From NCBI GenBank assembly GCA_023336815.1, contig JAMBLJ010000013.1, positions 7,055 through 71,054 on the forward strand: a DNA stretch of 64,000 bases, read 5' to 3'. Position numbers and translations under genes: made by a program. This document shows, piece after piece, positions 1 through 64,000 of this stretch (the first letter of the stretch is position 1; the number at the start of each line of letters is the position of its first letter). The DNA comes from Actinomycetes bacterium (GTDB lineage Bacteria; Actinomycetota; Acidimicrobiia; Spongiisociales; UBA5794). The notes beneath the pieces were generated by a model. It was given only the letters and a program-made list of their open reading frames with translations. It was not told the DNA's origin and did no database searches.

Positions 1-287
1 CAACGACTGCCCTGGACGTGGCGCATCAAGAGAGGGTGCTCAAGGAGATGGGTCAACTCGCTGCGGATAGGGCGTGTGTCGTCGCGGTTCTGCACGACCT
101 CAACGCGGCGGCGTTCCACGCTGACCGGATCGTCCTCATGGATGGTGGTGTGGTGAGATCGGAGGGCAGTCCTGACGAGGTCCTGCGAGCGGATCTTCTC
201 AGCGATGTGTACGGCCAGGCGATGACCGTCGTCGAGCACCCGACGCGGGGCTGCCCGCTCGTGCTGGTTTCCGATGGTGTCGAATAG
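1..287 (+). CDS. ABC transporter ATP-binding protein, C-terminal fragment (FecE/HmuV-like iron-siderophore/heme importer ATPase); 5-prime end lies outside the window
   Basis: ORF 18..287 continues in frame to the window edge. The C-terminal region matches ABC importer ATPases of the FecE/FepC/HmuV type. Confidence 0.55.
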   Translation, partial: TTALDVAHQERVLKEMGQLAADRACVVAVLHDLNAAAFHADRIVLMDGGVVRSEGSPDEVLRADLLSDVYGQAMTVVEHPTRGCPLVLVSDGVE

Positions 288-299
288 TGCTTGTGGTAC

Positions 300-593
300 T
301 CAGGTGGCGCTCCAGCCCGACGTGTTCGCGTGCTCCTTACGTGTGAAGAGGGCCACGTACATCGCACAGGCGCTCACGGCACACGTCGTGCAGGCTTCAC
401 CGAAACTCTCAGGGTCGAGTACGGCAGTGGTCGTTTCGAAACCGAGGTTGGTATAGAGGGTCTCGAGTTCAGCGATCCGCCCGGGATCGGTGACCGTTCG
501 TCGCTCCCAGCCGTCAGCTGCGAGTGCGGGAGCCTCGAGGATCTGGACACCCGAGGAGCAGTAGATCGCCTCCGACGCGTCGCCGTGGTTCAT
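300..593 (-). CDS. Small Cys-rich hypothetical protein (about 97 aa, EACTTCAVSAC = CxxCxxxxC plus one upstream Cys); putative last gene of the BCR-like operon
   Basis: An internal ATG at 593 overlaps the stop of the upstream ATPase gene as ATGA (591-593 / 590-592), which suggests translational coupling. Four cysteines are present. No family was recognised. Confidence 0.35.
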   Translation of the reverse strand: MNHGDASEAIYCSSGVQILEAPALAADGWERRTVTDPGRIAELETLYTNLGFETTTAVLDPESFGEACTTCAVSACAMYVALFTRKEHANTSGWSAT

Positions 594-1423
594 GCGGGGA
601 CCGTCGCCCTGGCAGGAACGTCGCCATCGCTCTGAAGCTTCTCCAGGCGACGGCGACCGAGGATCGCGCACCCGAGAGACGGTACGAACTGCACCATGTC
701 ACTATCAGGCACGTTGACTTCCGCATCGAGGAGGTCGCTCACGGTCTTGCCCATGGTCTCGAACCGGAGGATCCCTCCGATCAATGTGAACTCGGGATCG
801 GCTCGCACTCGTTTCATGAGCTGCACGGATCGGCCGGTGAGAGACTCGATTGCTCCCTGCATGATGTCGGCAGGTGCAGTCCCCAGCGACAGATGGTTGA
901 TCACCTCGGATTCGGCGAACACCGCACAAACCCCCGAGATCGGGACGGGCTGTTTCGATGTCGTCATCAGGGCGCTGATCTCCTCGATGTCATAGCCCAT
1001 GTACCGTGCGGTCTTTTCAAGGAAGGCGCCTGTACCAGCTGCACATTTGTCGTTGAGCCTGAAGGACAGCACCTTTGCGTGTTCGTCGACCCGGCTGGCC
1101 TTCATAGTTTGGCCGCCAACATCGAGGATGGTCCTCGTTCCAGGGAAGAGGTGATTCGCACCTCTGGCGCTCGCGGTGAGGTCGGTTACCTGAAGATCCT
1201 TGAAGTCGACCTGATGGCGCCCTGGCCCTGTCGCGATGACGTACGCGATGTCATCCTCACGCAACCCTGCACTTTCGAGCACCTCGTCGTAGATCGCGCG
1301 GGCGACTTCCTGGAGCTTGAATCCAGTGGGGATCATCGCCTTGCTGAGGATCTCGCCCTCCTCGTTCTGCAGGAGGGCCTTCGTGTAGGTCGATCCGATA
1401 TCCAATCCAGCCGTGATGATCAT
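590..1423 (-). CDS. BadF/BadG/BcrA/BcrD-family ATPase (CoA-substrate-specific enzyme activase / BcrD-like subunit)
   Basis: N-terminal [10 protein letters not shown] actin-like ATPase fold. Conserved [11 protein letters not shown] and [11 protein letters not shown] Cys motifs typical of HgdC/BcrAD [4Fe-4S] ATPases. The start overlaps the upstream gene stop by 4 nt. Confidence 0.85.
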
Positions 1424-2241
1424 GTCGTCGCCCCCGTGGTCGTGTGGATCGGTGTTCGCCCGGAAAGCACGTTGTCAAGAGCGAACAGGGCTGCACCAAG
1501 TGCTCCCATGTAGTGGCAGTCATCGCTGATGTTCAGCGGCTTCTCGATGCGGTCCTCGAGTGCCTTCACCATGCCAAGGTTCCTCGAGACGCCGCCTGTG
1601 AAGGTGATCTCATCGTTGATGCCAACCCGACGCATCAAGCCGGCGGAACGCGAGGCGATCGATTTGTGAACACCCCACAGGATGTCTTCGATCTTCTTGC
1701 CCTTGCCGATCCATGCGAGGACTTCCGACTCTGCGAACACTGTGCAGGTTGTGCTGATCTTGATCGGCTTCGTGCTGCGCAGTGAGACGGGACCGAGGTC
1801 GTCTATGGGTATGTCGAGCGCGGCTGCCGCGGCGCCAAGAAATCTCCCCGTGCCTGCAGCGCACTTGTCGTTCATGCAGAAGTCGACGATCTCGCCATCT
1901 GCGCTGACCGAGATCGCCTTGGTGTCCTGCCCGCCCATGTCGACAACGGTTCGAGTGTTCGGGAACAAATGGACGGCACCGCGTCCGTGGCAGCTGATCT
2001 CGGTGACCTGGGTGTTCCCGAAGGTGACCCGGTACCTGCCGTAGCCCGTGCCGACTACGTACTCGACCTCTTCCTCGTCGATGCCGTGCTCCCGGAGCGC
2101 CGTCAGGAAGGATTCCTCGGCTGCCTGGATCACGTTTGCACCGGTGTCGATCAGAGACCGACCGACGATGGTTCCCTCTTCGTCGACTATTACCGCTTTG
2201 GTCTGCGTCGATCCAACATCGACGCCTGCTGCGTATGCCAC
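1420..2241 (-). CDS. Second BadF/BadG/BcrA/BcrD-family ATPase (BcrA-like position in the operon)
   Basis: [21 protein letters not shown] and [11 protein letters not shown] motifs. Paralogous to the downstream ATPase. Confidence 0.85.
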
Positions 2242-2249
2242 GTGTCACC

Positions 2250-3554
2250 TCATCCTTGTGCGTCGACGTTCGTGTGTGCTCTGCGGGTTTCGAGGCCTTC
2301 GAAGAAGGCATCGATTCGGTTTTTCATCTGTGCCTCTGAAACGACCCTGCGATCCATCATGTCGGACTCGATGAAGAGGCTCGGGATGCCGAGCTCCTCG
2401 GTCATGTGCTTGCGGCCATCGGCAAGACCCGTCGATACGGTGCGACAGCTCTTGATCGGGTGGTAGATGATCCCATCGATGTCGGCATCCCGTGCCATAT
2501 CAGCGAGTGCGACGTTCTGGTGGAACATCGAATCCATTGCGTCCCGGACCGAGATAAGCACTCCCTCTGCAAGGCTGGCTATGGGATCGGCCAGGTCGTA
2601 TTCGAACCCGCGGTTCGTTCCGCCCGAAGCGAACCAGAGATAGGTCGAGTTGACGAACGTCCCACCCCAGTCGGTGAACAGTTCGTTGAAGCGTCTGAAG
2701 ATCGGATAACACGGCACACCGACGAAGAGCAACCTGTACTTCTCGTCGATCGTCTGACCGATCCCGTTTGCCGCCTTGTACTCCATCTCCTCGACGACCC
2801 GCTCGAAGTACCTGGCGCCCGCTTCGGTTCCCCTGAAGCCGTTGGCAACACCGAGGAAGATGGTGCCGTCGGTAAGTGCGCTGAACAGCGATGGTTTTGC
2901 GTTGTTGAGCTCGAGGATCCTCTTCCATGAGCGGCTCATGGTGTTCGCGTGGGTGAGTACCTCGCGAAACTTGTCGATATCGAACTTCTTCCCTGTGACC
3001 TCTTCACAAACGGTGATGAGCTCCCTGAGCTGGGTCTCGACGTACTTTCGGTCAGCTTCGAAGTCTCTGTCGCCTCGCCAGGTTTGCCCACCAGCCTGGC
3101 GGGTGCCCGGAATGTCGATCGTGAAGACCGGGGTTCCGTACATCCGCTCCCAGATCTCAGCCCATTTGATGTACGTGTTGCATGCGTTGGTGAGGACCGT
3201 GAGGCTCGGTTTCGGGATCTGCCCCATCGGGTGTTCTCCACCACGAAGCTGGGTCCCCACATCCGCCTTCACGTATCCGCAGATATCGGGGGAGTAGCCG
3301 TAGTTCTCGGCTTCGTCGAGGTACTCGTGTGCGACGTGACGGACAGCGGTCTGGAGCGAATTGATCTCGGGGAACACGACGGGAAGATCGAACGTCTTGA
3401 GTATCTCGTTGATGCTGCCCATCACGAATACGTATGCGGACTGTCCGCCAACCTTTGCGGTGTTGTCGAGTTCGGCGAACCAGTTCCTGAACATCGCTGC
3501 GCCCTCACGGTTTCCGCGTCCGACGAGATCGTGTGGGATTTCCAGTGTGGTCAT
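2250..3554 (-). CDS. 2-hydroxyacyl-CoA dehydratase / benzoyl-CoA reductase B-subunit-like protein (HgdA/BcrB/BadE family)
   Basis: Length (about 434 aa), multiple conserved Cys residues, and position between the C-like subunit and the ATPases. Start set at an internal ATG (3554) that is preceded by GGAGG; the upstream extension overlaps the neighbouring gene. Confidence 0.8.
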   Translation of the reverse strand: MTTLEIPHDLVGRGNREGAAMFRNWFAELDNTAKVGGQSAYVFVMGSINEILKTFDLPVVFPEINSLQTAVRHVAHEYLDEAENYGYSPDICGYVKADVGTQLRGGEHPMGQIPKPSLTVLTNACNTYIKWAEIWERMYGTPVFTIDIPGTRQAGGQTWRGDRDFEADRKYVETQLRELITVCEEVTGKKFDIDKFREVLTHANTMSRSWKRILELNNAKPSLFSALTDGTIFLGVANGFRGTEAGARYFERVVEEMEYKAANGIGQTIDEKYRLLFVGVPCYPIFRRFNELFTDWGGTFVNSTYLWFASGGTNRGFEYDLADPIASLAEGVLISVRDAMDSMFHQNVALADMARDADIDGIIYHPIKSCRTVSTGLADGRKHMTEELGIPSLFIESDMMDRRVVSEAQMKNRIDAFFEGLETRRAHTNVDAQG

Positions 3555-3582
3555 GTCCGCCTCCGTGGGTATGTCTGGTCCG

Positions 3583-4758
3583 TCATGCGAACAGCAGGTG
3601 CTCGACGAACGTTGCAACTTGCAGTTCGAGTTGGTCAAACGAGCTCATGTTCTCTTCGAACTCGCTCAGGAAGTAAGAGATCCCCTCAGCGTCGAGAGCG
3701 TGGGTATAGGCCACCTGTTCCTCGAGGCCCGGTTCACACATCTTGGCTGCTGCAAGGATCGCTGCATCCGCCCCTGCAGCGGCGATGCGCTTCTTGAGCA
3801 TCTCTTCCTTGGGCTTACGCGTATCGTGCTGTACGGGGCTGTACGTTGAATGGTCGATGTAGGCGTCGGCGAGGTTTGTGAGCGGGTCACCATCGGTCGG
3901 AACATCATCTGTGATCCAGCGCATGCCAATGTGGAAGTCGTCATCGACGACGTACACCGTGCGACCGAGCATCCGGATGAGGTCAAACGGTGGCTGTTCG
4001 CAGAAACCTCCCTCGAACACAACGCGGATCCGGTCCTCGGGTTTGGTTGTTCGTTCTTTGATGAGGGGGAGAAGCTCTGCAAGGAGTTCGTTGTGCTCTT
4101 CTCTTGGCATCATGCCCGCGAGCGAAACGAGTGCGTACGCGTCTTCGGCAGCAAGGAGCCAGGGTGTTTCTCGCTTGATGTCGTAGATCTCACGCAGGAG
4201 CTTGCGGTTCTCGTTGAACACAACGATCGAGGAGCGAAGATCGTCATCGCTGATCTCGCGGTCGGCGACCTCCTCGGTGACCCTTCGCATCCGATCATAT
4301 TCGTTGCGGAGGTACTCCACGCTTCCCGCAGAGTTCGGGTTCTGTGGCAGATACAGGATCTGGCTGGGATAGTCGACATTGCGACCCCAGATCGCTGCCA
4401 GGTTGCGTGCAGCATCACAGATGGGGTGCGAGATGAACATCTCCATTACGACGACATCACTCAGTGCGAGCTCGAGCGATGTCTTGAGGATCGAGCACAG
4501 GTAGGAGCCGAAGTGGGAATCGGCACGATTCGGTTCTGTCGGTGCTCCCCGAACCTTGAACGGGAGCATGCCCGATGCATGGATGATCTCCTCAGGAAAG
4601 TAGACCTGAAAATGACCGGCAACCTTGCCGCCAGCTTCTCTCCACCGTTGTGCGGTAGCGAAGTCAGGGGACTCCACCATGTCGCGGCATTCCGCAAGGG
4701 CGTCGTCAAGTGACAGGTTCCTCCACTCGGGGAACGTCCTTGTGGCCGTGAGTGTCAT
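3583..4758 (-). CDS. 2-hydroxyacyl-CoA dehydratase / benzoyl-CoA reductase C-subunit-like protein (HgdB/BcrC/BadD family)
   Basis: 391 aa, HGD-D family-like. Placed first in the four-gene set, as in bcrCBAD. The start overlaps the tetR stop (ATGA). Confidence 0.75.
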   Translation of the reverse strand: MTLTATRTFPEWRNLSLDDALAECRDMVESPDFATAQRWREAGGKVAGHFQVYFPEEIIHASGMLPFKVRGAPTEPNRADSHFGSYLCSILKTSLELALSDVVVMEMFISHPICDAARNLAAIWGRNVDYPSQILYLPQNPNSAGSVEYLRNEYDRMRRVTEEVADREISDDDLRSSIVVFNENRKLLREIYDIKRETPWLLAAEDAYALVSLAGMMPREEHNELLAELLPLIKERTTKPEDRIRVVFEGGFCEQPPFDLIRMLGRTVYVVDDDFHIGMRWITDDVPTDGDPLTNLADAYIDHSTYSPVQHDTRKPKEEMLKKRIAAAGADAAILAAAKMCEPGLEEQVAYTHALDAEGISYFLSEFEENMSSFDQLELQVATFVEHLLFA

Positions 4759-5375
4759 GTCGTTCCTCCTGCTGGTTGTGTAGCTGCTCCGTCGAAGAAG
4801 AGATCGACTACGTGGCCAAGACGTGCTTCCGTGGTTCCGTAGATGCGGTCGGCATAGTCGCCGATGACGACCTCCACGAGTGCAACGAATGACCAGGAGA
4901 GGATCCGGGAGTCTCCTGGGGCGAGTTCTCCGTCGCGGATGCCATCTTCGATGATCTCCTGAACGCGTTCGGGCAACGCTCGCTGGTAGGCCCGAACAAG
5001 TTGTTCGCGTTCCTCGCCGCTGAAGGTATTGACATCTCGTCGTACGAGCCTGGTGAGTTCACGCTCCTCGCGGGGGAGTTCGAGGAAGTCTCTCGTGAGC
5101 CCTGCAAGCCGTTCTCTCGCCGTACCCGGTGAGGCGACAGCCTGTGCGAAGAGCACTCGCTTGTCTTCGAGGTCGTCGAGCATCATCGTCACGTACAGCT
5201 GCTCTTTGCTCGTGAAGTGGTGGTACAACCCACCCTTTGTGACATCCGCAGCACGGGCGATCATGTCGGTGGTCACATCGGCGTAGGTCCTGGCTACGAA
5301 GAGATGTCGTGCTGCAGCGATGATCCTCGCCGCAGTTGCCTCAGATTTCGTTGGTCTCGTCACCGTTGCTGGCAT
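4755..5375 (-). CDS. TetR/AcrR family transcriptional regulator, first gene of the BCR-like operon
   Basis: N-terminal HTH: ARHLFVARTYADVTTDMIARAADVTKGGLYHHFTSKEQL. Confidence 0.85.
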   Translation of the reverse strand: MPATVTRPTKSEATAARIIAAARHLFVARTYADVTTDMIARAADVTKGGLYHHFTSKEQLYVTMMLDDLEDKRVLFAQAVASPGTARERLAGLTRDFLELPREERELTRLVRRDVNTFSGEEREQLVRAYQRALPERVQEIIEDGIRDGELAPGDSRILSWSFVALVEVVIGDYADRIYGTTEARLGHVVDLFFDGAATQPAGGTT

Positions 5376-5392
5376 AGCTCCCTCACATACCG

Positions 5393-5407
5393 ACCGACCG
5401 GTCGGTA
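5393..5407. promoter_or_regulatory. 14-bp perfect palindrome ACCGACCGGTCGGT about 18 nt upstream of the tetR start; candidate TetR operator
   Basis: Read directly from the sequence; the position is typical for an autoregulated TetR. Confidence 0.3.
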
Positions 5408-5557
5408 TGAGACTACATCAATGACTCCCTGTCTGTCAACGAACAGTTCGGTATCAGATCTCGGACAACAGATCCCGGACAACAGAGAGGACCGAAAAGT
5501 GGTCGAAGAGGAGTCTCTAGCTCGCGCGGTCCTATCTGATCTCTGTCAGCGCAGCGA

Positions 5558-5585
5558 TCTGCTGTCTGTATTCTGTTTCTGCTAC
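5558..5585. repeat. TCTG heptamer tandem array (TCTGCTG TCTGTAT TCTGTTT CTGCTAC) abutting the sigma-factor stop; contains the reverse complement of ACAGACAGCAGAT
   Basis: 7-bp periodicity read in the sequence. Confidence 0.4.
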
Positions 5586-6511
5586 AGCAGACCCTTCAGG
5601 TCGTACAGCGTCGAGGGATGACGAAGTTTGCCGAGAGCCCTGGTCTCGATCTGGCGAACACGTTCGCGGGTGATACCGAGGCGATCCCCCACGTCAGAGA
5701 GTGTCCTCGGAGGTCGTGTGTCGAGTCCATAACGAAGCACGAGCACTGTTTGTTCTCGTTCATCGAGCGTAGCCAACGCTCTCGTGAGCTCCTCCGTACG
5801 CGCTACGTCAGCAATGCGTGCGAATGGGTCTTCTGAGGCTGCATCCCTGACGAAGTCCCCCAGATGGGCATCTCCTTCTTCGCCGATGGGCCGGTCGAGG
5901 GACACGGTGTCGTTTGGAGCGCTCAGGGCAAGCAGGATCTTGTCCTCGTCCAGCCCGCTCATCTCGGATATCTCATGGATGGTCGGGATTCGGTGGAGTT
6001 TCTCCTGCAGTACGAGTTCGGTCTCGTGAACGGTGCGCACGACATCGACCATGTGGACCGGAAGCCGGATGGTCCGTCCGTGGTTGCCAAGACCGCGGGT
6101 TATGGCCTGGCGGATCCACCATGTGGCATATGTCGAGAACTTGAAGCCTTTACGCCAGTCGAACTTCTCGACCGCCCGGATCAGCCCAAGGTTTCCCTCC
6201 TGGATGAGATCGAGCAGATCGAGCCCCCGACCCGTGTATCGCTTCGCGATCGAGATCACCAGTCGAAGGTTGGAACGAATGAATTGCTGTTTGGCGTGTT
6301 CGGCGAGCCGGACGAGTCTCACGAGCTCAGCCCGCCTGGCGGGTAACAACGATGCTGCGGATGTCAGTTCGAGTTCCGCTTGTTGTCCGTGCTCGATCGC
6401 TCGAGACAGACGGACCTCGTCCTCTGCCTCCAGGAGATCATGACTGGAAACAGCATCGAGGTACATGCCGATGGCATCGGCTACCGATGATTCCCTTGCA
6501 GCGTTCGCCAT
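5582..6511 (-). CDS. RNA polymerase sigma-70 family sigma factor (group 2 / SigB-like, regions 1.2-4)
   Basis: [31 protein letters not shown] and [12 protein letters not shown] motifs. C-terminal region 4 HTH. Confidence 0.85.
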
Positions 6512-6556
6512 ACAACCCCCCGATCGTGGCATCACGCAACCCTGTGTTCAGCGCCA

Positions 6557-8131
6557 TTGGAAGTTATCACCACGAAGCCATTTCGGCAAGAGAGTTGTAC
6601 CCTTCATGACCCCATAGACAGGACCTCACCTTTGGTTCGGAGTTGGCCTTTCCTCATCGCGTTCGGTGCCGTGATTCTCGGTGCATGTTCGAGCGCGGTC
6701 GGTGTGACCCCGGGAGATGCGGTCGTCCCACCGGCGCTCGGTGCGCCGACCATCGAGATTGTCACACTTGCCGCCGATGATCTGGGTGTGGTTGCGGCAT
6801 CGGTGAGTGCGGATGGTCGGGTGCTCACGGGAGACGAAGCAGGTGATGTGTGGGTGTCCTGGGCGAACGCTCCTATCGACGTAACCGTTGAGGCCGATGG
6901 CTTTCATCCGTGGGAGTTCACGATCGAAACGTATCCCGACGCAGGGAAAATCGAATTCCGGCTTGAGCCCGTCGTACTCACTGGACGGGTCACAACCGAC
7001 TCGGGTCGGCCTCTTCCCGGAGCCAAGATCGTGCTTGGCAGCGCGCGGGACACGACCGATAACGAAGGTCGCTACACGCTCGAACGTGCGGTGCCTGGCA
7101 CGATCGCTCTGTCGAGACCGGCGTGGGACGCCATCGAGTATCCCTGGAACGGTGACATCGACGCTCTTGACATGGCCATGGCGCCAACCATCACAAGGGC
7201 GCTACGTGTCGCTCCAGATGACATCCTTGATAGCGACCGATGGGACACGATCCTGTCACTTGCCGACGTGACGGACATCAACGGACTTGTGATCGACCTC
7301 AAGACGGAAGACGGCACCGTCGTGTACGCAACCGAGGTTCCGACGGCGAACGCGATCGGCGCGGTCAGCAGCTACTTCGATGCCCGCGATGTGATCGCCG
7401 ACGCCCGAGCGCGCGATCTGTACCTGATCGGTCGCGTAGGCGTCTTCCAGGACAGCTTCTTCGCAGAGGCAGAACCCGATCACGCGGTCGTGAATGAGGA
7501 TGACGGGACGTTGTGGCGATCGCGCAACGGTTTCGCGTGGCTGGATCCTTCGGATCCGGCCTCCTTTGAGTACTCGATCGCTCTAGCCGAGGAGGCGTGT
7601 CGCCTTGGATTCAACGAGATCCAGTTTGACTACGTTTCATATCCGCTCGGAGGAGACGTATCGACGGCGACCTTCGACGGTGCGTACAACCAGGAGGTTC
7701 GTGTCGCTTCCATCGCCGCGTTCCTGACCCGCGCGTACGCTGTGCTCCATCCAACAGGATGTGCCGTGTCGACAACGATCCTCGGCATCGTTCTCGAGTC
7801 GAGCGCGGACGAAGGTGTCGGCCAGCGCCCCAGCACGATGTCGCGTATCGTCGACGTGTTGGCTCCGACCCTGTACACCACGAACTACGGTGCAGGGTGG
7901 AAGGGCTTCGATGATCCGGATGACTTCGCAATAGAGGTCGTGTCGTCGGCTCTTTTGGGTGGCCAGGGAAAGCTCGACGGGCATGCGTATATCAGGCCGT
8001 GGCTTCAGACGTGGGCGATCGATGCAGCAACCCAACGAGGGGTGCAGGCGTGGGTCAGCGACGACGGCATGGGTTGGCAGTTGTGGAGCAACGACGCGAG
8101 CTACTCGGCCGATGCTTTGCCGAGGAAGTAG
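6557..8131 (+). CDS. Putative glycoside hydrolase-like lipoprotein (DUF4015 / GHL-type TIM-barrel domain) with an N-terminal beta-sandwich region
   Basis: Signal peptide with lipobox (ILGACSS). The motifs GLVIDLKTEDG ... EIQFDYVSYP resemble the DUF4015 family. Confidence 0.5.
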   Translation: MEVITTKPFRQESCTLHDPIDRTSPLVRSWPFLIAFGAVILGACSSAVGVTPGDAVVPPALGAPTIEIVTLAADDLGVVAASVSADGRVLTGDEAGDVWVSWANAPIDVTVEADGFHPWEFTIETYPDAGKIEFRLEPVVLTGRVTTDSGRPLPGAKIVLGSARDTTDNEGRYTLERAVPGTIALSRPAWDAIEYPWNGDIDALDMAMAPTITRALRVAPDDILDSDRWDTILSLADVTDINGLVIDLKTEDGTVVYATEVPTANAIGAVSSYFDARDVIADARARDLYLIGRVGVFQDSFFAEAEPDHAVVNEDDGTLWRSRNGFAWLDPSDPASFEYSIALAEEACRLGFNEIQFDYVSYPLGGDVSTATFDGAYNQEVRVASIAAFLTRAYAVLHPTGCAVSTTILGIVLESSADEGVGQRPSTMSRIVDVLAPTLYTTNYGAGWKGFDDPDDFAIEVVSSALLGGQGKLDGHAYIRPWLQTWAIDAATQRGVQAWVSDDGMGWQLWSNDASYSADALPRK

Positions 8132-8140
8132 CGGAGCGAC

Positions 8141-8872
8141 GTGACACCCGAACGAGACACGACATCACAAGCGCCACTGGATGCGGCAACCGAACTGGAA
8201 GTGCTTGAGAAGTCCCTCCTCAGCTGTCGCGCGTGTCCCAGGCTTGTTGCCTGGAGGGAAGAGGTCGCCGTCACGAAGCGTGCTTCGTTCATCGACGATG
8301 ACTACTGGGGGAGACCTGTTCCAGGTTTCGGCGATCCATGGGCATCGATCGCTGTCATCGGTCTGGCTCCGGCAGCCCACGGTGCCAATCGAACGGGGCG
8401 TATGTTCACCGGTGATCGTTCGGGCGACTGGTTGTACAGGGCGATGTTCCGCGCGGGTCTTGCAAATCAGGCGGCATCCGTCTCAGCAGATGATGGTCTT
8501 GAACTCAATGGTGCGTGGGTGACGGCGCCGGTGCGTTGTGCCCCTCCAGAGAACAAACCGACCCCGGAGGAACGTTCGAACTGCGCAGCATGGTTCGATG
8601 CCGAGCTGGCTCTGTTGCCGAACGTGACTGTCTTCGTGGTGCTCGGACAGATCGGGTATCACGCCTTGTGGTCCCATCTGCACAGAACAGGCGAGGACCT
8701 ACCGAAGCCACGTCCAAAATTTGGTCATGGCCGAGAGGTCACTCTCGGTGATCGTTCCATCGTGATGAGCTATCACGTCTCCCAGCAGAACACGTTCACG
8801 GGTCGGTTGACGGAGGAGATGCTCGATGCCGTGTTCACGAGTGCGCTCAAGGCGGTCAGCGAGGTCCGGTGA
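8141..8872 (+). CDS. Uracil-DNA glycosylase, family 5 (UdgB-like)
   Basis: The CRACPRL Fe-S motif region and GLAPAAHGANRTGRMFTGD are characteristic of family 4/5 UDGs. Confidence 0.7.
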   Translation: MTPERDTTSQAPLDAATELEVLEKSLLSCRACPRLVAWREEVAVTKRASFIDDDYWGRPVPGFGDPWASIAVIGLAPAAHGANRTGRMFTGDRSGDWLYRAMFRAGLANQAASVSADDGLELNGAWVTAPVRCAPPENKPTPEERSNCAAWFDAELALLPNVTVFVVLGQIGYHALWSHLHRTGEDLPKPRPKFGHGREVTLGDRSIVMSYHVSQQNTFTGRLTEEMLDAVFTSALKAVSEVR

Positions 8873-9464
8873 AGAGGATCCATGGGACCAGCCTTCGGTC
8901 CAGTGCGTCCGTCAGGAGGGGGTAGGGGTTCTCTTTCGTGTCCTCGTGTTTGATCTCGAAATGCACGTTCGGCGTCGTATTTTCTGCGTTCCCCGAGTCG
9001 CCAACGTACCCGATCACATCACCAGCTGACACTTCCTGGCCCTCTACGAGTGTGGGAAAGAACGCTGTCCATGGTCCCCCTTCGCCGTCGTCGGTACCCA
9101 CGGTGTCGTTGTTCAGATGGAGATACGAAGAGATCCAACCATCCTTGTGTTCGACGACCAGGTAGTAGCCGGAGAGCCGGTGGAGGCCCATTTTCACAAT
9201 GGTGCCATCGGCCACTGCAACCACAGGCGTTCCTCGCTCGCTCACGATATCGGTGCCGCTGTGGCGTCTGCCGCCAGAGCGAGATGCTCCCCAGGTATCG
9301 GAGAACCTCACATTCGATGAATCGACGGGAAACGTTGCGAGGGCGAACCTCGCTTCCTCGTTCTCGGCGAGTGCTGGCTGGGGAAAGACGAGCGACTGAG
9401 CGCCCGCGGTAGCGATGAGTGCGGCTGCGATGAGCGCGCTGAAGCGCATGGTGTTGGTGCGCAT
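8856..9464 (-). CDS. Secreted M23 family metallopeptidase (LytM-like)
   Basis: Signal peptide MRTNTMRFSALIAAALIATAGA. HxGxD and HLH/HFE M23 motifs. Start at 9464 is preceded by GAGGAGG. Confidence 0.8.
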   Translation of the reverse strand: MRTNTMRFSALIAAALIATAGAQSLVFPQPALAENEEARFALATFPVDSSNVRFSDTWGASRSGGRRHSGTDIVSERGTPVVAVADGTIVKMGLHRLSGYYLVVEHKDGWISSYLHLNNDTVGTDDGEGGPWTAFFPTLVEGQEVSAGDVIGYVGDSGNAENTTPNVHFEIKHEDTKENPYPLLTDALDRRLVPWILFTGPR

Positions 9465-9641
9465 GGATCTTGACCTCCTCGGGCAACGGGTCCTACCGGG
9501 CTGCCTCGATCGTGATGTCGATGGGAACGGTAGGTGAGGTACTCGTTTACCTTCACTGAGATACACACACGGCCATGGTGGAAACCGGTCGATTGCTTGC
9601 AGGGCAGGGGTATCCTGACCCCGAACTCACGAAGGACTGTT

Positions 9642-10835
9642 GTGCCCCCCACACTCACTGGTTCCAACGACGCCGCCTGGATGGCGAAGAAGCGGACCGC
9701 TGCTCTGGAACTGTTGCCGACCCTTGCGATGCCATCGGAGCGCGAGGAGAACTGGCGCTATCTTGACCTCTCGTTCGATCCAGATCTTGACTCTGCGCCA
9801 TCCACACCGGGTGTTGCCTCGAGCGATGCGATCGTTGCTGGTTGGCATGGCACCGTCGTCACAATCGTTGACGGGTTCATCGTCACCGACGGCGTGCAAT
9901 CGATCGGTGAACGTAACGAGGAAACGGTCTCCGTCGATGGAGACGACCTCTTCTCCACCGCCTTCGTCGCGTACGCTCCTGGCACAGCGTATCTCGGCAA
10001 GGAGCTCCTGACGCAGCCCGTCTTTGTTGACATACAATCCACCTCGACGGCAACCACATTTCCAGGGGTACACGTAGATGTTGCGCCAGGAAGTGATGCA
10101 ACAGTTGTCGTGCGAATGTCCTCCAACTCGGATCAGCCAGCCGTGACGGTGCCAAGGGTGACAGCGAACGTCGGTGACAACGCACGACTCACGCTGAGCA
10201 TCATCCAGGACTGGAACTATGCAACACGTGCGATCGGTCGATGTACGATCCGTCTCGGTCGCGACTCTGGTCTTGCTTTTAGCGAGATCGGACTCGGCGG
10301 CAAGGTTGGGCGGCTTCATCTTGATGTTGACTACATCGGTGATGGTTCGCACGCCAAGATATACGGTGCGTATTTTGGTGAAGGAAACCAGACGCTGGAC
10401 TACCGGTACTTCATGAACCATATCGGCACGAATACTCGCGCCGATATGTTCCTCAAGGGAGCCGTTGCTGACACGGCGCTCTCAGTATTCACCGGCATGA
10501 TCCGCATCGAAGAAACTGGCCAACGGACGGAGTCCTTCGAGACCAACCGGAACTTGATCCTGTCTGAGGGCGCAGCTGCCCAATCGGTTCCCAATCTCGA
10601 GATTCTCAACAACGACGTCAAGTGCGGTCACGGCTCAAGCATCGGACCTCTTGACGAGGATCAGCGCTACTACTTGATGTCCCGAGGACTGACGCCCGAG
10701 CACGCCGATCGCCTGCAGGTTCACGGATTTTTCGAAGAGGTCGTTGAACAGATCCCAGATGAACACGTCGCGGCATGGGCTCGTGAGCGGATCAACAACA
10801 AGTACATCGTTGCTCAGCAAGAGGGCAGAGTATGA
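9642..10835 (+). CDS. sufD: Fe-S cluster assembly protein SufD (SufB/SufD family, SufD by length of about 398 aa)
   Basis: C-terminal VKCGHGSSIGPLDEDQRYYLMSRG motif. GTG start at 9642 is preceded by GAAGGA. Followed by Rieske and sufC genes, as in actinomycete suf operons. Confidence 0.75.
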   Translation: MPPTLTGSNDAAWMAKKRTAALELLPTLAMPSEREENWRYLDLSFDPDLDSAPSTPGVASSDAIVAGWHGTVVTIVDGFIVTDGVQSIGERNEETVSVDGDDLFSTAFVAYAPGTAYLGKELLTQPVFVDIQSTSTATTFPGVHVDVAPGSDATVVVRMSSNSDQPAVTVPRVTANVGDNARLTLSIIQDWNYATRAIGRCTIRLGRDSGLAFSEIGLGGKVGRLHLDVDYIGDGSHAKIYGAYFGEGNQTLDYRYFMNHIGTNTRADMFLKGAVADTALSVFTGMIRIEETGQRTESFETNRNLILSEGAAAQSVPNLEILNNDVKCGHGSSIGPLDEDQRYYLMSRGLTPEHADRLQVHGFFEEVVEQIPDEHVAAWARERINNKYIVAQQEGRV

Positions 10836-11158
10836 GCGATATCAACGTTGGTCCGGTTGAGGGATTCTCTTCCGACGCTGGCACGGTCGTCGACGTCGGA
10901 GGGACAGCGGTTGCGGTGTTCTGCATCGATAACGCCGTGTACGCGATTGCAGATCGATGTTCTCACGCCGAAGCGTCGCTCAGCGAAGGCGATGTCTTCG
11001 ATGGAGAGATCGAATGTCCAAGGCACGGTGCATCGTTCGATATCCAGAGCGGTGCGGCGCTGACATTGCCAGCCACCCAACCCGTACGGACGTATACAAC
11101 TCATGTCCGGAACGGCGATCTGTACATCACCAGCAACTCCAGCGAGGATGATCGATGA
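10832..11158 (+). CDS. Rieske (2Fe-2S) domain protein (ferredoxin subunit type)
   Basis: CSH ... CPRHG Rieske motifs. ATGA overlaps with both the sufD stop and the sufC start. Confidence 0.85.
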   Translation: MSDINVGPVEGFSSDAGTVVDVGGTAVAVFCIDNAVYAIADRCSHAEASLSEGDVFDGEIECPRHGASFDIQSGAALTLPATQPVRTYTTHVRNGDLYITSNSSEDDR

Positions 11159-11886
11159 GCTACGCACTTGAAGTACGCAACTTGCGAGCTCGGATCGGTG
11201 ATCTCGAGATCCTCACCGGTGTGGATCTTACGGTTCCATTCGGTGAGGTCCACGCTGTCATGGGTCCCAACGGGTCCGGCAAGTCAACCTTGAGCCACGT
11301 ACTGATGGGCAAGAGCGACTACAACGTCGAGGGCGACGCCTTCATCGACGGTGTCGACCTGTCAGGGATGACCGTGGATCAAAGGGCGCGAGCAGGTCTC
11401 TTCGAGGCGTTCCAGTACCCGATCGAGGTTCCTGGCGTCTCCCTCGATCTCCTTACGACGGCCATGGCAGAGAGCAACCCGGAGGATCCAGGATTCGGTG
11501 GTCGGATCGCGGCGACGTCGGAGCGTCTCTCGATGGAGCCGTTCAGATCACGGGCCCTCAACGTCGGTCTTTCTGGCGGCGAGAAGAAGCGATCTGAGAT
11601 GTATCTTCTTGGTGTGGCCAACCCAAAGGTCGCGATCCTTGACGAGATCGACTCTGGTCTCGACATCGATGCGGTACGAGAGGTCGCTGCGATGGTCGAA
11701 GCGTTGCGAAGCGAGGACCTCGGTGTTGTCATCATCACCCACTACAGCAGGATCCTGAGGTACATGTCGGTCGACAAGGTTCATGTCATGGTCGCGGGAA
11801 AGATCGTCAGATCCGGTGGTCCGGAGATCGCCGAAGAACTCGAAGGTTCGGGCTACACGGAATATCAGGTCGCAGCCGCTGGTTGA
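11155..11886 (+). CDS. sufC: Fe-S cluster assembly ATPase SufC (divergent paralog)
   Basis: GPNGSGKST Walker A and LSGGEKKR signature. SufC-length protein. Confidence 0.8.
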   Translation: MSYALEVRNLRARIGDLEILTGVDLTVPFGEVHAVMGPNGSGKSTLSHVLMGKSDYNVEGDAFIDGVDLSGMTVDQRARAGLFEAFQYPIEVPGVSLDLLTTAMAESNPEDPGFGGRIAATSERLSMEPFRSRALNVGLSGGEKKRSEMYLLGVANPKVAILDEIDSGLDIDAVREVAAMVEALRSEDLGVVIITHYSRILRYMSVDKVHVMVAGKIVRSGGPEIAEELEGSGYTEYQVAAAG

Positions 11887-11889
11887 ACG

Positions 11890-12579
11890 GTGGGCATGGA
11901 AACTGACGCGGTGCCACCCCCCGAACTCGTATACGTTGCGGATCCTATGTGCTCATGGTGCTGGGGGTTCGCACCGGTAATCGAGAAGCTCGACGATTCG
12001 TTCGACATCGAGGTGCGGACGATCATCGGCGGTCTCAGACCTGGTGAGAGGGCCGAACCGATCGAGCGAATTCGTTCACTTCTTGAACATCATTGGCAGC
12101 AGGTGGCATCGGCCTCCGGTCAACCGTTCGATCTGCGTGGCATCGAACGTTCGGATTGGATGTATGACACGCTGGTTCCCGACACAGCGGTTGTCACGAT
12201 GCGGTCCGTGTCACCGAATGACACCCTCCGATTCCTCGGAACCGTGCAGCGCGCGTTCTACGCAGAGGGAGTCGATGTGACCGATCCTGTCGTCTACCGC
12301 GATCTCGTGGCTGACTATCCGGTTGATCCTGATGCGTTCGTTGCGGCCATAGCTTCGCCGGAGATGGTCGCAGCAACGGAGCAGGACTTTGTGGAAGCTC
12401 AGTGGCTCGGAGTGACCGGTTTCCCAACACTTCTGTTGCGGGATGGAGCTACAACGGTGCCCTTGAGTCTCGGATACGCCCCGTTCGAACGTGTTGCCGA
12501 GAGGCTCAACGGCCTCATCACAAAGAACTACCCAGAGTTCGCTGCCGGACTTGTATGTGACCTCGATGGGTCCTGCTGA
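11890..12579 (+). CDS. DsbA-family thioredoxin-fold oxidoreductase (FrnE/HCCA-isomerase-like, CSWC active site)
   Basis: DPMCSWCWGF motif. Starts 4 nt after the sufC stop. Confidence 0.6.
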   Translation: MGMETDAVPPPELVYVADPMCSWCWGFAPVIEKLDDSFDIEVRTIIGGLRPGERAEPIERIRSLLEHHWQQVASASGQPFDLRGIERSDWMYDTLVPDTAVVTMRSVSPNDTLRFLGTVQRAFYAEGVDVTDPVVYRDLVADYPVDPDAFVAAIASPEMVAATEQDFVEAQWLGVTGFPTLLLRDGATTVPLSLGYAPFERVAERLNGLITKNYPEFAAGLVCDLDGSC

Positions 12580-12806
12580 CGTACGTCGCTGACCCATTCG
12601 CATCAAGACAGCATTCGAGAAGCCTTCCAAGCTCGGCCGCGGTGACACCCGGCAACGGGTCGCGCCTCCTCAGCAGGATCGGGGCATCTCGGTGGGCGGA
12701 GCGCGATCCCCACACAGTTCTCGCTCGATTGTGCTGACTATTGCATGCCGTGACAACGTGCAGCAGCACCCGATACTTTCCGACGATCGCCTGCAACAAT
12801 GGCGAT

Positions 12807-13568
12807 GTGAACGATCAGACACACGAACTCGCTGTGCTCATCTTCGAGGCGAAGGCGATACTCCTCGTCACGGGAGCTGGCATCTCGACGGAGACCGGGA
12901 TACCCGACTTTCGGGGACCCCAGGGAGTGTGGAAGACCGAGAGACCGGTTCAATATCAAGATTTCGTGGCCTCGGAGACGGCGCGGATTGAGTACTGGGA
13001 TCAGAAGATCAGATCCGCCGTTTCGATCGAGGCTGCGCAACCAGGCAAGGTACATCGCGCATGCGTAGAACTCGACAAGGCAGGCAAGGTGGAGGCGATC
13101 GTCACTCAGAATATCGATGGTCTCCATTCGATAGCCGGGTCGCCTCCCGACAAAGTTATCGAGGTCCACGGGACCGCCCGCGAGGCCGGCTGTTTGGACT
13201 GTTCAGAGCGAGTTCCCGCTTCGTCGACTTTCGCTGAGTTCGCCGCAACGCGGATCCCTCCTCGGTGTCGTTGCGGCGGCCTACTCAAGCCAGCAACGAT
13301 CAGCTTTGGTCAGGCACTGGATCCGATGACGATGTGCAGCGCACAGAAGGCGGCGGAGTCGTGCGACCTGGTGATCGCGATGGGTACCACGCTATCGGTG
13401 TATCCCGCTGCAGAGATCCCACTCCATGCGGCTCGCCAGGGCGCGCCGTATGTGATCATCAACCGGGGGACAACCGATCATGATGGCTCGCCCCACGTCA
13501 CCCTCCGTATCGACGCCGACGTCGGCGAGACGTTCGCCAGTGCCGTCACCGCAGCCCTCAACAGCTGA
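12807..13568 (+). CDS. cobB: NAD-dependent protein deacylase (Sir2/CobB sirtuin)
   Basis: GAGISTETGIPDFRG, QNIDGLH, Zn-binding CLDC ... CRCGG. The ORF extends upstream to 12741; GTG at 12807 gives a typical length of about 253 aa. Confidence 0.8.
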   Translation: MNDQTHELAVLIFEAKAILLVTGAGISTETGIPDFRGPQGVWKTERPVQYQDFVASETARIEYWDQKIRSAVSIEAAQPGKVHRACVELDKAGKVEAIVTQNIDGLHSIAGSPPDKVIEVHGTAREAGCLDCSERVPASSTFAEFAATRIPPRCRCGGLLKPATISFGQALDPMTMCSAQKAAESCDLVIAMGTTLSVYPAAEIPLHAARQGAPYVIINRGTTDHDGSPHVTLRIDADVGETFASAVTAALNS

Positions 13569-13589
13569 AAACGCGTACCCAGGGTTCCA

Positions 13590-13607
13590 TTGTGCATATA
13601 TGCACAA
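13590..13607. promoter_or_regulatory. 18-bp perfect AT-rich palindrome TTGTGCATATATGCACAA (TGTGC-N6-GCACA core, CRP/FNR-like architecture) upstream of fumC
   Basis: Read in the sequence. Lies in the 131-bp cobB-fumC intergenic region. Confidence 0.35.
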
Positions 13608-13699
13608 CCTAGCCCACAGAATGGGTTGAGGGACGAATACCTGAGCCACAGGCTCACTATTCTTTGGACATGTGATCAATCGATCTGAGGAGACAGCAC

Positions 13700-15088
13700 A
13701 TGCGTATGGAACGTGATTCCATGGGTGAGGTTCCCGTACCTGACGGGGCGTACTACGGAGCATCGACGCAAAGAGCGGTCGACAACTTCCCGATATCGAA
13801 CCTGCGATTCGGTCGCACCTTCATCTGGGCGCTCGGGTTGCTCAAGGCATCCGCAGCTGTGGTCAACAAGGAGATGGGCTCCATCGACGTCGAGAAGGCC
13901 GATGCGATCATCTCGGCTTCTGAGGAAGTCATGGATGGCAGCCTCGACGACCACTTCGTGCTCGACATATTCCAGACCGGTTCCGGGACATCAACCAATA
14001 TGAACGCGAACGAGGTCATAGCCAACAGAGCGTCGGAGATTCTTGGTTCGGAGCTCGGATCGAAGTTGGTTCATCCGAACGACCATGTGAATGCAGGTCA
14101 GTCGTCGAATGACACGATTCCCACGGCTATCCACGTCGCTGCTGTGGCTGGCATCGAACAGAACTTGCTACCCGCGCTCGACGCACTTTCGGCCTCGCTT
14201 GAGGCCAAGGCTGTCGAATTCGATGACATCCTCAAGTCCGGTCGCACCCATCTCATGGATGCGACTCCGATTCGGCTAGGCCAGGAGTTCGGGGGGTACG
14301 CGGTTCAGGTCCAATACGGGGCACAGCGTGTGAGGAAGATCCTTCCTGAGCTACTCGAGCTGGCCCTAGGAGGTACGGCTGTGGGCACCGGAATTAACGC
14401 ACCGGAGGGATTCCCTGCCGATACCATCGCCGAGATGGCTCGCCGTTCTGGCTACGACTTCGTGGAGGCTCCTAACCACTTCGAGGCCCAGGCCGCCAAG
14501 GACGCAGCGGTGAATGCTTCGGGTTCTCTCAAGACCGTTGCTGTGTCTCTGTTCAAGATAGCCAACGATCTTCGTTGGCTATCGAGCGGTCCTCGTACCG
14601 GTATCGCTGAGATCATCTTGCCGTCTCTCCAACCGGGAAGCTCGATCATGCCAGGCAAGGTCAATCCGGTCATCTCCGAGATGATGATGCAGGTCGCAAG
14701 TCAGGTCATTGGAAACGACACCGCCATCACCTGGGGTGGAGCCAATGGGAACTTCGAGCTGAATGTCATGATGCCGTTGATAGCCCACAACCTTCTTGAG
14801 TCGATCGATCTGCTGACAAGTGCCGCCAACGTGATGCGGGAGAAGATGATCGATGGCATCGAGGCAGACGCAGAGCGGGCCAAGTGGTTGCTCGAGCAGA
14901 ACGTGATCATCATCACCGCACTTGTACCTGTCATCGGCTATGACAAATCGGCAGAGGTTGCAAAGAAGGCATTCAAGGAGGGACGTGGCGTGCGCGAGGT
15001 CGCACTCGAGCTCGACGTGCTCCCTGAGGACGAACTCAATGCGGCACTTGATCTGCGCCCGATGACCGAAGGTGGAGTAGTGGGTTAG
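13700..15088 (+). CDS. fumC: Class II fumarate hydratase
   Basis: Close match along the full length to the E. coli FumC sequence as recalled, including the GSSIMPGKVNP signature and KIANDLRWLSSGPR. Confidence 0.9.
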   Translation: MRMERDSMGEVPVPDGAYYGASTQRAVDNFPISNLRFGRTFIWALGLLKASAAVVNKEMGSIDVEKADAIISASEEVMDGSLDDHFVLDIFQTGSGTSTNMNANEVIANRASEILGSELGSKLVHPNDHVNAGQSSNDTIPTAIHVAAVAGIEQNLLPALDALSASLEAKAVEFDDILKSGRTHLMDATPIRLGQEFGGYAVQVQYGAQRVRKILPELLELALGGTAVGTGINAPEGFPADTIAEMARRSGYDFVEAPNHFEAQAAKDAAVNASGSLKTVAVSLFKIANDLRWLSSGPRTGIAEIILPSLQPGSSIMPGKVNPVISEMMMQVASQVIGNDTAITWGGANGNFELNVMMPLIAHNLLESIDLLTSAANVMREKMIDGIEADAERAKWLLEQNVIIITALVPVIGYDKSAEVAKKAFKEGRGVREVALELDVLPEDELNAALDLRPMTEGGVVG

Positions 15089-15094
15089 GTCTAG

Positions 15095-15120
15095 CAGACA
15101 ACAGACAACAGACAACAGAC
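15095..15120. repeat. Heptamer tandem repeat (CAGACAA)x3.5 in the fumC-pncB intergenic region
   Basis: cagacaacagacaacagacaacagac read directly. Confidence 0.5.
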
Positions 15121-15174
15121 GGTGGATGGCTGACGGTGAGGAGCCATGGGCCGTCAGGTGGGTATCGTTGGAGG

Positions 15175-16719
15175 ATGCAGCGCGATCGACGTGACCTGAC
15201 CGAAGGTTTCCTCTTCACAGACCAGTACCAGCTGACAATGGCGCAGCTCTATTGGAAGCGCGGACTTGCAGAACGTCGCGCACAGTTCGACTACTTCTTT
15301 CGGCGATATCCCGACTACGGAGAACACAAAGCTGGATATGTCATAACGGCCGGTCTGGGATGGTTGCTCGACTGGATCGAGTCGACCTCGGTGCGGTCGG
15401 AAGACCTGGAGGTCCTGCGTGAGCAGCGAGACGTGACTGGCAAGCGTCGCTTCGACGACGGCTTTCTTGCCTGGCTTCAAGGGGAGGATGGTTTCGGAAG
15501 CGTCACGGTGAAGGCTATCCCCGAGGGGAGGGTCGTCCACGCACATGAGCCGATCGCGATCGTCGAGGGCCCGCTTGCTATCGCCCAGATCCTTGAGACA
15601 TCGCTGTTGAACCATCTGAACTATCAAACCCTCATCGCCACGAAGGCATCGCGAGTTGCCGAACAGGCCAGAGGAGGAATGGTTCTCGAGTTCGGGATGA
15701 GACGAGGCCCCGATACAGGGACGAATGCAGGCACCAGGGCCGCGCTGATCGGTGGCGCTCATGCGAGCTCCAACATTGGCATGTCGCGGTTGCTTGGCTC
15801 ATCACCTGCGGGTACACACGGTCATTCGATGGTTCAGCTCTTCATGGCTCTGGGTGAAGGAGAACGAGCCGCATTCAGGGCGTACGCGGAGATGTATCCC
15901 GACGAATGTGTTCTGCTCGTAGACACGATCGATACCATCGAAAGTGGTATTCCCAACGCTATTGCGGTGTTCGACGAGCTGCGGCACCGCGGTCACGATC
16001 CGGTTGGAATCCGCCTCGATTCTGGTGATCTCGCCCATCTGGCCGTGCGGTCCGCACGCATGCTCAACGACGCCGGATTCCAAGATGTCGCCATCGTCCT
16101 GTCATCGGATCTCGACGAGATGGCTATGTGGCAGATCAGAGCCCAGATCGAAGAGGAGGCTCCGCAGTACGACCTCGTAGCTGCAGATGTGACATCGAGG
16201 CTGATGTTCGGAGTCGGGACGAGGCTCATCGCATCTCACGGGTACCCGGCGCTCGGCGGTGTGTACAAACTCGTCGCTATCGACGATGACGGTCTTTGGA
16301 AACCAGCGATGAAGATCTCTGACACACCGGAAAAGATGCCGATCCCTGGTGATAAGCGTGTGTGGCGCGTGTACGACGAGCGGGGGCTGGCGACGGTCGA
16401 TGTTGTCGCGAGCGCCTCTCAGGTACTCCGGAGAGGTCAGTCGCTTCACGTGTTCCATCCCCACCGAATCGGTGTCGATCGTGTCGTGCACACAGCGCCG
16501 TCCGTGGAGGTCGAGGCCCTGCTCAACGAGGTGTATGCCGACGGCCTACGTCGGGATGGCTCGCCCGATCTCGAAGAATTGCGATCGCGTCGTCTCAGGG
16601 ATCTCGAGCGACTCGATGTTGGTGTGCGGAGGCTGATCAATCCTCATCGATACCACGTGTCGGTCACCGAATCGGTCAAGCGTTTGCAGCGGGACCTGAT
16701 AGCTCAGGCAAGGCCCTAA
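15175..16719 (+). CDS. pncB: Nicotinate phosphoribosyltransferase
   Basis: FTDQYQLTMAQ N-terminus, typical NAPRTase length. Internal ATG chosen at 15175. Confidence 0.85.
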   Translation: MQRDRRDLTEGFLFTDQYQLTMAQLYWKRGLAERRAQFDYFFRRYPDYGEHKAGYVITAGLGWLLDWIESTSVRSEDLEVLREQRDVTGKRRFDDGFLAWLQGEDGFGSVTVKAIPEGRVVHAHEPIAIVEGPLAIAQILETSLLNHLNYQTLIATKASRVAEQARGGMVLEFGMRRGPDTGTNAGTRAALIGGAHASSNIGMSRLLGSSPAGTHGHSMVQLFMALGEGERAAFRAYAEMYPDECVLLVDTIDTIESGIPNAIAVFDELRHRGHDPVGIRLDSGDLAHLAVRSARMLNDAGFQDVAIVLSSDLDEMAMWQIRAQIEEEAPQYDLVAADVTSRLMFGVGTRLIASHGYPALGGVYKLVAIDDDGLWKPAMKISDTPEKMPIPGDKRVWRVYDERGLATVDVVASASQVLRRGQSLHVFHPHRIGVDRVVHTAPSVEVEALLNEVYADGLRRDGSPDLEELRSRRLRDLERLDVGVRRLINPHRYHVSVTESVKRLQRDLIAQARP

Positions 16720-17153
16720 CCGGTCGTCGCTTCTGCCCGTTGCTTGAGAGCCTTGTTCATGGCTTCGAATCCAGCGGTTGTGCTCTTACGGATCGCGAGA
16801 AGCACGACCGGAACGAGGACGCCACTGAACTCCTCGTAATGAGTGAGCGTCGTCCCTGACGTTGTGGCAGCGAGATTGAATCGGTGGTGACCGTCGAACA
16901 GTCCCTTCACTCCCACGGAACCGACCCACGAAAAGTCGGTAGGTGCATCGGCCTTGACGACCGTGGGGGAGATCTCCATTGGCTTCTTTCCCTCCCTCGA
17001 GAGTTCGATGGTCAGTGGTGCCCCCGTCGACGGTGCGCCAGCAATCGATGTGACGAACGGATTCCACTCGGGGTAGGAGGCGAAATCCATGAGGATGTCC
17101 CAAACGATGTCCGGACTTGCATCGATGGAAGTGGAGGTGCGTATCTCTTGCAT
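16716..17153 (-). CDS. SRPBCC-family (START / polyketide cyclase-like) domain protein
   Basis: 145 aa. The SIDASPDIVWDILMDFASYPEWNP motif is typical of SRPBCC proteins. Confidence 0.6.
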   Translation of the reverse strand: MQEIRTSTSIDASPDIVWDILMDFASYPEWNPFVTSIAGAPSTGAPLTIELSREGKKPMEISPTVVKADAPTDFSWVGSVGVKGLFDGHHRFNLAATTSGTTLTHYEEFSGVLVPVVLLAIRKSTTAGFEAMNKALKQRAEATTG

Positions 17154-17241
17154 GGTGTGGTTCCTATGTTCTGTTGGTTCAGTTCGAGCCTACATCGATC
17201 TCAAACGCTAATGCAACTAAAAGTTGTGTTAAGGTACTGTC

Positions 17242-17826
17242 ATGACACACAAGATGCAACGCCCAGGGGGGCGTACGGAGAGAACGAGCCGTGCCGTGTT
17301 CGATGCAACGCTCCGGGTACTGCAGTCGAGTGGATACGACCGCCTGACGATCGATGCGATCGCGAATCGATCGGGTGTACACAAGACGACGATCTATCGA
17401 AGGTGGGGGTCGGTAGACGCCGTGCTCTTCGCTGTCATTGCCGATCGTGCTGAAGAAGCCATACCGCTCGTGGTGACGGGAGATCCGTACGCGGATCTTG
17501 CGCGGATGGCGAGGTCCATCGTGGTGAACATCGAGGATCCCGTCGGGCGGGCCGTCGCTGCTGCTGCGCTTGGGCGCCCGAACGAGGAGACATTCGTCTC
17601 ACTCGTGCAGCGATTCTGGCAGAGCCGCCTTTCACGGGCTGCGACGATCGTATCGACCGCCCAGGAATCGGGGATCGTGGCAGCGGGTGTCGATCCCGAT
17701 GCAGCGGTGCGGGCGATCGCGTCCATGCTGTGGTTTCAAGTCATGGTCTTGAGGGAGCCCGTCAGCGACGAGGAGATCGAAGCTGTCGTGAAAAGGGCGC
17801 TATCACCCGGTGACTTCAGTGGATAG
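17242..17826 (+). CDS. TetR family transcriptional regulator
   Basis: N-terminal HTH: TIDAIANRSGVHKTTIYRRWGS. Confidence 0.8.
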   Translation: MTHKMQRPGGRTERTSRAVFDATLRVLQSSGYDRLTIDAIANRSGVHKTTIYRRWGSVDAVLFAVIADRAEEAIPLVVTGDPYADLARMARSIVVNIEDPVGRAVAAAALGRPNEETFVSLVQRFWQSRLSRAATIVSTAQESGIVAAGVDPDAAVRAIASMLWFQVMVLREPVSDEEIEAVVKRALSPGDFSG

Positions 17827-18400
17827 CTACGCCCGCCGCGATCATTGAGGCGCACGCTCGAGCCCCATCGCCTGGATCGATGTCGACGGCAGCGATGCCA
17901 TCTGCAAGGAGCACCGCGCTGAAGCCGTATCGGGTTGCGTCTATTGCTGTCTCCTTGACGCAGTAGTCGGTTGCAAGACCCAGGACATAGACATCCGTGA
18001 CACCACGTTCTGATAGGGTTCGACCGAGCCCGGTAGGCGCTTCCGCAGCCGAAACAGCATCCCTCACGGTGAACGCTGAGTAGCCATCTTCTCCCGAAGT
18101 CCCCTTCCGAACTACGGTCGTAGGTGCAATGAGATCTTCGTGGAAGTCTGCGCCCCACGTATCGGCTACGCAATGTACAGGCCAGATTCCCCCGTCCTTT
18201 GCGAAGTGGGGTGTCGAGGCTGGATGCCAGTCCTGGGAAGCGACGACAAGAGCACCAGCCGAGGTGGCGTGATCGATCTGCGAGTTGATGTACGGCAGGA
18301 TCCTTGGTGCGGCCGTCACGAAGAGGGACCCATCCGGGTGAGCGAAATCGTTTTGCACATCAACGACGATGAGAGCTGTTGTGGGCGAATAGCCCGTCAC
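17816..18400 (-). CDS. pncA: Nicotinamidase / pyrazinamidase (isochorismatase family)
   Basis: ALIVVDVQNDF, WPVHCV and GLATDYCV are close to Mtb PncA as recalled. The start overlaps the sufU stop (ATGA). Confidence 0.85.
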   Translation of the reverse strand: MTGYSPTTALIVVDVQNDFAHPDGSLFVTAAPRILPYINSQIDHATSAGALVVASQDWHPASTPHFAKDGGIWPVHCVADTWGADFHEDLIAPTTVVRKGTSGEDGYSAFTVRDAVSAAEAPTGLGRTLSERGVTDVYVLGLATDYCVKETAIDATRYGFSAVLLADGIAAVDIDPGDGARACASMIAAGVAIH

Positions 18401-18855
18401 GAAGCCTTCTCGGCCTGCTCAAGTGCATCAGAGAGTGTGGCCCATGCAAGATCAGCACACTTGATGCGAACCGGGAATTTCCGAACTCCCTGCAGCGCCT
18501 CGAGATCTCCGAGGACGGAACCTGGGCGGTCAGGATCGACGGGATTCTCGCCCTCTTCGATCGTCATCATGGTCTTGAACTTCGTCGTGAGGTCGCTGAC
18601 CTCCGCAAGCGATTTCCCGATGATTGCATCCATCATCATCGATCCACTCGCCTGTGATATCGAGCAGCCTTGGCCCTGCATCGCCGCATCGGTGATCTTT
18701 CCGTCTTCGATCGCGACGTCGATCGAGAACTCGTCGCCACAGGATGGATTGTTGCCCTCAGCGTGGACATGGGCTCCGTTGAGGGTGCCCCGCTTTCTGG
18801 GGTTGCGGTAGTGGTCGAGAATGACCTCTCTGTACAGCTCATCTAGTTGTGACAT
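18397..18855 (-). CDS. sufU: SufU (NifU-like) Fe-S scaffold / sulfur acceptor
   Basis: Conserved Cys motifs (NPSCGD, GQGCSIS, KCADLAW). 152 aa. Confidence 0.85.
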   Translation of the reverse strand: MSQLDELYREVILDHYRNPRKRGTLNGAHVHAEGNNPSCGDEFSIDVAIEDGKITDAAMQGQGCSISQASGSMMMDAIIGKSLAEVSDLTTKFKTMMTIEEGENPVDPDRPGSVLGDLEALQGVRKFPVRIKCADLAWATLSDALEQAEKAS

Positions 18856-18915
18856 GGCTCGTTGTTTCCAAGTATCGGTGAATGTCAGAGTGTATCTGGC
18901 ATGGATCGGTTGAGA

Positions 18916-20142
18916 TTACGACAGCCCGAAGATCTGTCTTGCCTTGAGGAGACCTTCAGCGAGGGCGTCGACCTCCTCAGGGACATTGTAGAGATAGAAC
19001 GATGCTCGGGCCGTTGCAGGAACACCGAGGTACTTCATCAGGGGTCTCGCGCAATGGTGACCCGCACGAACCGCGATCCCGTCCTGGTCGAGGATGGTGG
19101 CAATGTCATGGGCATGAATGTCTGCCAACTCGAAACTCACGGCCCCTCCTCGTTTGGTTGCGTCCTTGGGCCCATAGACGCGCAGATCGGGGATCTCGGA
19201 CAGTTTCTCGAGCGCATACGTGGTGAGGTCGCGCTCATGCGCAGCGATCACATCCATCCCGATGGCATCGAGATAGTCGACCGCGGCACCGAATCCGACA
19301 GCCTCTGCGATCGGTGGCGTTCCCGCTTCGAACTTGTGGGGGACGGGTGCCCAGGTTGACGTATGACGTTCAACGATGTTGATCATCTCACCACCACCCT
19401 CGGTTGGTTCCATCTCCTCAAGCCGCTCTGGTTTGCCCCACATTGCGCCGATTCCGGTTGGGCCGAGCATCTTGTGTGAGGAGAAGGCAAGGAAGTCGAC
19501 ATCGATCTGGTTCACGTCGACGGGCTGATGAGGTACGAGCTGTGCAGCGTCGAGCACGACGAGAGCGTCTACAGACCGGGCTGCCTGAGAGAGGACATCT
19601 ATGGGTCCGAGAGCGCCCGTTACGTTCGACATTCCAGAGAACGAGACGATCTTGATCCGGTCGTCGATCACGGACTCCAGTTCGCCGATATCCACTGTGT
19701 AGTCGTCGGTAAGTTCAAGGTAGACGAGCTCCGCTCCGGTATGCCTTGCGATTATCTGCCATGGGACGATGTTCGCGTGGTGCTCTGCGATCGTGACGAG
19801 GATCCGATCACCCTGTTTCAGGCGGTCGAGTCCCCAGCCGTACGCTATGTGGTTGATGGCGGTGGTTGTACCTCGTGTGAAGACGGTCTGTGCAGGGTCT
19901 GCTCCGATGAAGCGGGCGACCTTCGACCGAGCGCCTTCGTAGAGCTCCGTAGCTTCAGCCGCGAGGGTGTGGGCACCCCTGTGGACATTGGCATTCGAAG
20001 TTCGGTAGTACGCCTCCATCGCATCCAGAACAGCCACTGGCTTCTGCGTGGTGGCTGCTGAGTCGAGGTAGACGAGCGGGTGACCGTTGATGGAACGCGA
20101 GAGGATCGGGAAGTCCGAGCGCAGGCTCCGCAGGTCGGTCAC
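18916..20142 (-). CDS. sufS: Cysteine desulfurase SufS (class II aminotransferase)
   Basis: PLP lysine motif SSHKMLGPTGIG and C-terminal RAGHHCA active-site Cys. 408 aa. Confidence 0.9.
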   Translation of the reverse strand: MTDLRSLRSDFPILSRSINGHPLVYLDSAATTQKPVAVLDAMEAYYRTSNANVHRGAHTLAAEATELYEGARSKVARFIGADPAQTVFTRGTTTAINHIAYGWGLDRLKQGDRILVTIAEHHANIVPWQIIARHTGAELVYLELTDDYTVDIGELESVIDDRIKIVSFSGMSNVTGALGPIDVLSQAARSVDALVVLDAAQLVPHQPVDVNQIDVDFLAFSSHKMLGPTGIGAMWGKPERLEEMEPTEGGGEMINIVERHTSTWAPVPHKFEAGTPPIAEAVGFGAAVDYLDAIGMDVIAAHERDLTTYALEKLSEIPDLRVYGPKDATKRGGAVSFELADIHAHDIATILDQDGIAVRAGHHCARPLMKYLGVPATARASFYLYNVPEEVDALAEGLLKARQIFGLS

Positions 20143-20915
20143 CCAGAAACCGCTTCTGCCCGGTAGGCATCGTATCCGGTCTCTTCGATCCGGTCGGCAA
20201 GTGATGCCTCGCCGGATTCGACAATGGTTCCATCGAGGAACACATGGACGACATCTGGAGTGATGTAGTCCAACATCCGCTGATAGTGGGTGATGATCAG
20301 AAACCCACGCTCGTCGTTTCTGAGGCGTTCCACACCTTCAGCCACGATCTTGAGCGCATCGATATCGAGTCCTGAGTCGGTCTCGTCGAGGACGGCGAAG
20401 TCGGGTTCCAGCACCGCCATCTGGAGTACCTCATTGCGTTTTCGCTCACCACCCGAGAACCCCTCATTGAGATAACGGTCTGCGAACGACGAGTCCATGG
20501 CGAGTTCCTTCATCGCCTCCATCACCTTGAGTCGGAGTTCAAGCACCGTGTAGTCGGTACCCGTCCGGTTGGACAACGCGGCCCGAAGGAAGTTCACCAT
20601 CGATACACCCGGAATCTCCTCGGGGTACTGGAATCCGAGGAACATTCCTGCCTGACCGCGGGCCTCGGTCGCCATGTTGGTGATGTCCTCGCCCTTGTAC
20701 GTGATCGTTCCGCGCGTGACTTCGTAGCTCGGATGGCCGAGGAGAACGTTCGCAAGCGTTGACTTGCCGGATCCATTCGGACCCATGATCGCATGGGTTT
20801 CGCCGTGCGCGATTGTCAGGCTGACACCTTTGAGAATCTGAATGTCCTCGACGGATGCGTGGAGATCGTCGATCACGAGGAGGGGCTGGTCGGCAGGAGT
20901 TTGCAACATGGCCAT
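20139..20915 (-). CDS. sufC: Fe-S cluster assembly ATPase SufC (canonical copy)
   Basis: GPNGSGKST, FSGGERKR and ITHYQRML motifs. Confidence 0.9.
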   Translation of the reverse strand: MAMLQTPADQPLLVIDDLHASVEDIQILKGVSLTIAHGETHAIMGPNGSGKSTLANVLLGHPSYEVTRGTITYKGEDITNMATEARGQAGMFLGFQYPEEIPGVSMVNFLRAALSNRTGTDYTVLELRLKVMEAMKELAMDSSFADRYLNEGFSGGERKRNEVLQMAVLEPDFAVLDETDSGLDIDALKIVAEGVERLRNDERGFLIITHYQRMLDYITPDVVHVFLDGTIVESGEASLADRIEETGYDAYRAEAVSG

Positions 20916-20942
20916 GAGTGTAATGGGAGGAGGGAGTTCACA

Positions 20943-20971
20943 GTTGACAGTTTTCAGTGAAGTGCGTCAAC
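20943..20971. promoter_or_regulatory. Inverted repeat GTTGAC-N17-GTCAAC 28-56 nt upstream of the sufC-sufS-sufU operon start; candidate operator/promoter element
   Basis: Read in the sequence. Confidence 0.25.
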
Positions 20972-21016
20972 GAGTGCTGCAGACTGATCCTGCCTATAGG
21001 GTCCTCGTCGATTCCT

Positions 21017-21949
21017 TCAGCTCTTGAGTGCGGCGAAGATCCTTTCGAGATGCGGTATGTCGATGTCATCGAGCGGGGAGATGTCCTGAACGTAGAACCG
21101 GCCAACACCCCACGAAGCCATCTGTGTGATCGCATCGGCGGCACGGTCTGGCGTGCCGTGGGGCACGGATCGTGCATCCAGGAAGGCCGAATACTCCTGC
21201 GGTGACATGTCTCGTTTGGCACCCCGCTCGACGAGTGCTGCCTCGTGGTCCTTCTCGGACTCGTACACGAAGCTCGGGCCAGCGAACGAGATCAGGATGT
21301 CCTCGGGATCTCGGCCGGCAGCCGTTGCAGCATCACGCATCACCGAAAGTCTTTGCTCGAGCGTTTCGCCATCGGTTACGAACATGTTGTACTCATCGGC
21401 GTAAGCGCCAGCAAGCCTTGGGGTCTTTCTAGGCCCACCACCTCCCACGACGATCTCGAGTCCTGGAGAGGCCTGGGGTGCGATCGTGTCGTGACTCAGC
21501 GAGTAGTACTCACCCGAAAGGTCTCCGCCCCCAGAAAAGACAGCCCTGATATAGACGAGAGCTTCCTCGAGTCGTGTGAATCGCTCCTTGAGAGGTGGGA
21601 GGTCCAGGCCGAACGCTTCGTGCTCGGACTCCATCCACCCGGTTCCCACACCAAGGGTGAAGCGTCCACCCGACATCTCATCGATCGTGGTTGCTGCCTT
21701 CGCCATGATCCCAGGGTGACGAAAGGTGATCGGTGAGACCAGCGTTGCCAGGCGGATCGTGTCCGTCTCAAGTGCTAGCCCCCCAAGAGTCACCAGCGCA
21801 TCCGTCGCGTCAGCGGAGTGCTCCATGTGGAGGAAGTGGTCGGAACGCGCAAAGACATCGAGTCCGAACCCTTCAGCCCAGCGAGCGAGCTCGACGAGTC
21901 GTCGATACGAGCCGCCCATCTGTGGTTCAACGAACAGTCCTAGTTCCAC
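21017..21949 (-). CDS. LLM-class (luciferase-like) F420/flavin-dependent oxidoreductase
   Basis: LLM family features. GTG start at 21949 is preceded by AAGGAG. Confidence 0.75.
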   Translation of the reverse strand: MELGLFVEPQMGGSYRRLVELARWAEGFGLDVFARSDHFLHMEHSADATDALVTLGGLALETDTIRLATLVSPITFRHPGIMAKAATTIDEMSGGRFTLGVGTGWMESEHEAFGLDLPPLKERFTRLEEALVYIRAVFSGGGDLSGEYYSLSHDTIAPQASPGLEIVVGGGGPRKTPRLAGAYADEYNMFVTDGETLEQRLSVMRDAATAAGRDPEDILISFAGPSFVYESEKDHEAALVERGAKRDMSPQEYSAFLDARSVPHGTPDRAADAITQMASWGVGRFYVQDISPLDDIDIPHLERIFAALKS

Positions 21950-21962
21950 GATGCGCTCCTTG

Positions 21963-22571
21963 TCACCAGCCGCGCTCAATCCATTCGGCGAGTTGCGGTC
22001 TCTCGGTCCCAATCGTCGTCGATTCGCCGTGCCCTGGCAATACCACCGTTGTATCCGGAAGCGTGAACAACTCGGCTTCTATCGATTGGATGATCGTAGC
22101 GAATGAGCTGTGTTCGAAACGGGTAGCGCCGGGTCCGCCGGGAAAGAGTGTGTCTCCGGTGAATACCACCCCATCGAGGATGAGACATACCGAGCCTGGT
22201 GTGTGGCCGGGAGTGAGGGCAACGGTTGCTGTCGTCTCCCCGATCTTGAGCGTGCCAGCCTCGATTTCGACATCCACATCCTTGCCGGCGATCGCTGCGT
22301 CGAGCACATGGATCATGAACGGCACACCGAGTTCGTCCGTGACGGTCGGGATGGCCTGATGATGGTCCCAGTGGCCATGGGTGGTGAACACCGCCGTGAC
22401 GGCAACGCCATCGACCATGGAGAGTATGTTCGCTGGTTCGTCAGCGGCGTCGATGAGGAGCGCATCGCCTGTTGCGGAATCGGTGATGACGAAGACATTG
22501 TTATCGATCGTCCCGACGACGATGCGGTCGACGACGAAGGCCGGAGATGCGAATACCCTTTCGGTGCTCAT
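21963..22571 (-). CDS. MBL-fold metallo-hydrolase (glyoxalase II-like)
   Basis: THGHWDHH metal-binding motif. Confidence 0.75.
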   Translation of the reverse strand: MSTERVFASPAFVVDRIVVGTIDNNVFVITDSATGDALLIDAADEPANILSMVDGVAVTAVFTTHGHWDHHQAIPTVTDELGVPFMIHVLDAAIAGKDVDVEIEAGTLKIGETTATVALTPGHTPGSVCLILDGVVFTGDTLFPGGPGATRFEHSSFATIIQSIEAELFTLPDTTVVLPGHGESTTIGTERPQLAEWIERGW

Positions 22572-22579
22572 GATGTCAC

Positions 22580-23194
22580 TCAGCTGAGCGATTCGAGGAT
22601 GGCGACGAGTTCTGGTGTTTGAATCTGTCCGGCGACCCGCATGGCTACCGTGCCGTCGGAGTTCGTGAAGACCCAATACGGGAAGCCACCGCCCCCGTAC
22701 GCCCGATGCGCCGAGCCCGCCTGATCATCCCGGACCACCGGGACCGTCCAGCCTTCACTCTCGAGCCAGGCCGATGGTGGGTAGTTCGGTCGACCCGAAT
22801 TGACTGAGGTGGTCACCGAGTACAGGTCGACGTCCTCGACATCGCCACCTGCATCGATCCATGCTTGGACACGTGGGACTTCCTGCTGGCAGTTTCCGCA
22901 CCAGTGAGCGAGGAAGACCACACCCTTCGCCCGACCGTCGTCCCCGATGACGACAGGAGTGTCGCTGTAGTCGACACCGCTGAGCGTCGGCGCTGTGAGG
23001 CCGTTGGCGGACGCGTCCTGTGATACGTTCTGAGGCATCGGCGGAAGCGATACACCTTCGATCGTGGGTTCTCCGAACTCGGAGCCAACCTCACTGTTAC
23101 CGAATAGCACGGCAGAGATGAGAAGCAGTACCAGACCGGCACCGATGACACCAGCGATGATGCCGGTCTTGCTCCCTGTACCCGTTTTCGCCAT
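22580..23194 (-). CDS. TlpA/ResA-like thiol-disulfide oxidoreductase (membrane-anchored redoxin)
   Basis: N-terminal TM helix and a WCGNC thioredoxin motif. Confidence 0.75.
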   Translation of the reverse strand: MAKTGTGSKTGIIAGVIGAGLVLLLISAVLFGNSEVGSEFGEPTIEGVSLPPMPQNVSQDASANGLTAPTLSGVDYSDTPVVIGDDGRAKGVVFLAHWCGNCQQEVPRVQAWIDAGGDVEDVDLYSVTTSVNSGRPNYPPSAWLESEGWTVPVVRDDQAGSAHRAYGGGGFPYWVFTNSDGTVAMRVAGQIQTPELVAILESLS

Positions 23195-23212
23195 GTGAGT
23201 CTCCTTGAATTA

Positions 23213-23776
23213 TCAGGCTTGGTCGGATGGTGGTATCGAACGGGCACTATCACCATTGAGTCGATCAGCCCACATCAGGACGATGATCAACAGAAATGCC
23301 GAGAGCGCCATATACGGGATCGTGACGAACCCGAACTCCTTGATATACGGTGCGCTGCATGGTGGCCCGGTTGCCGCGCAAGATCCGGATTCGAGGGAGG
23401 GATACGACTGGATGAGGCGATGCCAGCCAGCGATGCCGGCGCCGATCACAGCGAGGCTCACAGCGTAGAGCCTTGCCTTCGCATCCTTGCGGGCCGCCGC
23501 CAGGAGGAGGATCAGCGCGATCGGATACATGGCGATCCGCTGGTACCAGCAGAACTTGCATGGGATGAGATGGACGATCTCGGACAGGTACAGGCTTCCC
23601 AGAGTGGAGGCGAGGGCGATCCCGCCCGCAAGCCACATGGTCGTGCCTTCCAGAAATGCGAAGGGGCTGTGGTCCTTCTTGCGACCGATGAGGCCGATGA
23701 TGAGGAGGGCAATCGTCGCAATGTTCACAGCGAGAGCGGCAAGAGCGAAGAACGTTCTCATGGTTTCGAACGGCAT
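23213..23776 (-). CDS. Disulfide bond formation protein B (DsbB/BdbC family)
   Basis: Four TM segments. CKFCWYQR motif in the first loop and a second Cys pair (CAATGPPC). Confidence 0.7.
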   Translation of the reverse strand: MPFETMRTFFALAALAVNIATIALLIIGLIGRKKDHSPFAFLEGTTMWLAGGIALASTLGSLYLSEIVHLIPCKFCWYQRIAMYPIALILLLAAARKDAKARLYAVSLAVIGAGIAGWHRLIQSYPSLESGSCAATGPPCSAPYIKEFGFVTIPYMALSAFLLIIVLMWADRLNGDSARSIPPSDQA

Positions 23777-23892
23777 GTGACTCCTATCGAATCTGCCTTT
23801 GCAAGGTACCAGTGCCTGTTGTCAAGTAGCACCCCTCACACGGGCCAGACGGCGGGCGAAGACACCTCCAGCGTTGCCCTACGCTCCTGGTC

Positions 23893-24309
23893 ATGAATGG
23901 ACCCCTGTTCTTCGCTGTGATGATGGCCGTCGTTCTTGCATTCGGTGTCGCCATGTTCTGGCAAGAGTCAAAGAGGATGACCAGTCGCGAGGCGATCTAC
24001 GGTGTAGAGGACTCGATCGAGTTCATCTGGTTGAGTCTGGGGGAGAACCGTCACGGTCTATCACGTGACGACATTCGCCGGATCCTCGAATGGGAGATGC
24101 ACTACCTCCAGCAGCCTGACCTGTGGAGAGAGGATGGCGCACCGATCGTGGGTGGCAGGGCCGCTGCGGCGTACGCTCAAGAGAGATCGCTCGAGTTCGG
24201 TTACCCGTATGAGCCCGACCAGATCTACGCCGTTCTTGATCTTCAGGCTGCCTACCTCGAGGCGATCGGTGCGGTCGGAGAGCCCGTGAATCCTGACGAG
24301 GTCGACTGA
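23893..24309 (+). CDS. Hypothetical membrane-anchored protein
   Basis: N-terminal TM helix (LFFAVMMAVVLAFGVAMFW). No recognisable family. Confidence 0.35.
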   Translation: MNGPLFFAVMMAVVLAFGVAMFWQESKRMTSREAIYGVEDSIEFIWLSLGENRHGLSRDDIRRILEWEMHYLQQPDLWREDGAPIVGGRAAAAYAQERSLEFGYPYEPDQIYAVLDLQAAYLEAIGAVGEPVNPDEVD

Positions 24310-24398
24310 CATCGCATGCGATCGGATCGTCGTGATCGAGACCGCCAATTGAATCCCTGTCATACACTCACTCTGTACGCTGCGATGGGGAATCGCCA

Positions 24399-24851
24399 AT
24401 GACAACTCGATGGATGTTGAAATCCGTACTCATCCTGAGCGCGGCTGTCATCACCTCGTGTTCGTCCTTCGGCAGCAGCGGTTCGGTTGTGCCACCAAGC
24501 GCACCAACATCCACATTCGCCATGCCGGAGCTCGAGTTCGGCAGAGGATCGATGCCTCCGTCGATACCGACCACCTTCCCGATGCCCGAATCAGCTGTTG
24601 TCGGCGCAACCATGATGGCTGGATCTCGGAATCTCACCGAGGTCGTTGCGACCTATCCAGCCGATGTCGATGCGGTGGCGGGTTTCTATACAGCCAATCT
24701 CCCCGGGTCCGGCTATCAGGTAGTGGAATCGGCGGGGACGGCCGGAACGTGGACGATCGCGTTCCGTGGTGAAAGCCTCTCAGGTGAGATTCGGCTTGAC
24801 CCGGTTGCATCGGGAATCACGACGGGAACACTGTCCTTCGTTCACGGCTGA
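24399..24851 (+). CDS. Hypothetical lipoprotein
   Basis: Signal peptide with lipobox (AAVITSCSS). Confidence 0.45.
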   Translation: MTTRWMLKSVLILSAAVITSCSSFGSSGSVVPPSAPTSTFAMPELEFGRGSMPPSIPTTFPMPESAVVGATMMAGSRNLTEVVATYPADVDAVAGFYTANLPGSGYQVVESAGTAGTWTIAFRGESLSGEIRLDPVASGITTGTLSFVHG

Positions 24852-24881
24852 CGCGCTATCGTTGTCTGTGACGCGAGGCAG

Positions 24882-25088
24882 TTGATGGCACGGCTTTCGA
24901 GATTCGAAGAGCACCGGTACGTTGGAACACGCGACGATATGCGGGTGTACGACTGCGACGATGACGACCAGTTCGTTGAACTATCCGAACGGGTAGCCGA
25001 AGAGAGACTCGTCGAGGCGAAGATGTTGCAAACCTTCGCTCCAGACTCGATATCGGATGCACGAAACCGCGGTTTTCGGCCCTTCTGA
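24882..25088 (+). CDS. Small acidic hypothetical protein (68 aa)
   Basis: The ORF fills a gap between genes. No homology recognised. Confidence 0.2.
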   Translation: MMARLSRFEEHRYVGTRDDMRVYDCDDDDQFVELSERVAEERLVEAKMLQTFAPDSISDARNRGFRPF

Positions 25089-25091
25089 CTC

Positions 25092-25712
25092 CTAGGAGTG
25101 TTGGACCATCGTGACGACATCGTCGGCGAGTTTGTCGCGTTTGTTCACGAAGAAATGGTCACTCGACGGGTACGTCTGTATACGTGCACCGATGCTCGCG
25201 GCGTATTCTCGGAGTGCGTCGACGTCAACGAACTGGTCCCGCACCCCCACCACGAACGATCGATTCCCTTGAACGAGCTCTGCCGGTGCAGGGAGTGGCG
25301 GTGAGAGGATGCCGTCCACGGGGGGAGCGATCCCGACGTAGGAGAGATCCGATCCGCTCATCGCTTGCCAGCGAAGTGCCGTTGAGGCACCGAAGGACCA
25401 TCCACAGAGTGCCAACGGATCGCTGCCCGACGATCGCACGAAGTCGATCGCCGCGCCGACGTCGAGCATCTCTCCCTCTCCATAGTCATACGAACCTGTC
25501 GATGAACCGACACCCCGGAAGTTGAACCTCAGAACCGACAGCCCGCCTATGAGGGCGCGTTTCTTGATGGCGTGAAGAATCGGGGTCCGCATGGTACCGC
25601 CGTGCTGAGGGTGAGGGTGACACAGCACCAGCGTGCCGCTCGAGTCGCTCGCATGTTCGTGGATCCCTTCGAGTTCGATGCCGTCCGGGGTCGGGATCGT
25701 GACGGATGTCAC
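25092..25712 (-). CDS. Alpha/beta-fold hydrolase
   Basis: GWSFG nucleophile-elbow motif. 206 aa. Confidence 0.75.
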   Translation of the reverse strand: MTSVTIPTPDGIELEGIHEHASDSSGTLVLCHPHPQHGGTMRTPILHAIKKRALIGGLSVLRFNFRGVGSSTGSYDYGEGEMLDVGAAIDFVRSSGSDPLALCGWSFGASTALRWQAMSGSDLSYVGIAPPVDGILSPPLPAPAELVQGNRSFVVGVRDQFVDVDALREYAASIGARIQTYPSSDHFFVNKRDKLADDVVTMVQHS

Positions 25713-25881
25713 AGCGTCGAGAACCAGATTGCAGTTGCGGCAAGGATGATCAGACCCGCCGCGAGCGACGCCAGGATGAGATAGCGAGTTTGCACGTCGG
25801 AATCGTATCGATCCTGCGGAGCGAGCGACCCGCAGGCGGCTAAACTTTCGTCATCTATCGATCTCTGGAGTCAGACGGTCT

Positions 25882-27255
25882 ATGTATGACATCGCCATCA
25901 TCGGTGGGGGACCGGGCGGATACGCCTCGGCCCTCTACGCCCACAATTTCGGTCTATCCGTCGCGTTGATCGAGAAGGATCGCGTCGGTGGCACGTGCCT
26001 TCTGCGGGGATGTATCCCGGCAAAGACATGGATCGAGTCCTCTCATGTGTTCGCCACCGTTGCCGGCGCTGCTGAATTCGGCGTGCAATCCTCAGCACCG
26101 GAGTTCGTCTGGCCAACAGCTCTTGAGCGCAAGAAGAAGGTCGTCGAACTGCTTGTAAACGGGCTCTCCGGAACGCTCAAGGCGCGAGGCGTCGACGTGA
26201 TCGAAGGTCACGGCCGTATCACCGGTGTGGGTACGGTCTCCGTCGAGGCATCCGATGGGTCGGTGTCCGACGTCGAGGCTCGGAATATCATCATCGCAAC
26301 AGGCTCGGGACCAGCGACGATCCCCGGCTACGAGATCGACGGCACCAACATCGTGACCTCCGACGAAGCGCTTGACTGGTCGACGCAGCCGCGCCGCGTG
26401 GCGATCATCGGTGGGGGCGTGATCGGGGTCGAGTTCGCATCATTCCTCGGCGAGCTCGGGAGCGAGGTCCACATCTTCGAGATGCTTGACCAACTTGTAC
26501 CTGGAATGGAGCCGGAGGCGGCGAAGATTCTTGCGAGATCCTTCCGGCGTCGGTCGATCAAGGCCCACACGGGTGTCGGGGTTGGTCCTGCCCGTATAGG
26601 AGAAGACTCGGTGACTGTGCCCTTCGGCGACGATTCCGTCGAAGTCGATGTCGTGCTCGTAGCGGTGGGTCGTACACCGATCACCTCAGACGTAGGTCTA
26701 GCCGCGGTTGGAGTCCACAGCGATCGCGGTTTCATTTCCGTCGATGCTGCCACGATGCGCACTACCGCCGAGGGCGTGTACGCCGTGGGTGACGTCGTTG
26801 CAGGGACACCCCAACTGGCCCATGTCGGATTCGCTGAGGCCATTGCAGCGGTTACGCACATCGCGACCGGTGATAGTGCCGCTGTGGACTACAACGCGAT
26901 CCCCATGGTTGTGTACACGAATCCCGAGATCGGATGGGTCGGACTTACCGAGGCTGCCGCGGTCGAGAGCGGTGTATCGATCGAGACGGCGGAACATGGA
27001 ATGCGGGGGATCGGCAGAGCGATCATCCAGGGCGAGGTGGGAGGCACTGTGAAGATCGTATCGGAAACGGATGGCCCGATCGTCGGCGCAACGGTTGTCG
27101 GCCCCGGGGCCGGCGAACTGATTCATGAACTCATGTATGCAGTCGGATGGGAAGCACTTCCCGCTGAAGCTGCCTCCTTTATCCACGCACACCCAACGAT
27201 CGCCGAGGCGATCGGTGAGACTCTGCTCGCTTCGGCTGGCAAACCATTGCACTAG
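25882..27255 (+). CDS. lpd: Dihydrolipoyl dehydrogenase (E3)
   Basis: IIGGGPGGY FAD motif. GTCLLRGCIPAK redox-active disulfide. Confidence 0.9.
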   Translation: MYDIAIIGGGPGGYASALYAHNFGLSVALIEKDRVGGTCLLRGCIPAKTWIESSHVFATVAGAAEFGVQSSAPEFVWPTALERKKKVVELLVNGLSGTLKARGVDVIEGHGRITGVGTVSVEASDGSVSDVEARNIIIATGSGPATIPGYEIDGTNIVTSDEALDWSTQPRRVAIIGGGVIGVEFASFLGELGSEVHIFEMLDQLVPGMEPEAAKILARSFRRRSIKAHTGVGVGPARIGEDSVTVPFGDDSVEVDVVLVAVGRTPITSDVGLAAVGVHSDRGFISVDAATMRTTAEGVYAVGDVVAGTPQLAHVGFAEAIAAVTHIATGDSAAVDYNAIPMVVYTNPEIGWVGLTEAAAVESGVSIETAEHGMRGIGRAIIQGEVGGTVKIVSETDGPIVGATVVGPGAGELIHELMYAVGWEALPAEAASFIHAHPTIAEAIGETLLASAGKPLH

Positions 27256-27310
27256 ACAACGAACCGCGAACAGAACGTTTCTCCATACGAGCGTTACAAG
27301 GAGCACACAG

Positions 27311-28660
27311 ATGGCTTTCACGATCACGATGCCTCAGCTTGGCGAGACGGTCACAGAGGGGACCATCCTTGCCTGGGTGAAGCAGATCGGCGAGTACGTC
27401 GCTGAGGACGACATCCTCGTGGAATTGTCGACCGACAAGGTCGATACCGAAATCCCGTCGCCAGCCTCCGGTGTTCTCGTTGAGATCCTCGTTCCGGCAG
27501 GTACAACCGTTGAGGTGGGAACGCCTTTGGCGATTCTGGATGACGATGGTCAGACTGCAACAGAAGATCGGTCGACAGTTGACAGCCAACAGCCACCAGC
27601 AGAAGAGCAGTTGACAGTTGACAGCCGGCAGCCGACAGCCGGAGATCATCCAGCAGTCGAGACAACGGTGTCGCCGGCTTCGAGTGTTCAACAGGTCAGC
27701 GCAGAGAAGACGGCAAGACGCGGGGTGCTGTCGCCGGTGGTACGCAAGCTCGCGGCGGAACACAACATTGATGTAGCGATGGTTCCTGGCACCGGTGATG
27801 GTGGAAGGATCACCCGAAAGGACATCGAGGCGTTCATCGCCGCCCGGCGTGTTTCCCCTGCGCCCGATGCAACTCAAACCTCAGCCACACCGGCATCGGT
27901 CGTCCGGCCATCGGCACCTCGTCCTTCAGACTCGGTACGGCCTGGAGACGTCCGTGAGATCCCACGACTCCGAGCGCGGATCGCCGAGAATCTCGTGCAG
28001 GCGAAGCAGTCGGCAGCCCATGTATGGACATCGGTTGAGGTCGACTACGAACGTGTCGCATCCGTGAGGGCGAGACACGGCGACACGTTCAAGACGTCTG
28101 AAGGTTTCTCGCTCACGTACCTGCCCTTCATTGCGAGGGCAACGATGGACGCCCTCGCAGCGTACCCCGCAGTGTATTCGCTATTCGATATCGGGGCCGG
28201 AACCCAGTCGTTTCCACGAGACGTACACCTCGGGATCGCTGTTGATCTTGACCAGGCCGGTCTTGTTGTTGCGAACGTGAGGAACGCAGATTCCATGACA
28301 CTTAAGGGTCTTGCCAGGGCGATTCGTTCCGTGGCTACCGATGCTCGTGCCGGGAATCTGGGACCTGACGATCTCGCTGGATTCTCTTTCTCGATCACCA
28401 ATCCTGGACCGTTCGGGTCATTCATGAGCGTCCCGATCATCCCGTCTCCCACCGCCGCCATCCTCAGCACGGACACCGTGGTGAAGAAGCCGGTTGTCGT
28501 GGAGCTCCCGGACGGGTCCGATGGTCTTGCGATCCACCACATTGGATATCTCGGGTTGAGCTGGGACCACCGTGTCTTCGACGGTTCGACGGCCGTGCTG
28601 TTTCTCAAGCGGATCAAGGAGAATCTCGAGACCTGGGACTGGGAGCAAGAGCTGTCGTGA
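27311..28660 (+). CDS. Dihydrolipoamide acyltransferase E2 component (lipoyl domain + E3-binding + catalytic domain)
   Basis: Lipoyl-lysine motif TDKVDTEIPSP and catalytic DHRVFDG. Start at the ATG preceded by AAGGAG (27311); the upstream ORF extension is non-homologous. Confidence 0.85.
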   Translation: MAFTITMPQLGETVTEGTILAWVKQIGEYVAEDDILVELSTDKVDTEIPSPASGVLVEILVPAGTTVEVGTPLAILDDDGQTATEDRSTVDSQQPPAEEQLTVDSRQPTAGDHPAVETTVSPASSVQQVSAEKTARRGVLSPVVRKLAAEHNIDVAMVPGTGDGGRITRKDIEAFIAARRVSPAPDATQTSATPASVVRPSAPRPSDSVRPGDVREIPRLRARIAENLVQAKQSAAHVWTSVEVDYERVASVRARHGDTFKTSEGFSLTYLPFIARATMDALAAYPAVYSLFDIGAGTQSFPRDVHLGIAVDLDQAGLVVANVRNADSMTLKGLARAIRSVATDARAGNLGPDDLAGFSFSITNPGPFGSFMSVPIIPSPTAAILSTDTVVKKPVVVELPDGSDGLAIHHIGYLGLSWDHRVFDGSTAVLFLKRIKENLETWDWEQELS

Positions 28661-30315
28661 CGCTCGCGGTTACCAAGACCTTGCGGACACGGTGGCTTGG
28701 TCGCGTGACGTACGAGGAAGCGTGGGATCTCCAGAAGGCGATCTGGGAAGGTCGAACATCCGGCCGTACCGAAGACGACTATGTGCTGCTTCTCGAACAC
28801 CCCCACACCTACACCATTGGGCGTAATGGCGACGGCTCGAACCTGAAGATATCCGACGCCCGGCTGTCGGGTATCGGTGCGATCGTCCGTGAGGTCGACA
28901 GGGGCGGTGACATCACGTACCACGGACCAGGGCAACTTGTTGGATACCCGATCGTGGCGATCCCGGATATCGAAGGTGGATTCGACGCGGTCGGTCACGT
29001 GCGACGGATCGAGGAGGTGCTCGTTGCAACGCTTGCAGATCTTGGTATCGATGCGTGGGTGGAGACGGGATACACAGGTGTGTGGACCGGGGCGGGGAAG
29101 GTCGCAGCGATCGGCGTACGGGTGTCGAGGGGCGTATCGACCCACGGATTCGCACTCAACATCGACCCTGACATGACGTACTTCGGTCACATCGTTCCCT
29201 GTGGCATCACCGACAGAGCGGTTACGTCCGTATCCGAGATATTGGGTCGCACGATCTCGATCGAAGAGATCGTCGATCTGCTCGTTCCCCATCTCGAAGC
29301 TCTGTCGGTTAGCGACGATAATGAGATCCAACTTGGTGCGTTCTCTCGAGGAACGGGTCGGTCGAGCTATGAGGTCGATCGGATGGTCGATGACGGTGTG
29401 TTCAGTCCCAGGACGGCGACCGATGTACCTCTCATGATCAGGGGTCTCCTCGCTGGCGAGCCCGAGAAGCCGGACTGGATGAAGGTCCGCATCGACTTGC
29501 GCGATCCGAAGTTCAAGGAGCTGAAGAAGCTCAACAGTGAACTCGGTCTCAACACGGTATGTGAAGAGGCTGGCTGTCCAAACATATACGAGTGCTGGTC
29601 ATCCGGTACATCCACGCTGATGTTGCTTGGTGAGACGTGTACCCGTGCATGTTCGTTCTGCGACGTCAACACGGGCAAACCCGGAGCTGTTGACGAGGAC
29701 GAGCCGATGCGCGCTGCAGAGGCGATCGCAGCGATGCGTCTCAATCATGCCGTTCTGACATCGGTCAACCGGGATGATCTCGACGACGGGGGCGCGACGA
29801 TCTTCGCTCGCACGATTCACGAGATACAGGAGCGACTCCCAGACTGCGATGTCGAGGTGCTCATCCCGGACTTCAAAGGCGAGCTGGTCCCACTCGAGAT
29901 CGTCCTCGGTGCGAAGCCATCCGTCCTGAACCACAATACGGAGACGGTGCTTCGCCTCCAGCGTGAGATCAGGACGGGTGCGAACTATGCCAGGTCTTTG
30001 ACGCTGCTCGCCAGGGCGAGGTGGGCGAATCCATCGTCGACGGTCAAGTCAGGACTCATCGTTGGCATGGGTGAGACGGATGAGGAGATCATCGGAGCAT
30101 TGGCAGATCTCAACGCAGTTGGCGTGAACGTGGTGACGATCGGTCAGTATCTCAGACCAACGGCTCACCATCGCAAGGTCCACAGGTATGTACAACCGTA
30201 TGTATTCGATGACTACAAGATCGCAGGTGAGTCGTTCGGTCTGGCACATGTTGAGTCCGGCCCGCTGGTGAGAAGCTCGTACCACGCACGTGAAGCACTC
30301 GAGGCGGCTGTGTGA
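28657..30315 (+). CDS. lipB/lipA: LipB-LipA fusion ORF: octanoyltransferase (aa 1-225) fused in frame to lipoyl synthase (aa 243-552)
   Basis: LipB motifs: AGKVAAIG lysine and HIVPCGI cysteine. LipA motifs: CEEAGCPNIYEC and radical-SAM CTRACSFC. One continuous 552-aa ORF. Internal ATG at 29383 with GAGG upstream. Confidence 0.8.
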   Translation: MTLAVTKTLRTRWLGRVTYEEAWDLQKAIWEGRTSGRTEDDYVLLLEHPHTYTIGRNGDGSNLKISDARLSGIGAIVREVDRGGDITYHGPGQLVGYPIVAIPDIEGGFDAVGHVRRIEEVLVATLADLGIDAWVETGYTGVWTGAGKVAAIGVRVSRGVSTHGFALNIDPDMTYFGHIVPCGITDRAVTSVSEILGRTISIEEIVDLLVPHLEALSVSDDNEIQLGAFSRGTGRSSYEVDRMVDDGVFSPRTATDVPLMIRGLLAGEPEKPDWMKVRIDLRDPKFKELKKLNSELGLNTVCEEAGCPNIYECWSSGTSTLMLLGETCTRACSFCDVNTGKPGAVDEDEPMRAAEAIAAMRLNHAVLTSVNRDDLDDGGATIFARTIHEIQERLPDCDVEVLIPDFKGELVPLEIVLGAKPSVLNHNTETVLRLQREIRTGANYARSLTLLARARWANPSSTVKSGLIVGMGETDEEIIGALADLNAVGVNVVTIGQYLRPTAHHRKVHRYVQPYVFDDYKIAGESFGLAHVESGPLVRSSYHAREALEAAV

Positions 30316-31400
30316 GCGACTTCTCCGATCGGATCGGCAACGTCAAGGCCGCAATGGCCGATCGGAATGTCGATGCCCTCTGTGTTTCGGTTGGTTCAGA
30401 CTTGCCCTACCTCACCGGATATCGCGCGATGCCGCTCGAGCGTGTGACGATGCTCGTCATTCCGTCGAACGGACGTCCTGTGCTCGTGGTTCCCGGTCTG
30501 GAAGCTCCACGGGTCGATGTTGTAGATGGTGCGTTCGATGTGTACGGCTGGGCAGAGTCAGATGACCCGATCGCCTATATCGATCAGCTTCTGCACGGTG
30601 CAACATCGGTTGCGATGGGAGACGAGACGTGGTCGCGCTTCGTCCTACAACTCCAGGAGCGGAACACCGCACGCGACTTCACTCCCGCAAGCGAACTGAT
30701 GGCGGCTTTGCGCATCCGAAAATCGCCGCTAGAGATCGAAGCGTTGAGGAACGCAGCCCACACGGTCGATGCTGTTGTGGACGAGATGGCACAGGTTCGC
30801 TTCTCCGGCAGGACTGAGAGAGACGTGTCGCGTGAAGTGATCGATAGGACCATCGCCGGTGGACATGAGACCATGGACTTCTGGATTGTTGCGTCCGGTC
30901 CCAACGGGGCCTCTCCACATCACGAACCTGGAGATCGGGTGATCGAGTCCGGCGATGCAGTTGTCGTCGACTTCGGTGGATACCAGAACGGCTATTGCTC
31001 TGACACAACACGCATGTTCGTGGTCGACCGGCCTCCCCACGGTTTCGATGACGCGTTCGAGGTGCTCCAGGCGGCACAAGCGGCTGCTGTGGAGGCAGTT
31101 CGACCTGGTGTCACGGCAGCGTCGATCGATGCCGTGGCCAGGGACCTGATCGTCGAAGCCGGATACGGCGAGCTGTTCATTCACCGACTCGGGCACGGAA
31201 TCGGGATGGACACCCACGAGCATCCCTATCTCGTCGAAGGGAACGATCTGGTGATCGAACCTGGAATGGTCTTTTCGATCGAACCAGGCATCTATGTCCC
31301 TGACGACTGGGGGATGCGCATCGAGGACATCATTGCTGTCACGGACGACGGTGTTGAACGACTCAACCGTTCCGACCGGTCCTATCGAGTGGTTTCCTAA
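30312..31400 (+). CDS. M24 family Xaa-Pro aminopeptidase / metallopeptidase
   Basis: Pita-bread fold metal ligands (HRLGHGIG, EPGIY). Confidence 0.8.
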   Translation: MSDFSDRIGNVKAAMADRNVDALCVSVGSDLPYLTGYRAMPLERVTMLVIPSNGRPVLVVPGLEAPRVDVVDGAFDVYGWAESDDPIAYIDQLLHGATSVAMGDETWSRFVLQLQERNTARDFTPASELMAALRIRKSPLEIEALRNAAHTVDAVVDEMAQVRFSGRTERDVSREVIDRTIAGGHETMDFWIVASGPNGASPHHEPGDRVIESGDAVVVDFGGYQNGYCSDTTRMFVVDRPPHGFDDAFEVLQAAQAAAVEAVRPGVTAASIDAVARDLIVEAGYGELFIHRLGHGIGMDTHEHPYLVEGNDLVIEPGMVFSIEPGIYVPDDWGMRIEDIIAVTDDGVERLNRSDRSYRVVS

Positions 31401-31466
31401 AGGCTTCTGTCGTGCTGTCTTACGTTACGCCAGCATTCTGTTGTGAGATCCGCCAGAATGGGCTGC

Positions 31467-32096
31467 ATGGATGTCACCATCACCAAACTCGTACATGCGT
31501 GCCTGCTCATCGAGACAGAGGGTACGCGAGTCCTCGTCGACCCTGGAAGCTTCTCATGGCAGGATGAACGGCTCGATCTGGGCATGGTCGAGGGGGTTGA
31601 TCGCGTCTTGATAACACACGAACACGGCGACCACGTGTCCGTCCCGTTCGTCAAGGGGGTTCTGGAGCGGTCCAATAACGCCCAGATCGAGACCACACCT
31701 GCGCTTGCTGCGATGCTGGCGAGCGAGGACCTCGATGCTGTGACCACGGGCACGCCGCAGTTTGCAGCACCACACGAACGTCTCCCGATCGGACCCGGTC
31801 CTCAGAACACAGGTTTCCATGTAGGAGGGGTGCTCTCGCACCCGGGAGACAGCCACAGTTTCGCTGAGACGATGCCGATCCTGGCCATGCCCTTCATCTC
31901 ACCTTGGGGATCACTCACGATCGCAGTGGATCGTGTACGCCTGGTCAAACCGCGCTATGTGATCCCGATACACGACTGGTTCCTCAGCAATGATGGTGCG
32001 TCGTTCATGTATCGACTGGCAGCGACCGGACTGAGCGGTGATCCCATCGAGCTCGTCACGATCGATGACTTCACGAACGTGACGCTGTCCGTCTGA
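31467..32096 (+). CDS. MBL-fold metallo-hydrolase
   Basis: ITHEHGDH motif. Confidence 0.7.
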   Translation: MDVTITKLVHACLLIETEGTRVLVDPGSFSWQDERLDLGMVEGVDRVLITHEHGDHVSVPFVKGVLERSNNAQIETTPALAAMLASEDLDAVTTGTPQFAAPHERLPIGPGPQNTGFHVGGVLSHPGDSHSFAETMPILAMPFISPWGSLTIAVDRVRLVKPRYVIPIHDWFLSNDGASFMYRLAATGLSGDPIELVTIDDFTNVTLSV

Positions 32097-32198
32097 TCGA
32101 GGTCGGCGGCCGCCCGACTCGTAATCGTGTACGTGTGTGACCAGCTGACCGGGTCCTGATTCCTGCTGAACGGTACTCTGCGGGATTCAGGAGGTGCG

Positions 32199-34175
32199 AT
32201 GACCAACGAACAGCGCGCGGTTGATGCGATCAGGGTTCTCTCCATGGATGCGATCCAGAAGGCGAACTCCGGACATCCGGGAATGCCTATGGGTATGGCA
32301 GATATCGCATTCGTTATCTGGACCAAGTTTCTCAACGTTGATCCATCGGATCCAACGTGGCGGGACAGGGATAGGTTCATCGTTTCGAACGGTCACGGAT
32401 CGATGCTGCTCTACAGTCTGCTTCACTTTTCCGGGTTCGCCATCACGATGGAAGACATCGAACAGTTTCGACAATGGGGTTCCGAAACCCCAGGTCACCC
32501 CGAGTACAACCTCGCAGTCGGTATCGAGACAACGACGGGTCCCCTCGGACAGGGCTTCGGCACCGCCGTGGGTATGGCGATCGCTGAGGAACACCTCCGA
32601 TCGGTCCATGGCACGGACCTGACCGACCACACCACCTACGTGCTGTGCGGCGATGGCGATCTCATGGAGGGAGTGTCAGCGGAAGCCGCCTCGCTGGCAG
32701 GCCACCTCGGTCTCGGACGGTTGATCGTCTACTACGACGACAACTCGATCACGATCGATGGATCGACGAGCCTCGCCTTCACGGAAGACGTCCCGGCAAG
32801 GTTCGCCGCCTACGGATGGCAGACTATCTCCGTCGACGGACACGATCGCGATGCGATTGAAGGCGCAACGATCGAAGCGCGCGCCGATCACGACCATCCG
32901 ACGCTCATCGCCTGTAAGACCCACATCGGTTTTGGGGCACCGACGAAGGTGGATACGGCAGCAGCTCATGGGTCACCGCTTGGCGTAGAAGAGATCGCGG
33001 CGGCCAGAGAGACGATGGGATGGGATTTCCCACCATTCCAGATACCTGACGAGGTGTACTCGGCCTATCAGTCTGTCAGTGAACGAGGCAAACGAGTACA
33101 TGCCGCGTGGGCCGAGGGCGTCGAGACCGCCCGCATCGCTGACCCCGGCCGTGTCAGCTCCTGGGAGGAGATATGGGAGCCTGCGGATGTTGCACTTGAG
33201 GCCCCCGGCGCGGAACCAGGGTCGAAGATCGCGACACGAAAGCTCTCGGAGGTGGTCATCCAGCAACTCGCGGCATTGCGTCCCGATGTAGTCGGTGGTT
33301 CGGCGGATCTGGCCCCATCGACGAACACGGTTATCAAGGATTCAACAGATTTCTCTTCCAGTGACCGCACGGGACGCAACATGCGATACGGGATCCGCGA
33401 ACACGCCATGGGTGCGGCGGTGAACGGGATGACCCAACACGGTGGCGTCCGTGGTTTTGGCGCAACCTTCCTGACGTTCTCCGACTACATGCGACCCTCG
33501 GTCCGGCTTGCAGCGCTTATGGGTCTGGGCTCGATCTACGTGTGGACACACGACTCGGTCTTCCTTGGTGAGGATGGACCGACCCACCAGCCGATCGAGC
33601 ATGTGGCGAGTCTGCGTCTGATCCCTGGACTCGAAGTGCATCGCCCCGCTGATCCAACCGAGACCGCTGCGGCGTGGCAGCAGGCGATCAATCGTACCGA
33701 CGGACCATCTGCGATCATTCTCACGAGGCAGGGTCTCCCGGTCCCCGTGAGGCCACCTGCCATGTCCGACATTCTTCTGGGCGGCTATGTCCGAAGGGAG
33801 GGATCGGATGTTGTCCTCGTCGCAACCGGATCCGAGGTGCAGCTCGCTGAAGGGGCCGCGTCGATCCTCGCTGCGAACGGAGTTTCGGCGAGAGTCGTAT
33901 CGATGCCATGTGTCGAGATCTTCATGGTCCAGGAACCGGCGTACAGACGAAAGATTCTCGGACTCGACCTCCCTATATTCACGATCGAAGCGGGAACCAC
34001 GCTGGTGTGGAGGTCAATGACAGCCAACGGTGGCTGTGCGATCGGAATAGACCACTTTGGGGCATCAGCACCCGCCGATGACCTGGCCCTCCAGTACGGG
34101 CTCACCCCCGACGCGGTCGCGGCCGAGGTGCTTGGGCGAACACAGCACACGGAAAGCCGAGGAGACAACGAATGA
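32199..34175 (+). CDS. tkt: Transketolase
   Basis: SGHPGMPMGMA TPP-binding N-terminus. 658 aa. RBS AGGAGG. Confidence 0.95.
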   Translation: MTNEQRAVDAIRVLSMDAIQKANSGHPGMPMGMADIAFVIWTKFLNVDPSDPTWRDRDRFIVSNGHGSMLLYSLLHFSGFAITMEDIEQFRQWGSETPGHPEYNLAVGIETTTGPLGQGFGTAVGMAIAEEHLRSVHGTDLTDHTTYVLCGDGDLMEGVSAEAASLAGHLGLGRLIVYYDDNSITIDGSTSLAFTEDVPARFAAYGWQTISVDGHDRDAIEGATIEARADHDHPTLIACKTHIGFGAPTKVDTAAAHGSPLGVEEIAAARETMGWDFPPFQIPDEVYSAYQSVSERGKRVHAAWAEGVETARIADPGRVSSWEEIWEPADVALEAPGAEPGSKIATRKLSEVVIQQLAALRPDVVGGSADLAPSTNTVIKDSTDFSSSDRTGRNMRYGIREHAMGAAVNGMTQHGGVRGFGATFLTFSDYMRPSVRLAALMGLGSIYVWTHDSVFLGEDGPTHQPIEHVASLRLIPGLEVHRPADPTETAAAWQQAINRTDGPSAIILTRQGLPVPVRPPAMSDILLGGYVRREGSDVVLVATGSEVQLAEGAASILAANGVSARVVSMPCVEIFMVQEPAYRRKILGLDLPIFTIEAGTTLVWRSMTANGGCAIGIDHFGASAPADDLALQYGLTPDAVAAEVLGRTQHTESRGDNE

Positions 34176-35611
34176 TCAGCATTATTGCCGGAAGCACACA
34201 CGGAGCCGATCTTCTGATCATCCCGGTCCTTACGGACCGGATCCTCGCATGTGACCCTGACCTATCGCCCGATCTCGACGAGGTGTCCACTCTCCTGGAT
34301 GCGAGAGATTTCGACGGCAAGCGCGGGGAATCCGTGTTCGTGCCGACTCCGGGGGGTCCAACTCCAGAAGTGTTGCTTGTGGGACTCGGTGACGAGATCG
34401 ACGCCGAGACACTGCGCCGAGCCGCAGGTTCCGCCGTTCGTACCGCTTCCAGATACACAACCGTGGCATCGGCGTTGAACCAGGTCGATATCGACGATGC
34501 CGCGAATGCCGCTGCCCTCGGAACTTGGTTGGGTGCGTACTCATTCGATGAGTACAAGTCTCAACCGAAGACACCGAAGATCTCGACCATGGTTCTGGTG
34601 TCCAACAACGATATATCAGCACAGATCGACGATGCGCGAGCAGTCGCTTCCGGGGTCATCCTCGCGCGGGATCTCGTGAATCGACCCGCGAGGGACAAGG
34701 CCCCTCGACAGCTCGCGGCGATCGCCCAGGAACTTTCTGGATCGATCGTTGTGACCGTCTTCGAGGAAGACGAGATCGCTGAACGTGGCTTCGGTGGACT
34801 TGAAGCCGTCAACCTTGGAGCTGATGAACCCGCCAGAATGGTCGTGATGCGATACATGCCCGAAGGGGCAACGAAGACACTTGCGTTGGTAGGGAAGGGA
34901 ATCGTTTTCGATTCAGGTGGACTCTCGATCAAGCCAGCAGCTGGCATGGAGACCATGAAGACCGACATGGCTGGGGCTGCCGCGGTCATGGGTGCGATGC
35001 AGGCGATCGCTGAGATCGGTCTCACGATCAACGTCGTGGGGATCGCACCGATAACTGAGAACATGACGGGCGGATCCGCACAGCGGCCTGGTGACGTCAT
35101 GAAGGCATACAACGGGAAGACGATCGAGGTGCTCAACACAGATGCCGAAGGACGGCTTGTTCTTGCCGATGGTTTGGCGCTTGCTGTCGAGGAGGCACCT
35201 GACCTAGTGGTCGATATCGCGACGCTCACGGGCGCGTGCAAGGTTGCACTCGGTCCGCTGATTGGCGGGTTCTTCGCGACAGACGACGAGGCGGCGCATC
35301 TCGTTGATGTTGCGGCGAGTACTGCTGGTGAGAAACTGTGGCGTCTCCCACTCGAGGAGGAGTACCGGTCGATGATCGAATCGGATATCGCTGACATGAA
35401 GAACACCGCCGGGAGATGGGGAGGGGCTATCACCGCCGGTCTCATCCTGTCCGAGTTCGTCGGTGACACCCCATGGGTACATATCGATGTTGCCGGTCCG
35501 GCCCGAGCAGACAAGACGGAGCACTATCTCATCAAGGGCGGATCAGGGTTCGGTGTACGCACCCTCGTAGCTCTCGCCCGCACCATGCAATGCGAGTCAG
35601 CTGACAGCTGA
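34172..35611 (+). CDS. pepA: Leucyl aminopeptidase (M17)
   Basis: NTDAEGRLVLADGL signature. ATGA overlap with tkt. Confidence 0.9.
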   Translation: MISIIAGSTHGADLLIIPVLTDRILACDPDLSPDLDEVSTLLDARDFDGKRGESVFVPTPGGPTPEVLLVGLGDEIDAETLRRAAGSAVRTASRYTTVASALNQVDIDDAANAAALGTWLGAYSFDEYKSQPKTPKISTMVLVSNNDISAQIDDARAVASGVILARDLVNRPARDKAPRQLAAIAQELSGSIVVTVFEEDEIAERGFGGLEAVNLGADEPARMVVMRYMPEGATKTLALVGKGIVFDSGGLSIKPAAGMETMKTDMAGAAAVMGAMQAIAEIGLTINVVGIAPITENMTGGSAQRPGDVMKAYNGKTIEVLNTDAEGRLVLADGLALAVEEAPDLVVDIATLTGACKVALGPLIGGFFATDDEAAHLVDVAASTAGEKLWRLPLEEEYRSMIESDIADMKNTAGRWGGAITAGLILSEFVGDTPWVHIDVAGPARADKTEHYLIKGGSGFGVRTLVALARTMQCESADS

Positions 35612-35870
35612 CGGGAACGCTGCCGCGTTCCTTGGGCGTTGCTCCGCAACTCCGGCCAACTTCTTCTGCTGGCGGGAACGCTGCCGCGTTCCTTGGGCGT
35701 TGCTCCGCAACTCCGGCCGACTTCTTCTGCTGGCGGGAACGCTGCCGCGTTCCTTGGGAGTTGCTCCACAACTCCGGCTGTCTTCTCTTGCTGACGGCGG
35801 GAACGCTGCCGTGTTCCTTGGGAGTTGCTACCCAACTCCGGATGATGGCTGCTTCTTGCTGATTGCTGAC
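35612..35870. repeat. Four tandem degenerate copies of a 61-64 bp repeat, each containing the hairpin GGAACGC-TGCC-GCGTTCC and a second small palindrome GTTGC-tcc-GCAAC
   Basis: Copies begin at about 35612, 35673, 35734 and 35798. Located between the pepA stop and the downstream gene. Confidence 0.7.
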
Positions 35871-35964
35871 AACCTCTTCCCCCACGTTTCTCTCAACCGT
35901 GCGTGGAACCTTTCCGATACGGAACGTAGCAACTTGACTGCTGTCCGTGGAGGGTTCTCCCGCG

Positions 35965-36675
35965 ATGCGAAAACTCAGCAAACTTCTGACCCTTGCGGTC
36001 GCTGTAACCGTCTTCCTCGCAGCGTTCGCATCACCAGCGTTCGCCGGCGCTGAGAGCCAATTCGTCTCCAAGATCAACGCAGCCAGATCGGCTTCCGGCA
36101 AGGCTCCACTCGAGGTCTACTGGGATCTCACCGACGATGCACGTGCTCAATCGGCAGCGATGGCAGCGAAGGGCAGTATCTACCACAACCCTGGCCTGGC
36201 GGGTGTGACCAGCGGATGGCAGAAACTTGGTGAAAACGTCGGTGTCGGGTTCGATGTCAACATGCTGCATAAGGCGTTCATGGACTCGGCGGGGCATCGG
36301 GCGAACATCCTCGGGGACTTCAACTACATAGGTGTCGGTGTCAAGGTCGACGATGCAGGACTCATGTGGGCGACCATGATCTTCATGAAGGCACCGTCAG
36401 GTTTGAACGGCGGCGGCGAGACAACGACGACAACAACGCCACCCACAACGACTACGAATCCGCCTCAGCCAACGACGACGACAACTACCACAACCGCCAC
36501 ACCTTCGGGCGGCGAACCTGTGCCCGTTGTGTCCCCCGTGGTACCCAAACCTCGCAGGACAGATACAGCTAGTGCTGACGCGGGTGGATCATCGCCGGGG
36601 ACATCTTCAGCCAAACCAGAGAACTTCGACGTCGTTGTGGAATTTGGACGGCCACGGGGTCCCTACGCGTTCTGA
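35965..36675 (+). CDS. Secreted CAP/SCP/PR-1-like domain protein with a Thr/Pro-rich C-terminal linker
   Basis: Signal peptide. CAP-domain-like motifs (GHRANILG, YIGVGV). TTTTTPPTTTTNPPQPTTTTTTTT low-complexity linker. Confidence 0.65.
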   Translation: MRKLSKLLTLAVAVTVFLAAFASPAFAGAESQFVSKINAARSASGKAPLEVYWDLTDDARAQSAAMAAKGSIYHNPGLAGVTSGWQKLGENVGVGFDVNMLHKAFMDSAGHRANILGDFNYIGVGVKVDDAGLMWATMIFMKAPSGLNGGGETTTTTTPPTTTTNPPQPTTTTTTTTATPSGGEPVPVVSPVVPKPRRTDTASADAGGSSPGTSSAKPENFDVVVEFGRPRGPYAF

Positions 36676-37736
36676 TCACCGCAGACAGAACAGGCGGGGT
36701 CCTTGGAGACAGGCAGCCGCGTGAACTCTTGTCGCATGCCGTCGTACAGAACGAGCGTTCCGAGCAGCGATTGTCCATTACCGACGATGAGTTTGATCGC
36801 TTCTGTCGCCTGCATCGAACCGAGGATGCCGGTAACGGAACCGAGCACCCCCACAGTGAGACAGTCGAGCGGGATGGTCACATCGGGCATATCCGGGAAT
36901 ACGCACCGATAACACGGTCCACGAGAGGCATCGAACACCGATATCTGACCTTCCATGCGGTACACGGATGCAAAAGCAACGGGGACTCCGTGTGCGACTG
37001 CTGCGGCGTTGATGGCGTGGCGAGCAGCGAAGTTGTCTGAAGCGTCAACGACGACGGTTGCTCCTGCGAGCAGTTCTGCAGCGTTGGATGTCTCGAGGCG
37101 AGTTCTATGCGTCACTACCTGGACGTCTGGATTGAGCGACCGGATGAAGGCCTCGGCCGAATCGACTTTGGCATTCGCAAGATCGTGGATGCCGTGTATC
37201 GGTTGACGTTGGAGGTTCGAGCTGTCGACGGTGTCATCGTCGATGATCGTCAGCGTGCCTACTCCAGCTGCAGCCAGATAAGCGATCACAGGTGAACCGA
37301 GTCCGCCAGCTCCGACGACAACGACGTTCGCTGCGAGCAGTTTGGATTGACCCTCGGCGCCGATGAATCCGAGCTTGAGGTGTCGATCGTATCGCTCGAG
37401 TTGTACAGACGTCAGACCATCCGCTCCCGAGAGGGGGAGGCCGCTGCGTCTCCACGCATCAATCCCGCCACGTAACGAGGTCGTGTTGAAATACCCTGCT
37501 GTTCTGAGCCGCTCTACGGCGATCGCAGAACGAAGACCGACGTCGCAGGTGACGAGAACACGTGTGTTGCTCGTCTCGATCACCGTCGCTGGCGATGCGA
37601 GAAGTTCCTCGAGCCGCACGAAGATCGATCCCTGGAGACGCGCTGATGTGGCTCCGTGGGGTCGAACATCGATGATCATGTCGAACGCAGATGGATCGAT
37701 GTCGTCCGGGTCGGTCTCGTGGGCGATTTGGGTCAC
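36663..37736 (-). CDS. Rhodanese-E1 fusion: N-terminal rhodanese domain (active-site CDVGLRS) followed by a ThiF/MoeB-type adenylyltransferase domain (VGAGGLGS, CYRC ... CSVCG)
   Basis: Domain motifs read directly. The order rhodanese-then-E1 is inverted relative to MoeZ/MOCS3-type proteins. Confidence 0.8.
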   Translation of the reverse strand: MTQIAHETDPDDIDPSAFDMIIDVRPHGATSARLQGSIFVRLEELLASPATVIETSNTRVLVTCDVGLRSAIAVERLRTAGYFNTTSLRGGIDAWRRSGLPLSGADGLTSVQLERYDRHLKLGFIGAEGQSKLLAANVVVVGAGGLGSPVIAYLAAAGVGTLTIIDDDTVDSSNLQRQPIHGIHDLANAKVDSAEAFIRSLNPDVQVVTHRTRLETSNAAELLAGATVVVDASDNFAARHAINAAAVAHGVPVAFASVYRMEGQISVFDASRGPCYRCVFPDMPDVTIPLDCLTVGVLGSVTGILGSMQATEAIKLIVGNGQSLLGTLVLYDGMRQEFTRLPVSKDPACSVCGDQNA

Positions 37737-37798
37737 ACACGAAAGAGTAGGCGCATCCGCCGCGATCAGTTACAGGGTTTCAACTCCACCGTTCCTGG

Positions 37799-38248
37799 TC
37801 ATGCCGCACCAGGAACGGCACGGGCGTGTGCTCGTCGCAATGCTGGAGGGAACCTCTGCACGAGGTACTCAGGGACAGGCGGCACTTTGTCGGCCACAGT
37901 GATCGAACCGTCGTGCCATACAACGAGCCCGATCCGGAGAAGGGATTCGAGATAGATCGGTTCCTTGAGGGAGCGGCCGCTGTGTGCGGCGGCGGTGAGT
38001 CGTAGCAGGTCTGCGACCGCCCCCGGTCCAAGGACCGCTATCCAGAACTGGCGGACGTATCGATGCGTAGGTGGGTAGCCAGTCGCGGCGCTGTCTGCCA
38101 GGACGGGGGACACATCGGTACGGGTCAGCGCTGTTCGTCTGGGATGAGCGTCCGCGACGTCCGGGATCACTGCACGAGTTCCCTGGGAGGGAGGACAGAC
38201 CTGACAGGGAGCGGTCCCGGACGTCGGCGGAAGATCGGTGGAGTTCAT
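37799..38248 (-). CDS. Hypothetical protein upstream of and co-directional with the rhodanese-E1 gene
   Basis: ORF only. No family recognised. The C-terminus is not GG. Confidence 0.3.
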   Translation of the reverse strand: MNSTDLPPTSGTAPCQVCPPSQGTRAVIPDVADAHPRRTALTRTDVSPVLADSAATGYPPTHRYVRQFWIAVLGPGAVADLLRLTAAAHSGRSLKEPIYLESLLRIGLVVWHDGSITVADKVPPVPEYLVQRFPPALRRAHARAVPGAA

Positions 38249-38318
38249 ATGATCAGTAGTATCAGATACAGCTAAGTAAACACAAGTACCATGAACAAGC
38301 CCGCGAAAACTTATCAGT

Positions 38319-38331
38319 GGTGACTGTCACC
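38319..38331. promoter_or_regulatory. 13-bp palindrome GGTGAC-t-GTCACC in the divergent promoter region between nat and the rhodanese-E1 operon
   Basis: Read in the sequence. Confidence 0.25.
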
Positions 38332-38386
38332 GATCACCGGGTGCGTAGACCCCTTGTGGTTGTACCTCTGGCTAGGGTCGTTGCGT

Positions 38387-39139
38387 ATGTCGATATCTCG
38401 CGATGCGTATCTTGAACGAATAGGACTTTCTGTCGTCCCAACCGTCGATGTGGAAGGTCTTGAGACTCTCCAGAGGGCACATCTCACGGCGATCCCCTTC
38501 GAGAATCTCGACGTTTATGCCGGGCGCGATGTACGCACAGATCTCGACTGGTCCCTCCACAAGATCGTCGAACGGCAACGGGGTGGATGGTGTTTCGAAC
38601 TCAACGGTGCGTTCGGTGAGTTGCTGCGTCAGATCGGATTCGATGTGCGGCGCCTCTCCGCTACCGTGCTCCTGTCGTCCTCGTCTGGTCCGCCAAGCCA
38701 TCTGACGCTCGAAGTTCGACTCGATGTCCCGTATCTGGTTGATGTGGGGTTCGGCGACAGCTTCATCACGCCCCTCCGACTCGAGTCGTCTGAGATACAA
38801 CCCAGCGGCGACTCGTCCTATATGATCGAAAATGCGCGAGGTGTCCACACACTGAGCGAGGCCACTTCCTCCGGCGTCATGAAGCAGTTGTATCGCTTCG
38901 ATCGGTCACACCATGAACTCGCCGACTACACCATTCACTCCAAGCGGCTACAGACTGACCGGACCCTCAAGTGGTCCCAGGCACGTTTCGCAACACGACT
39001 TGTTGACGGTGGACCCGATCGCGTCACGCTGCTTGAGGACGTACTGAAGTTCAGACGTGATGGGGTCTGGACAGCAGAAGCGATCCAACCCGATGATTGG
39101 GACACCGAGCTAGCTCGCTGGTTCACCATGACGCCTTAA
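38387..39139 (+). CDS. nat: Arylamine N-acetyltransferase (NAT)
   Basis: Catalytic RGGWCFELN motif. Start set at MSISRDAYLERIG. Confidence 0.8.
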   Translation: MSISRDAYLERIGLSVVPTVDVEGLETLQRAHLTAIPFENLDVYAGRDVRTDLDWSLHKIVERQRGGWCFELNGAFGELLRQIGFDVRRLSATVLLSSSSGPPSHLTLEVRLDVPYLVDVGFGDSFITPLRLESSEIQPSGDSSYMIENARGVHTLSEATSSGVMKQLYRFDRSHHELADYTIHSKRLQTDRTLKWSQARFATRLVDGGPDRVTLLEDVLKFRRDGVWTAEAIQPDDWDTELARWFTMTP

Positions 39140-39183
39140 CCGTGCGACGACCCTCGAGTTCCACGGCAGGTTGTCTGTTGGCT

Positions 39184-39250
39184 GAGAGGTCGTACACCGT
39201 TCACCGTTCACCGGAAGAACTCGGACGAGATGCTTGCTGTCAGCCGTCAG
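39184..39250. repeat. Short heptamer repeats (TCACCGT)x3 and (GTCAGCN)x3 in the convergent nat / ABC-exporter terminator region
   Basis: Read in the sequence. The GCTGACAGCTGACGG-like motif also occurs, reverse-complemented, at about 35600. Confidence 0.3.
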
Positions 39251-39277
39251 CTGTCAGCTTCTTGCTGCTGCTGTCTG

Positions 39278-41056
39278 TTACCCCGACACTGCCATGCCAG
39301 TCTGAACATCCCACAACATCCGGTAGATGCCGTTGGCCCGCAGAAGATCGTCGTGTGTGCCTGACTCCGCAACCTCGCCCCGGTCGATCACGTAGATCAG
39401 GTCAGCGTTGCGTATGGTCGAGAGACGGTGAGCGATGACGACCATCGTTCGGTTGTGGCTGACGCGAGCGAGCGAACGCTGGATCGCCGCCTCTGTTTCG
39501 TTGTCGACCGCTGAGGTCGCCTCATCGAGGATGAGTATCGGACAATCGGTCAGAAGCGCCCTCGCCAACGACAGCCGCTGCCGTTGACCGCCCGACAGCT
39601 TTTGGCCTCGCTCGCCGATGATCGTGTCGTAGCCTTTCGGCAGTGACTCGATGAACTCATGGGCTTCTGCCGTTTCGGCTGCTTCGGTGATCATGGCGTC
39701 AGTTGCGTCGGGTACACCGTATGCGATGTTTTGCCGGACGGTCCCATGGAACAGGAAGACATCCTGACTGACGAGTGCCATGGCGTCGCGGACCTCCGCC
39801 TGGGGCAGGTCCCTGACATCTGTGCCATCCAGGAGCACAGCGCCCGCGTCCGGGTCGTAGAACCGGAGCATGAGCTTGATGAGGGTCGTCTTGCCCGAAC
39901 CCGTGGACCCGACGAAGGCGGTCGTCGACGCTGGTTCGATCGAAAGATCGATATCAGTGAGAACAGGAAACCCTGAGTCGTAGCTGAACGTGACATGTTC
40001 GAAAGTGATGGCGCCACGGGAATCGGACTCCGAAACGTGGAGCTCGCCGTCGATGATGGTCGGCTCGGTGTCGAGGACATCGAGGATCCGGTTCGTTGAC
40101 GCCATTGCTCTCTGGTACAGATCGACGGTCTGTCCAAGACGGGTAAGTGGCCACAGGAGACGCTGCGTGAGGAACACCATCACCGAGTACAGACCGATGT
40201 TGAGCTGACCATCGATCGCAAGGAAGCCTCCCCAGACGAGTGTCGCTGTGAATCCGATGAGTATCGCCACCCTGATAAGCGGTGTGAATGCGGACGACAG
40301 CTTGATCGCGGCGCCGTTCGCAGTCCTGTAGTTATTGGAGGCCTGGCTAACACGTTCGACCTCCCGATCCTCCGAAGTGAAGGCCTTGATCGTCGAGATA
40401 CCGCCGATGTTGTTGGCGAGTTGTGCATTGATAGCAGCGGCTTCGGCTCGGACTAGCGCGTATCTCGGCTCGATCTTCTTCTGGAAACGAAAGGATCCCC
40501 ACAGGATGAGCGGTATCGGAAGAAAGGCGAGCCAGGCCACCGATGGGGCGATGATGAAGAACGCAGCACCGATCAGCACGACCGTCGTCAACAACTGGAT
40601 CACCTCGTTCGCGCCTATATCGAGGAACCTCTCGAGCTGGTTGACATCGTCGTTGAGGACGGCCATCAGGTCCCCCGATGACCGGTCCTCGAAGTAGGCA
40701 ACGTCGAGTTCCTGGATGTGCTTGTACGTGTCGATTCGCAGATCATGCTCGATCGATTGGGCGAGGTTGCGCCAGGCGACACCAAAGAGGTATTCGAAGA
40801 TCGACTCGAGAATCCAGATCACGAATGTGAGGGCTGCGATGACGACGATCTGCGTCTTGGGGTTGCTGATGCCGAAGTTGCCCAACAGGCTATCGGAACC
40901 GTTTGCGACGACATCGACGGCCATACCGATCAGAAACGGGGGTGCGAGATCAACGGCCTTGTTGAGAAAGGACCAGATGGAGGCGACGATGATCGCTGAT
41001 CGGTACGCAGTGGCATATGACCACAGGCGCTTGAGGGGTGCTGTCTGTTGCGTCAT
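39278..41056 (-). CDS. ABC transporter permease/ATP-binding fusion protein (MsbA-like exporter)
   Basis: Six-TM domain followed by Walker [18 protein letters not shown] and Walker [13 protein letters not shown]. Confidence 0.85.
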
Positions 41057-41092
41057 GGGGCCGCAGCGTAGCCACGACGTGGTTTCGCACGG

Positions 41093-43591
41093 CTAGGGAG
41101 CAACCCCGATCCGTACAACGATCGACCGGTTGGCATCGATCGGAGTGCCGTGTTCGGGTGTTGTGGAAATGACGGTACCGATCGCTGCTGGATTGGATAC
41201 GGTGACCTCTGAGAATGACCACGTTATGGGTTGGCCAATGAACTCCTGGAAACCCTCGAGACGCACCGTTGCCTCCGCTTGTGACAGTCCTCGCAGGTCG
41301 ATCATCTCGATCGCTGGAGCGACGCCGCTCGATACCTTCACGATGACATCTGAGCCCTGCCGGACCTTTGTACCGGGAAGAGGAATCATGCCCATCAACG
41401 AACCCGATGGGCGTGTGCTCGGCACTTCTTCGATGACACCCTCGAGACCAACCGCATACAGATTGTCGATGGTGTCGCGCAGGGTGTCAGCAGTGAATGG
41501 CACGGTCGCGAAGGGAGTTTGACGATACACCGATGTGCCGGACGGGTCTTCGGGAAAATCGATCGGCGGCATCTGAGCGGTCGCATACGTCATGAACTGC
41601 TTCCAGATCGGGGCGGCGAGCGTTCCGCCGTAGGCCCTCCTGTAGAACTGTTCCTTCTCCTCGACGTCGTTCCAGACGGTGAACTCCTCAAGGGGGAGTT
41701 GGCTATCGGCGTACCCAACCCAGACGCTGGTGGTGAGCTGTGGCACGAATCCCACGAACCAGACGTCGCGAGAGTCGGTTGCCGTTCCGGTCTTGCCGGC
41801 CTGTGGTCTGTCGATGTTCGCCCTTTGCGCCGTCCCCCTGGACACGACCTTCTCCATAGCGCCGACGACGGCCGCTGCTATCTGGTTGGAAAGGACCTGG
41901 CGGGGCTCAATGTCGTGCTCGTAGATGACGACTCCATCACCCGATGTGACGCGCTGAATCAGATACGGTTCGACACGTTCGCCGAAGTTGGCGAGCGTTG
42001 AATACGCTGCCGACATCTCGAGTGGGGACACACCGACAGCGCCTAGCGTGATCGACGGGAACGGTTGAAGCGGTGATGTGATGCCAAGGCGATGGGCCAT
42101 GTCCACGACCGGTTCTGCTCCGATCGCATCGACCAGGCGGGCATACACGGTGTTCGTGGAGTTGTACGTTGCCGATTCGAGTGTCCGCAGCCCTTTTCCA
42201 GATGCACCGCCCGCGTTGTGCACCGTCCACAGGTTGCCATCCCCAGAGCAAGGGCTGTCACACTCGATGACCGCTGGCGATGAGTCATCCCAATACGAGC
42301 CCAGTGTTACAGGGTTCCCTGCCCGGTCCCCCGATTCGAGAGCTGCAGCGAGGGTGAAGGGTTTGAATGCCGATCCCGGTTGGCGCGTTCCCTGGCTTGC
42401 GAGGTCGTACGGTCTCTGTCCCGCTTCGATGTCTGTGCCGTACTCGAGTCCGGATGCGAGCACACGAATAGCGCCAGTTGTGTTGTCTACGGTCGCGATC
42501 GCCCCTGTCGGTCCGCCAAGACCCGTTTGGAACCAGGCCCTCAGGATGCGATTTGCCTCCTGTTGAAGGTCATTGTCGAGGGTTATGTCGATCGTCAATC
42601 CTCCGCCGCCGTCGCAGTCCGTAACCGCAGCGGGGCATCCAAAGACGGCACGTTTGCGCTCCGCATATGTTTCGCCGAGTCCGTATCTGTTCGATCGGAG
42701 GAGTTCCTGGCGAACAGCGATCATGACCTGAGGCGACAACGACTCGACCCGTTGCTGATCGACGATCTCAAGTGGCTCAGCCTTGGCTGCCGCGGCTTCG
42801 CCAGGGAGGATGTAGCCGTTGACGACCATGCGATCGATGGTCCTGTTGCGTGCGGCTATTGCATTGTCAGGGTTGAATCGCGGGTGGTAGAAGGTGGGGT
42901 TTCTGATGGGCACGGGCAGAAGCGCTGCTTGCGCGATCGAGAGCTCATCGAGATCCTTGCCGAAGTACTCATGTGAAGCGGCCGAAATGCCGTATGCGTT
43001 CGAACCGAAGAAGACCGAGTTTGCCCAGAATTCGAGGATCTGATCCTTGTCGTAGAGACGCTCGAGCTCTGCAGCGATGACCGCCTCGCATATCTTGCGT
43101 TCGATGGAGTAGTCGTCCGTCAGAAAGTTCTGCTTCACGACCTGCTGGGTGATCGTTGACCCACCCCCGGATGGGTTCCCTGTCGCTCTCCCAATAGCTG
43201 CCCTGGTGATCGCCGAGAAATCGATGCCTTCATGGTCGTAAAAGGCTTTGTCCTCAGCTGAGAGGAGCGCAGCGATGACGATGTCGGGTGTGTCTGATAG
43301 AGCAACAGGAATGGAGTTCCGTTCCGTGAGTTGCCCGAGTTCCTCGCCGTCTGCGGTTCGTACGCTCGAAAGAGTGGATATGTTCGGGAATTCGAGACTG
43401 TATGCGGAGGTGTCGCAGAGGTACTCGGCCGACACTGTTTCGACAGTTCCAAACGCAGAGTTGACACCGAGGAAGTTGAACAATCCAACCCAGGTTGCAG
43501 CGACCAGTACGACGACACCGAGTCCGATGAGCGCGGGAAACCGGCGCCTCCGGCGTTCCCTGCGTTCCACGTTGCGGATCTCGGGTTCCAT
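41093..43591 (-). CDS. Class A penicillin-binding protein (bifunctional transglycosylase/transpeptidase, PBP1A-type) with C-terminal PASTA domains
   Basis: GT51 motifs in the N-terminal region and transpeptidase SxxK/KTG. 832 aa. Confidence 0.9.
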
Positions 43592-43690
43592 GGTCCTCGT
43601 CAGTCGATGTTTCCGTGGTCAGCTACCAGTACCATCGGCAGCGAAATTGAGCTTAGGAACGGACTTCAGATAGCTGATGGACTTGACACG

Positions 43691-45244
43691 ATGACCACTG
43701 AGGACAACGTCTATGGTCCCGCCTCCCTGGACGGCTGGAATCCCGAGATCCAGCTTGGTGAACCGGGTTCGTACCCGTACACGCGTGGTCCCTACCCGTC
43801 CATGTATAGGGGACGGCTCTGGACGATGCGTCAGTATGCAGGATTCGGCAACGCCGAGACTACGAATCGCAGGTTCCGAGATCTACTCGCGGCCGGTCAG
43901 ACCGGGCTTTCCGTAGCGTTCGACCTCCCTACCCAGATGGGTCTTGACTCCGACGACCCGCGTGCTGCGGGGGAGGTCGGCAAGGTTGGTGTCGCCATCG
44001 ACTCGATCGATGATATGCGAACGTTGTTCGACAGGATCCCACTCAAGGATGTGTCTACTTCGATGACGATCAACGCAACCGCAGCGGTTCTGCTGCTTCT
44101 GTACCAGATCGTTGGGGAGGAACAGGGCGCTGATCCCGCTGAAATGCGTGGGACGATCCAAAACGACATCCTCAAGGAGTACATCGCGAGAGGTACGTAC
44201 ATCTATCCGGCGGAACCATCGATGCGGATCATCACCGACATCTTCTCCTACTGTGCCAGCGAACTGCCGAACTGGAACACGATCTCGATATCCGGCTACC
44301 ACATCCGCGAGGCGGGTTCGACGGCGGCTCAAGAGGTGGCGTTCACGATCGCAAACGGTCTCGAGTACGTCGCTGCAGCACAGCGTGCCGGGCTCGATGT
44401 AGATGAATTCGCCCCGCGCCTCTCCTTCTTCTGGAACGCGCACAACGACCTATTCGAGGAAGCAGCGAAATTCAGGGCTGCGAGACGTATGTGGGCGCGC
44501 TTGATGCGGGAACGCGTTGGAGCGAAGACACCTGCTGCATGGCGGATGCGCTTCCATACCCAGACGGCAGGTTCGACGCTTATCGCTCAGCAACCGCTCA
44601 CCAATGTCGTTCGAACGTCGTATCAAGCACTCGCAGCTGTTCTTGGTGGCACACAATCGCTCCACACCAACTCGTACGACGAGGCTCTTGGCCTCCCGAC
44701 CGCTGAGTCGGCGATGCTCGCTCTTCGTACACAGCAGGTGCTCGGATACGAGTCGGGTGTAGCCGACGTTGTGGATCCTCTTGCTGGCAGCTACTACGTG
44801 GAGGCATTGACAGATCAGATCGAGGCGGATGCAACAGACCTGATAGAGCGAATCGATGCGCTTGGCGGCGCGATCGCTGCGATCGAAGCTGGCTTTCCCC
44901 AGCGCGAGATCGATGATGCCGCATACGAATTCGCCAGAGCGATCGATAGCGAAGCCATCGTAGTTGTGGGGCTGAATCGGTTCGCTGTGGAGACCGAGGA
45001 AGAACAAGAAGTGCTTCAGATTGATCCAGAGCTCGAATCGGTGCAGATCGCCAGCCTCGTCGAGCGTCGGTCGGCTCGCGATAGCACCTCTGTGCTCGAA
45101 TCACTCGATCGGGTCACCATCACAGCACGAGGTGATGACAGCCTGATGCTGCCGATCAAGGAGTCGTTGAAACTCGGTGCGACGATCGGCGAGGTAACAA
45201 ACGCGTTGCTTCCCGTATTCGGTCGATATCGTCCACCCGTGTAA
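43691..45244 (+). CDS. Methylmalonyl-CoA mutase family large (catalytic) subunit without a B12-binding domain (IcmA / split-MCM type)
   Basis: Conserved MCM catalytic-domain N-terminus. No C-terminal cobalamin-binding domain. Start set at 43691 to avoid overlap with the divergent PBP gene. Confidence 0.75.
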
Positions 45245-45276
45245 CCGCAAAAGCCGGTATCACGCGAGGAGTCTTG

Positions 45277-45348
45277 TGCCCCAGGCAGGAATCGAACCTG
45301 CGCTCCCGGCTCCGGAGGCCAGTGCTCTATCCCCTGAGCTACTGGGGC
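45277..45348 (-). tRNA. tRNA-Arg (anticodon CCG)
   Basis: Cloverleaf folded by hand: acceptor GCCCCAG/CTGGGGC, anticodon loop CTCCGGA, T-loop TTCGATT. No encoded CCA. Confidence 0.75.
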
Positions 45349-45421
45349 GCATGACGATTGTAACCTTGTACCTTGCTCACCGGCCCTTCGGTCCCACCGC
45401 AACAACAGATACGGAATCTCG

Positions 45422-47200
45422 ATGTCGCTCCAGCAAGAACTCACGGCACTGTTCTCCCAGGCCTTCGAAGCCGAGGAACTGGAGTCTTCCTTCGGGGCCG
45501 TTGCGGTTTCACAGCGGCCGGAGCTAGCCGACTTCCAATGCAACGGAGCGCTTGGTGCTGCCAAGCCTGCAGGGCGGAATCCGCGAGATATTGCCGCCGC
45601 CATCGTCGCCCACGTAGATGCCCCTGAACTGATCGACACGCTTGATATCGCAGGACCTGGGTTCATCAACATTCATATCAGCGACAAGGCGCTTGCCGGT
45701 TCTGTGTCGGCGATGAGTGACACCGAACGTCTCGGGGTCGCTCCCATACATCGCCCGCTGACCGTCGTCGTCGACTATGGCGGTCCGAACATGTCCAAAG
45801 CGCTCCACGTCGGTCACCTCCGCGCGGCGATCATCGGTGAGAGCGTCAAGAGACTGTTCTCGTTCCTCGGGCACACGACCATCGGAGACATCCATATGGG
45901 TGATTGGGGGATGCCAATCGGCCAACTGATCGTGGAACTGCAGGACCGTCAACCCGATCTCCCGTACTTCGACCCCGAATACGATGTTGCGGTTGATGGC
46001 CCGTATCCCGAGGAATCGCCGGTAACTCTTGATGATCTGTCAGACATGTATCCGGTGATCACCCGCCGTTGTGCGGACGATCCAGAGGTCGCCGAGCGGG
46101 CCCGTGTCGCAACATTTGAACTCCAGAACGGTCGTGCCGGGTACCTGGCCGTGTGGGAACACTTCCATTCCGTTTCAGTGGCCGAACAAACGAAAGACTT
46201 CAAGGCACTCGGCGTCGAGTTCGACGTCTGGTACGGCGAGTCGACGGTGAACCAGCATCTTGAACCGATGGTCCGTACAGCTCTGGCCGGTGGCGTTGGC
46301 TACGAGTCTGATGGGGCTGTGATCGTCGATGTCGCAACACCAGAGGATAAGAAGGAACTCCCTCCCCTCCTTCTCACTCGTTCCGACGGCTCCTATCTGT
46401 ACTCGACGACGGACCTGGCGACCATCGAGATGCGCGTCAAGGACATGGGGATGGATCTTGGACTGTACGTGGTCGATGCGCGTCAGGGTCTCCACTTCGA
46501 GCAGGTCTTTCGTGCTGCGCGCAAGATGAACATTCTGCCGTCTGATGTGATGGTGGAGCACATCGGATTCGGAACCGTGAACGGCCCCGACGGCAGACCG
46601 TTCAAGACCAGAGAAGGCGGCGTGCTTCGTCTTGGCGATCTCATCGCTCTTGTCACTGAAGGAGCCCGTGCAAGGCTCGACGAAGCTCATATCGCCGAGG
46701 ACTACCCCGATGAGGAACGGGATGTGATCGCCCGCCAGGTCGGTCTTGCGGCTCTCAAGTTCGGTGACCTATCGAACCATCGCACGTCTAACTACACCTT
46801 CGACCTCGAGCGGTTCTCGGCATTCGAGGGTAAGACCGGACCGTATCTCCAGTATTCAGCTGTCCGTATCAAGTCGATCCTCCGCCGGGCCGACAAGCAA
46901 GGTCTCAAGGCAGCAGAGATGATCCCACCGACCGTCTCACAGGAACGCATCCTCATGTTGCGGCTTGTCAGACTGTCGGAGGTCGTCCATCGCGCTGCCG
47001 ATCTTCGGGCGCCGAACGTGCTTGCGGAATACAGCTATGAACTCGCGACAGACTTCAGTCGGTTCTACGAACATTGCCACATACTCAATGAGCCAGATGT
47101 TCGACGGCAGGCTTCATGGCTTGCCCTCGTTTCACTCACGCTTGATGTGCTGACCAAGTTGCTCGACCTCCTCGGCATCGAGATCCCGGACCGCATGTGA
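45422..47200 (+). CDS. argS: Arginine--tRNA ligase
   Basis: HVGH class I motif. 592 aa. argS-lysA synteny. Confidence 0.9.
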   Translation: MSLQQELTALFSQAFEAEELESSFGAVAVSQRPELADFQCNGALGAAKPAGRNPRDIAAAIVAHVDAPELIDTLDIAGPGFINIHISDKALAGSVSAMSDTERLGVAPIHRPLTVVVDYGGPNMSKALHVGHLRAAIIGESVKRLFSFLGHTTIGDIHMGDWGMPIGQLIVELQDRQPDLPYFDPEYDVAVDGPYPEESPVTLDDLSDMYPVITRRCADDPEVAERARVATFELQNGRAGYLAVWEHFHSVSVAEQTKDFKALGVEFDVWYGESTVNQHLEPMVRTALAGGVGYESDGAVIVDVATPEDKKELPPLLLTRSDGSYLYSTTDLATIEMRVKDMGMDLGLYVVDARQGLHFEQVFRAARKMNILPSDVMVEHIGFGTVNGPDGRPFKTREGGVLRLGDLIALVTEGARARLDEAHIAEDYPDEERDVIARQVGLAALKFGDLSNHRTSNYTFDLERFSAFEGKTGPYLQYSAVRIKSILRRADKQGLKAAEMIPPTVSQERILMLRLVRLSEVVHRAADLRAPNVLAEYSYELATDFSRFYEHCHILNEPDVRRQASWLALVSLTLDVLTKLLDLLGIEIPDRM

Positions 47201-48471
47201 CGGAACAGCGCATCAGTCAGCATCTTCTTCCTGACTCAGCATCGATTCTCGACGGTCGGCTTGTCATCGGCGGCTGTGATGTCGAAGAGCTGACACGGAC
47301 CTATGGCACACCGTTGTTCGTATACGACGAGGACCATATCCGCGCGAGGTGCAGAGAGGCTGTTGCGGCCTTCGATGGGAAGGTTGCATACGCATCGAAG
47401 GCGTTTCTTTGTACCGCAATGGCGAAACTCGTCCACGAAGAGGGCATGGCGATCGATGTGTCCACCGGTGGCGAGTTGTTCGTTGCGCTGCACGCAGGTG
47501 TTCCACCAGGGAGTTTGGTTCTTCATGGCAACAACAAGTCTGAATCTGAATTGACCAGGGCGCTCGAGGTGAATATTGGTCGGATCGTTGTGGACTCCTG
47601 GGACGAGATCCGCCGCATCGAGCAACTCGTCGAGAAGGGCCACGACGCACCACGGGTGCTGATACGGGTGAATCCTGGGATCGAAGCACATACCCACGAG
47701 TATCTCAAGACGGGCGTTGCTGATTCGAAGTTCGGGTTCCCGATGGCCGATGGGGTAGCTGCGGATGCCATCAGCTATGTACGCGAGTCGCCAAGTTTCG
47801 TGTTCCTGGGTGTCCACGCGCACATAGGAAGCCAGGTGTTCGATGCGAAGTCCTATGCGATGGCGATCGACGCACTCGCTCCTTTCGTTGTCGCATCCGG
47901 AGCGTCGGAGTTCTCGATCGGTGGCGGGCTCGGTGTTGCGTATGTCAGCGGCGAGTCATCGGTTTCTATTGCCGACTGGGCAGCCGTTGTTAAGACCAGC
48001 TGTCTCAGAAACGGTATCGACGCCATTGTTCATGCCGAACCGGGGAGATCCATCGTTGCTTCATCCGCTGTCACGGCCTACACGGTGGGAACGGTCAAGA
48101 CCATTCCAGGGGTTCGCACCTACGTCGCTGTTGACGGCGGAATGTCGGATAACCCCCGGCCGGTCCTCTATGGCAGTGGATATGAGGCTTTCCGAGCAAC
48201 CGACGCAGACGCCGAACGTTCTCTGACAGTCCACATCGTGGGGAAACACTGTGAGTCTGGTGACATCATCATCAGGGATGCGGCGGTTCCCGCGGACCTG
48301 GCCGTGGGGGACATACTGTGCACCCCTGTAACAGGAGCATATGGACACGCGATGGGTTCTAACTACAACAAAGTCCTGCGCCCGGCAGTGGTGTTCGTTG
48401 CACGGGGCAAGGCACGGCTCGTGATCGAGCGCGAGTCCTACAGCGCTCTGATCTCACGTGATGTTGGCTGA
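47197..48471 (+). CDS. lysA: Diaminopimelate decarboxylase
   Basis: PLP-dependent fold III decarboxylase motifs. ATGA overlap with argS. Confidence 0.9.
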   Translation: MTEQRISQHLLPDSASILDGRLVIGGCDVEELTRTYGTPLFVYDEDHIRARCREAVAAFDGKVAYASKAFLCTAMAKLVHEEGMAIDVSTGGELFVALHAGVPPGSLVLHGNNKSESELTRALEVNIGRIVVDSWDEIRRIEQLVEKGHDAPRVLIRVNPGIEAHTHEYLKTGVADSKFGFPMADGVAADAISYVRESPSFVFLGVHAHIGSQVFDAKSYAMAIDALAPFVVASGASEFSIGGGLGVAYVSGESSVSIADWAAVVKTSCLRNGIDAIVHAEPGRSIVASSAVTAYTVGTVKTIPGVRTYVAVDGGMSDNPRPVLYGSGYEAFRATDADAERSLTVHIVGKHCESGDIIIRDAAVPADLAVGDILCTPVTGAYGHAMGSNYNKVLRPAVVFVARGKARLVIERESYSALISRDVG

Positions 48472-49937
48472 TAGTGCCAAAGAGGCATGGCTGGTGCTGT
48501 TGCCTGGCTCATGATGTACGCCACCGTTGGCGCATCCAGGGCACCGGTCGCCAGATACGCGAGTCCCGGATCGACCACGTCTTCGATCGTGTTGCTGATG
48601 AGCCATCCTCGTGCGGTGTTCCACCACAGCACATCACGGTTGGCATCAGCACCCGGTCGTGTCCTGGCAGGCGACCCAACGTCTGACGGGGCTCGTCGAG
48701 CCGTGCTGATCTGGACGATCTTGTGCTCGAGCCCGTAGCGGGCGAGCTGATCCTGCAGCTCTGACAGGATGACATCGGTCCTTCCAACAACGAGGGTTGT
48801 GAAACGATCCTCTGCTAGACGCTTGAACACCATCGATCGGGGTTCGTCAGGGGAAATCTCATCCCCATCTGCATCTGTAGGTGCACTGCTATCGCCTGGG
48901 ATGGTCACCTGAGCATCGGGTATGGCTTCGTCGGGAACCGATGCATCGGCAACCGCCAGCCCGGGGAGGGACGCCACAGCGACAAGATCGGCATACGGCT
49001 CGACAACCTGGACCATCCGTTGGGCCCGTTCGTCTCCGATCACGATGATCCGTTGTGGTGACATCTCGATCAGCGCCTGAAGGGCGGGCGCCGGGTCTGT
49101 CTCGTCGTATGGGATCAGCGGTATGTCAATGAGAACCGGTCCAGCGTCTCCGGTGGTTAGCTCAGCGATGTCGCTGGTCGCTACAACAAGCACTGTGCTG
49201 TGAACCGATGAGACGAGTTGTGTGGTCAGATCCAGCACGGAGCTTGGATCGACCCAGCGGTGGTCGAGTCGTTGGGCCGCCTCGAGAGAGACCCAGGGAT
49301 CGACAGGGATGTCGTCGGGATTCCGGATCTCGAAATGGAGATTGGGGACCGTGTGTTCTGCATTGCCACTGTCGCCGCTCCACCCGATCAGTGTTCCGGC
49401 GCTGATACGGGCACCGACGGTTATGTTCGGTGCGAAACATGCCGATTCACCGTCGTCGGTGCCAGGAGTATCGGTGTTGAGATGGATGTAGCGTGTCGTC
49501 CATTCATCATCGGCCCGTATCTCCACGGAGCAACCAGAGAGTTCACCCCCGGTGCGTGTGGAGATGATCGTTCCGTCGTGTGCGGCGACGATCGGAACAC
49601 CTTTCCAGCCATGCATGAGTAGGTCGATACCTTTGTGGGATCGTGCGCACCCATCCCTGCACGCACCGAACCCGGCAGAGTATGTTGAGGAGCCGACCAC
49701 GGGGTAGACGATCTCCCTGAAGATCTGCTCAGGGTCGGTCGGATCGAACACATCTTCGCCGTCAGGATTCGTTCCATCGGGATCAGCAGTTGTGTCCGTC
49801 TGGGGTGGTGATATGTCGGTCTCCGCTGCGCTTGGGGAGGCGGCGGACACAGCGATGATCGCCCCAACGAACAGTGCAAGCACAACGAGGAACCAGCGAG
49901 TTTTCACTCCCAGACCATAGGCCGGTTCGCGGTACAT
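48438..49937 (-). CDS. Secreted M23 peptidase-domain protein with a large C-terminal domain of unknown function (copy 1)
   Basis: Signal peptide. M23 motifs SHKGIDL ... HDG ... HLN ... HFE. The C-terminal roughly 300 aa are unassigned. Confidence 0.75.
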   Translation of the reverse strand: MYREPAYGLGVKTRWFLVVLALFVGAIIAVSAASPSAAETDISPPQTDTTADPDGTNPDGEDVFDPTDPEQIFREIVYPVVGSSTYSAGFGACRDGCARSHKGIDLLMHGWKGVPIVAAHDGTIISTRTGGELSGCSVEIRADDEWTTRYIHLNTDTPGTDDGESACFAPNITVGARISAGTLIGWSGDSGNAEHTVPNLHFEIRNPDDIPVDPWVSLEAAQRLDHRWVDPSSVLDLTTQLVSSVHSTVLVVATSDIAELTTGDAGPVLIDIPLIPYDETDPAPALQALIEMSPQRIIVIGDERAQRMVQVVEPYADLVAVASLPGLAVADASVPDEAIPDAQVTIPGDSSAPTDADGDEISPDEPRSMVFKRLAEDRFTTLVVGRTDVILSELQDQLARYGLEHKIVQISTARRAPSDVGSPARTRPGADANRDVLWWNTARGWLISNTIEDVVDPGLAYLATGALDAPTVAYIMSQATAPAMPLWHYQPTSREIRAL

Positions 49938-49958
49938 ATGGTGATTCGTCGTCGCTGT

Positions 49959-51497
49959 CTAGCTGGATCTCCAAACCGGCATCGGTGGGTATCGCTTCAA
50001 GCTCTCGAGAAACGTGAGCGTCCAAGGCGTTGCCATACGTTCCGTCAGATACGCGATACCGGAGTCGGGAATGTCGTCGAGCAATGCCGTACCGATCCAA
50101 CCGTCGGCTGTGTTCCACCACAACAGTGATCTGTCCGCGTTTCTGGATGGGCGATTCCGGATCCTGACACCGAGGTTGTAGCTCCCGCGTGCGCTCGATG
50201 TGAGGACAACCGAGCGGTGTGTGTCTATGTAGCTCTCATACGTGGTCCGGTACGATCTGGGAAGACGATCAACTGCTCCTGAGATGACCGTTGTGAACCG
50301 ACCCGTCTGCTGATCGCCGAATACGATCGATAGATCTTCGTCGGGCATGAGCGACATCGCATCCTCCGAGATCCGTGGGAACCCACTGGTCTCAGCGACA
50401 AGCACGTAGGGTCCCACGAGCTCCTCTATCCACCGATCTCTGCCTTCGGTCATAACGACGACTCGCTGGATTCCGAGTCGTTGCAGGTCGAGAATCGTCG
50501 GCGTGGGATCGGATCGATCGATGGCCAGAACTGGTGCGTTGTACGTCGAACTCGTGGCGTCGCGTCCGATCAGACGTCCGGCCTCTCTGGCATCGACGAT
50601 GATCGCCATCGTCGAATCTTGGGGCTGACTCGCACCACTGAGAATCGTGAGGGTCCCAGCCATGTCTTGTGGGAGCCATTCATACTCGATGTTGCGTGCG
50701 GCTCTTAAGGATTTGTAGGGGTCGACTGGATAACCACCGGGTGTTCGTAGTTCGAAGTGGATATTCGGCTGGCCATCCTCAGCGTTTCCGCTGTCTCCGA
50801 CCCATCCAATGATCTGACCGGCTGTCACTTTCGACCCGACCTCGATGCCAGGTGCCGGACACGGGTAGCCGGTTCCATCTGTCCCCGGTGTGTCGTTGTT
50901 CAGGTGGATGTACCTCGTCTGCCAACGGTCTCTGCCGCGGATGCGTATGGAACATCCTGCCTTACCGACGTCATACGTGACCTTGGTGACGGTGCCGTCC
51001 TGTGCCGCAACGACGGGGAGCCCTTTCCAGCCGTACGTGAGAATGTCCACGCCGAAGTGTTCTCGTTGACAGTTGTCTCTGCAGTCGCCAAAGCCACCCC
51101 AGAACCTTGTCTTGCCGACGATGGGGAACACGATGTCACGCTTGGCATCGATTCGTTTCACCGGTGTGAAGAAGATCTTCTTCTTTGGTGGTGGGGGAGG
51201 TGTGGGCTCCACCGTCTCTGGTTCCGTCTGGTCCGGAGCCGGATTTGGAGGGAGATCTGTTGTCCCATCGTCAGCGGCTGGTGGTGTCTCTTGCTCGCCA
51301 TCGTCGGGGACTGTTGTTGAGGTTGTCGTCGTTGACGGTGGGGGCGATGTGATGGTCGTCGTGGTCGTCGCGGGAGATGGGGGCGGCTCCGACGCGTCTT
51401 CAGCGTTCGCCACGACAGGCACGAGCGCGACCACGAGTGCAGCGAGTAGCGCGGCGACCCCCGCGCGGGTGATTCCGGTCCTCAGGCCCATCCACAT
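49959..51497 (-). CDS. Secreted M23 peptidase-domain protein with a Thr/Pro-rich N-terminal region and a large C-terminal domain (copy 2, tandem paralog)
   Basis: Same architecture as the neighbouring copy. Shares the C-terminal LWWNTA-GW ... AYL motifs. Confidence 0.75.
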   Translation of the reverse strand: MWMGLRTGITRAGVAALLAALVVALVPVVANAEDASEPPPSPATTTTTITSPPPSTTTTSTTVPDDGEQETPPAADDGTTDLPPNPAPDQTEPETVEPTPPPPPKKKIFFTPVKRIDAKRDIVFPIVGKTRFWGGFGDCRDNCQREHFGVDILTYGWKGLPVVAAQDGTVTKVTYDVGKAGCSIRIRGRDRWQTRYIHLNNDTPGTDGTGYPCPAPGIEVGSKVTAGQIIGWVGDSGNAEDGQPNIHFELRTPGGYPVDPYKSLRAARNIEYEWLPQDMAGTLTILSGASQPQDSTMAIIVDAREAGRLIGRDATSSTYNAPVLAIDRSDPTPTILDLQRLGIQRVVVMTEGRDRWIEELVGPYVLVAETSGFPRISEDAMSLMPDEDLSIVFGDQQTGRFTTVISGAVDRLPRSYRTTYESYIDTHRSVVLTSSARGSYNLGVRIRNRPSRNADRSLLWWNTADGWIGTALLDDIPDSGIAYLTERMATPWTLTFLESLKRYPPMPVWRSS

Positions 51498-51580
51498 GTG
51501 TCGGCAGGTGTGGGCCGTGTCTGTAGCAGGATGTCGGTAGCGGATAGGTGTAGTGCTGGCTCCGCTATCGTCGCAGGCTC

Positions 51581-52870
51581 ATGGAACAATCAATCGGTAT
51601 CGGTCTGCTTGGTGCTGGGACTGTCGGAAGCGCTCTCATCGCGCGGCTCGTCGGAGAGTCCGAAGCGATCGCTGCCAAGACCGGGCTTACCTTTGATGTT
51701 CGCAAGATCGGTGTGAACCGTCTTGAGCGCGAGCGCGATTTCGCTATCACCGAAGGCTTGCTCACCGACGATCCGTTTGAGGTCGTCAACGATCCCACTG
51801 TGGACCTCGTCGTGGAGGTGATGGGTGGAAAGGAACCAGCGGGGGATCTGATCCTTGCCGCCCTCCAGGCTGGCAAACCAGTCATATCAGCCAATAAGGA
51901 ACTTATCGCTTCGCGTGGACCAGAACTGATTGCCGCAGCGGAGCGCGCTGGCGTACCGTTCCTGTTCGAGGCCGCTGTCGGTGGCGGGATTCCCATCATC
52001 CGACCATTGTCAGAGACCCTCGCGGGTGAACGCCTCGATCGTGTTCTCGGGATTGTCAACGGGACAACGAACTACATACTCACCGAGATGGCATCAGAGG
52101 GCTCGACATACGAAGCCGCCCTCGAACAGGCCACAGCTCTCGGATACGCCGAGACTGACCCCACCGCGGATATCTCAGGCGCCGACGCCGCTGCGAAGGC
52201 GGCGATCCTCGCTTCGCTTGCATTCGGAACGTGGGTGGGCGTCGACGATGTGTACGTCGAGGGGATCGAAGCGATCACGTCGGTCGATATGACATTCGCT
52301 GCGGAGTTCGGTTTCGTGATCAAGCTGATCGCAGTCTGCGAGCGGTCGGAATCGGGAGTGAGCGCGAGAGTGCACCCTGCAATGATCCCCCTCGACCATC
52401 CACTTGCATCGATACGGGGCGCAACGAATGCTGTGTACCTCGAAGGTCCGACGATCGAGTCCTTGTTGTTCTCAGGGCCGGGAGCCGGGGGAGGGCCGAC
52501 CGCTACTGCCGTGCTCGGTGATGTGATCGACGCTGCCAGAGAGACGCTTGCCGGCGCCCAGGTTGCACCGAGGATTCGCTTTTCTCCCACCGAACTCGTG
52601 CCCTTCACGGACGTCGCGACCAGATGGTACGTTCGGCTTCAGGTCGATGATCAGCCGGGTGTCTTGGCACAGATCGCATCAGGATTCGGTGATGCCGGGG
52701 TTTCGATTCGATCCGTATGGCAAGAGGGCGTGGACGATGAGGCTGCCCTGATCGTGGTCACTCACTCCGCTGCGGAATCCGCCCAGCGTTCGGCGCTTGC
52801 GTCGTTGAGGGCGATCGATGAGGTGATCGAGGTTGCTTCGGTCATTCGGGTCCTGGAGCACGAGTCGTGA
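51581..52870 (+). CDS. hom: Homoserine dehydrogenase
   Basis: NAD-binding LLGAGTVG. C-terminal ACT domain. Confidence 0.9.
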
Positions 52871-53907
52871 GATGGCGTGGTGTCATCGAGGAACATAGAA
52901 AGCATCTTCCCGTGACGGACGCAACCCCTGTCATCACGCTCCTCGAAGGAGGAACACCGCTCATACCGGCACCAGCCGTCGGCACCATCGTCGAGAGAGA
53001 CGTCTTCCTGAAATTCGAGGGAGTCAATCCCACGGGTTCGTTCAAGGATCGGGGGATGACGCTTGCTGTTTCCAAGGCTGTCGAGGAGGGCGCACGGGCT
53101 GTGGTGTGTGCCTCGACAGGGAATACCTCTGCATCTGCTGCTGCGTACGCAGCTCGAGCGGGGATCGGTTGTATCGTTGTTCTGCCAGCTGGCAAGATCG
53201 CCGTTGGCAAGCTCGCACAAGCCGTTGCACACGGCGCGTTGATCGTACCCATAGATGGAAACTTCGATGACGCACTCGAGATCGTACGGGCCCTTGCCGA
53301 GCGATACGATGTTGCGCTCGTGAACTCGGTGAGCCCCTATCGCATCGAGGCCCAAAAAACGGCCGCTTTCGAGATCGTGGACGATCTGGGATTCGCCCCT
53401 GCTGTCCATGCGCTCCCCGTTGGGAACGCTGGAAACATCACGGCGTATTGGAAGGGTTATACCGAGATCGAAGCGACACCACAGATGTGGGGGTTTCAAG
53501 CGATCGGTGCAGCACCTATCGTCTTTGGTGAGATCTTCGATGACCCCGAGACGATCGCCACCGCCATCCGCATCGGGAACCCCGCGTCATGGCAGGGTGC
53601 GACTACCGCACGCGACGAGTCTGGTGGGCGTATCGAGGCTGTTACCGACGAAGAGATACTCGACGCGTACCGGTTGTTGTCGAACAAGGTCGGTGTCTTC
53701 TGCGAACCCGCCTCTGCTGCTGGTGTTGCGGGAATTATCAAGTTCGCACAAGATCTTCCTGAAGGAACCGTTGTGTGCACGGTGACAGGCCACGGTCTCA
53801 AGGATCCCGATACCGCGACGGCAACCGCTGCGTTCCCGTCGGTTGTCGCCGCGACCATCGAAGCAGTGGTCGACTCCCTGGGATGGCAGATCACAGACAG
53901 CAGATGA
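52867..53907 (+). CDS. thrC: Threonine synthase
   Basis: PLP lysine motif FKDRGMT. N-terminus like actinobacterial ThrC. Confidence 0.9.
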
Positions 53908-53921
53908 CAGGCAGCAGATGA
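53887..53921. repeat. CAGA heptamer array (CAGATCA CAGACAG CAGATGA CAGGCAG CAGATGA) spanning the thrC stop codon; contains the 19-mer CACAGACAGCAGATGACAG
   Basis: Read in the sequence. The last 7 thrC codons are encoded by the repeat. Confidence 0.45.
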
Positions 53922-53928
53922 CGGCGTG

Positions 53929-54297
53929 TTATTCGGAGTCGACCCAACCCGAGAGCCGTCCGTAGTGTCCGTCCGGATCTTGGAAATGAGCTGCCACCAT
54001 GTCTCGTCCGTCTCTGGACATGATCGGCGCTCCGAGCGGTGACTCAAAGGGCACACCTCGGTCTGCCATTGCGGTGTAGTCGCTTCGCACGTCCCTTGAC
54101 CAGATCACCATCTCAGACCATGAGTCGTCTTCGATAGGACGATCCACAGAAACAATCGTGAGAGTCACGTCGTTGTCAGCCTTCAAGAACGAGTAGCCGG
54201 GCATAGTACTCGTTAACTCGAGACCCACCCGGGTGCCCCAGAACTCGGTGAGGCGGTCTACGTCCTGTGTGCGAAGGATGATTCCAGCGATGTCCAT
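53929..54297 (-). CDS. VOC / glyoxalase-bleomycin resistance family protein
   Basis: Tandem beta-alpha-beta-beta-beta module signatures. Start set at MDIAGIILRT. Confidence 0.6.
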   Translation of the reverse strand: MDIAGIILRTQDVDRLTEFWGTRVGLELTSTMPGYSFLKADNDVTLTIVSVDRPIEDDSWSEMVIWSRDVRSDYTAMADRGVPFESPLGAPIMSRDGRDMVAAHFQDPDGHYGRLSGWVDSE

Positions 54298-54341
54298 GAT
54301 CCCGACCCTAGCGGGAGGAGGATCTCGCCGCGCATAAGCCG

Positions 54342-55286
54342 CTATATGCGGTGTAGTGCCGAACTGATCCGTCGGACGTGGTTGAAGTCCGTCCCACAGC
54401 ATCCCCCGAAAACGTTCATGTGTGGGAACGCTGACTTGAGGCTGGCGTACTCGTCTGCGAGTTCGTCAGGGTTCCCTTCGTCGAGATGTCCGAGCGTGTT
54501 CAAGAAGCTGTGTTCCTGTTTCGAGGCGTTCGCTCGGATTCCGTGAACACGGTTGACCCAGTCTCCTTCCGTGAGAGCTGGTTCAATATCTATCGGGTGG
54601 CTGCAGTTGACCATGAAATACGCTGCTCCAGTGTCGGTTGCCTGGTCGACCGTCTCGATTGCAGCCTGCAATGTTTCACCGTTCCCCAGGCGGTGGTCCT
54701 TCTCGAGCATGAATGAGATCGCAGAGGGAAGCCCTGCGGTCTTCGCTGCCCGCACAATGCCTATCGCCTCCTCGCTCGAACTCAGTGAAAGAGCGGTCAC
54801 GACGTCAACGTCACCCGCCTTGAAGGTGTCAATCTGTACCTGGTGATACTCCTCGGCGCCGTCAGCAGTGAGCACGTCGTTGCGCTCGTAGGCATCTCCC
54901 TTCGGTCCGATACAACCACTGATAATCACGTCGCTATCGGCCAGACCGGATTCCCTGGCAACTTCACGGTATAGCTCCAGGGCCATGAGGTTCATTTCGG
55001 CCAGCGCACCAGGTGAGTAGCCCAGCAAGTCACCCCAGTCGGTGCTTGCCCGATAGGTCAAACTGTCGAAGATGAACGCCGTGCCATGTTCAACTGCGAT
55101 GTTGGCGAAGGCCCGGTAGTACGCACTGACCTCCTCCGTCGCCTCCGCGTTGCCCAACAGATGGAACGAACTGAAGTACGGCAAATCAAGCCCACGCTTG
55201 TGGATGAGGAAGGTCTCAGTCCCGCCGTCCGTCAGAAATATGCGGCTCGTTTCGTGCGGCAGAACGGATCGCTGAGAACTCATCAA
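54342..55286 (-). CDS. Homocysteine S-methyltransferase family protein (MmuM-like)
   Basis: Zn-binding GGCCGT motif near the C-terminus. Pfam S-methyl_trans-like. Confidence 0.8.
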   Translation of the reverse strand: MMSSQRSVLPHETSRIFLTDGGTETFLIHKRGLDLPYFSSFHLLGNAEATEEVSAYYRAFANIAVEHGTAFIFDSLTYRASTDWGDLLGYSPGALAEMNLMALELYREVARESGLADSDVIISGCIGPKGDAYERNDVLTADGAEEYHQVQIDTFKAGDVDVVTALSLSSSEEAIGIVRAAKTAGLPSAISFMLEKDHRLGNGETLQAAIETVDQATDTGAAYFMVNCSHPIDIEPALTEGDWVNRVHGIRANASKQEHSFLNTLGHLDEGNPDELADEYASLKSAFPHMNVFGGCCGTDFNHVRRISSALHRI

Positions 55287-55397
55287 ATTACCTCCAGGTG
55301 TAACCCATCTGCTCGCAACATGCGGACGGGCAGCGAACCATACCCGGATAGGTCAGTCCCGGTCGCAGGGGGATGACCCGATGACGACCAGGCGAAC

Positions 55398-55467
55398 ACA
55401 GACAGCAGATGACAGAGCACAAACGTCTGGCATCTGACTTCTGAACTCTGAATTCTGGTTTCTGTCA
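55398..55467. repeat. Inverted heptamer arrays: (CAGANNN)x3 followed by (TCTGNNN)x6, in the divergent HMT/rmuC intergenic region; contains the 19-mer CACAGACAGCAGATGACAG
   Basis: Read in the sequence. Confidence 0.5.
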
Positions 55468-55513
55468 CACGAGCGCCCTACGCTTTGGGATGTGACACAA
55501 AGGGATACAGATC

Positions 55514-56668
55514 GTGATTGAATTTCTTCTTGCAGCGCTCGTTGGTGCTGTTGGGGTGCTTGGGTTTCTCGTTGTGCGGGCCACACGCACCAGAGATACT
55601 GACGAGGGCGTTGTCTCCGAGATGCACGAGCGCATGATCGAGCTGGCGCGGGCTCAGCAGACCCTCGTCGGCAAGGTGGACGCTGTTGGTCAGCAACAGG
55701 TCATCACGACGAAAACCCTGACGGACACGCTGAGCAATTCTCAGAAGCAACTCAGTGTCGCAATGAACGAGCGGCTCGAGACGGTTCAAGAGCGGATGGG
55801 ATCGAATCTGTCCGAATCAGCCAAATCGACGGCGAAATCACTCGGCGAGCTTTCCCAGCGACTCGAGACCATCGACAAGGCTCAGAAGAACATCACCGAT
55901 CTCTCGGAGCAAGTCGTGAGTCTTCAGCACGTGCTCGACGACAAACATGCGAGGGGGGCATTTGGCGAGGTGCAGCTGATCGACCTGGTCAAAGACGTCC
56001 TGCCTCCTTCGGCCTACGGATTTCAGGTTGTGTTGAGCAACTCGAGGCGGGCGGATTGTGTGATCACATTGCCGAACCCTCCTGGACCCATCGTCATCGA
56101 TGCGAAGTTCCCTCTCACGGCTTACTCGGCGATGATGAACGCTAAGGATGACACCCAGCGTGCGCGGCACAGCAAACAATTGGGAGCCGACACGAAGAAG
56201 CACATCAGGGATATCGCTGATCGATACATCCTCGTAGGGGAGACATCCGACTCTGCCCTCATGTTCATCCCGTCCGAAGCTGTGTATGCCGAACTTCACG
56301 CACACCATCCCGATGTGGTCGAGTTGAGTCATCGGCTCAAGGTGTTCCTTGTCAGTCCGACGACGATGATGGCGACGCTCACGACCGTGCGGGCAGTGCT
56401 GCGCGATGTGCGGATGCGCGAACAGGCGGGTCTCATCCAGATAGAGGTGTCGACGATGCTCAAGGATGTAGAACGGATGATGGATCGCGTTCGCAAACTC
56501 GAATCGCACTTCGATCTGGCCGATCGCGACATCAAGGACATCCGCATCAGTGCGAACAAGATCTCGACACGGGGGACCAAGATCGAGGAGCTCGAACTCA
56601 GCGAGTCCGAAGATCAGCCAGCCGCGTTGACAGACCCAGACACGCTCCCATTTCACGAAAGCCGATGA
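55514..56668 (+). CDS. rmuC: DNA recombination protein RmuC
   Basis: N-terminal TM segment, long coiled coil and a C-terminal RmuC nuclease-like domain. Confidence 0.85.
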   Translation: MIEFLLAALVGAVGVLGFLVVRATRTRDTDEGVVSEMHERMIELARAQQTLVGKVDAVGQQQVITTKTLTDTLSNSQKQLSVAMNERLETVQERMGSNLSESAKSTAKSLGELSQRLETIDKAQKNITDLSEQVVSLQHVLDDKHARGAFGEVQLIDLVKDVLPPSAYGFQVVLSNSRRADCVITLPNPPGPIVIDAKFPLTAYSAMMNAKDDTQRARHSKQLGADTKKHIRDIADRYILVGETSDSALMFIPSEAVYAELHAHHPDVVELSHRLKVFLVSPTTMMATLTTVRAVLRDVRMREQAGLIQIEVSTMLKDVERMMDRVRKLESHFDLADRDIKDIRISANKISTRGTKIEELELSESEDQPAALTDPDTLPFHESR

Positions 56669-56827
56669 TTACCGGGTGGTGCGCTCTATACTCCCCGTAT
56701 TCCCACCAGCAGCCGTCCGGTTTCGCCGGTGGGACTCCGAAGTGTTCGAACACCATCGCGTGTGAACACCCCCGTTCCCGGCCGTAGAGCCAACGAACCC
56801 GACCATCTCGAAAGGGGACCAGACGAG

Positions 56828-58282
56828 ATGAGTACTCCAAGGGCCAGATTGCAAGAATTCAAGCTTCCCGCGCTGCGAGACCTAGCGACGTCCGTCGACA
56901 TCGACAACGATGGCCTCCAGAAATCAAAGCTGATCGCCGCGATCATCGAGTCCGAGAAGTTCGACCCTTCGATGCTTCCCGAAGAAGCACCGGAGACCCC
57001 TGCAGAATCCCAAGCCACAAGCGAGGGCGAGTCATCGTCCGATGGCGACTCGGGTTCCGGTGGCGATGACCAGGGCGGCGATCGCCAGGGTGGACGCAAC
57101 AGGAACCGCAATCGAAACCGCAATCGGAGCCGCAACAGAAATCGCGAACCGATCGATGAGTCGGATCTCGAGATCCGTGAAGGGATCCTCGACGTCCTCC
57201 CCGAGGGATACGGATTCCTCCGTGTCGACGGGTATCTCCCTGGCGACAAGGATGTGTACGTTGCGGCCAACGTGGTACGCAAATCCCGGCTCCGCAAGGG
57301 TGACATCGTGTCGGGTCCGGTTCGTCCCGCACGAGCTCAGGAGAAGTTTCCCGCCCTTGTCAGAGCTATCAAGGTCAATGGTGTCGATCCTGAGGAGGCC
57401 ACGGAGCGGCCCAAATTCTCTCAGCTGACACCGTTGTTCCCCGATGTCAGACTCCGTCTTGAGGTCCCGGATGAGCCCGGCATCCTATCGACCCGGATCA
57501 TCGATCTGGTTGCCCCTATTGGCAAGGGTCAACGTGGCATGATCGTGTCTCCGGCCAAAGCGGGAAAGACAACCGTTCTCAAAGACATCGCACATGCGAT
57601 CTCCGTGAACAACCCCGAGTGCTACCTCATGGTCGTACTTGTTGGTGAACGACCTGAAGAGGTCACCGATATGCAACGCTCTGTGAAGGGCGAAGTCATC
57701 TATTCGACCTTCGATCGACCCGCCGAAGAGGGCACTCAGGTATCCGAGCTCGCTGTGGAGCGTGCGAAGAGAATGGTCGAGATGGGAACAGATGTTGTGA
57801 TCCTGCTCGACTCGATCACCCGGTTGGCCCGGGCGCACAACCTCGCCACACCGGCATCAGGCAGGATCCTTTCTGGTGGTGTCGACTCGACTGCGCTGTA
57901 TCCGCCGAAGCGTTTCTTCGGCGCAGCTCGCAATATCGAGGAGGGTGGCAGCCTCACCATCATCGGAACGGCACTCGTCGAAACGGGAAGCCGGATGGAC
58001 GACGTGATCTTCGAGGAGTTCAAGGGGACAGGTAACATGGAGCTGCGACTCGACCGGAAGCTCGCTGACAAGAGGATCTATCCTGCGATCGATATCGAAC
58101 CGTCGGGAACGAGACGTGAAGAGCTTCTCATGGATCCTGAAGAACTCGCGCAGGTCTGGAAGCTCCGCAGAGTTCTCCTCGCTCTCGAGTCAGCAGCATC
58201 GCTCGAACTCCTCATGGACCGACTCAAGAACACGAAATCGAATGTCGAGTTCCTTGCCGCAGTCGCCAAGGGCAGCCAGTAA
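56828..58282 (+). CDS. rho: Transcription termination factor Rho with an RG/RN-rich N-terminal insertion
   Basis: Walker [24 protein letters not shown]-terminal [16 protein letters not shown] low-complexity insertion. Confidence 0.9.
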
Positions 58283-58334
58283 CAAGCAGCCTGCACAGTT
58301 CACTACAGTTCCACCGTATCAATCAGGAGATCCC

Positions 58335-58628
58335 GTGAAGCCCGATATTCACCCGAGCTATCGACCAGTCGTGTTCCAGGACACGTCCTCAGAGTTTTCG
58401 TTTCTCACGAAGTCAACGATAAACACATCAGAGACCGTCGAATGGGATGATGGGAACACGTATCCGCTCGCCAAGGTCGAGATCTCTTCTCAGAGCCATC
58501 CGTTCTACACCGGTAAGCAGATCCTCGTCGACACGACGGGACGCGTCGAAAGGTTCCGCAAGCGGTACGGACAAACCGCTGCTGCGCCTGCCGCTCCATC
58601 GGATGACACCCCAGACTCGGACGAATAG
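58335..58628 (+). CDS. rpmE: 50S ribosomal protein L31, type B (no Cys/zinc motif), with an Ala/Pro-rich C-terminal tail
   Basis: [16 protein letters not shown] ... HPFYTG. GTG start preceded by AGGAGA. Confidence 0.8.
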
Positions 58629-59573
58629 TTGAGTCGATCACCTGGCGCCGCAGTCGGCGGTCAGGCGGTCATCGAGGGCGTGATGATGCGCGCTCCCGAC
58701 GCCTGGGCCGTTGCGGCGCGGCGGCCCGACGGTGTTATCGAAGCGAAACGCAACGAACTTCCTGCACTCTCGTCGCGTAACAAACTCGCAAAGATCCCCT
58801 TTCTTCGTGGTGTATTCGTCCTCATCGAGGCACTTCAATTAGGTTTCCAGGCCTTGTCCTGGTCTGCCGAAAAGGCCGGCGAGGAAGAAGAAGAGATCGG
58901 TCGCAAAGAGATCATCTTCACGATGATCTTCGCGGTCGTCGCCGCGATCGGTATCTTCGTTCTCGCACCGGCGTTCGCTGCCAACTGGCTCAAGGACATC
59001 CTGGGTGGAAACGGCATCCTGTTCGTCGTCATCGATGGGGCACTACGCATCGGGCTCATTGTGGGATATATCTGGCTCATCGGACGGAGCGCGGAGATCC
59101 AAAGGGTGTTCCAGTACCACGGCGCAGAACACAAGACGATCCACGCATACGAGGGTGGCGACCCCCTCGACATTCCATCGATTCAGCAGTACAGCCCGAG
59201 GCATCCACGTTGTGGGACATCGTTCATAATCATCGTCGCCATGGTCGCGTTCGTCGTGTTCCTCACGCTTGCACCGCTGCCGTTCGTCTGGCAGGTGGCA
59301 GCGAGGATCCTCCTCATTCCCGTGATCGCCGGCATTTCGTATGAGATCCTCCGCGCAGCTGCCGGGCAACCATGGATCGCCTGGGCATCGAAACCGGGTA
59401 TCTGGATCCAGTCCATCACAACCAAGGAACCCTCTGACGATCAGGTTGAGGTCGCTGTTGCATCGCTTCTCGCAGCGCTCGAATCCGAAGACGTCGAAGA
59501 AGTCAAGACGCGTGGTGCCATCGCACCGGGCGCCCTCGCAGCCGAGTTCGATCTCGGGGGCCGCGATGGATGA
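58629..59573 (+). CDS. DUF1385-family membrane protein (YqhQ-like)
   Basis: FQYHGAEHK motif and multiple TM helices. Overlaps the prfA start by 8 nt. Confidence 0.65.
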
Positions 59574-60645
59574 TCGCTTGTTCGAGCGATTGACCAAAGT
59601 CGAAGCTGCATACGAGGAAACGCTCGAGCAACTCTCCAGCCAGGGTGTAACTGCGGATCAGAAGCGGTACCGAGAGGTCACAACAAGGCACGCTGAGTTG
59701 AAGCCGATTGTCGATCAATTCCGCAGGTACACGGAGGCCACGACAGATGTCTCTGAAGCATCAGATCTTCTCAGTACAGAAGACGACCCTGACATGATCG
59801 AGTACCTCAACGAAACGATCACCGCGAGGTCCGCCGATCGGGTGGCACTCGAGTCCCAACTTCGCATCTTGCTCGTACCCAAGGATCCTGACGACGACAA
59901 GGACGTGATCGTCGAGGTCCGAGCCGCTGCTGGCGGCGACGAAGCGGCATTGTGGGCTGCCGACCTGTTCCGCATGTACGAACGATTCACAGAACGCTCC
60001 GGATGGTCTCTTGAACCGATCGGTGTTTCCCCGACCGGTGCCGGTGGGCTGAAAGAGGCAACGTTCGCGGTCAAGGGTAAGGGAGCGTACGCCCGTTTCA
60101 AATACGAAGCGGGACCCCACAGGGTGCAGCGGGTGCCGAAGACCGAGTCCCAGGGACGCATCCATACATCGATGGGGACGGTGGCAGTGCTTCCAGAAGT
60201 CGAGGCTGTCGAGGTGGAGATCCGCGACAACGATCTCATCGTCGAAACGATGCGTTCGCAGGGACCAGGAGGTCAGTCCGTCAATACAACGGACTCAGCT
60301 GTGCGGCTCACACACAAACCAACGGGGATCGTCGTCTCGTGTCAGGACGAGAAGTCTCAACTTCAGAACAAGATCAAGGCGATGCGGGTACTACGCGCAC
60401 GCCTCTACCAGATCCAACTCGATGAACAGCTCGGTGAACGAGCTTCGGTGCGAAAGTCCCAGGTCGGTACCGGTGATCGATCCGAGAAGATACGCACATA
60501 TAACTTCAAAGAGAACCGCGTCACCGATCACAGGATCGGATTGACGGTGCACTCCCTTCCTGCTGTGCTCGATGGTGACCTCGAAGCGATCCACGAAGCG
60601 TTGATCGCTGATGACACCGCAAGGAAACTCGCACAGGAGTCGTAA
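59566..60645 (+). CDS. prfA: Peptide chain release factor 1
   Basis: GGQ motif. Start set at MDDRLFERL. Confidence 0.9.
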
Positions 60646-60647
60646 CC

Positions 60648-61448
60648 GTGCAGTCCACTCTCGCACTCAGTCGGGGTCGATCTCTGCCAGACCATGAAGC
60701 GATTCGCCTCATGATGGCGGCAACCGGTCGAACGAGGACCGATGTTGTTCTTGGTTTCGAGATCACATCAGAGGAAGTCGAACGGTTCGATACGTTCGTA
60801 GAGAGACGTTCATCCGATGAGCCGCTCCAATACATCGAGGGGTCTGTCCCTTTCGGCCCAGTCGACCTGTTCGTGGACGACCGGGTACTCGTCCCTCGAC
60901 CCGAAACTGAATACATGTTCGAGCGAATCGTCGCCACTGTGGAATCTCCGGCTGTGATCGTGGATCTTTGCTGCGGAAGCGGGAATCTTGCTCTCGCGCT
61001 TGCCGCCACTTTCGCCACTGCTCGTACGTACGCAACCGACCTTTCGACACTGGCCTGTGATGTTGCCGCTGCGAACGCTGAGGCGAACGACCTCATGATC
61101 GAGGTACTCGTTGGTGATCTCTTCGAAGCGCTCCCTTCATCGCTTGAGGGACACGTTGATCTGATCGTCGCGAACCCGCCCTACATCGGAAGCGCCGAGA
61201 TGAGCGATCTGCCGCCCGACGTACGTCGCGAACCAACGATGGCGTTATTGGGTGGAGAGCGAGGGGATGAGATCGTCGCGCGCATCGCAGGCGAAGCAGT
61301 TCGCTGGCTGTCGCCTGGCGGTCTCATCTTCTGTGAGATATCCGAGTTCAACACCGACCGGACGCTTGACCACTTCCGTCACCTTCGGGGAGAAATTCAT
61401 CACGATCTCACAGGTCGGCCCCGATTCGTACAGGGAAGACGTTCGTGA
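60648..61448 (+). CDS. prmC: Release factor glutamine N5-methyltransferase (HemK/PrmC)
   Basis: NPPY motif, DLCCGSG SAM site. Confidence 0.85.
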   Translation: MQSTLALSRGRSLPDHEAIRLMMAATGRTRTDVVLGFEITSEEVERFDTFVERRSSDEPLQYIEGSVPFGPVDLFVDDRVLVPRPETEYMFERIVATVESPAVIVDLCCGSGNLALALAATFATARTYATDLSTLACDVAAANAEANDLMIEVLVGDLFEALPSSLEGHVDLIVANPPYIGSAEMSDLPPDVRREPTMALLGGERGDEIVARIAGEAVRWLSPGGLIFCEISEFNTDRTLDHFRHLRGEIHHDLTGRPRFVQGRRS

Positions 61449-61497
61449 GAGTCGCTCGCGTCGGGTAGCGTGGTGGATTCAACCTGTGGGAGGTACT

Positions 61498-62058
61498 TTG
61501 GACGTTGCGGTTGCAGCACGAGCTATCAAGCGTGGCGAGATCATCGGTGTCCCGACTGACACCGTCTATGGACTCGCCGCCGATCTGTACGACGAGGCGT
61601 CGCTCGAGCGACTCTACGACATCAAGGGACGGGAGGAAGGCAAGCCCATCGCGATCCTCGTTGCATCGCTGGAGCAAGGTCTGCTCCTCGGAGCGATGAG
61701 TGATCGGGCTCTCGAACTCGCCGATCGCTACTGGCCGGGTGCGGTCACGCTTGTTGTCCCACGTCTTGACACGGCACCCGAATGGATCGGTGATACAAGG
61801 CGGCGTACGGTCGCCCTGAGATGCCCGAACCACCCGGTGGCCCTGGCTCTGCTCGAACTCGTCGGTCCTCTTGCAGTCACGTCTGCGAACCGATCAGACA
61901 CGGAACCGGCTGGCACCGCTGGTGAAGCGGAGGGGCTGTTCAGCGACGACGTACTCACCTATCTCCCTGGCGATGCCGGAGGAGGCGCACCGTCAACGCT
62001 TGTTGATCTCACGCATCCCTCAGAGGTGATCCTCCGAAAGGGGCCGATTCTCCTGTGA
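61498..62058 (+). CDS. tsaC: L-threonylcarbamoyladenylate synthase (YrdC/Sua5/TsaC family)
   Basis: GVPTDTVYGLAAD motif. TTG start at 61498 preceded by GGGAGG. Conserved rho-rpmE-prfA-prmC-tsaC order. Confidence 0.7.
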   Translation: MDVAVAARAIKRGEIIGVPTDTVYGLAADLYDEASLERLYDIKGREEGKPIAILVASLEQGLLLGAMSDRALELADRYWPGAVTLVVPRLDTAPEWIGDTRRRTVALRCPNHPVALALLELVGPLAVTSANRSDTEPAGTAGEAEGLFSDDVLTYLPGDAGGGAPSTLVDLTHPSEVILRKGPILL

Positions 62059-62567
62059 CGGGAAGCCGCTGGGTCGGGATCAGCGTCGGCACGCTCATAT
62101 CGGCGCTCGCTTTTTGGTTCGCTGTGCTTGCAATACCGTCGAACGTTGTTGTCGGTGTGTCGATGTATGGGGCCGCTATCGCGTTCGCGATGTATGGGCT
62201 CGCCGGATTCTCCGGTGCGAACGACCCGATGGGTTCAGGATTCGCTGCTGCGATCATCGCGCTTGTCACCGGTGGAACGCTTGCTGTCATGTTCGAGGCG
62301 ACAGGCTTCAGACCGCTCATCGTGACCGCACCGATCCTCGCGGTGGGTCTCGGTGGTACACGGGCCCTGGCCCCAACGAAAGACAAGCTCAGAAACTCGA
62401 GCCGGATCGCAGTCCTTGCAGGTGTCACCGTGGGGCTCAACGTTGTCTTCACGATCGAACCGACGGCATTCGGGCTCATTGCCCCCCTCGTTCCTCTTCC
62501 AGCGCTCGGTATCGCTGACCGCTTCTATGAGCGTGGTAAGGAAGTTGTCGATGAGGGCACACCGTGA
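62055..62567 (+). CDS. Hypothetical integral membrane protein
   Basis: 4-5 predicted TM helices. GTGA overlap with tsaC. Confidence 0.4.
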   Translation: MTGSRWVGISVGTLISALAFWFAVLAIPSNVVVGVSMYGAAIAFAMYGLAGFSGANDPMGSGFAAAIIALVTGGTLAVMFEATGFRPLIVTAPILAVGLGGTRALAPTKDKLRNSSRIAVLAGVTVGLNVVFTIEPTAFGLIAPLVPLPALGIADRFYERGKEVVDEGTP

Positions 62568-62639
62568 CCTGATAGTCGCTGCTGAGAGGTATTGGCCGTC
62601 ACACACCTAGATTCCTAGTGTCTCACCTCAGGAGTTTCG

Positions 62640-63911
62640 ATGACGGATATGACTTCACTCTCGCAGGCTGATCCAACGCTTGCCGCGCTCATCGCTCGTG
62701 ACGCTCAGCGTCAGCGTTCGCACATCCAGTTGATAGCGTCGGAGAACTTCGTGTCCTACGCAATGATGGAGGCGTCCGGTTCTGTGCTCGCGAACAAGTA
62801 CAGCGAGGGATATCCAGGACGTCGGTATTACGAAGGTTGCGAGGTGATCGACGAGATCGAGACGCTCGCCATCGATCGGGCAAAATCCGTTTTCGGCGCT
62901 GAACATGCCAATGTTCAAGCCCACTCCGGATCCCAGGCCAACATGGCTGCGTATCTCGCTGTTCTCGAACCGGGTGACACGATCCTCGGCATGCGTCTTG
63001 ATCAGGGAGGCCATCTCACGCATGGCAGTCCCGTGAACTTCTCAGGTCAGCTGTTCAACTTCATTGCGTACGGTCTCGATGAAACGACCGAACGCATCGA
63101 CATGGAGCAGGTTCGGAATCTTGCGCTCGAGCACAGACCCAAGATGATCGTGGCGGGCTACTCGTCATATTCGAGGATCATCGACTGGTCCGAGTTCAAG
63201 GCGATAGCGGACGAAGTTGGCGCAATTTTCCTCGTTGATGCGGCACACATCATCGGATTGATCGCTGGTGGCGCCCACCCAAGCCCCGTACCTCACGCAG
63301 ACATCGTCACCGCAACAACTCATAAGGCGTTACGTGGTCCTCGTGGCGGACTCATACTGTCCACCGCGGAGCATGCCAAAGCGATAGACAAGGCCGTGTT
63401 CCCCACTTCTCAGGGTGGAGCCATCAACCACCAGATCGCGGGCAAGGCGCTCTGCTTCAAGCAGGCGGCATCACCAGAGTTCGCGGACTACGCACTTCAG
63501 ATCGTCCGGAACGCATCGGTCCTTGCCGACACGATGATCGGCGCCGGCTCCCGCGTGATTTCCGGTGGGACCGAGAACCACATGTTCCTGGTTGATCTTC
63601 GTTCGATCGACGAGGAACTGACGGGAAAAGAGGCAGCGACGCTGTTGGACGCCATGGGTGTCACGATGAACCGAAACGCCATACCGTTCGATCCGCGGTC
63701 GCCCTTCATCACATCCGGAATCCGCATGGGAACAGCCGCGGTAACGACCGCTGGTATGAAGCAGGAGCAGATGGTCACCTTGGGTTCAGCGATCGTAGAG
63801 ATTCTCCGAAAGCGCAACGACGATGCGGTGCTCAAGCAACTCGCTGGTGTCATCAGCGAGCTCGCTGATGCTTTCCCATCGTATCCGGTCGAATTCAATG
63901 GGTACGTATGA
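62640..63911 (+). CDS. glyA: Serine hydroxymethyltransferase
   Basis: PLP motif TTHKALRGPRGG. 423 aa. Confidence 0.95.
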   Translation: MTDMTSLSQADPTLAALIARDAQRQRSHIQLIASENFVSYAMMEASGSVLANKYSEGYPGRRYYEGCEVIDEIETLAIDRAKSVFGAEHANVQAHSGSQANMAAYLAVLEPGDTILGMRLDQGGHLTHGSPVNFSGQLFNFIAYGLDETTERIDMEQVRNLALEHRPKMIVAGYSSYSRIIDWSEFKAIADEVGAIFLVDAAHIIGLIAGGAHPSPVPHADIVTATTHKALRGPRGGLILSTAEHAKAIDKAVFPTSQGGAINHQIAGKALCFKQAASPEFADYALQIVRNASVLADTMIGAGSRVISGGTENHMFLVDLRSIDEELTGKEAATLLDAMGVTMNRNAIPFDPRSPFITSGIRMGTAAVTTAGMKQEQMVTLGSAIVEILRKRNDDAVLKQLAGVISELADAFPSYPVEFNGYV

Positions 63912-64000
63912 CGCCAGTCCACTGTGAACTATCGGCTGTTTCCCGATTGTTGCTGGGTCCACGTTCAGAGTACGCTTCGGCGAACTTCAGTTGAGCCGTT

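Follow-up and report, generated by a model that had tools for sequence, protein, structure and literature searches.

A TetR-led operon predicted to encode a class I aryl-CoA reductase of the 3-methylbenzoyl-CoA reductase type in an uncultured marine Acidimicrobiia MAG

A six-gene operon in a 64-kb stretch of DNA (the window) from an uncultured marine Acidimicrobiia MAG probably encodes, under repression by TetR, an aryl-CoA reductase of class I (ATP-dependent), specifically of the 3-methylbenzoyl-CoA reductase (MBR) type. Judged by its sequence, the predicted enzyme is ATP-driven and oxygen-sensitive, de-aromatises benzoyl-CoA-type compounds, and is of a known, structurally solved type. Our observations are of gene content, subunit homology, the conservation of ligands and of the operator, and the gene neighbourhood in relatives. 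The core finding, an enzyme of an established type, is as expected. What is new is modest: a small CxxC protein, a palindromic putative operator upstream of tetR, and signs of cassette mobility. The conserved fifth gene and the TetR-operator pair are concrete additions to a known system.

Class I benzoyl-CoA reductases use ATP to drive a 'biological Birch reduction'; to our knowledge, work on them has been confined almost entirely to a few denitrifying Proteobacteria. Because a large and highly conserved MBR-type clade spans many phyla, anaerobic or microaerobic reduction of aromatic rings may be far more widespread than the model organisms suggest, including in marine Actinomycetota.

Operon layout and subunit identity

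The genes of the operon are tightly coupled. Six ORFs lie at 300-5375 on the minus strand: tetR, two HGD-D genes, two BcrAD/BadFG ATPase genes, and a small Cys-containing ORF (Table 1). There are 4-nt overlaps between tetR and the gamma gene, between the genes for ATPase 1 and ATPase 2, and between ATPase 2 and the small ORF; the gamma and beta genes are separated by 28 nt and the beta and ATPase 1 genes by 8 nt. The beta gene has GGAGG 6 nt before its ATG. The small ORF had been listed as 300-671, but its likely start is the ATG at 593, which overlaps the stop of ATPase 2 as ATGA. This layout agrees with the initial annotation, which described five or six co-directional minus-strand genes with 4-nt overlaps or short gaps, and with its account of an adjoining group-2-like sigma factor gene in housekeeping surroundings: the upstream neighbour is a SigB-like sigma-70 factor gene (5582-6535), and the remainder of the window contains housekeeping genes. 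We found no gene for a CoA ligase, crotonase or 2x[4Fe-4S] ferredoxin, and no dch, had or oah, in the 64-kb window, within which the earlier statement that pathway genes and ferredoxin are lacking nearby holds. The downstream side is barely visible because the window stops within a convergent ABC-ATPase gene, 300 bp past the small ORF.

Table 1. Genes of the operon and the putative operator, in window coordinates
Feature	Position	Strand	Details
tetR, TetR-family regulator, first operon gene	4755..5375	-	206 aa; PF00440 E 4.6e-16 and TetR_C_24
gamma subunit, MbdN/BcrC-like HGD-D protein	3583..4758	-	391 aa; PF06050 E 2.5e-61
beta subunit, MbdO/BcrB-like HGD-D protein	2250..3554	-	434 aa from ATG; PF06050 E 4.6e-66
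alpha subunit, MbdQ-like ATPase (ATPase 1)	1420..2241	-	273 aa; PF01869 E 2e-66; TIGR00241 269 bits
delta subunit, MbdP-like ATPase (ATPase 2)	590..1423	-	277 aa; PF01869 E 1e-48
small CxxC protein, conserved	300..593	-	97 aa; ATGA overlap with delta stop
putative TetR operator, perfect palindrome CATACCGACCG-GT-CGGTCGGTATG	5386..5409	.	read directly from sequence

The four subunits correspond one-to-one to those of MBR. For each subunit, the best PDB match was the corresponding MBR chain (9g87/9gai), with 53-70% identity and E values of 1e-92 to 1e-158: beta with MbdO (9g87_A; 531 bits, E 1.3e-158, 53.4% identity), gamma with MbdN (9g87_B; 507 bits, E 2.9e-151, 56.3%), alpha with MbdQ (9gai_D, 269 aa; 409 bits, 69.5%), and delta with MbdP (9gai_C; 311 bits, 56.3%). 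The Pfam search that the initial annotation had proposed found PF06050 (HGD-D) in both large subunits and PF01869 in both ATPases, four different subunits encoded together by adjacent, coupled genes, in line with the earlier placement of these proteins in the BCR/HAD radical enzyme family. The earlier reading of the C-B-A-D order with two different ATPases as benzoyl-CoA reductase architecture was also correct. Two other suggestions did not survive. The subunits are homologues of a characterised and solved MBR-type class I BCR, which does not support an undescribed member of the BCR/HAD family, and the doubt that an alpha subunit of about 275 aa is too small for the BcrA type falls away, since a short alpha (273 aa in the window) is normal for the MBR type, in which alpha has 269 aa. 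On the question for phylogeny that had been raised earlier, an NJ tree placed the window protein far from HadB, in a large multi-phylum clade that is sister to the characterised MBR group. The characterised MBR itself, which we take to be from Betaproteobacteria, is in a small clade. The window proteins missed every NCBIfam BCR equivalog cut-off, and substrate specificity is not transferable because the catalytic subunits are only about 55% identical to the characterised enzyme.

Active-site residues and comparison with known enzymes

The cysteines expected of an ATP-dependent reductase are conserved. Both ATPases contain NDKCAAGTG (Cys127) and C(T/A)VFAESE (Cys166), as the initial annotation had noted, and the same cysteines align in MbdQ, MbdP, HadI and HgdC. 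We take Cys127 and Cys166 to be ligands of the bridging [4Fe-4S] cluster, the role that these cysteines have in the HgdC structure. In the beta subunit, Cys92, Cys125 and Cys370 are kept in 85 of 85 homologues and in MbdO. The active-site residues of BzdNO have been defined (PMC11971306); Cys92 and Cys125 align with the BzdO cluster ligands Cys95 and Cys128, and on the basis of motifs Cys370 and Glu63 are taken as the counterparts of BzdO Cys380 and Glu65. Glu63, part of a conserved FPEINSLQ motif, did not vary in a 10-sequence sample. Where BzdO has His131, near the active site, the window beta subunit has Tyr128 (invariant in a 10-sequence sample of the window clade) and MbdO has Phe. The gamma subunit has conserved cysteines at positions 24, 88, 114, 253 and 341, each kept by 95-100% of 76 homologues and by MbdN.

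We compared the operon with MbdONQP, using the MBR structures 9g87, 9gai, 9gal and 9gba as reference. In addition to the one-to-one subunits, the conserved cysteines are the same in all subunits, and a true-MBR-clade locus has a homologous small ORF after its delta gene. The systems differ at Tyr128, in clade, and in gene order, which is gamma-beta-alpha-delta in the window and beta-gamma-alpha-delta in the true-MBR-clade locus L085.

The operon is not of the Thauera BCR type or the BZD type. It shares the C-B-A-D order and an ATP-coupled heterotetramer with BcrCBAD/BadDEFG of Thauera and Rhodopseudomonas and with MbrCBAD of Magnetospirillum (PMC11971306, PMC4268860), and relatives of the window cassette have the same downstream Dch/Had/Oah logic as BcrCBAD/BadDEFG. 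However, all four equivalog cut-offs were missed: the scores against TIGR02263, TIGR02260, TIGR02259 and TIGR02261 (BcrC, BcrB, BcrA and BcrD) were 239/421, 200/486, 217/578 and 145/313 bits (score/cut-off). The window alpha is without the roughly 200-aa N-terminal part of BcrA and matches just the C-terminal half of the profile (positions 225-432), and no fdx ferredoxin gene is attached. BzdNOPQ (PDB 8s02) is in the same superfamily and has the two aligned beta cysteines, but PDB matches to BzdNO reached just 88-91 bits, and His131 of BzdO is replaced by Tyr. TIGR03190, TIGR03191 and TIGR03192 gave 91/454, 100/449 and 184/380 bits, and the six-cysteine set is incomplete, with Cys at about 3 of the 6 [8Fe-9S] double-cubane positions of BzdN (a reading of the printed alignment).

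It is extremely improbable that the operon encodes a 2-hydroxyacyl-CoA dehydratase and its activator, a system that would need ATP only in catalytic amounts. PF06050 and TIGR00241 are dehydratase and activase families, the relatives bear the NCBI name '2-hydroxyacyl-CoA dehydratase family protein', and HadBC with HadI and HgdAB with HgdC share the PF06050 and PF01869 domains, the three-Cys cluster site and the Cys127/Cys166 activator motif. These systems have one gene for a homodimeric activator, whereas the window has two distinct ATPase genes, each matching its own MBR subunit. In addition, scores were far below the cut-offs for HadB (146 versus 750 bits) and HadC (173 versus 700 bits), PDB matches to HadBC were 121-135 bits in contrast to 507-531 for MbdON, and the cassettes of relatives adjoin dch, oah and had, a benzoyl-CoA pathway neighbourhood.

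For the class I reductase that we favour, we infer the substrate, electron donor, repression and inducer as follows. The alpha and delta ATPases would pair as a heterodimer with a single shared [4Fe-4S] cluster, bound by Cys127 and Cys166 of each. Reduced ferredoxin would load this cluster, and ATP hydrolysis would push the electron to a very low potential and on through the Fe-S centre of gamma, the predicted electron-transfer Fe-S subunit, to the [4Fe-4S] cluster (Cys92, Cys125, Cys370) of beta, the predicted substrate-binding catalytic subunit. There, benzoyl-CoA or a substituted analogue would undergo two-electron reduction to a cyclohexa-1,5-diene-1-carbonyl-CoA, a product that the adjacent Dch, Had and Oah would then handle in related genomes. 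In the absence of inducer, probably the aryl-CoA substrate, TetR would occupy the palindrome over its own promoter and keep the whole operon off. The co-translated small CxxC protein would be a conserved accessory of MBR-type operons.

Related loci, host and cassette mobility

The cassettes of close relatives are linked to genes for benzoyl-CoA degradation. Close relatives of the beta subunit are present in at least 566 species genomes of many phyla (the best 80 are 71-92% identical), and the clade includes uncultured Acidimicrobiia, Planctomycetota, Chloroflexota, Acidobacteriota, Gemmatimonadota and other phyla. Eight Acidimicrobiia relatives have 7 kb or more of DNA downstream of the cassette; in each of them a convergent dch-oah-had block of the benzoyl-CoA lower pathway comes next, dch being the gene for a dienoyl-CoA hydratase, and in five of the eight 4-hydroxybenzoyl-CoA-reductase-like (Hcr-like) genes come after that. 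At the locus with a 92% identical beta subunit (L004), the Oah and Had proteins scored above the NCBIfam equivalog cut-offs (567 bits versus 464 and 468 versus 339, respectively), the Dch-like protein had TIGR03189 as its best match, and genes for Hcr-like alpha, beta and gamma follow. More broadly, 23 of the 41 related loci with enough flank contain an Oah-like gene. The absence of pathway context, as initially annotated, is true of the 64-kb window but not of the eight Acidimicrobiia relatives; it is local to this window because the cassettes of relatives adjoin dch-oah-had. A ferredoxin gene was found within 10 kb in none of 80 related loci.

We also considered a BCR-like ATP-dependent reductase for a non-benzoyl CoA thioester (another aromatic, heteroaromatic or alicyclic acyl-CoA), with stand-alone TetR cassettes feeding a pathway other than dch/had/oah. 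The cassette is alone here, as are about half of the cassettes at related loci (L028, L029, L041, L048, L051, L053, L056 and L058 among them), and its partners in Planctomycetota loci are not dch/had/oah but genes for a thiolase, a HAD-ECH fusion and an acyl-CoA dehydrogenase. The identity to MBR of about 55% and the Tyr in place of the Phe of MbdO near the active site are also consistent with a different substrate. Nevertheless, we think this unlikely: pathway genes adjoin the cassette in the nearest relatives (up to 92%), and in this genome they may simply be elsewhere. A change of reaction class is itself unlikely because stand-alone and pathway-linked beta subunits are both 71-92% identical to the window protein.

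We see no evidence that the host is an aerobe, as the initial annotation had supposed. The MAG is from marine Acidimicrobiia, assemblies of relatives are from sediment, vents and oxygen-minimum zones, and a study published on UBA5794, a related order, inferred microaerophilic or anaerobic lifestyles and listed bcrBC in sediment members.

The cassette shows signs of transfer between genomes. At the DNA level, similarity to other genomes ends exactly at its borders (333-5406), and one lineage has a cassette 99.7% identical to it but flanks just 82% identical. Together with the lack of pathway genes nearby, this would also fit a passenger cassette, recently acquired, silent or in decay, that currently does nothing for its host. 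We regard that as very unlikely, since none of the six ORFs is disrupted, their junctions are coupled, an RBS and a putative operator are present, the catalytic residues are conserved, and the GC content of the cassette is similar to that of the remainder of the window.

The putative operator and the small CxxC protein

The palindrome lies 10 nt upstream of the tetR ATG. By our own reading, a TTGACA-N18-TAGTCT promoter is possible at 5439-5410, with the palindrome directly after it; a promoter consensus scan found none. The core ACCGAC-N(2-10)-GTCGGT had a match in 32 of the 85 sequences scanned, from several phyla, and in most of the 32 it is in the tetR upstream region, usually as the sole match there. 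In 41 related loci the gamma gene is directly preceded by a gene for a homologous TetR, which answers the earlier question of whether the TetR-linked cassette is conserved, and the conserved pair of TetR gene and putative operator is consistent with the TetR control that had been proposed. The Azoarcus mbd cluster also has a TetR-family regulator, MbdR (PDB 4uds), and the ends of the putative operator (ATAC...GTAT) are presumably the same as those of MbdR boxes. The window TetR is not an MbdR orthologue, a further difference from MBR: 4uds gave 33.9 bits and ranked 19 among PDB TetR proteins, and the best PDB match was 2hyt, with 53 bits.

The small CxxC protein is conserved in MBR-type loci. 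A homologue is encoded directly after the delta gene in 48 related loci, and one locus of the true-MBR clade has a homologue after its MbdP-like gene (hhalign probability 99%, E 9.5e-18); the protein is conserved in the true-MBR clade, Acidimicrobiia, Planctomycetota and Chloroflexota. It is missing among the chains of the solved four-subunit MBR structure. Searches of PDB sequences and of Pfam gave no match, and fold searches gave none that was convincing; none of the 1527 clusters of the family has a Pfam domain, and every source-given name is 'hypothetical protein'. We tentatively suggest that this protein of about 95 aa may be an undescribed fifth component of MBR-type systems, either an electron-entry adaptor that replaces the absent dedicated ferredoxin or a factor for Fe-S assembly, repair or oxygen protection. 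Its invariant residues are P22, G28, W29, R32, E42, Y47, G51, E53, C68, C71, T84 and R85.

Identity of the predicted reductase cassette

The initial annotation described an operon at positions 300-5375, and six intact, closely packed minus-strand ORFs are present there, joined by 4-nt overlaps or separated by gaps of 8 and 28 nt (table). Its assignment of the proteins to the BCR/HAD family was right: the HGD-D and BcrAD/BadFG matches have Pfam E-values of 1e-48 to 1e-66 and are not due to chance. Both ATPases contain NDKCAAGTG and C(T/A)VFAESE, and the cysteines (at 127 and 166) line up with the equivalent cysteines of MbdQ and MbdP, subunits of 3-methylbenzoyl-CoA reductase (MBR), and of the dehydratase activators HadI and HgdC.

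Genes of the cassette, with Pfam families and the best match of each subunit in a PDB sequence search
Gene	Position	Strand	Product	PDB chain	Bits	E-value	Identity
tetR	4755-5375	-	first gene of operon				
gamma	3583-4758	-	HGD-D protein, 391 aa	MbdN	507	2.9e-151	56.3%
beta	2250-3554	-	HGD-D protein, 434 aa; ATG start preceded by GGAGG	MbdO	531	1.3e-158	53.4%
alpha	1420-2241	-	BcrAD/BadFG ATPase, 273 aa	MbdQ	409	7.5e-122	69.5%
delta	590-1423	-	BcrAD/BadFG ATPase, 277 aa	MbdP	311	6e-92	56.3%
small ORF	300-593	-	97 aa; likely ATG at 593, ATGA overlap with ATPase stop				

The cassette is predicted to encode a TetR-controlled class I aryl-CoA reductase of the MBR type, homologous subunit by subunit to the solved enzyme. 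Class I benzoyl-CoA reductases comprise three types, BCR, MBR and BZD, and the BCR and MBR types are permanent heterotetramers (Fuchs et al. 2025, PMC11971306). The best PDB match of each subunit was the corresponding MBR subunit (entries 9g87, 9gai, 9gal and 9gba). A 2-hydroxyacyl-CoA dehydratase was rejected, as HadBC reached 121-135 bits in the PDB search versus 507-531 bits for MbdN and MbdO. With NCBIfam, BCR subunit models ranked highest for the second ATPase and both catalytic subunits; the first ATPase matched an activase domain model best, with BcrA second. We rejected the BCR (Thauera) type because all four scores were far under the equivalog cut-offs (239 versus 421 bits for C, 200 versus 486 for B, 217 versus 578 for A, and 145 versus 313 for D). 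The HadBC, BzdNOPQ and double-cubane models scored even lower. This result, and PDB matches of 88-91 bits to BzdNO, led us to reject the BZD type; a double-cubane protein was rejected at 112 and 68 bits against a cut-off of 350. Alpha covers only positions 225-432 of the BcrA profile, and its shortness had been a source of doubt, but MbdQ itself has 269 aa and a short alpha is therefore normal for the MBR type. The proposal of an undescribed radical enzyme does not hold, since the four subunits match solved MBR one to one. Metagenome pipelines already label the cassette as bcr.

The cysteines of the catalytic subunits were compared with those of the BZD-type enzyme. The catalytic features of BzdO are Cys95, Cys128, Cys380, an Fe-bound water, Glu65 and His131 (PMC11971306). 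Beta Cys92 and Cys125 align with Cys95 and Cys128, and we equated Cys370 with Cys380; MbdO and 85 of the 85 homologues examined have all three. Glu63, within FPEINSLQ, was invariant in a 10-sequence sample. The position of His131 is occupied by Tyr128 in the window's beta, without variation in that same sample, by Phe in MbdO, and by Val in HadB. In gamma, cysteines 24, 88, 114, 253 and 341 are conserved and common to MbdN. By our reading of the printed alignment, Cys occupies approximately three of the six positions in gamma that correspond to the double-cubane ligands of BzdN, and on that basis a HadC-like single cluster seems more likely in gamma than [8Fe-9S]. The cluster chemistry of MBR was deduced from BzdNO and from sequence.

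Relatives, host and mobility of the cassette

Within the MBR type, the window's enzyme belongs to an uncultured sister clade of very wide distribution, a placement that comes from identities to MbdO, an MbdO-seeded search and a neighbor-joining tree. Among the best 120 homologues of beta (75-92% identical), those that were named were mostly Acidimicrobiia or Acidimicrobiales metagenome-assembled genomes (MAGs). JGI labelled some of them 'benzoyl-CoA reductase subunit B', and another carried the label 'Similar to benzoyl-CoA reductase subunit B [hydrothermal vent metagenome]'. Taking one genome per GTDB species, we found relatives in at least 566 genomes. The best 80 of these were 71-92% identical, were all MAGs, and came from Acidimicrobiia, Planctomycetota, Gemmatimonadota, Acidobacteriota, Chloroflexota, Zixibacteria, KSB1, Myxococcota and others; they were just 52-57% identical to MbdO. 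The MbdO-seeded search returned a small 'true MBR' group (67-100%), next groups with 57-63% identity, a few of them under Alphaproteobacteria names, and lastly the clade of the window. The tree, rooted with HadB, had a long stem followed by a split between the true-MBR group and a large group with the window's protein. The wide spread of the clade over uncultured phyla is modestly new.

The host, an uncultured marine Acidimicrobiia genome, had been described as apparently aerobic, a view that the present data did not support. Record names of relatives indicate sediment, vent, oxygen-minimum-zone and groundwater sources. Microaerophilic or anaerobic lifestyles have been inferred for the related Acidimicrobiia order UBA5794, and bcrBC has already been recorded in its sediment members (PMC12008989). 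One of the related loci (L020) is from this lineage. The exact gamma protein was also present in an ENA metagenome assembly, in MAG GCA_011682265.1, and in Logan assembly SRR15671255, which is 99.98% identical to the window in DNA. On plasmids, tblastn detected distant homologues alone (21-30% identity). Large plasmids carried distant HGD-D family genes (21-25% identity); most of these plasmids belonged to Sphingopyxis, Novosphingobium and Croceicoccus, and Rhodococcus ruber, Rhizobium and Azoarcus gave one match each. The typically aerobic hosts among them would provide an example of the 'BCR/HAD enzyme in an aerobe' that the initial annotation meant.

The cassette has apparently been mobile, which is modestly new. 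In every comparison of the window with another locus, DNA similarity ends at the cassette borders (333-5406). Two loci from another Acidimicrobiia lineage (L001 and L003) share synteny with the window over 2330-9940 (sigma factor, DUF4015, UDG, M23 peptidase). The cassette is 99.7% identical (2330-5421) and the flank only 82% (5544-9940), with the break in identity in the tetR promoter region, a pattern that suggests recent recombination or a sweep of the cassette between lineages.

Two loci (L043 and L044) lie in opposite orientation, with identical gene maps, on one Phycisphaerales contig (JASMMN010000024.1); the cassette region has been duplicated and inverted there, or else the arrangement is an artefact of assembly. 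In these loci, from Planctomycetota, a further partial beta-like ORF and one more ATPase copy lie upstream. Two others (L086 and L087) have an MbdO-like gene at 8001-9344 (73% identity to MbdO) that stands alone, without gamma, alpha or delta, adjoining genes for a TRAP transporter and 2-oxoacid:ferredoxin oxidoreductase, a toxin-antitoxin pair, and TetR_C fragments; this looks like a decayed mbd cluster.

A putative tetR operator and the small CxxC protein

A conserved palindrome upstream of tetR is the putative cognate TetR operator. The perfect palindrome CATACCGACCG-GT-CGGTCGGTATG (5386-5409) is 10 nt upstream of the tetR ATG and directly after TTGACA-N18-TAGTCT, a weak but possible reading of a promoter; a consensus scan called no sigma-70 promoter. 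The core, ACCGAC-N(2-10)-GTCGGT, was present in 32 of 85 sequences scanned, in most of them as the sole match and in the tetR upstream region, and Acidimicrobiia, Gemmatimonadota and Planctomycetota are among the groups with it. The comparison gives good support to a cognate operator that would mediate autoregulated repression of the whole operon, and such a conserved operator for the cassette is modestly new. The regulator MbdR was reportedly studied by Juarez et al. 2015. Orthology of TetR to MbdR was rejected (33.9 bits to the MbdR structure, 4uds); by analogy with MbdR, an aryl-CoA might be the inducer.

The small protein is real and conserved, and a conserved fifth gene is modestly new. 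Clustered at 90% identity, its family comprises 1527 clusters; none has a Pfam domain, and the sole name given by any source is 'hypothetical protein'. Twelve residues are invariant, including G28, W29, R32, E42, Y47, G51, E53, C68-x2-C71 and T84-R85. There was no match in Pfam, NCBIfam or PDB sequences. An AlphaFold2 model has a beta-alpha-beta-alpha-beta core at moderate confidence, with no convincing structural neighbours. In a locus with an MbdO-like protein 78% identical to solved MbdO (L085), the gene order is O-N-Q-P, and a 92-aa homologue of the small protein comes directly after (hhalign probability 99%, E 9.5e-18). Based on this homologue, the fifth gene appears to be general to MBR-type operons. 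For the solved MBR entries, the only chains returned were MbdO, MbdN, MbdP and MbdQ. Since no ferredoxin gene was found within 10 kb of any of 80 related cassettes, a putative role in electron entry or Fe-S maintenance is a reasonable idea.

Pathway context and other genes of the window

The absence of pathway context that was originally noted is true of the window and not of the family. No genes for a CoA ligase, crotonase or 2x[4Fe-4S] ferredoxin were found in the 64 kb, and the other 58 kb are housekeeping (SUF Fe-S assembly, fumarase, lipoamide enzymes, transketolase, penicillin-binding protein, ArgRS, Rho, RF1 and SHMT). The window ends 300 bp beyond the small ORF, within a convergent ABC-ATPase gene. 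JGI metagenome contigs were scanned with exact 38-mers for a leftward extension, with no match, and look-ups of exact proteins returned short contigs alone (1.7-7.5 kb).

We compared the related loci by clustering all their ORFs. The gamma-beta-alpha-delta order was conserved, with the small ORF after delta in 48 loci and a homologous TetR ahead in 41. All eight of the Acidimicrobiia loci that extend 7 kb or more downstream (L004, L005, L007, L013, L015, L016, L020 and L023) have a short crotonase, long crotonase and Zn-ADH, in convergent orientation, directly after the cassette. In L004, whose beta is 92% identical to that of the window, the three correspond to a Dch-like protein, Oah and Had. 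Oah and Had exceed their cut-offs (567 versus 464 bits and 468 versus 339 bits); the Dch-like protein has TIGR03189 as its best match, at 211 bits and under the cut-off of 292. In Chloroflexota loci the whole set is co-directional, with a PaaX-like regulator. Among loci with enough flank, the cassette stands alone in approximately half, as in the window. Because dch, oah and had, genes of the classical pathway, adjoin the cassette in its nearest relatives, we conclude that the 'orphan' state is a property of genomic position and not of the enzyme family.

After dch-oah-had in L004, three proteins have 4-hydroxybenzoyl-CoA reductase alpha, beta and gamma as best matches (860, 245 and 193 bits, all under cut-offs). 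Such a Mo-hydroxylase trio is beside dch-oah-had in L004 (16348-21291) and also in L013, L015, L023 and L038, and is followed by a PrpF/4-oxalomesaconate-tautomerase-like gene.

The SUF genes are in two groups approximately 6 kb apart (9534-12579 and 18397-20915), one with SufBD-family and ABC-ATPase genes adjoining a DsbA-like gene, and the other with a class-V aminotransferase (SufS-like), NifU_N (SufU-like) and a second ABC-ATPase gene. Two tandem paralogous genes on the minus strand (48438-49937 and 49959-51497) encode proteins of approximately 500 aa, and both proteins contain an M23 peptidase domain. A 552-aa ORF (28657-30315, plus strand) adjoining the E3 and E2 lipoamide enzyme genes has a LipB-like octanoyltransferase domain (LplA-B_cat) and a radical-SAM LipA-like domain, and may be a LipB-LipA fusion.

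Follow-up and report, generated by a model that had tools for sequence, protein, structure and literature searches.

A putative bifunctional octanoyltransferase/lipoyl synthase encoded by a fused lipB-lipA gene in Acidimicrobiia

Lipoylation is essential to the pyruvate and 2-oxoglutarate dehydrogenases and to glycine cleavage. In the classical systems of E. coli and M. tuberculosis, LipB and LipA are separate proteins, and solved structures are at hand (PDB 1W66, 2QHS, 5EXI-5EXK, 4U0P). As in other Actinomycetota, the M. tuberculosis lipB and lipA genes (Rv2217 and Rv2218) adjoin the gene for E2, the same arrangement as at the locus described here. LipB, unlike the ligase LplA, should use octanoyl-ACP and need no ATP. 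An attachment enzyme of the LplA/LipB fold is also found N-terminal to LipA in the NCBIfam family NF053790 (LplA_LipA_fuse, lipoate--protein ligase/lipoyl synthase, a 606-position model), of which the 615-aa protein P0243, with Pfam LplA-B_cat, Lip_prot_lig_C and Radical_SAM, is an example. LplA-LipA is the only fusion of this kind for which NCBIfam holds a curated model. In PDB sequence and fold searches, no solved structure or PDB sequence was found to span both a LipB and a LipA half. A natural LipB-LipA fusion was not described in the literature searched, including a 2023 survey of prokaryotic lipoate assembly (PMC10332631), an absence that does not amount to proof.

The fused gene and its neighbors

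A gene joining lipB and lipA in one reading frame lies in the 64,000-nucleotide stretch of Actinomycetes DNA analyzed here as a whole (the window), as part of the following cluster.

25882..27255, + strand: E3 dihydrolipoyl dehydrogenase (lpdA), first gene of the cluster; Pfam Pyr_redox_2, Pyr_redox_dim
27311..28660, + strand: E2 dihydrolipoyl acyltransferase, 449 aa from the Met at 27311; Pfam Biotin_lipoyl, E3_binding, 2-oxoacid_dh
28657..30315, + strand: lipB-lipA fusion gene, 552 codons, GTG start, TGA stop
30312..31400, + strand: M24 (Xaa-Pro type) peptidase; Pfam Creatinase_N, Peptidase_M24; start overlapping the fusion stop (GTGA)

Both the open reading frame list and the DNA itself give the fusion frame at 28657..30315 (+) with zero internal stops and a product of 552 aa, or ~60 kDa, confirming the uninterrupted 552-codon frame of the initial annotation. 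The coupling to the E2 stop proposed there can be read directly from the DNA at 28657-28660, where the GTG start (28657-28659) and the E2 TGA (28658-28660) share a GTGA overlap. The 3' end is built likewise, with the fusion TGA (30313-30315) overlapping the GTG (30312) of the peptidase gene, and the same four nucleotides recur at the fusion/M24 peptidase boundary in the close relatives L081 and L082. The GTG start of the fusion agrees with the called N-termini of its homologues. Translation might alternatively begin at a TTG at 28681 (codon 9). No second copy of lipA or lipB was found in the window, no sigma-70-like promoter was found in a scan of 25000-32500, terminator-like matches over the same range were at chance level (neither result bears on an internal promoter), and Rfam and tRNA scans gave no match at the fusion locus.

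The gene order E3-E2-fusion is conserved. Of the 56 fused loci with enough flanking sequence, 47 have E2 as the gene immediately before the fusion, and 49 fused loci carry an E3 homologue upstream in the same orientation. The lipoyl-lysine of the window's E2 is found in a DKV motif (nt 27437-27439), and the orthologue in L081 is also called at 449 aa. The best reading of this arrangement is that the fusion is co-expressed with its E2 substrate. In 25 of 57 fused loci the next gene downstream is the M24 peptidase gene, a co-transcribed neighbor of the fusion to which no role in lipoylation is assigned.

Two enzyme halves and the junction between them

The encoded protein divides into three parts.

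28672..29301, + strand: LipB octanoyltransferase domain, aa 6-215; Lys148 at 29098-29100, Cys182 at 29200-29202
29302..29463, + strand: junction, aa 216-269; LipB C-terminal strand, clade-conserved segment and LipA N-terminal extension
29464..30306, + strand: LipA lipoyl synthase domain, aa 270-550; assigned by NCBIfam models, six Cys and RSSY

By family cut-offs, motifs and predicted fold, the N-terminal half belongs to the LipB octanoyltransferases. Residues 6-215 score above the NCBIfam cut-offs of the LipB equivalog PRK14345 (202.1 against 155) and of TIGR00214 (144.1 against 83.55), and Pfam LplA-B_cat is matched at residues 19-213. Both motifs of the LipB catalytic dyad, PCG (Cys) and GKxAAxG (Lys), are present, with Cys182 in HIVPCGI and Lys148 in AGKVAAIG. 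These two residues are unchanged in 89 of 89 fused sequences, and the RGGxxTxHGPGQ motif (R82-G83-G84...T87-x-H89-G90-P91-G92-Q93) is invariant in the same number. The AlphaFold2 (AF2) model of this half matches 2QHS with a TM score of 0.91 and 1W66 with 0.86.

The C-terminal half, judged in the same way, belongs to the LipA lipoyl synthases. Residues 270-550 exceed the NCBIfam cut-offs of the lipA equivalog TIGR00510 (348.4 against 310.25) and of NF004019 (383.6 against 203), with Pfam Radical_SAM at residues 324-483. The auxiliary-cluster motif CEEAGCPNIYEC (CX4CX5C; nt 29560-29595) supplies Cys302/307/313, the radical-SAM motif CTRACSFC (CX3CX2C; nt 29638-29661) supplies Cys328/332/335, and the C-terminal serine ligand motif RSSY is found at residues 539-542 (nt 30271-30282). 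All six cysteines and R539, S540, S541 and Y542 are unchanged in 89/89 fused sequences. The AF2 model superimposes on M. tuberculosis LipA (5EXK) with TM scores of 0.90-0.92 and an rmsd of 1.1-1.5 Å over ~286 residues. The earlier description of a complete LipB with catalytic Lys and Cys, and of a complete LipA with both Cys clusters, thus agrees with the motifs and with scores above the NCBIfam cut-offs.

Compared with the classical separate enzymes, the fusion has the same families, catalytic residues and predicted folds (TM 0.86-0.91 to solved LipB and 0.90-0.92 to solved LipA, at 42-48% identity). Both halves are ordinary enzymes, and their chemistry is that of the textbook pathway. From family membership, the LipB domain would load octanoyl from octanoyl-ACP onto Cys182 as a thioester and, with Lys148, would then move it to the lipoyl-lysine of the E2 lipoyl domain; this acceptor is encoded immediately upstream and translationally coupled, and other lipoyl carriers would be served likewise. 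The LipA domain is expected to hold its radical-SAM [4Fe-4S] cluster on Cys328/332/335 and a sacrificial auxiliary cluster on Cys302/307/313 and one Ser of RSSY, and to insert sulfur at C6 and C8 of the protein-bound octanoyl group.

What sets the fusion apart from the classical pair is that it forms a single polypeptide with a conserved junction. The initial annotation placed an 18-aa linker here, which is too short: the junction is ~50 aa, as residues 216-269 (~54 aa) lie outside both family profiles, and alignments with the M. tuberculosis proteins begin only at residue 265 for LipA (5EXI) and end at residue 206 for LipB (1W66). Two motifs mark this region, E223-x-QLGAF-x-RG232 (nt 29323-29352) and [YF]E[VI]D-x-[MLR]-x3-GVF. 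The junction contains residues that are invariant inside the close clade and is thus not a featureless spacer. Its length and sequence differ among Acidimicrobiia subclades while the frame is kept throughout; the distance from the PCG motif to the first LipA Cys ranges from 89 to 153 aa among fused genes and is always in frame. The dN/dS of the junction, ~0.07-0.30, is similar to that of the LipB domain, and the junction is under purifying selection. The QLGAF/DLSxFSRG segment had no counterpart in unfused LipB C-terminal tails or unfused LipA N-termini, and the LipA N-terminal 'RKLLRLE...RKPxW' is the sole junction element with a plausible counterpart in unfused proteins.

AF2 gives the whole window protein a pLDDT of 89.7 and a pTM of 0.92, and the pTM of a homologue with a short junction is also 0.92; all are predictions, and the alignment behind them contained only fused sequences. 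They suggest that the two domains pack as a compact body. Within the junction, a strand (221-225) and two helices (229-232 and 239-245) are predicted at pLDDT 55-81.

Distribution of the fusion and alternative readings

Comparison of orthologous loci, the check put forward with the initial annotation, found that the uninterrupted fusion recurs in many Acidimicrobiia genomes. One protein search gave 120 fused homologues among the matches listed (536-562 aa, 74-86% identity, aligned end to end), and a second gave 120 full-length fused homologues among the matches listed (515-656 aa); the sequences come from NCBI, JGI, ENA and Logan assemblies that are independent of one another. In species-representative genomes, nearly all of them Acidimicrobiia, both halves share one stop-free frame at 63 of 80 loci, and the LipB-then-LipA order is present in 72 of the 150 best 50%-identity cluster representatives. 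The window ORF fits an Acidimicrobiia LipB-LipA fusion group, uncurated and defined in this analysis, whose members have one stop-free frame of about 500-590 aa beside E2. Many database entries that appear to be 'LipA-only' or 'LipB-only' are contig-end fragments or frameshifted calls. A neighbor-joining tree of 123 LipA domains from 50%-identity representatives interleaves fused and LipA-only sequences, on a biased sample with many fragmentary or frameshifted entries for which the method is weak.

A stop separates the neighboring lipB and lipA genes of Dietzia, Nocardia, Rhodococcus, Arthrobacter and Microtetraspora, in line with the background given in the initial annotation for related genera. 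In several unfused actinobacteria the lipB stop is in frame with lipA and nothing else separates the two. Loss of the lipB stop codon is the most likely origin of the fusion and, judged from the loci compared, this loss is old and now fixed in many Acidimicrobiia genomes.

Two options were left in the initial annotation: a protein that is truly bifunctional, or a stop that had been lost or missed. The conserved fused architecture, the invariant catalytic residues and the junction dN/dS all support the former. We consider it very probable, from these comparisons, that the ORF is a genuine and evolutionarily fixed Acidimicrobiia bifunctional octanoyltransferase/lipoyl synthase, with the two steps of endogenous lipoyl-cofactor assembly placed on a single chain.

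An alternative accepts the fused ORF but has an internal start give rise to a separate LipA, either as its main form or in addition to the fusion.

29383..29385, + strand: internal ATG (Met243), a possible, non-conserved start; GAGG at 29371-29374, 8 nt upstream

The ATG and the GAGG pointed out in the initial annotation are indeed present, at a spacing suitable for a Shine-Dalgarno (SD)-like motif, and the pair is also found in the close relatives L001 and L081, with Met243 roughly at the position where stand-alone actinobacterial LipA proteins begin. The start is not conserved, however: Met243 is replaced by Leu or Arg in many relatives, the junction lacks any ATG in 34 of 65 fused genes, and an ATG with an SD-like motif occurs in only five. 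The residues before Met243 are conserved as protein, and the GAGG can be attributed to conserved Glu-Val codons, which force those letters. Some separate LipA could be made from Met243 in this organism, but as a general account of the locus this reading is improbable.

It is less likely still that the product is a polyprotein cleaved post-translationally to free LipB and LipA. Circumstantially in its favor are a translationally coupled peptidase gene downstream and a low-confidence loop at residues 231-235 of the AF2 model. Against this, the M24 enzyme is an aminopeptidase rather than an endoprotease and is the adjacent gene in fewer than half of the loci, junctions vary from very short to over 100 aa and share no cleavage motif, and the high pTM favors two domains packed together. 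That the fusion results from an error of assembly or sequencing, or is a pseudo-fusion of recent date, in an organism that really makes two proteins, as the separate genes of well-studied Actinomycetota and the frameshift-garbled relatives P0155 and P0161 (public assemblies do err at this locus) might suggest, is scarcely credible, because the same fusion in many Acidimicrobiia genomes rules out sequencing error, the architecture is uninterrupted in hundreds of independent assemblies and in the same frame at most species-representative loci, the junction has conserved residues and a dN/dS well below 1, and the database errors observed split the fusion and never create it.

Relation to other fusions and a possible hand-off

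The bifunctional protein is distinct from the LplA-LipA family. It scores 349.9 against the NF053790 cut-off of 800, with only the LipA half matched (model positions 332-605), and therefore falls outside that family. Its N-terminal half is instead a LipB equivalog without the LplA accessory domain, and no Pfam match to Lip_prot_lig_C, the C-terminal accessory domain of LplA, was found in the fusion protein. As this half is LipB and not LplA, use of octanoyl-ACP without ATP is expected. The same two domains are also joined on one chain in six proteins from public metagenomes (P0144, P0151, P0152, P0153, P0187 and P0192), but in the inverted order LipA-LipB, with junctions of only 7-20 aa and ~41-45% LipA identity to the window protein, and they are not close relatives. 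The existence of these reverse-order fusions suggests that the LipA/LipB pair has been fused more than once.

Placing both enzymes on one chain would fix LipB and LipA at 1:1 stoichiometry and co-localize them. To our knowledge, the hand-off of the octanoylated carrier domain from LipB to LipA has not yet been seen or understood structurally. Given a compact body and a ~50-aa junction, a swinging octanoylated lipoyl domain might reach the LipA site from that of LipB without being released. We offer tentatively the more specific idea that the fusion is a rigid module of two domains for lipoyl assembly: the clade-conserved junction (E-x-QLGAF-x-RG ... EVD-x-M-x3-GVF) would contribute to the LipB/LipA interface, and the octanoylated E2 lipoyl domain would pass from LipB to LipA unreleased. 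This is possible but doubtful. If true, it would provide a natural system in which to trap and visualize the hand-off.

Annotation pipelines label the fused proteins merely 'lipoyl synthase' or 'hypothetical'. These labels omit LipB, and LipB may therefore seem to be missing in metabolic reconstructions of Acidimicrobiia; a dedicated LipB-LipA family model, akin to LplA_LipA_fuse, would cure the mislabeling. The conserved LipB-LipA fusion is strong 'Rosetta-stone' evidence that LipB and LipA act in physical proximity, and it offers a handy single-chain target for the structure and kinetics of the hand-off.

Two enzyme families in one reading frame

The ORF listing of the window places a GTG-initiated ORF of 552 aa at 28657..30315 (+ strand), and the DNA carries no stop or frame break across its whole length. 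Its product contains the Pfam domains LplA-B_cat (residues 19-213) and Radical_SAM (residues 324-483). Against NCBIfam models, the N-terminal half exceeds the LipB equivalog cut-offs (PRK14345, 202.1 vs 155; TIGR00214, 144.1 vs 83.55) and the C-terminal half exceeds that for LipA (TIGR00510, 348.4 vs 310.25); both halves are ordinary representatives of their families. ORF listing, DNA, Pfam and NCBIfam thus agree with the initial annotation, which had described a single uninterrupted 552-codon LipB-LipA ORF, and every motif it had quoted was found in place:

Lys148 in AGKVAAIG, LipB catalytic lysine
Cys182 in HIVPCGI, LipB catalytic cysteine
Cys302/307/313 in CEEAGCPNIYEC, LipA cysteine cluster
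Cys328/332/335 in CTRACSFC, LipA radical-SAM cysteine cluster
Met243 at 29383, internal ATG with GAGG 8 nt upstream

The fusion lies in a string of genes on the same strand:

25882-27255, +, E3 (dihydrolipoyl dehydrogenase), first of the string
27311-28660, +, E2 (dihydrolipoyl acyltransferase), one lipoyl domain, DKV lysine at 27437-27439
28657-30315, +, lipB-lipA fusion, between the E2 and M24 peptidase genes
30312-31400, +, M24 peptidase gene, 3' of the fusion

The E2 TGA (28658-28660) overlaps the fusion's GTG start in the tetranucleotide GTGA (28657-28660), as had been claimed, and the fusion TGA (30313-30315) overlaps the M24 GTG (30312) in a second GTGA (30312-30315). Through these successive 4-nt overlaps E2, the fusion and the M24 gene form one translationally coupled string, and identical overlaps flank the fusion in the close relatives L081 and L082, two loci from the genome search. 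Of the fused loci with sufficient flanking sequence, 47/56 have E2 immediately upstream, 49 have an E3 homologue on that side, and 25/57 have the M24 gene next in line downstream. The enzyme would thus be co-expressed with a substrate. A further copy of lipA or lipB was not found within the 64-kb window.

As listed, the E2 ORF starts at ATG 27125 (511 aa) and overlaps the E3 3' end by 131 nt. Translation most likely begins instead at Met63 (27311, MAFTITMPQLGE...), for a product of 449 aa that matches the length of the L081 orthologue. At L081 (8797-11247), DUF222 and acyltransferase genes are inserted between the M24 peptidase and metallo-beta-lactamase-fold genes, which are only 42 nt apart in the window (31400-31443). 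Opposite the 3' end of E2 and the LipB half runs a 428-aa antisense ORF (28045-29331, -), which probably results from the G+C-rich coding sequence on the other strand. Rfam and ARAGORN scans of the window gave a single RNA gene, a tRNA-Arg (CCG; 45276-45348, -). About 8 kb upstream of the fusion are a cysteine desulfurase-like class-V aminotransferase gene (18916-20142, -) and an ABC ATPase gene (20139-20915, -) that overlap by 4 nt. We take this pair (18916-20915, -) to resemble SUF Fe-S assembly genes, and it could bear on the supply of LipA's sacrificial cluster.

Distribution and conservation of the fused form

The initial annotation had posed a genuine bifunctional protein against a lost or missed lipB stop. 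When 5.8 billion clustered proteins were searched, the best 120 matches were all 536-562 aa, 74-86% identical over 95-100% of the query, and carried both Pfam domains; their source assemblies were from NCBI, JGI, ENA and Logan, and those with a name were labelled Acidimicrobiia or Actinomycetota. A second search, started from a distant fused relative with 47% identity (P0126), listed 120 further fused proteins of 515-656 aa. An exhaustive HMMER scan covered 1.84 billion 50%-identity representatives; among its best 150 matches, 72 had LipB then LipA (47 with both halves essentially complete), 7 the reverse order, 67 LipA only and 4 LipB only. Comparison of loci in GTDB species-representative genomes gave the signature motifs of both enzymes in one stop-free frame in 63 of the best 80 loci, with a fused-length ORF carrying a variant LipB motif in 7 more; nearly all were from Acidimicrobiia (Acidimicrobiales, Microthrixaceae, Ilumatobacteraceae, Iamiaceae and others). 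Recurrence of the same fusion across so many assemblies and species therefore rules out a sequencing error, and likewise a recent stop loss private to the source genome. Our overall reading, very likely correct, is a real, conserved and probably bifunctional LipB-LipA fusion.

Database errors at P0155 and P0161 split the fusion and do not create it: both sequences are visibly frameshifted or garbled midway and show up as "LipB-only" or odd-length proteins, which calls for caution when metagenome gene calls are used to tally unfused forms.

In an alignment of 89 fused sequences with identity down to about 45%, the LipB RGG...T-x-HGPGQ residues (R82-G84, T87, H89-Q93), Lys148 and Cys182, six of six LipA cluster cysteines and the RSSY residues (R539, S540, S541, Y542) are invariant. 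Codon-level dN/dS against eight relatives was 0.10-0.21 for LipB, 0.04-0.19 for LipA and 0.07-0.30 for the junction, figures that are rough because synonymous sites are saturated; non-synonymous change is clearly suppressed in all three.

The junction and the internal ATG

The linker had been put at 18 aa. Residues 216-269 lie outside both family profiles, and alignment with solved structures ends at residue 206 for LipB and begins at residue 265 for LipA, which puts the junction at about 50 aa instead. In the clade to which the window belongs, the PCG motif is separated from the first cysteine of LipA by a fixed distance of 114-119 aa, and E223, Q225-L-G-A-F229, R231-G232, E239, D241 and G247-V-F249 are invariant. 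Class-wide this distance varies (89-153 aa) and the reading frame is kept throughout: most Acidimicrobiales show VERQDVAW...DLSAFSRG...PVRLLGRLAAAGV, and in other Acidimicrobiia VAW passes nearly straight into RKRPxWMRV. The QLGAF/DLSxFSRG element was not found in unfused LipB tails of Dietzia, Nocardia, Rhodococcus, Arthrobacter, Microtetraspora, Chloroflexota or Balneolaceae.

AlphaFold2, given the 89-sequence alignment, returned a model with mean pLDDT 89.7 and pTM 0.92. By Foldseek its C-terminal half matches M. tuberculosis LipA (5EXK; target-normalised TM 0.92, rmsd 1.2-1.5 A) and its N-terminal half LipB (2QHS, TM 0.91; 1W66, TM 0.86); sequence and Foldseek searches found no PDB chain spanning both. 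A predicted beta-strand (221-225) immediately follows the last LipB helix, with short helices after it (229-232 and 239-245; pLDDT 55-81). A short-junction homologue (P0333, 515 aa) retains the strand, likewise with a pTM of 0.92. Such a value in a two-domain chain implies that the domains are confidently packed in the prediction, not beads on a string.

Met243 had also been said to align with the normal LipA N-terminus. The ATG and its GAGG are real, and are present in the window and some close relatives, so some LipA might conceivably be made by internal initiation in the source organism. As a conserved trait this is contradicted by the relatives: many of them have Leu or Arg in place of Met243, the junction is devoid of ATG codons in 34/65 fused genes and includes one with an SD-like motif in only 5/65, and the GAGG is dictated by conserved Glu-Val codons. 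Production of a separate LipA is therefore not conserved.

Relation to other fusions and possible role

The protein falls outside NF053790 (LplA_LipA_fuse), the one curated fusion family in the comparison: its score is 349.9 (cut-off 800), with the match limited to the LipA half. Public metagenomes contain reverse-order LipA-LipB fusions (P0144, P0151, P0152, P0153, P0187 and P0192; 492-542 aa, junctions of 7-20 aa) and an LplA-LipA fusion (P0243, 615 aa), which suggests that fusion of LipA with a lipoyl-attachment enzyme has happened repeatedly. A full-text literature search found no description of a natural LipB-LipA fusion, and pipelines name the fused homologues "lipoyl synthase", "lipoic acid synthetase" or "hypothetical protein". 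Domain-architecture databases do show proteins that combine octanoyltransferase with lipoyl synthase, so the arrangement is on record there, though uncharacterised.

Five unfused actinobacterial loci (L054, Dietzia; L070, Nocardia; L071; L074, Rhodococcus; L077, Arthrobacter) have the lipB stop in the lipA frame and no further stop between the two genes; the sample is biased, since in-frame pairs rank higher in tblastn. The lipB stop alone parts the genes there, so one point mutation would yield a LipB-LipA fusion, and its loss is a plausible origin.

Judging by family membership, the LipB half would transfer octanoyl from octanoyl-ACP onto Cys182 and then onto the lipoyl-lysine, and the LipA half would insert two sulfurs by means of SAM-derived radicals and the auxiliary cluster. 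Fusion would enforce equal amounts and proximity of the two enzymes, and the octanoylated lipoyl domain may be handed directly from one half to the other. The fusion is a gene-organisation variant of the textbook pathway, not new chemistry.

Follow-up and report, generated by a model that had tools for sequence, protein, structure and literature searches.

A rhodanese-E1 protein of an already catalogued N-terminal-rhodanese family, and a candidate regulatory RNA hairpin inside the neighbouring reading frame, in an Acidimicrobiia-lineage bacterium

In Escherichia coli, the moeB and thiF genes are linked to the moa and thi genes, and the two proteins carry no rhodanese domain. In Thermus, one unlinked E1, TtuC, acts on TtuB, MoaD and ThiS alike, and it too has no fused rhodanese. 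A rhodanese domain is found alongside the E1 domain in Mycobacterium MoeZ/MoeZR, in MoeBR, in human MOCS3 and in the Uba4 proteins of yeast and Chaetomium, where it lies at the C-terminus. MoeZR is described as serving both MoaD and CysO (PMC3227635). For E1s with an N-terminal rhodanese domain, no biochemically characterised example was found in the literature searched, nor was any solved structure found with both domains in this order (query-normalised TM at most 0.66).

The locus described here lies in a 64,000-nucleotide stretch of DNA, referred to below as the window, and encodes a 357-residue fusion of a rhodanese and an E1 domain (Table 1). The initial annotation had recognised an N-terminal rhodanese domain with the loop CDVGLRS followed by a ThiF/MoeB-type E1 with the motifs VGAGGLGS (GxGxxG), CYRC (275/278) and CSVCG (349/352), and all of these elements are present and supported by Pfam. 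The rhodanese match (PF00581) covers residues 19-97 at E 1.3e-9, passing its cutoff with 38.9 versus 22.2 bits, while the ThiF match (PF00899) covers residues 116-351 and the entire profile (positions 1-238 of 238) at E 1.7e-74, with 250.4 versus 28.1 bits. In comparisons with PDB sequences, the rhodanese domain is also matched by the rhodanese 6mxv (E 2.3e-13).

Table 1. Coordinates of features at the locus and elsewhere in the window
Feature	Position	Strand	Basis or remark
SufS-like gene (cysteine desulfurase)	18916-20142		in window
Rhodanese-E1 fusion gene (357 aa), divergent PRK08762-type 'MoeB'	36663..37736	-	ORF, Pfam and NCBIfam
ThiF/MoeB-type E1 adenylation domain, residues 116-351	36684..37391	-	PF00899, 250 bits
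Rhodanese domain, residues 19-97; loop C64-D-V-G-L-R-S70	37446..37682	-	PF00581, 38.9 bits
Cys64 codon of rhodanese active-site loop	37545-37547	-	ORF reading
TACTCT, -10-like box, 7 nt upstream of E1 GTG start	37744..37749	-	six-locus alignment
149-aa ORF, small family from Acidimicrobiia-type MAGs	37799..38248	-	homologues, AF2, synteny counts
RNA hairpin of about 80 nt, codons 5-34 of 149-aa ORF	38149..38234	-	model R1, covariation, folding z-score
Invariant loop motif GUCCUCCC, read as codons NGT CCT CCC	38189..38196	-	codon counts over 75 loci
Promoter-like block GGTACTTG-N5-TACTTAG...CTGATACTACT directly upstream of small ORF's ATG	38251..38294	-	four-locus alignment
6-1-6 palindrome GGTGACTGTCACC	38319..38331	+	most likely chance match

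Both domains are present, with all catalytic and zinc-binding residues intact and conserved. The protein has six cysteines in all; Cys64, 275, 278, 292 and 349 occur in 119-120 of the 120 relatives compared, Cys352 in 115 of them. The rhodanese loop residues C64, G67, R69 and S70 are retained in 119 of the 120, and the full set of functional positions, which comprises Cys64-x-x-Gly-x-Arg-Ser, R115/R118, D168, NLQRQ, the four zinc-site cysteines (275/278/349/352) and Cys292, is conserved in 115-120 of them. The fold is confidently predicted, with an AF2 model of the whole protein reaching a pLDDT of 94.5 and a pTM of 0.91. When this model is superposed on ThiF and MoeB structures, its E1 domain has the E1 adenylation fold (target-normalised TM 0.94-0.96, rmsd 1.4-2.5 Å). 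E. coli MoeB and ThiF align with the E1 domain residue for residue (E about 1e-51 each, 35-40% identity) and share its zinc tetrad and loop cysteine, and the Uba4 adenylation domain is likewise a good match in sequence and structure.

The domain order had been regarded as noncanonical, and it is indeed reversed relative to MoeZ, MOCS3 and Uba4. It is not new, however, as a curated NCBIfam model with this order already exists. NF006444/PRK08762, named 'molybdopterin-synthase adenylyltransferase MoeB', has the same two domains, the same order and the same catalytic residues, and is the best NCBIfam match of the window protein at 380.4 bits, with the next family trailing by about 70 bits. The alignment is a single colinear stretch over both domains, from residues 19-355 to model positions 30-370 of 387, and relative to the model the window protein is about 30 residues shorter N-terminally and about 17 shorter C-terminally. 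A census of domain order placed the rhodanese domain first in all 119 scorable members of the 120 best database relatives (clusters), and the exact window protein is held at NCBI, derived from a MAG and annotated MoeB. The architecture is thus common among relatives and already named, although the linked moaD that might have accompanied that name was not found.

Membership in the family is that of a divergent branch. The curated cutoff of NF006444, applied to the whole-protein score, is 449 bits, and the window protein falls below it at 380.4, so that strict orthology with the PRK08762 proteins is not established. Its close relatives (P0009, P0033 and P0064) score 320-403 bits, as do all members of its clade, which consists of proteins of 353-357 residues from Acidimicrobiia-type MAGs. 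More distant relatives with an N-terminal rhodanese domain (P0104, P0119, P0097, P0044 and P0059) score 510-572 bits and pass the cutoff, and the relatives that pass come from Myxococcota and from contigs that share the gene order of the window. Taken together, these results identify the rhodanese-E1 gene as a real and ordinary member of the already catalogued N-terminal-rhodanese family, and its product as a shortened, divergent branch of the PRK08762 type.

A second claim of the initial annotation, that no carrier gene is linked to the E1, was borne out well beyond the immediate neighbourhood. The 64-kb window contains no carrier protein, Moco, thiamin or cysO/cysM genes, and none of its ten small unassigned ORFs matches ThiS or MoaD. 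No plausible Gly-Gly-ending ORF of at least 25 residues was found anywhere in it; the proposed search for such ORFs of fewer than 60 codons, carried down to 25 codons, returned near the locus only one at 37965-38078 (+), which runs antisense within the 149-aa ORF. In 877 kb of homologous neighbourhoods, in which the Gly-Gly-ending ORFs of 89 sequences were clustered, no carrier protein and no recurrent Gly-Gly carrier family was detected, and the homologous loci are likewise devoid of Moco, thiamin and cysO/cysM genes. The largest cluster of Gly-Gly ORFs has four members, found in distant loci and in each case far upstream of the small ORF. The suggestion that the carrier is either unlinked or very small can thus be narrowed: given that no linked gene was found, the carrier is most likely unlinked, while a very small Gly-Gly carrier never recurs in the 877 kb.

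The genes that do accompany the relatives belong to sulfur mobilisation or encode JAB peptidases. In one relative the row reads Rrf2, ABC ATPase, cysteine desulfurase, NifU, E1 and Prok-JAB; others have NifU, E1 and JAB, or E1 and JAB, and in one an IscA/HesB-like gene adjoins the E1. These surroundings bear on the reading implied by the public name, in which the protein would be a dedicated molybdopterin-synthase adenylyltransferase acting on MoaD only. The NCBI name MoeB speaks for this reading, as does the broad MoeB subfamily model NF004281, which the protein passes with 272.9 bits against a cutoff of 266. However, the protein fails the MoeB equivalog TIGR02355 (208.5 versus 376.55 bits), and its E1 domain is equally similar to ThiF and MoeB. 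It likewise falls below the ThiF equivalog TIGR02356 (232.5 versus 275.25 bits) and far below the MoeZ model NF005902 (278 versus 647 bits). The moa and thi linkage of the E. coli genes is also missing, with Moco genes absent from both the window and the syntenic loci. The linkage seen in relatives is to Fe-S, cysteine desulfurase and JAB genes, and just one relative has a Moco-related gene (MoCF_biosynth) nearby, at a distance of about 4 kb and on the other strand. An enzyme restricted to MoaD is therefore considered unlikely.

The JAB peptidase genes that follow the E1 in relatives might instead suggest that the protein takes part in ubiquitin-like conjugation as in the SAMP/UbaA, TtuB/TtuC or Urm1/Uba4 systems, perhaps alongside sulfur transfer, and the initial annotation had raised a protein-conjugation E1. 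The SAMP-activating E1 UbaA (NF047750) is the second-best NCBIfam match at 310.6 bits, and the conserved Cys292 occupies the site of the loop cysteine of MoeB and ThiF. Yet the UbaA score lies below the 450-bit cutoff, and the locus itself lacks ubiquitin-like, E2 and JAB genes. Defence-type E1-E2 models (Cap2-like, PADLOC) cover only part of the E1, about residues 108-283, at no more than 68 bits and with no E2 domain, and a PADLOC scan of the neighbouring genes gave no match. The invariant rhodanese cysteine, moreover, points to persulfide chemistry. The case for conjugation thus did not hold up, and such a role appears quite improbable.

The reading favoured here, which rests on homology and gene context and which we hold with good though not full confidence, is that the protein is a housekeeping activating enzyme of the N-terminal-rhodanese MoeB/ThiF branch, with a built-in sulfurtransferase, for sulfur-carrier proteins encoded elsewhere. 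The position of the gene in a conserved core block, described below, also favours a housekeeping role. The protein is expected to do the work of MoeZ, MOCS3 or Uba4 with an inverted domain order, and presumably shares their chemistry, in which a beta-grasp carrier is first adenylated and then receives sulfur by persulfide transfer. By analogy with the mechanism established for MoeB, ThiF, MOCS3 and Uba4, the E1 homodimer would bind ATP and a ThiS-, MoaD- or CysO-type beta-grasp carrier encoded elsewhere, and would adenylate the C-terminal glycine of the carrier. A cysteine desulfurase, for which the SufS-like gene in the window is a candidate, would load a persulfide onto rhodanese Cys64, and this persulfide would attack the acyl-adenylate to give an acyl-disulfide. 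Reductive release, possibly aided by the conserved Cys292, would then yield the carrier thiocarboxylate, which could feed molybdopterin, thiazole or cysteine formation or tRNA thiolation. In this scheme the assignments of carrier or carriers, sulfur donor and downstream pathway are putative. Thermus TtuC provides an earlier example of a housekeeping E1 with carriers encoded at other sites in the genome.

Upstream of the E1 on the same strand lies the 149-aa ORF, which had been reported as having no recognisable family and as not ending in Gly-Gly. Both points were confirmed: the protein ends in ...PGAA, at a C-terminus that is variable across the family, and it has no match in Pfam, NCBIfam, PADLOC or PDB sequences, including by profile search. 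The family was traced in 53 homologues without a Pfam domain, 124 species genomes and 346 cluster representatives. The window protein is disordered over residues 1-44. Its basic core (residues 45-145, pI 9.7) is winged-helix-like and contains the invariant block GAVADLLR (G76-R83). The AF2 model exceeds a pLDDT of 90 at 92 of 149 residues, nearly all within 45-145, and weakly matches the DnaB/DnaD-type winged helix of 5wtn, so that the fold is predicted to be helix-rich and winged-helix-like. As a ThiS/MoaD-type carrier the protein was rejected, given that its predicted fold is not beta-grasp and that it has no Gly-Gly terminus and no Pfam match. An ORF of 138-140 residues that follows the JAB gene in relatives resembles a membrane protein and was likewise rejected as a member of the small-ORF family, with an hhalign probability of 0.9%.

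The small protein could still be a new substrate, adaptor or regulatory partner on or with which the E1 acts. An N-terminal-rhodanese E1 follows the small ORF within 350 bp on the same strand in 37 of 74 assessable species loci; 11 more loci have the order small ORF, SIR2 gene, E1, and a further 12 have the E1 further downstream on the same strand. The locus forms part of a conserved core block of PBP1A, ABC transporter, small ORF, E1, CAP, M17 peptidase and transketolase, however, and adjacency of the small ORF to PBP1A or the ABC transporter is equally conserved, which makes the pattern one of inherited gene order. Eleven loci retain the small ORF without an E1 in reach, and N-terminal-rhodanese E1s on other contigs have no such small ORF upstream among their called neighbours. 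The C-terminus of the small protein, never Gly-Gly in the family, and its predicted fold, which is not beta-grasp, also argue against a pair, as does the conserved -10-like box that the E1 has of its own. A functional pairing is thus very improbable, and the housekeeping E1 with carriers encoded elsewhere is retained.

Apart from that box, TACTCT, nothing in the stretch that separates the small ORF from the E1 gene is conserved; across six loci the invariant columns of the box read TA..CT. Similar -10-like boxes precede the E1 across loci with no Shine-Dalgarno sequence, and no terminator was found between the two genes. From these sequence features, the E1 would appear to have its own leaderless promoter. 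Directly upstream of the small ORF, the conserved block GGTACTTG-N5-TACTTAG...CTGATACTACT suggests a leaderless or near-leaderless mRNA and a putative promoter function; a strict sigma-70 promoter scan found no site. The 6-1-6 palindrome GGTGACTGTCACC, noted earlier in the divergent promoter region, does exist, but it is neither conserved nor beyond chance. The window holds 33 perfect 6-1-6 palindromes, a match with up to one mismatch arose in 28 of 100 shuffles, and the element is missing at the corresponding position in all homologous loci, aligning as an insertion relative to the three closest. It was rejected as an operator on chance expectation and non-conservation, and it is most likely a chance match that is not part of the system.

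The novel and only surprising element at the locus is not the E1 but an RNA hairpin within the 149-aa ORF. Its outer stem is long and leads through an asymmetric internal loop into an inner stem capped by an apical loop; the structure is strongly conserved and shows covariation across homologous loci. Model R1 gives a single match per locus in 53 loci, and on the window it scores 90.5 bits (E 1.5e-16) as against 22 bits on the opposite strand; the folding z-score of the window copy is -4.8. The loop carries the invariant motif GUCCUCCC, and its codons are CGT in 63, CCT in 72 and CCC in 71 of 75 loci, whereas the background usage of these codons is 12%, 13% and 33%. The amino acid specified by the first codon varies (R/C/G/S) while GT is retained.

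C-rich loops are known from regulatory RNAs such as the actinobacterial 6C RNA and the staphylococcal UCCC-loop sRNAs. Like these, the hairpin combines a stable stem with a C-rich loop resembling the anti-Shine-Dalgarno sequence. Unlike them, it is embedded in coding sequence, at the 5' end of a single mRNA species. A search of window positions 36500-38500 and six homologous loci returned no Rfam 15 match over the hairpin at E of at most 1, 6C RNA included. Within 160 nt on either side, no intramolecular pairing partner for GUCCUCCC was found at a consistent offset, and complementary GGGAGGAC-like ribosome-binding sites are not enriched before the E1 or SIR2 genes. These observations leave roughly even odds for a structured RNA, absent from Rfam 15, at the start of a probably leaderless mRNA, whose loop could dock a trans-acting partner that controls translation or stability. 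The partner could be the 149-aa protein itself, a G-rich sRNA or the ribosome-binding site of another mRNA. That the hairpin module also tunes the adjacent sulfur-relay E1 is a weaker extension of this proposal.

For the E1, the outcome is mainly corrective. The architecture in which rhodanese precedes E1 is widespread and already modelled rather than anomalous, and a missing adjacent carrier gene is by itself no pointer to a new system. The hairpin matters more than the E1, as it illustrates that apparent protein motifs (here PG...RPP...PG) can be translated RNA structure. Because it is located inside an annotated ORF, surveys confined to intergenic regions would miss it. It also contributes a candidate cis-regulatory RNA with strong covariation from a class that is mostly uncultured and has been little studied.

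The E1 protein encoded in the window (357 aa) carries a rhodanese domain at residues 19-97 (Pfam, E 1.3e-9) followed by a ThiF domain at residues 116-351 (Pfam, E 1.7e-74), and the motifs CDVGLRS with Cys64, VGAGGLGS, CYRC and CSVCG can all be read in its sequence, as the initial annotation had described. That annotation also took the domain order to be inverted and noncanonical, a reading that fails because the architecture is already catalogued and common. The top NCBIfam match is NF006444 (PRK08762; 380 bits), a curated 387-position model named 'molybdopterin-synthase adenylyltransferase MoeB', which aligns in a single stretch to residues 19-355 with the rhodanese domain ahead of the E1 domain, as in the window. 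N-terminal-rhodanese relatives above the 449-bit cutoff of this model score 510-572 bits with full-length alignments (P0104 and P0119 from Myxococcota, P0097 and P0044 from contigs sharing the window gene order, and P0059); close relatives, together with the window protein itself (353-357 aa), score only 320-403 bits over model positions ~30-370. Their clade is a shortened, divergent branch of a known family. When the query was split into its two domains and each was compared with the best 120 database clusters, the rhodanese domain came first in 119 of these 120; the remaining cluster has an E1 domain from residue 129 and an unmatched N-terminal part. Judged by sequence, then, the rhodanese-first order is not unusual. 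The identical protein is already present in NCBI, on a 78-kb contig, as 'MAG: molybdopterin-synthase adenylyltransferase MoeB [Actinomycetia bacterium]'. Of the NCBIfam models it passes only the broad MoeB subfamily one, failing the equivalogs for MoeB proper, ThiF proper, MoeZ and UbaA, and defence-type E1-E2 models match part of the E1 domain only. A search of the accessible literature found no paper describing or testing an N-terminal-rhodanese E1; the comparative papers PMC1779556 and PMC2593051 mention carboxy-terminal fusions only.

The E1 domain is equally close to E. coli MoeB and ThiF (E ~1e-51 each). An AlphaFold model of the protein, built with 60 homologues, reaches pLDDT 94.5 and pTM 0.91, and its predicted E1 domain superposes on ThiF/MoeB structures with target-normalised TM scores of 0.94-0.96 and an rmsd of 1.4-2.5 A; comparison of the model with solved structures returned none with the two domains in the window order. 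There are only six cysteines, namely Cys64 of the rhodanese domain, the four of the zinc site and Cys292, aligned to the loop cysteine that MoeB and ThiF of E. coli have, and all six are kept in 115-120 of the best 120 relatives. By analogy with the chemistry of MoeB, ThiF, MOCS3 and Uba4, the enzyme would adenylate the C-terminal glycine of a carrier, Cys64 would be persulfide-loaded by a cysteine desulfurase and then attack the adenylate, and reductive release, perhaps via Cys292, would yield the thiocarboxylate. The rhodanese domain ends ~10-15 residues ahead of a helix with a conserved motif, R115-Y-x-R118, whose aligned counterpart in E. coli MoeB lies in the N-terminal part. The N-terminal segment of MoeB is close to the nucleotide site, so that a short tether could bring Cys64 near the adenylate.

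Among related MAG contigs the gene is part of a conserved block that reads PBP1A, (ABC transporter), small ORF, (SIR2), E1, CAP-domain protein, M17 peptidase, transketolase. More distant N-rhodanese E1s are placed in sulfur-mobilisation settings: Rrf2, ABC ATPase, cysteine desulfurase, NifU, E1 and Prok-JAB in one neighbourhood, NifU, E1 and JAB or simply E1 and JAB in others, and an IscA/HesB-like gene adjoining one such E1. The pairing of an E1-rhodanese fusion with JAB is already listed as a neighbourhood type (Iyer et al., PMC1779556, Table 1, rows 4a-4c), and since that paper treats the JAB peptidase as part of ThiS/MoaD-type sulfur-transfer gene clusters, its presence supports a role in sulfur relay to a carrier protein. 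With both domains present, all catalytic residues intact and relatives linked to sulfur-donor and JAB genes, the E1, a divergent member of a catalogued family, is probably a housekeeping enzyme, both activase and sulfurtransferase, acting on sulfur-carrier proteins whose genes lie elsewhere.

The carrier itself had been proposed to be unlinked or very small, with no ThiS/MoaD/CysO-like ORF nearby. Indeed, no match to ThiS/MoaD was obtained among ten small unassigned ORFs of the window, and no Moco, thiamin or cysO/cysM gene occurs among the window genes scanned. These are housekeeping genes, including those for a SufS-like desulfurase, a SufC-like ATPase, Lpd, an E2 subunit, a LipB-LipA fusion, transketolase, M17 peptidase, PBP1A, methylmalonyl-CoA mutase, ArgRS, Rho and the threonine pathway. 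The window likewise contains no plausible Gly-Gly-ending ORF of at least 25 aa, and no Gly-Gly-ending small-ORF family recurs near the E1 in 89 sequences covering 877 kb of homologous neighbourhoods, which disfavours the very small carrier and leaves the unlinked one. Such an arrangement is not unusual for E1s that activate sulfur carriers. Thermus TtuC serves several carriers encoded elsewhere. MoeZR is described as acting on both MoaD and CysO (PMC3227635). Four distant loci carry ORFs of 25-50 codons ending in AGG-Gly-Gly upstream of the PBP gene; this small cluster is without counterpart in the window, and its members may be fragments of a larger gene. Encoded 17 kb from the E1, the SufS-like cysteine desulfurase (a class-V aminotransferase of 408 aa) could plausibly donate sulfur to the rhodanese domain; its gene overlaps that of the SufC-like ABC ATPase.

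The small ORF upstream of the E1 gene is a real, conserved gene. In keeping with the initial annotation, its product has no Pfam or NCBIfam match and does not end in Gly-Gly. The 53 homologues found, mostly from Acidimicrobiia or Actinomycetota MAGs, are also without a Pfam domain and are 'hypothetical' wherever named. Among 1.84 billion cluster representatives, a profile search detected just 346 relatives; nearly all measure 75-200 aa, and nothing suggests that they are fused to a larger domain. In a genome scan, 124 species representatives carried the ORF, and almost every one of the 80 listed bears an Acidimicrobiia, Acidimicrobiaceae or Actinomycetota MAG label. For residues 45-145 a helix-helix-helix-hairpin (winged-helix-like) core with extra elements is predicted at pLDDT >90. 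This core is basic (pI 9.7), and an invariant GAVADLLR block (G76-R83) lies within the conserved stretch LGPGAVADLLRLTAAAHSGR; the only fold match, a weak one (E 0.024), is to Geobacillus DnaB, namely its DnaD-like winged helix. The NCBI version, of 123 aa, starts from an internal GTG in the 3' arm of the hairpin described below, and the 112-aa gene called in one homologous locus (L001) is likewise too short. We favour the 149-aa form because its ATG is conserved, the frame is open in every locus reaching the 5' end and a conserved promoter-like block lies directly upstream.

Whether the small protein works together with the E1 can be judged from 74 assessable species loci. An N-rhodanese E1 lies at most 350 bp downstream of the small ORF in 37 of them, as a functional partnership would predict; in 11 more the order is small ORF, SIR2, E1, in 12 the E1 is further downstream on the same strand, in 3 it is on the other side and in 11 there is none within reach. 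On its other flank, however, the small ORF is next to PBP1A or the ABC transporter just as consistently, and the sole conserved element of the small ORF-E1 spacer is a TAnnCT box 7-8 nt upstream of the E1 start codon, with no Shine-Dalgarno sequence in the spacer, which suggests that the E1 is transcribed separately as a leaderless mRNA. Because of this conserved adjacency and the promoter-like box of its own, the arrangement is best read as inherited gene order, and a partnership is very improbable. A TAnnCT or TACGCT box without Shine-Dalgarno sequence also stands 6-8 nt before the ABC transporter starts in L011, L014 and L015, suggesting leaderless mRNAs there, whereas the M17 peptidase and CAP genes have GGAGG-type sites. 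In a more distant group of these contigs (L004, L007, L050-L084) a SIR2-family gene is inserted between small ORF and E1, and some loci, such as L045 and L046, keep small ORF and SIR2 without E1.

The unexpected finding at this locus is a strongly covarying RNA hairpin of ~80 nt, absent from Rfam 15, in the 5' coding region of the small ORF. A search for conserved upstream words found GTCCTCCC in 71 of 85 loci, read in frame as NGT CCT CCC. CGT is used in 63 of 75 loci, CCT in 72 and CCC in 71, against background uses of 12%, 13% and 33% in the same genes; at the first loop codon the amino acid varies (Arg, Cys, Gly, Ser) and GT is retained, which points to selection on the nucleotides. These codons form the loop, with the invariant GUCCUCCC, of an 86-nt segment beginning 14 nt past the A of the ATG. 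The window segment folds at -45.3 kcal/mol (z = -4.8), and 13 of 14 diverse homologues adopt the same fold (z -3.8 to -7.7). From a plain MAFFT alignment of 46 sequences, RNAalifold derives an outer stem of 11 pairs, with compensatory changes in 10 of them. Under the minimum-energy structure of the window, 82% of cells are paired in an ungapped MAFFT alignment of 21 sequences, falling to 33-51% when the 3' partners are slid; 15 pairs change on both sides, and none of 500 shuffles reached the observed value. A covariance model built from this 21-sequence alignment matched 53 loci exactly once each, every time at the small-ORF 5' end, and gave nothing significant in the remaining DNA searched. 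The window match scores 90.5 bits (E 1.5e-16; opposite strand 22 bits), the only other window entry being at 13.8 bits (E 1.1). In the model-fitted alignment, which leans to the structure by construction, 88% of cells are paired and two-sided changes occur at 21 of the 25 pairs; 198 cells carry such changes, versus 57 +/- 9 after shuffling and no more than 43 after sliding. Both model-free alignments support this structure too. Many changes are C-G to U-G, which would be mismatches on the other strand.

The region is also coding, with its conserved ATG and open frame, and the conserved peptide motifs 'PG...RPP...PG' simply result from translating the CCCGGG stem arms and the loop. The hairpin is kept in loci without E1 (e.g., L061, L064 and L069) and is therefore a feature of the small ORF rather than of the E1. 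Neither a consistent intramolecular partner for the loop nor, ahead of the downstream genes, a ribosome-binding site complementary to it was found. Our best guess is that it would act in cis on a leaderless or near-leaderless mRNA, controlling initiation or stability, and that its C-rich loop may be offered to a trans-acting partner.

Positions of the features discussed (window coordinates unless a homologous locus is named)
Feature	Position	Strand	Remark
E1 gene	36663-37736	-	ORF, 357 aa
TAnnCT box	37744-37749	-	ahead of E1 start
Small ORF	37799-38248	-	149 aa; co-directional, upstream of E1 gene
RNA hairpin	38149-38234	-	within first ~35 codons of small ORF
Hairpin loop, invariant GUCCUCCC	38189-38196	-	in small ORF
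Palindrome GGTGACTGTCACC	38319-38331		6-1-6
AGG-Gly-Gly ORFs	L033 2570-2689; L066 2044-2130; L068 2551-2703; L080 2462-2539		
SIR2 gene (example)	L007 5216-5980		
SufS-like and SufC-like genes	18916-20915	-	overlapping
LipB-LipA ORF	28657-30315	+	552 aa, single ORF
Tandem repeat	35607-35841		61-bp unit
CAP-domain gene	35947-36675	+	convergent with E1 gene
E1/CAP-gene overlap	36663-36675		13 bp

The palindrome to which the initial annotation drew attention is present, though probably not as a meaningful element: the window holds 33 perfect 6-1-6 palindromes, and GGTGACTGTCACC is absent from all 88 loci compared except for an unrelated site inside a PBP gene and appears, in the alignment with the three closest loci, as an insertion of 12 bp. 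We treat it as chance. Elsewhere, a tandem repeat of 3.8 copies (91% identity) sits between the M17 peptidase and CAP-domain genes, each unit having two short inverted repeats by eye. The 3' overlap of the E1 and CAP-domain genes shrinks to 4 bp in L001 and L002. An apparent LipB-LipA fusion, with a LipB/LplA-type catalytic domain (19-213) and a radical-SAM LipA-like domain (324-483), adjoins the 2-oxoacid dehydrogenase E2 and Lpd genes.

Taken together, the E1 itself is of low interest, and the locus gains some interest through the small-protein family of Acidimicrobiia-type MAGs and through the hairpin that its gene carries.
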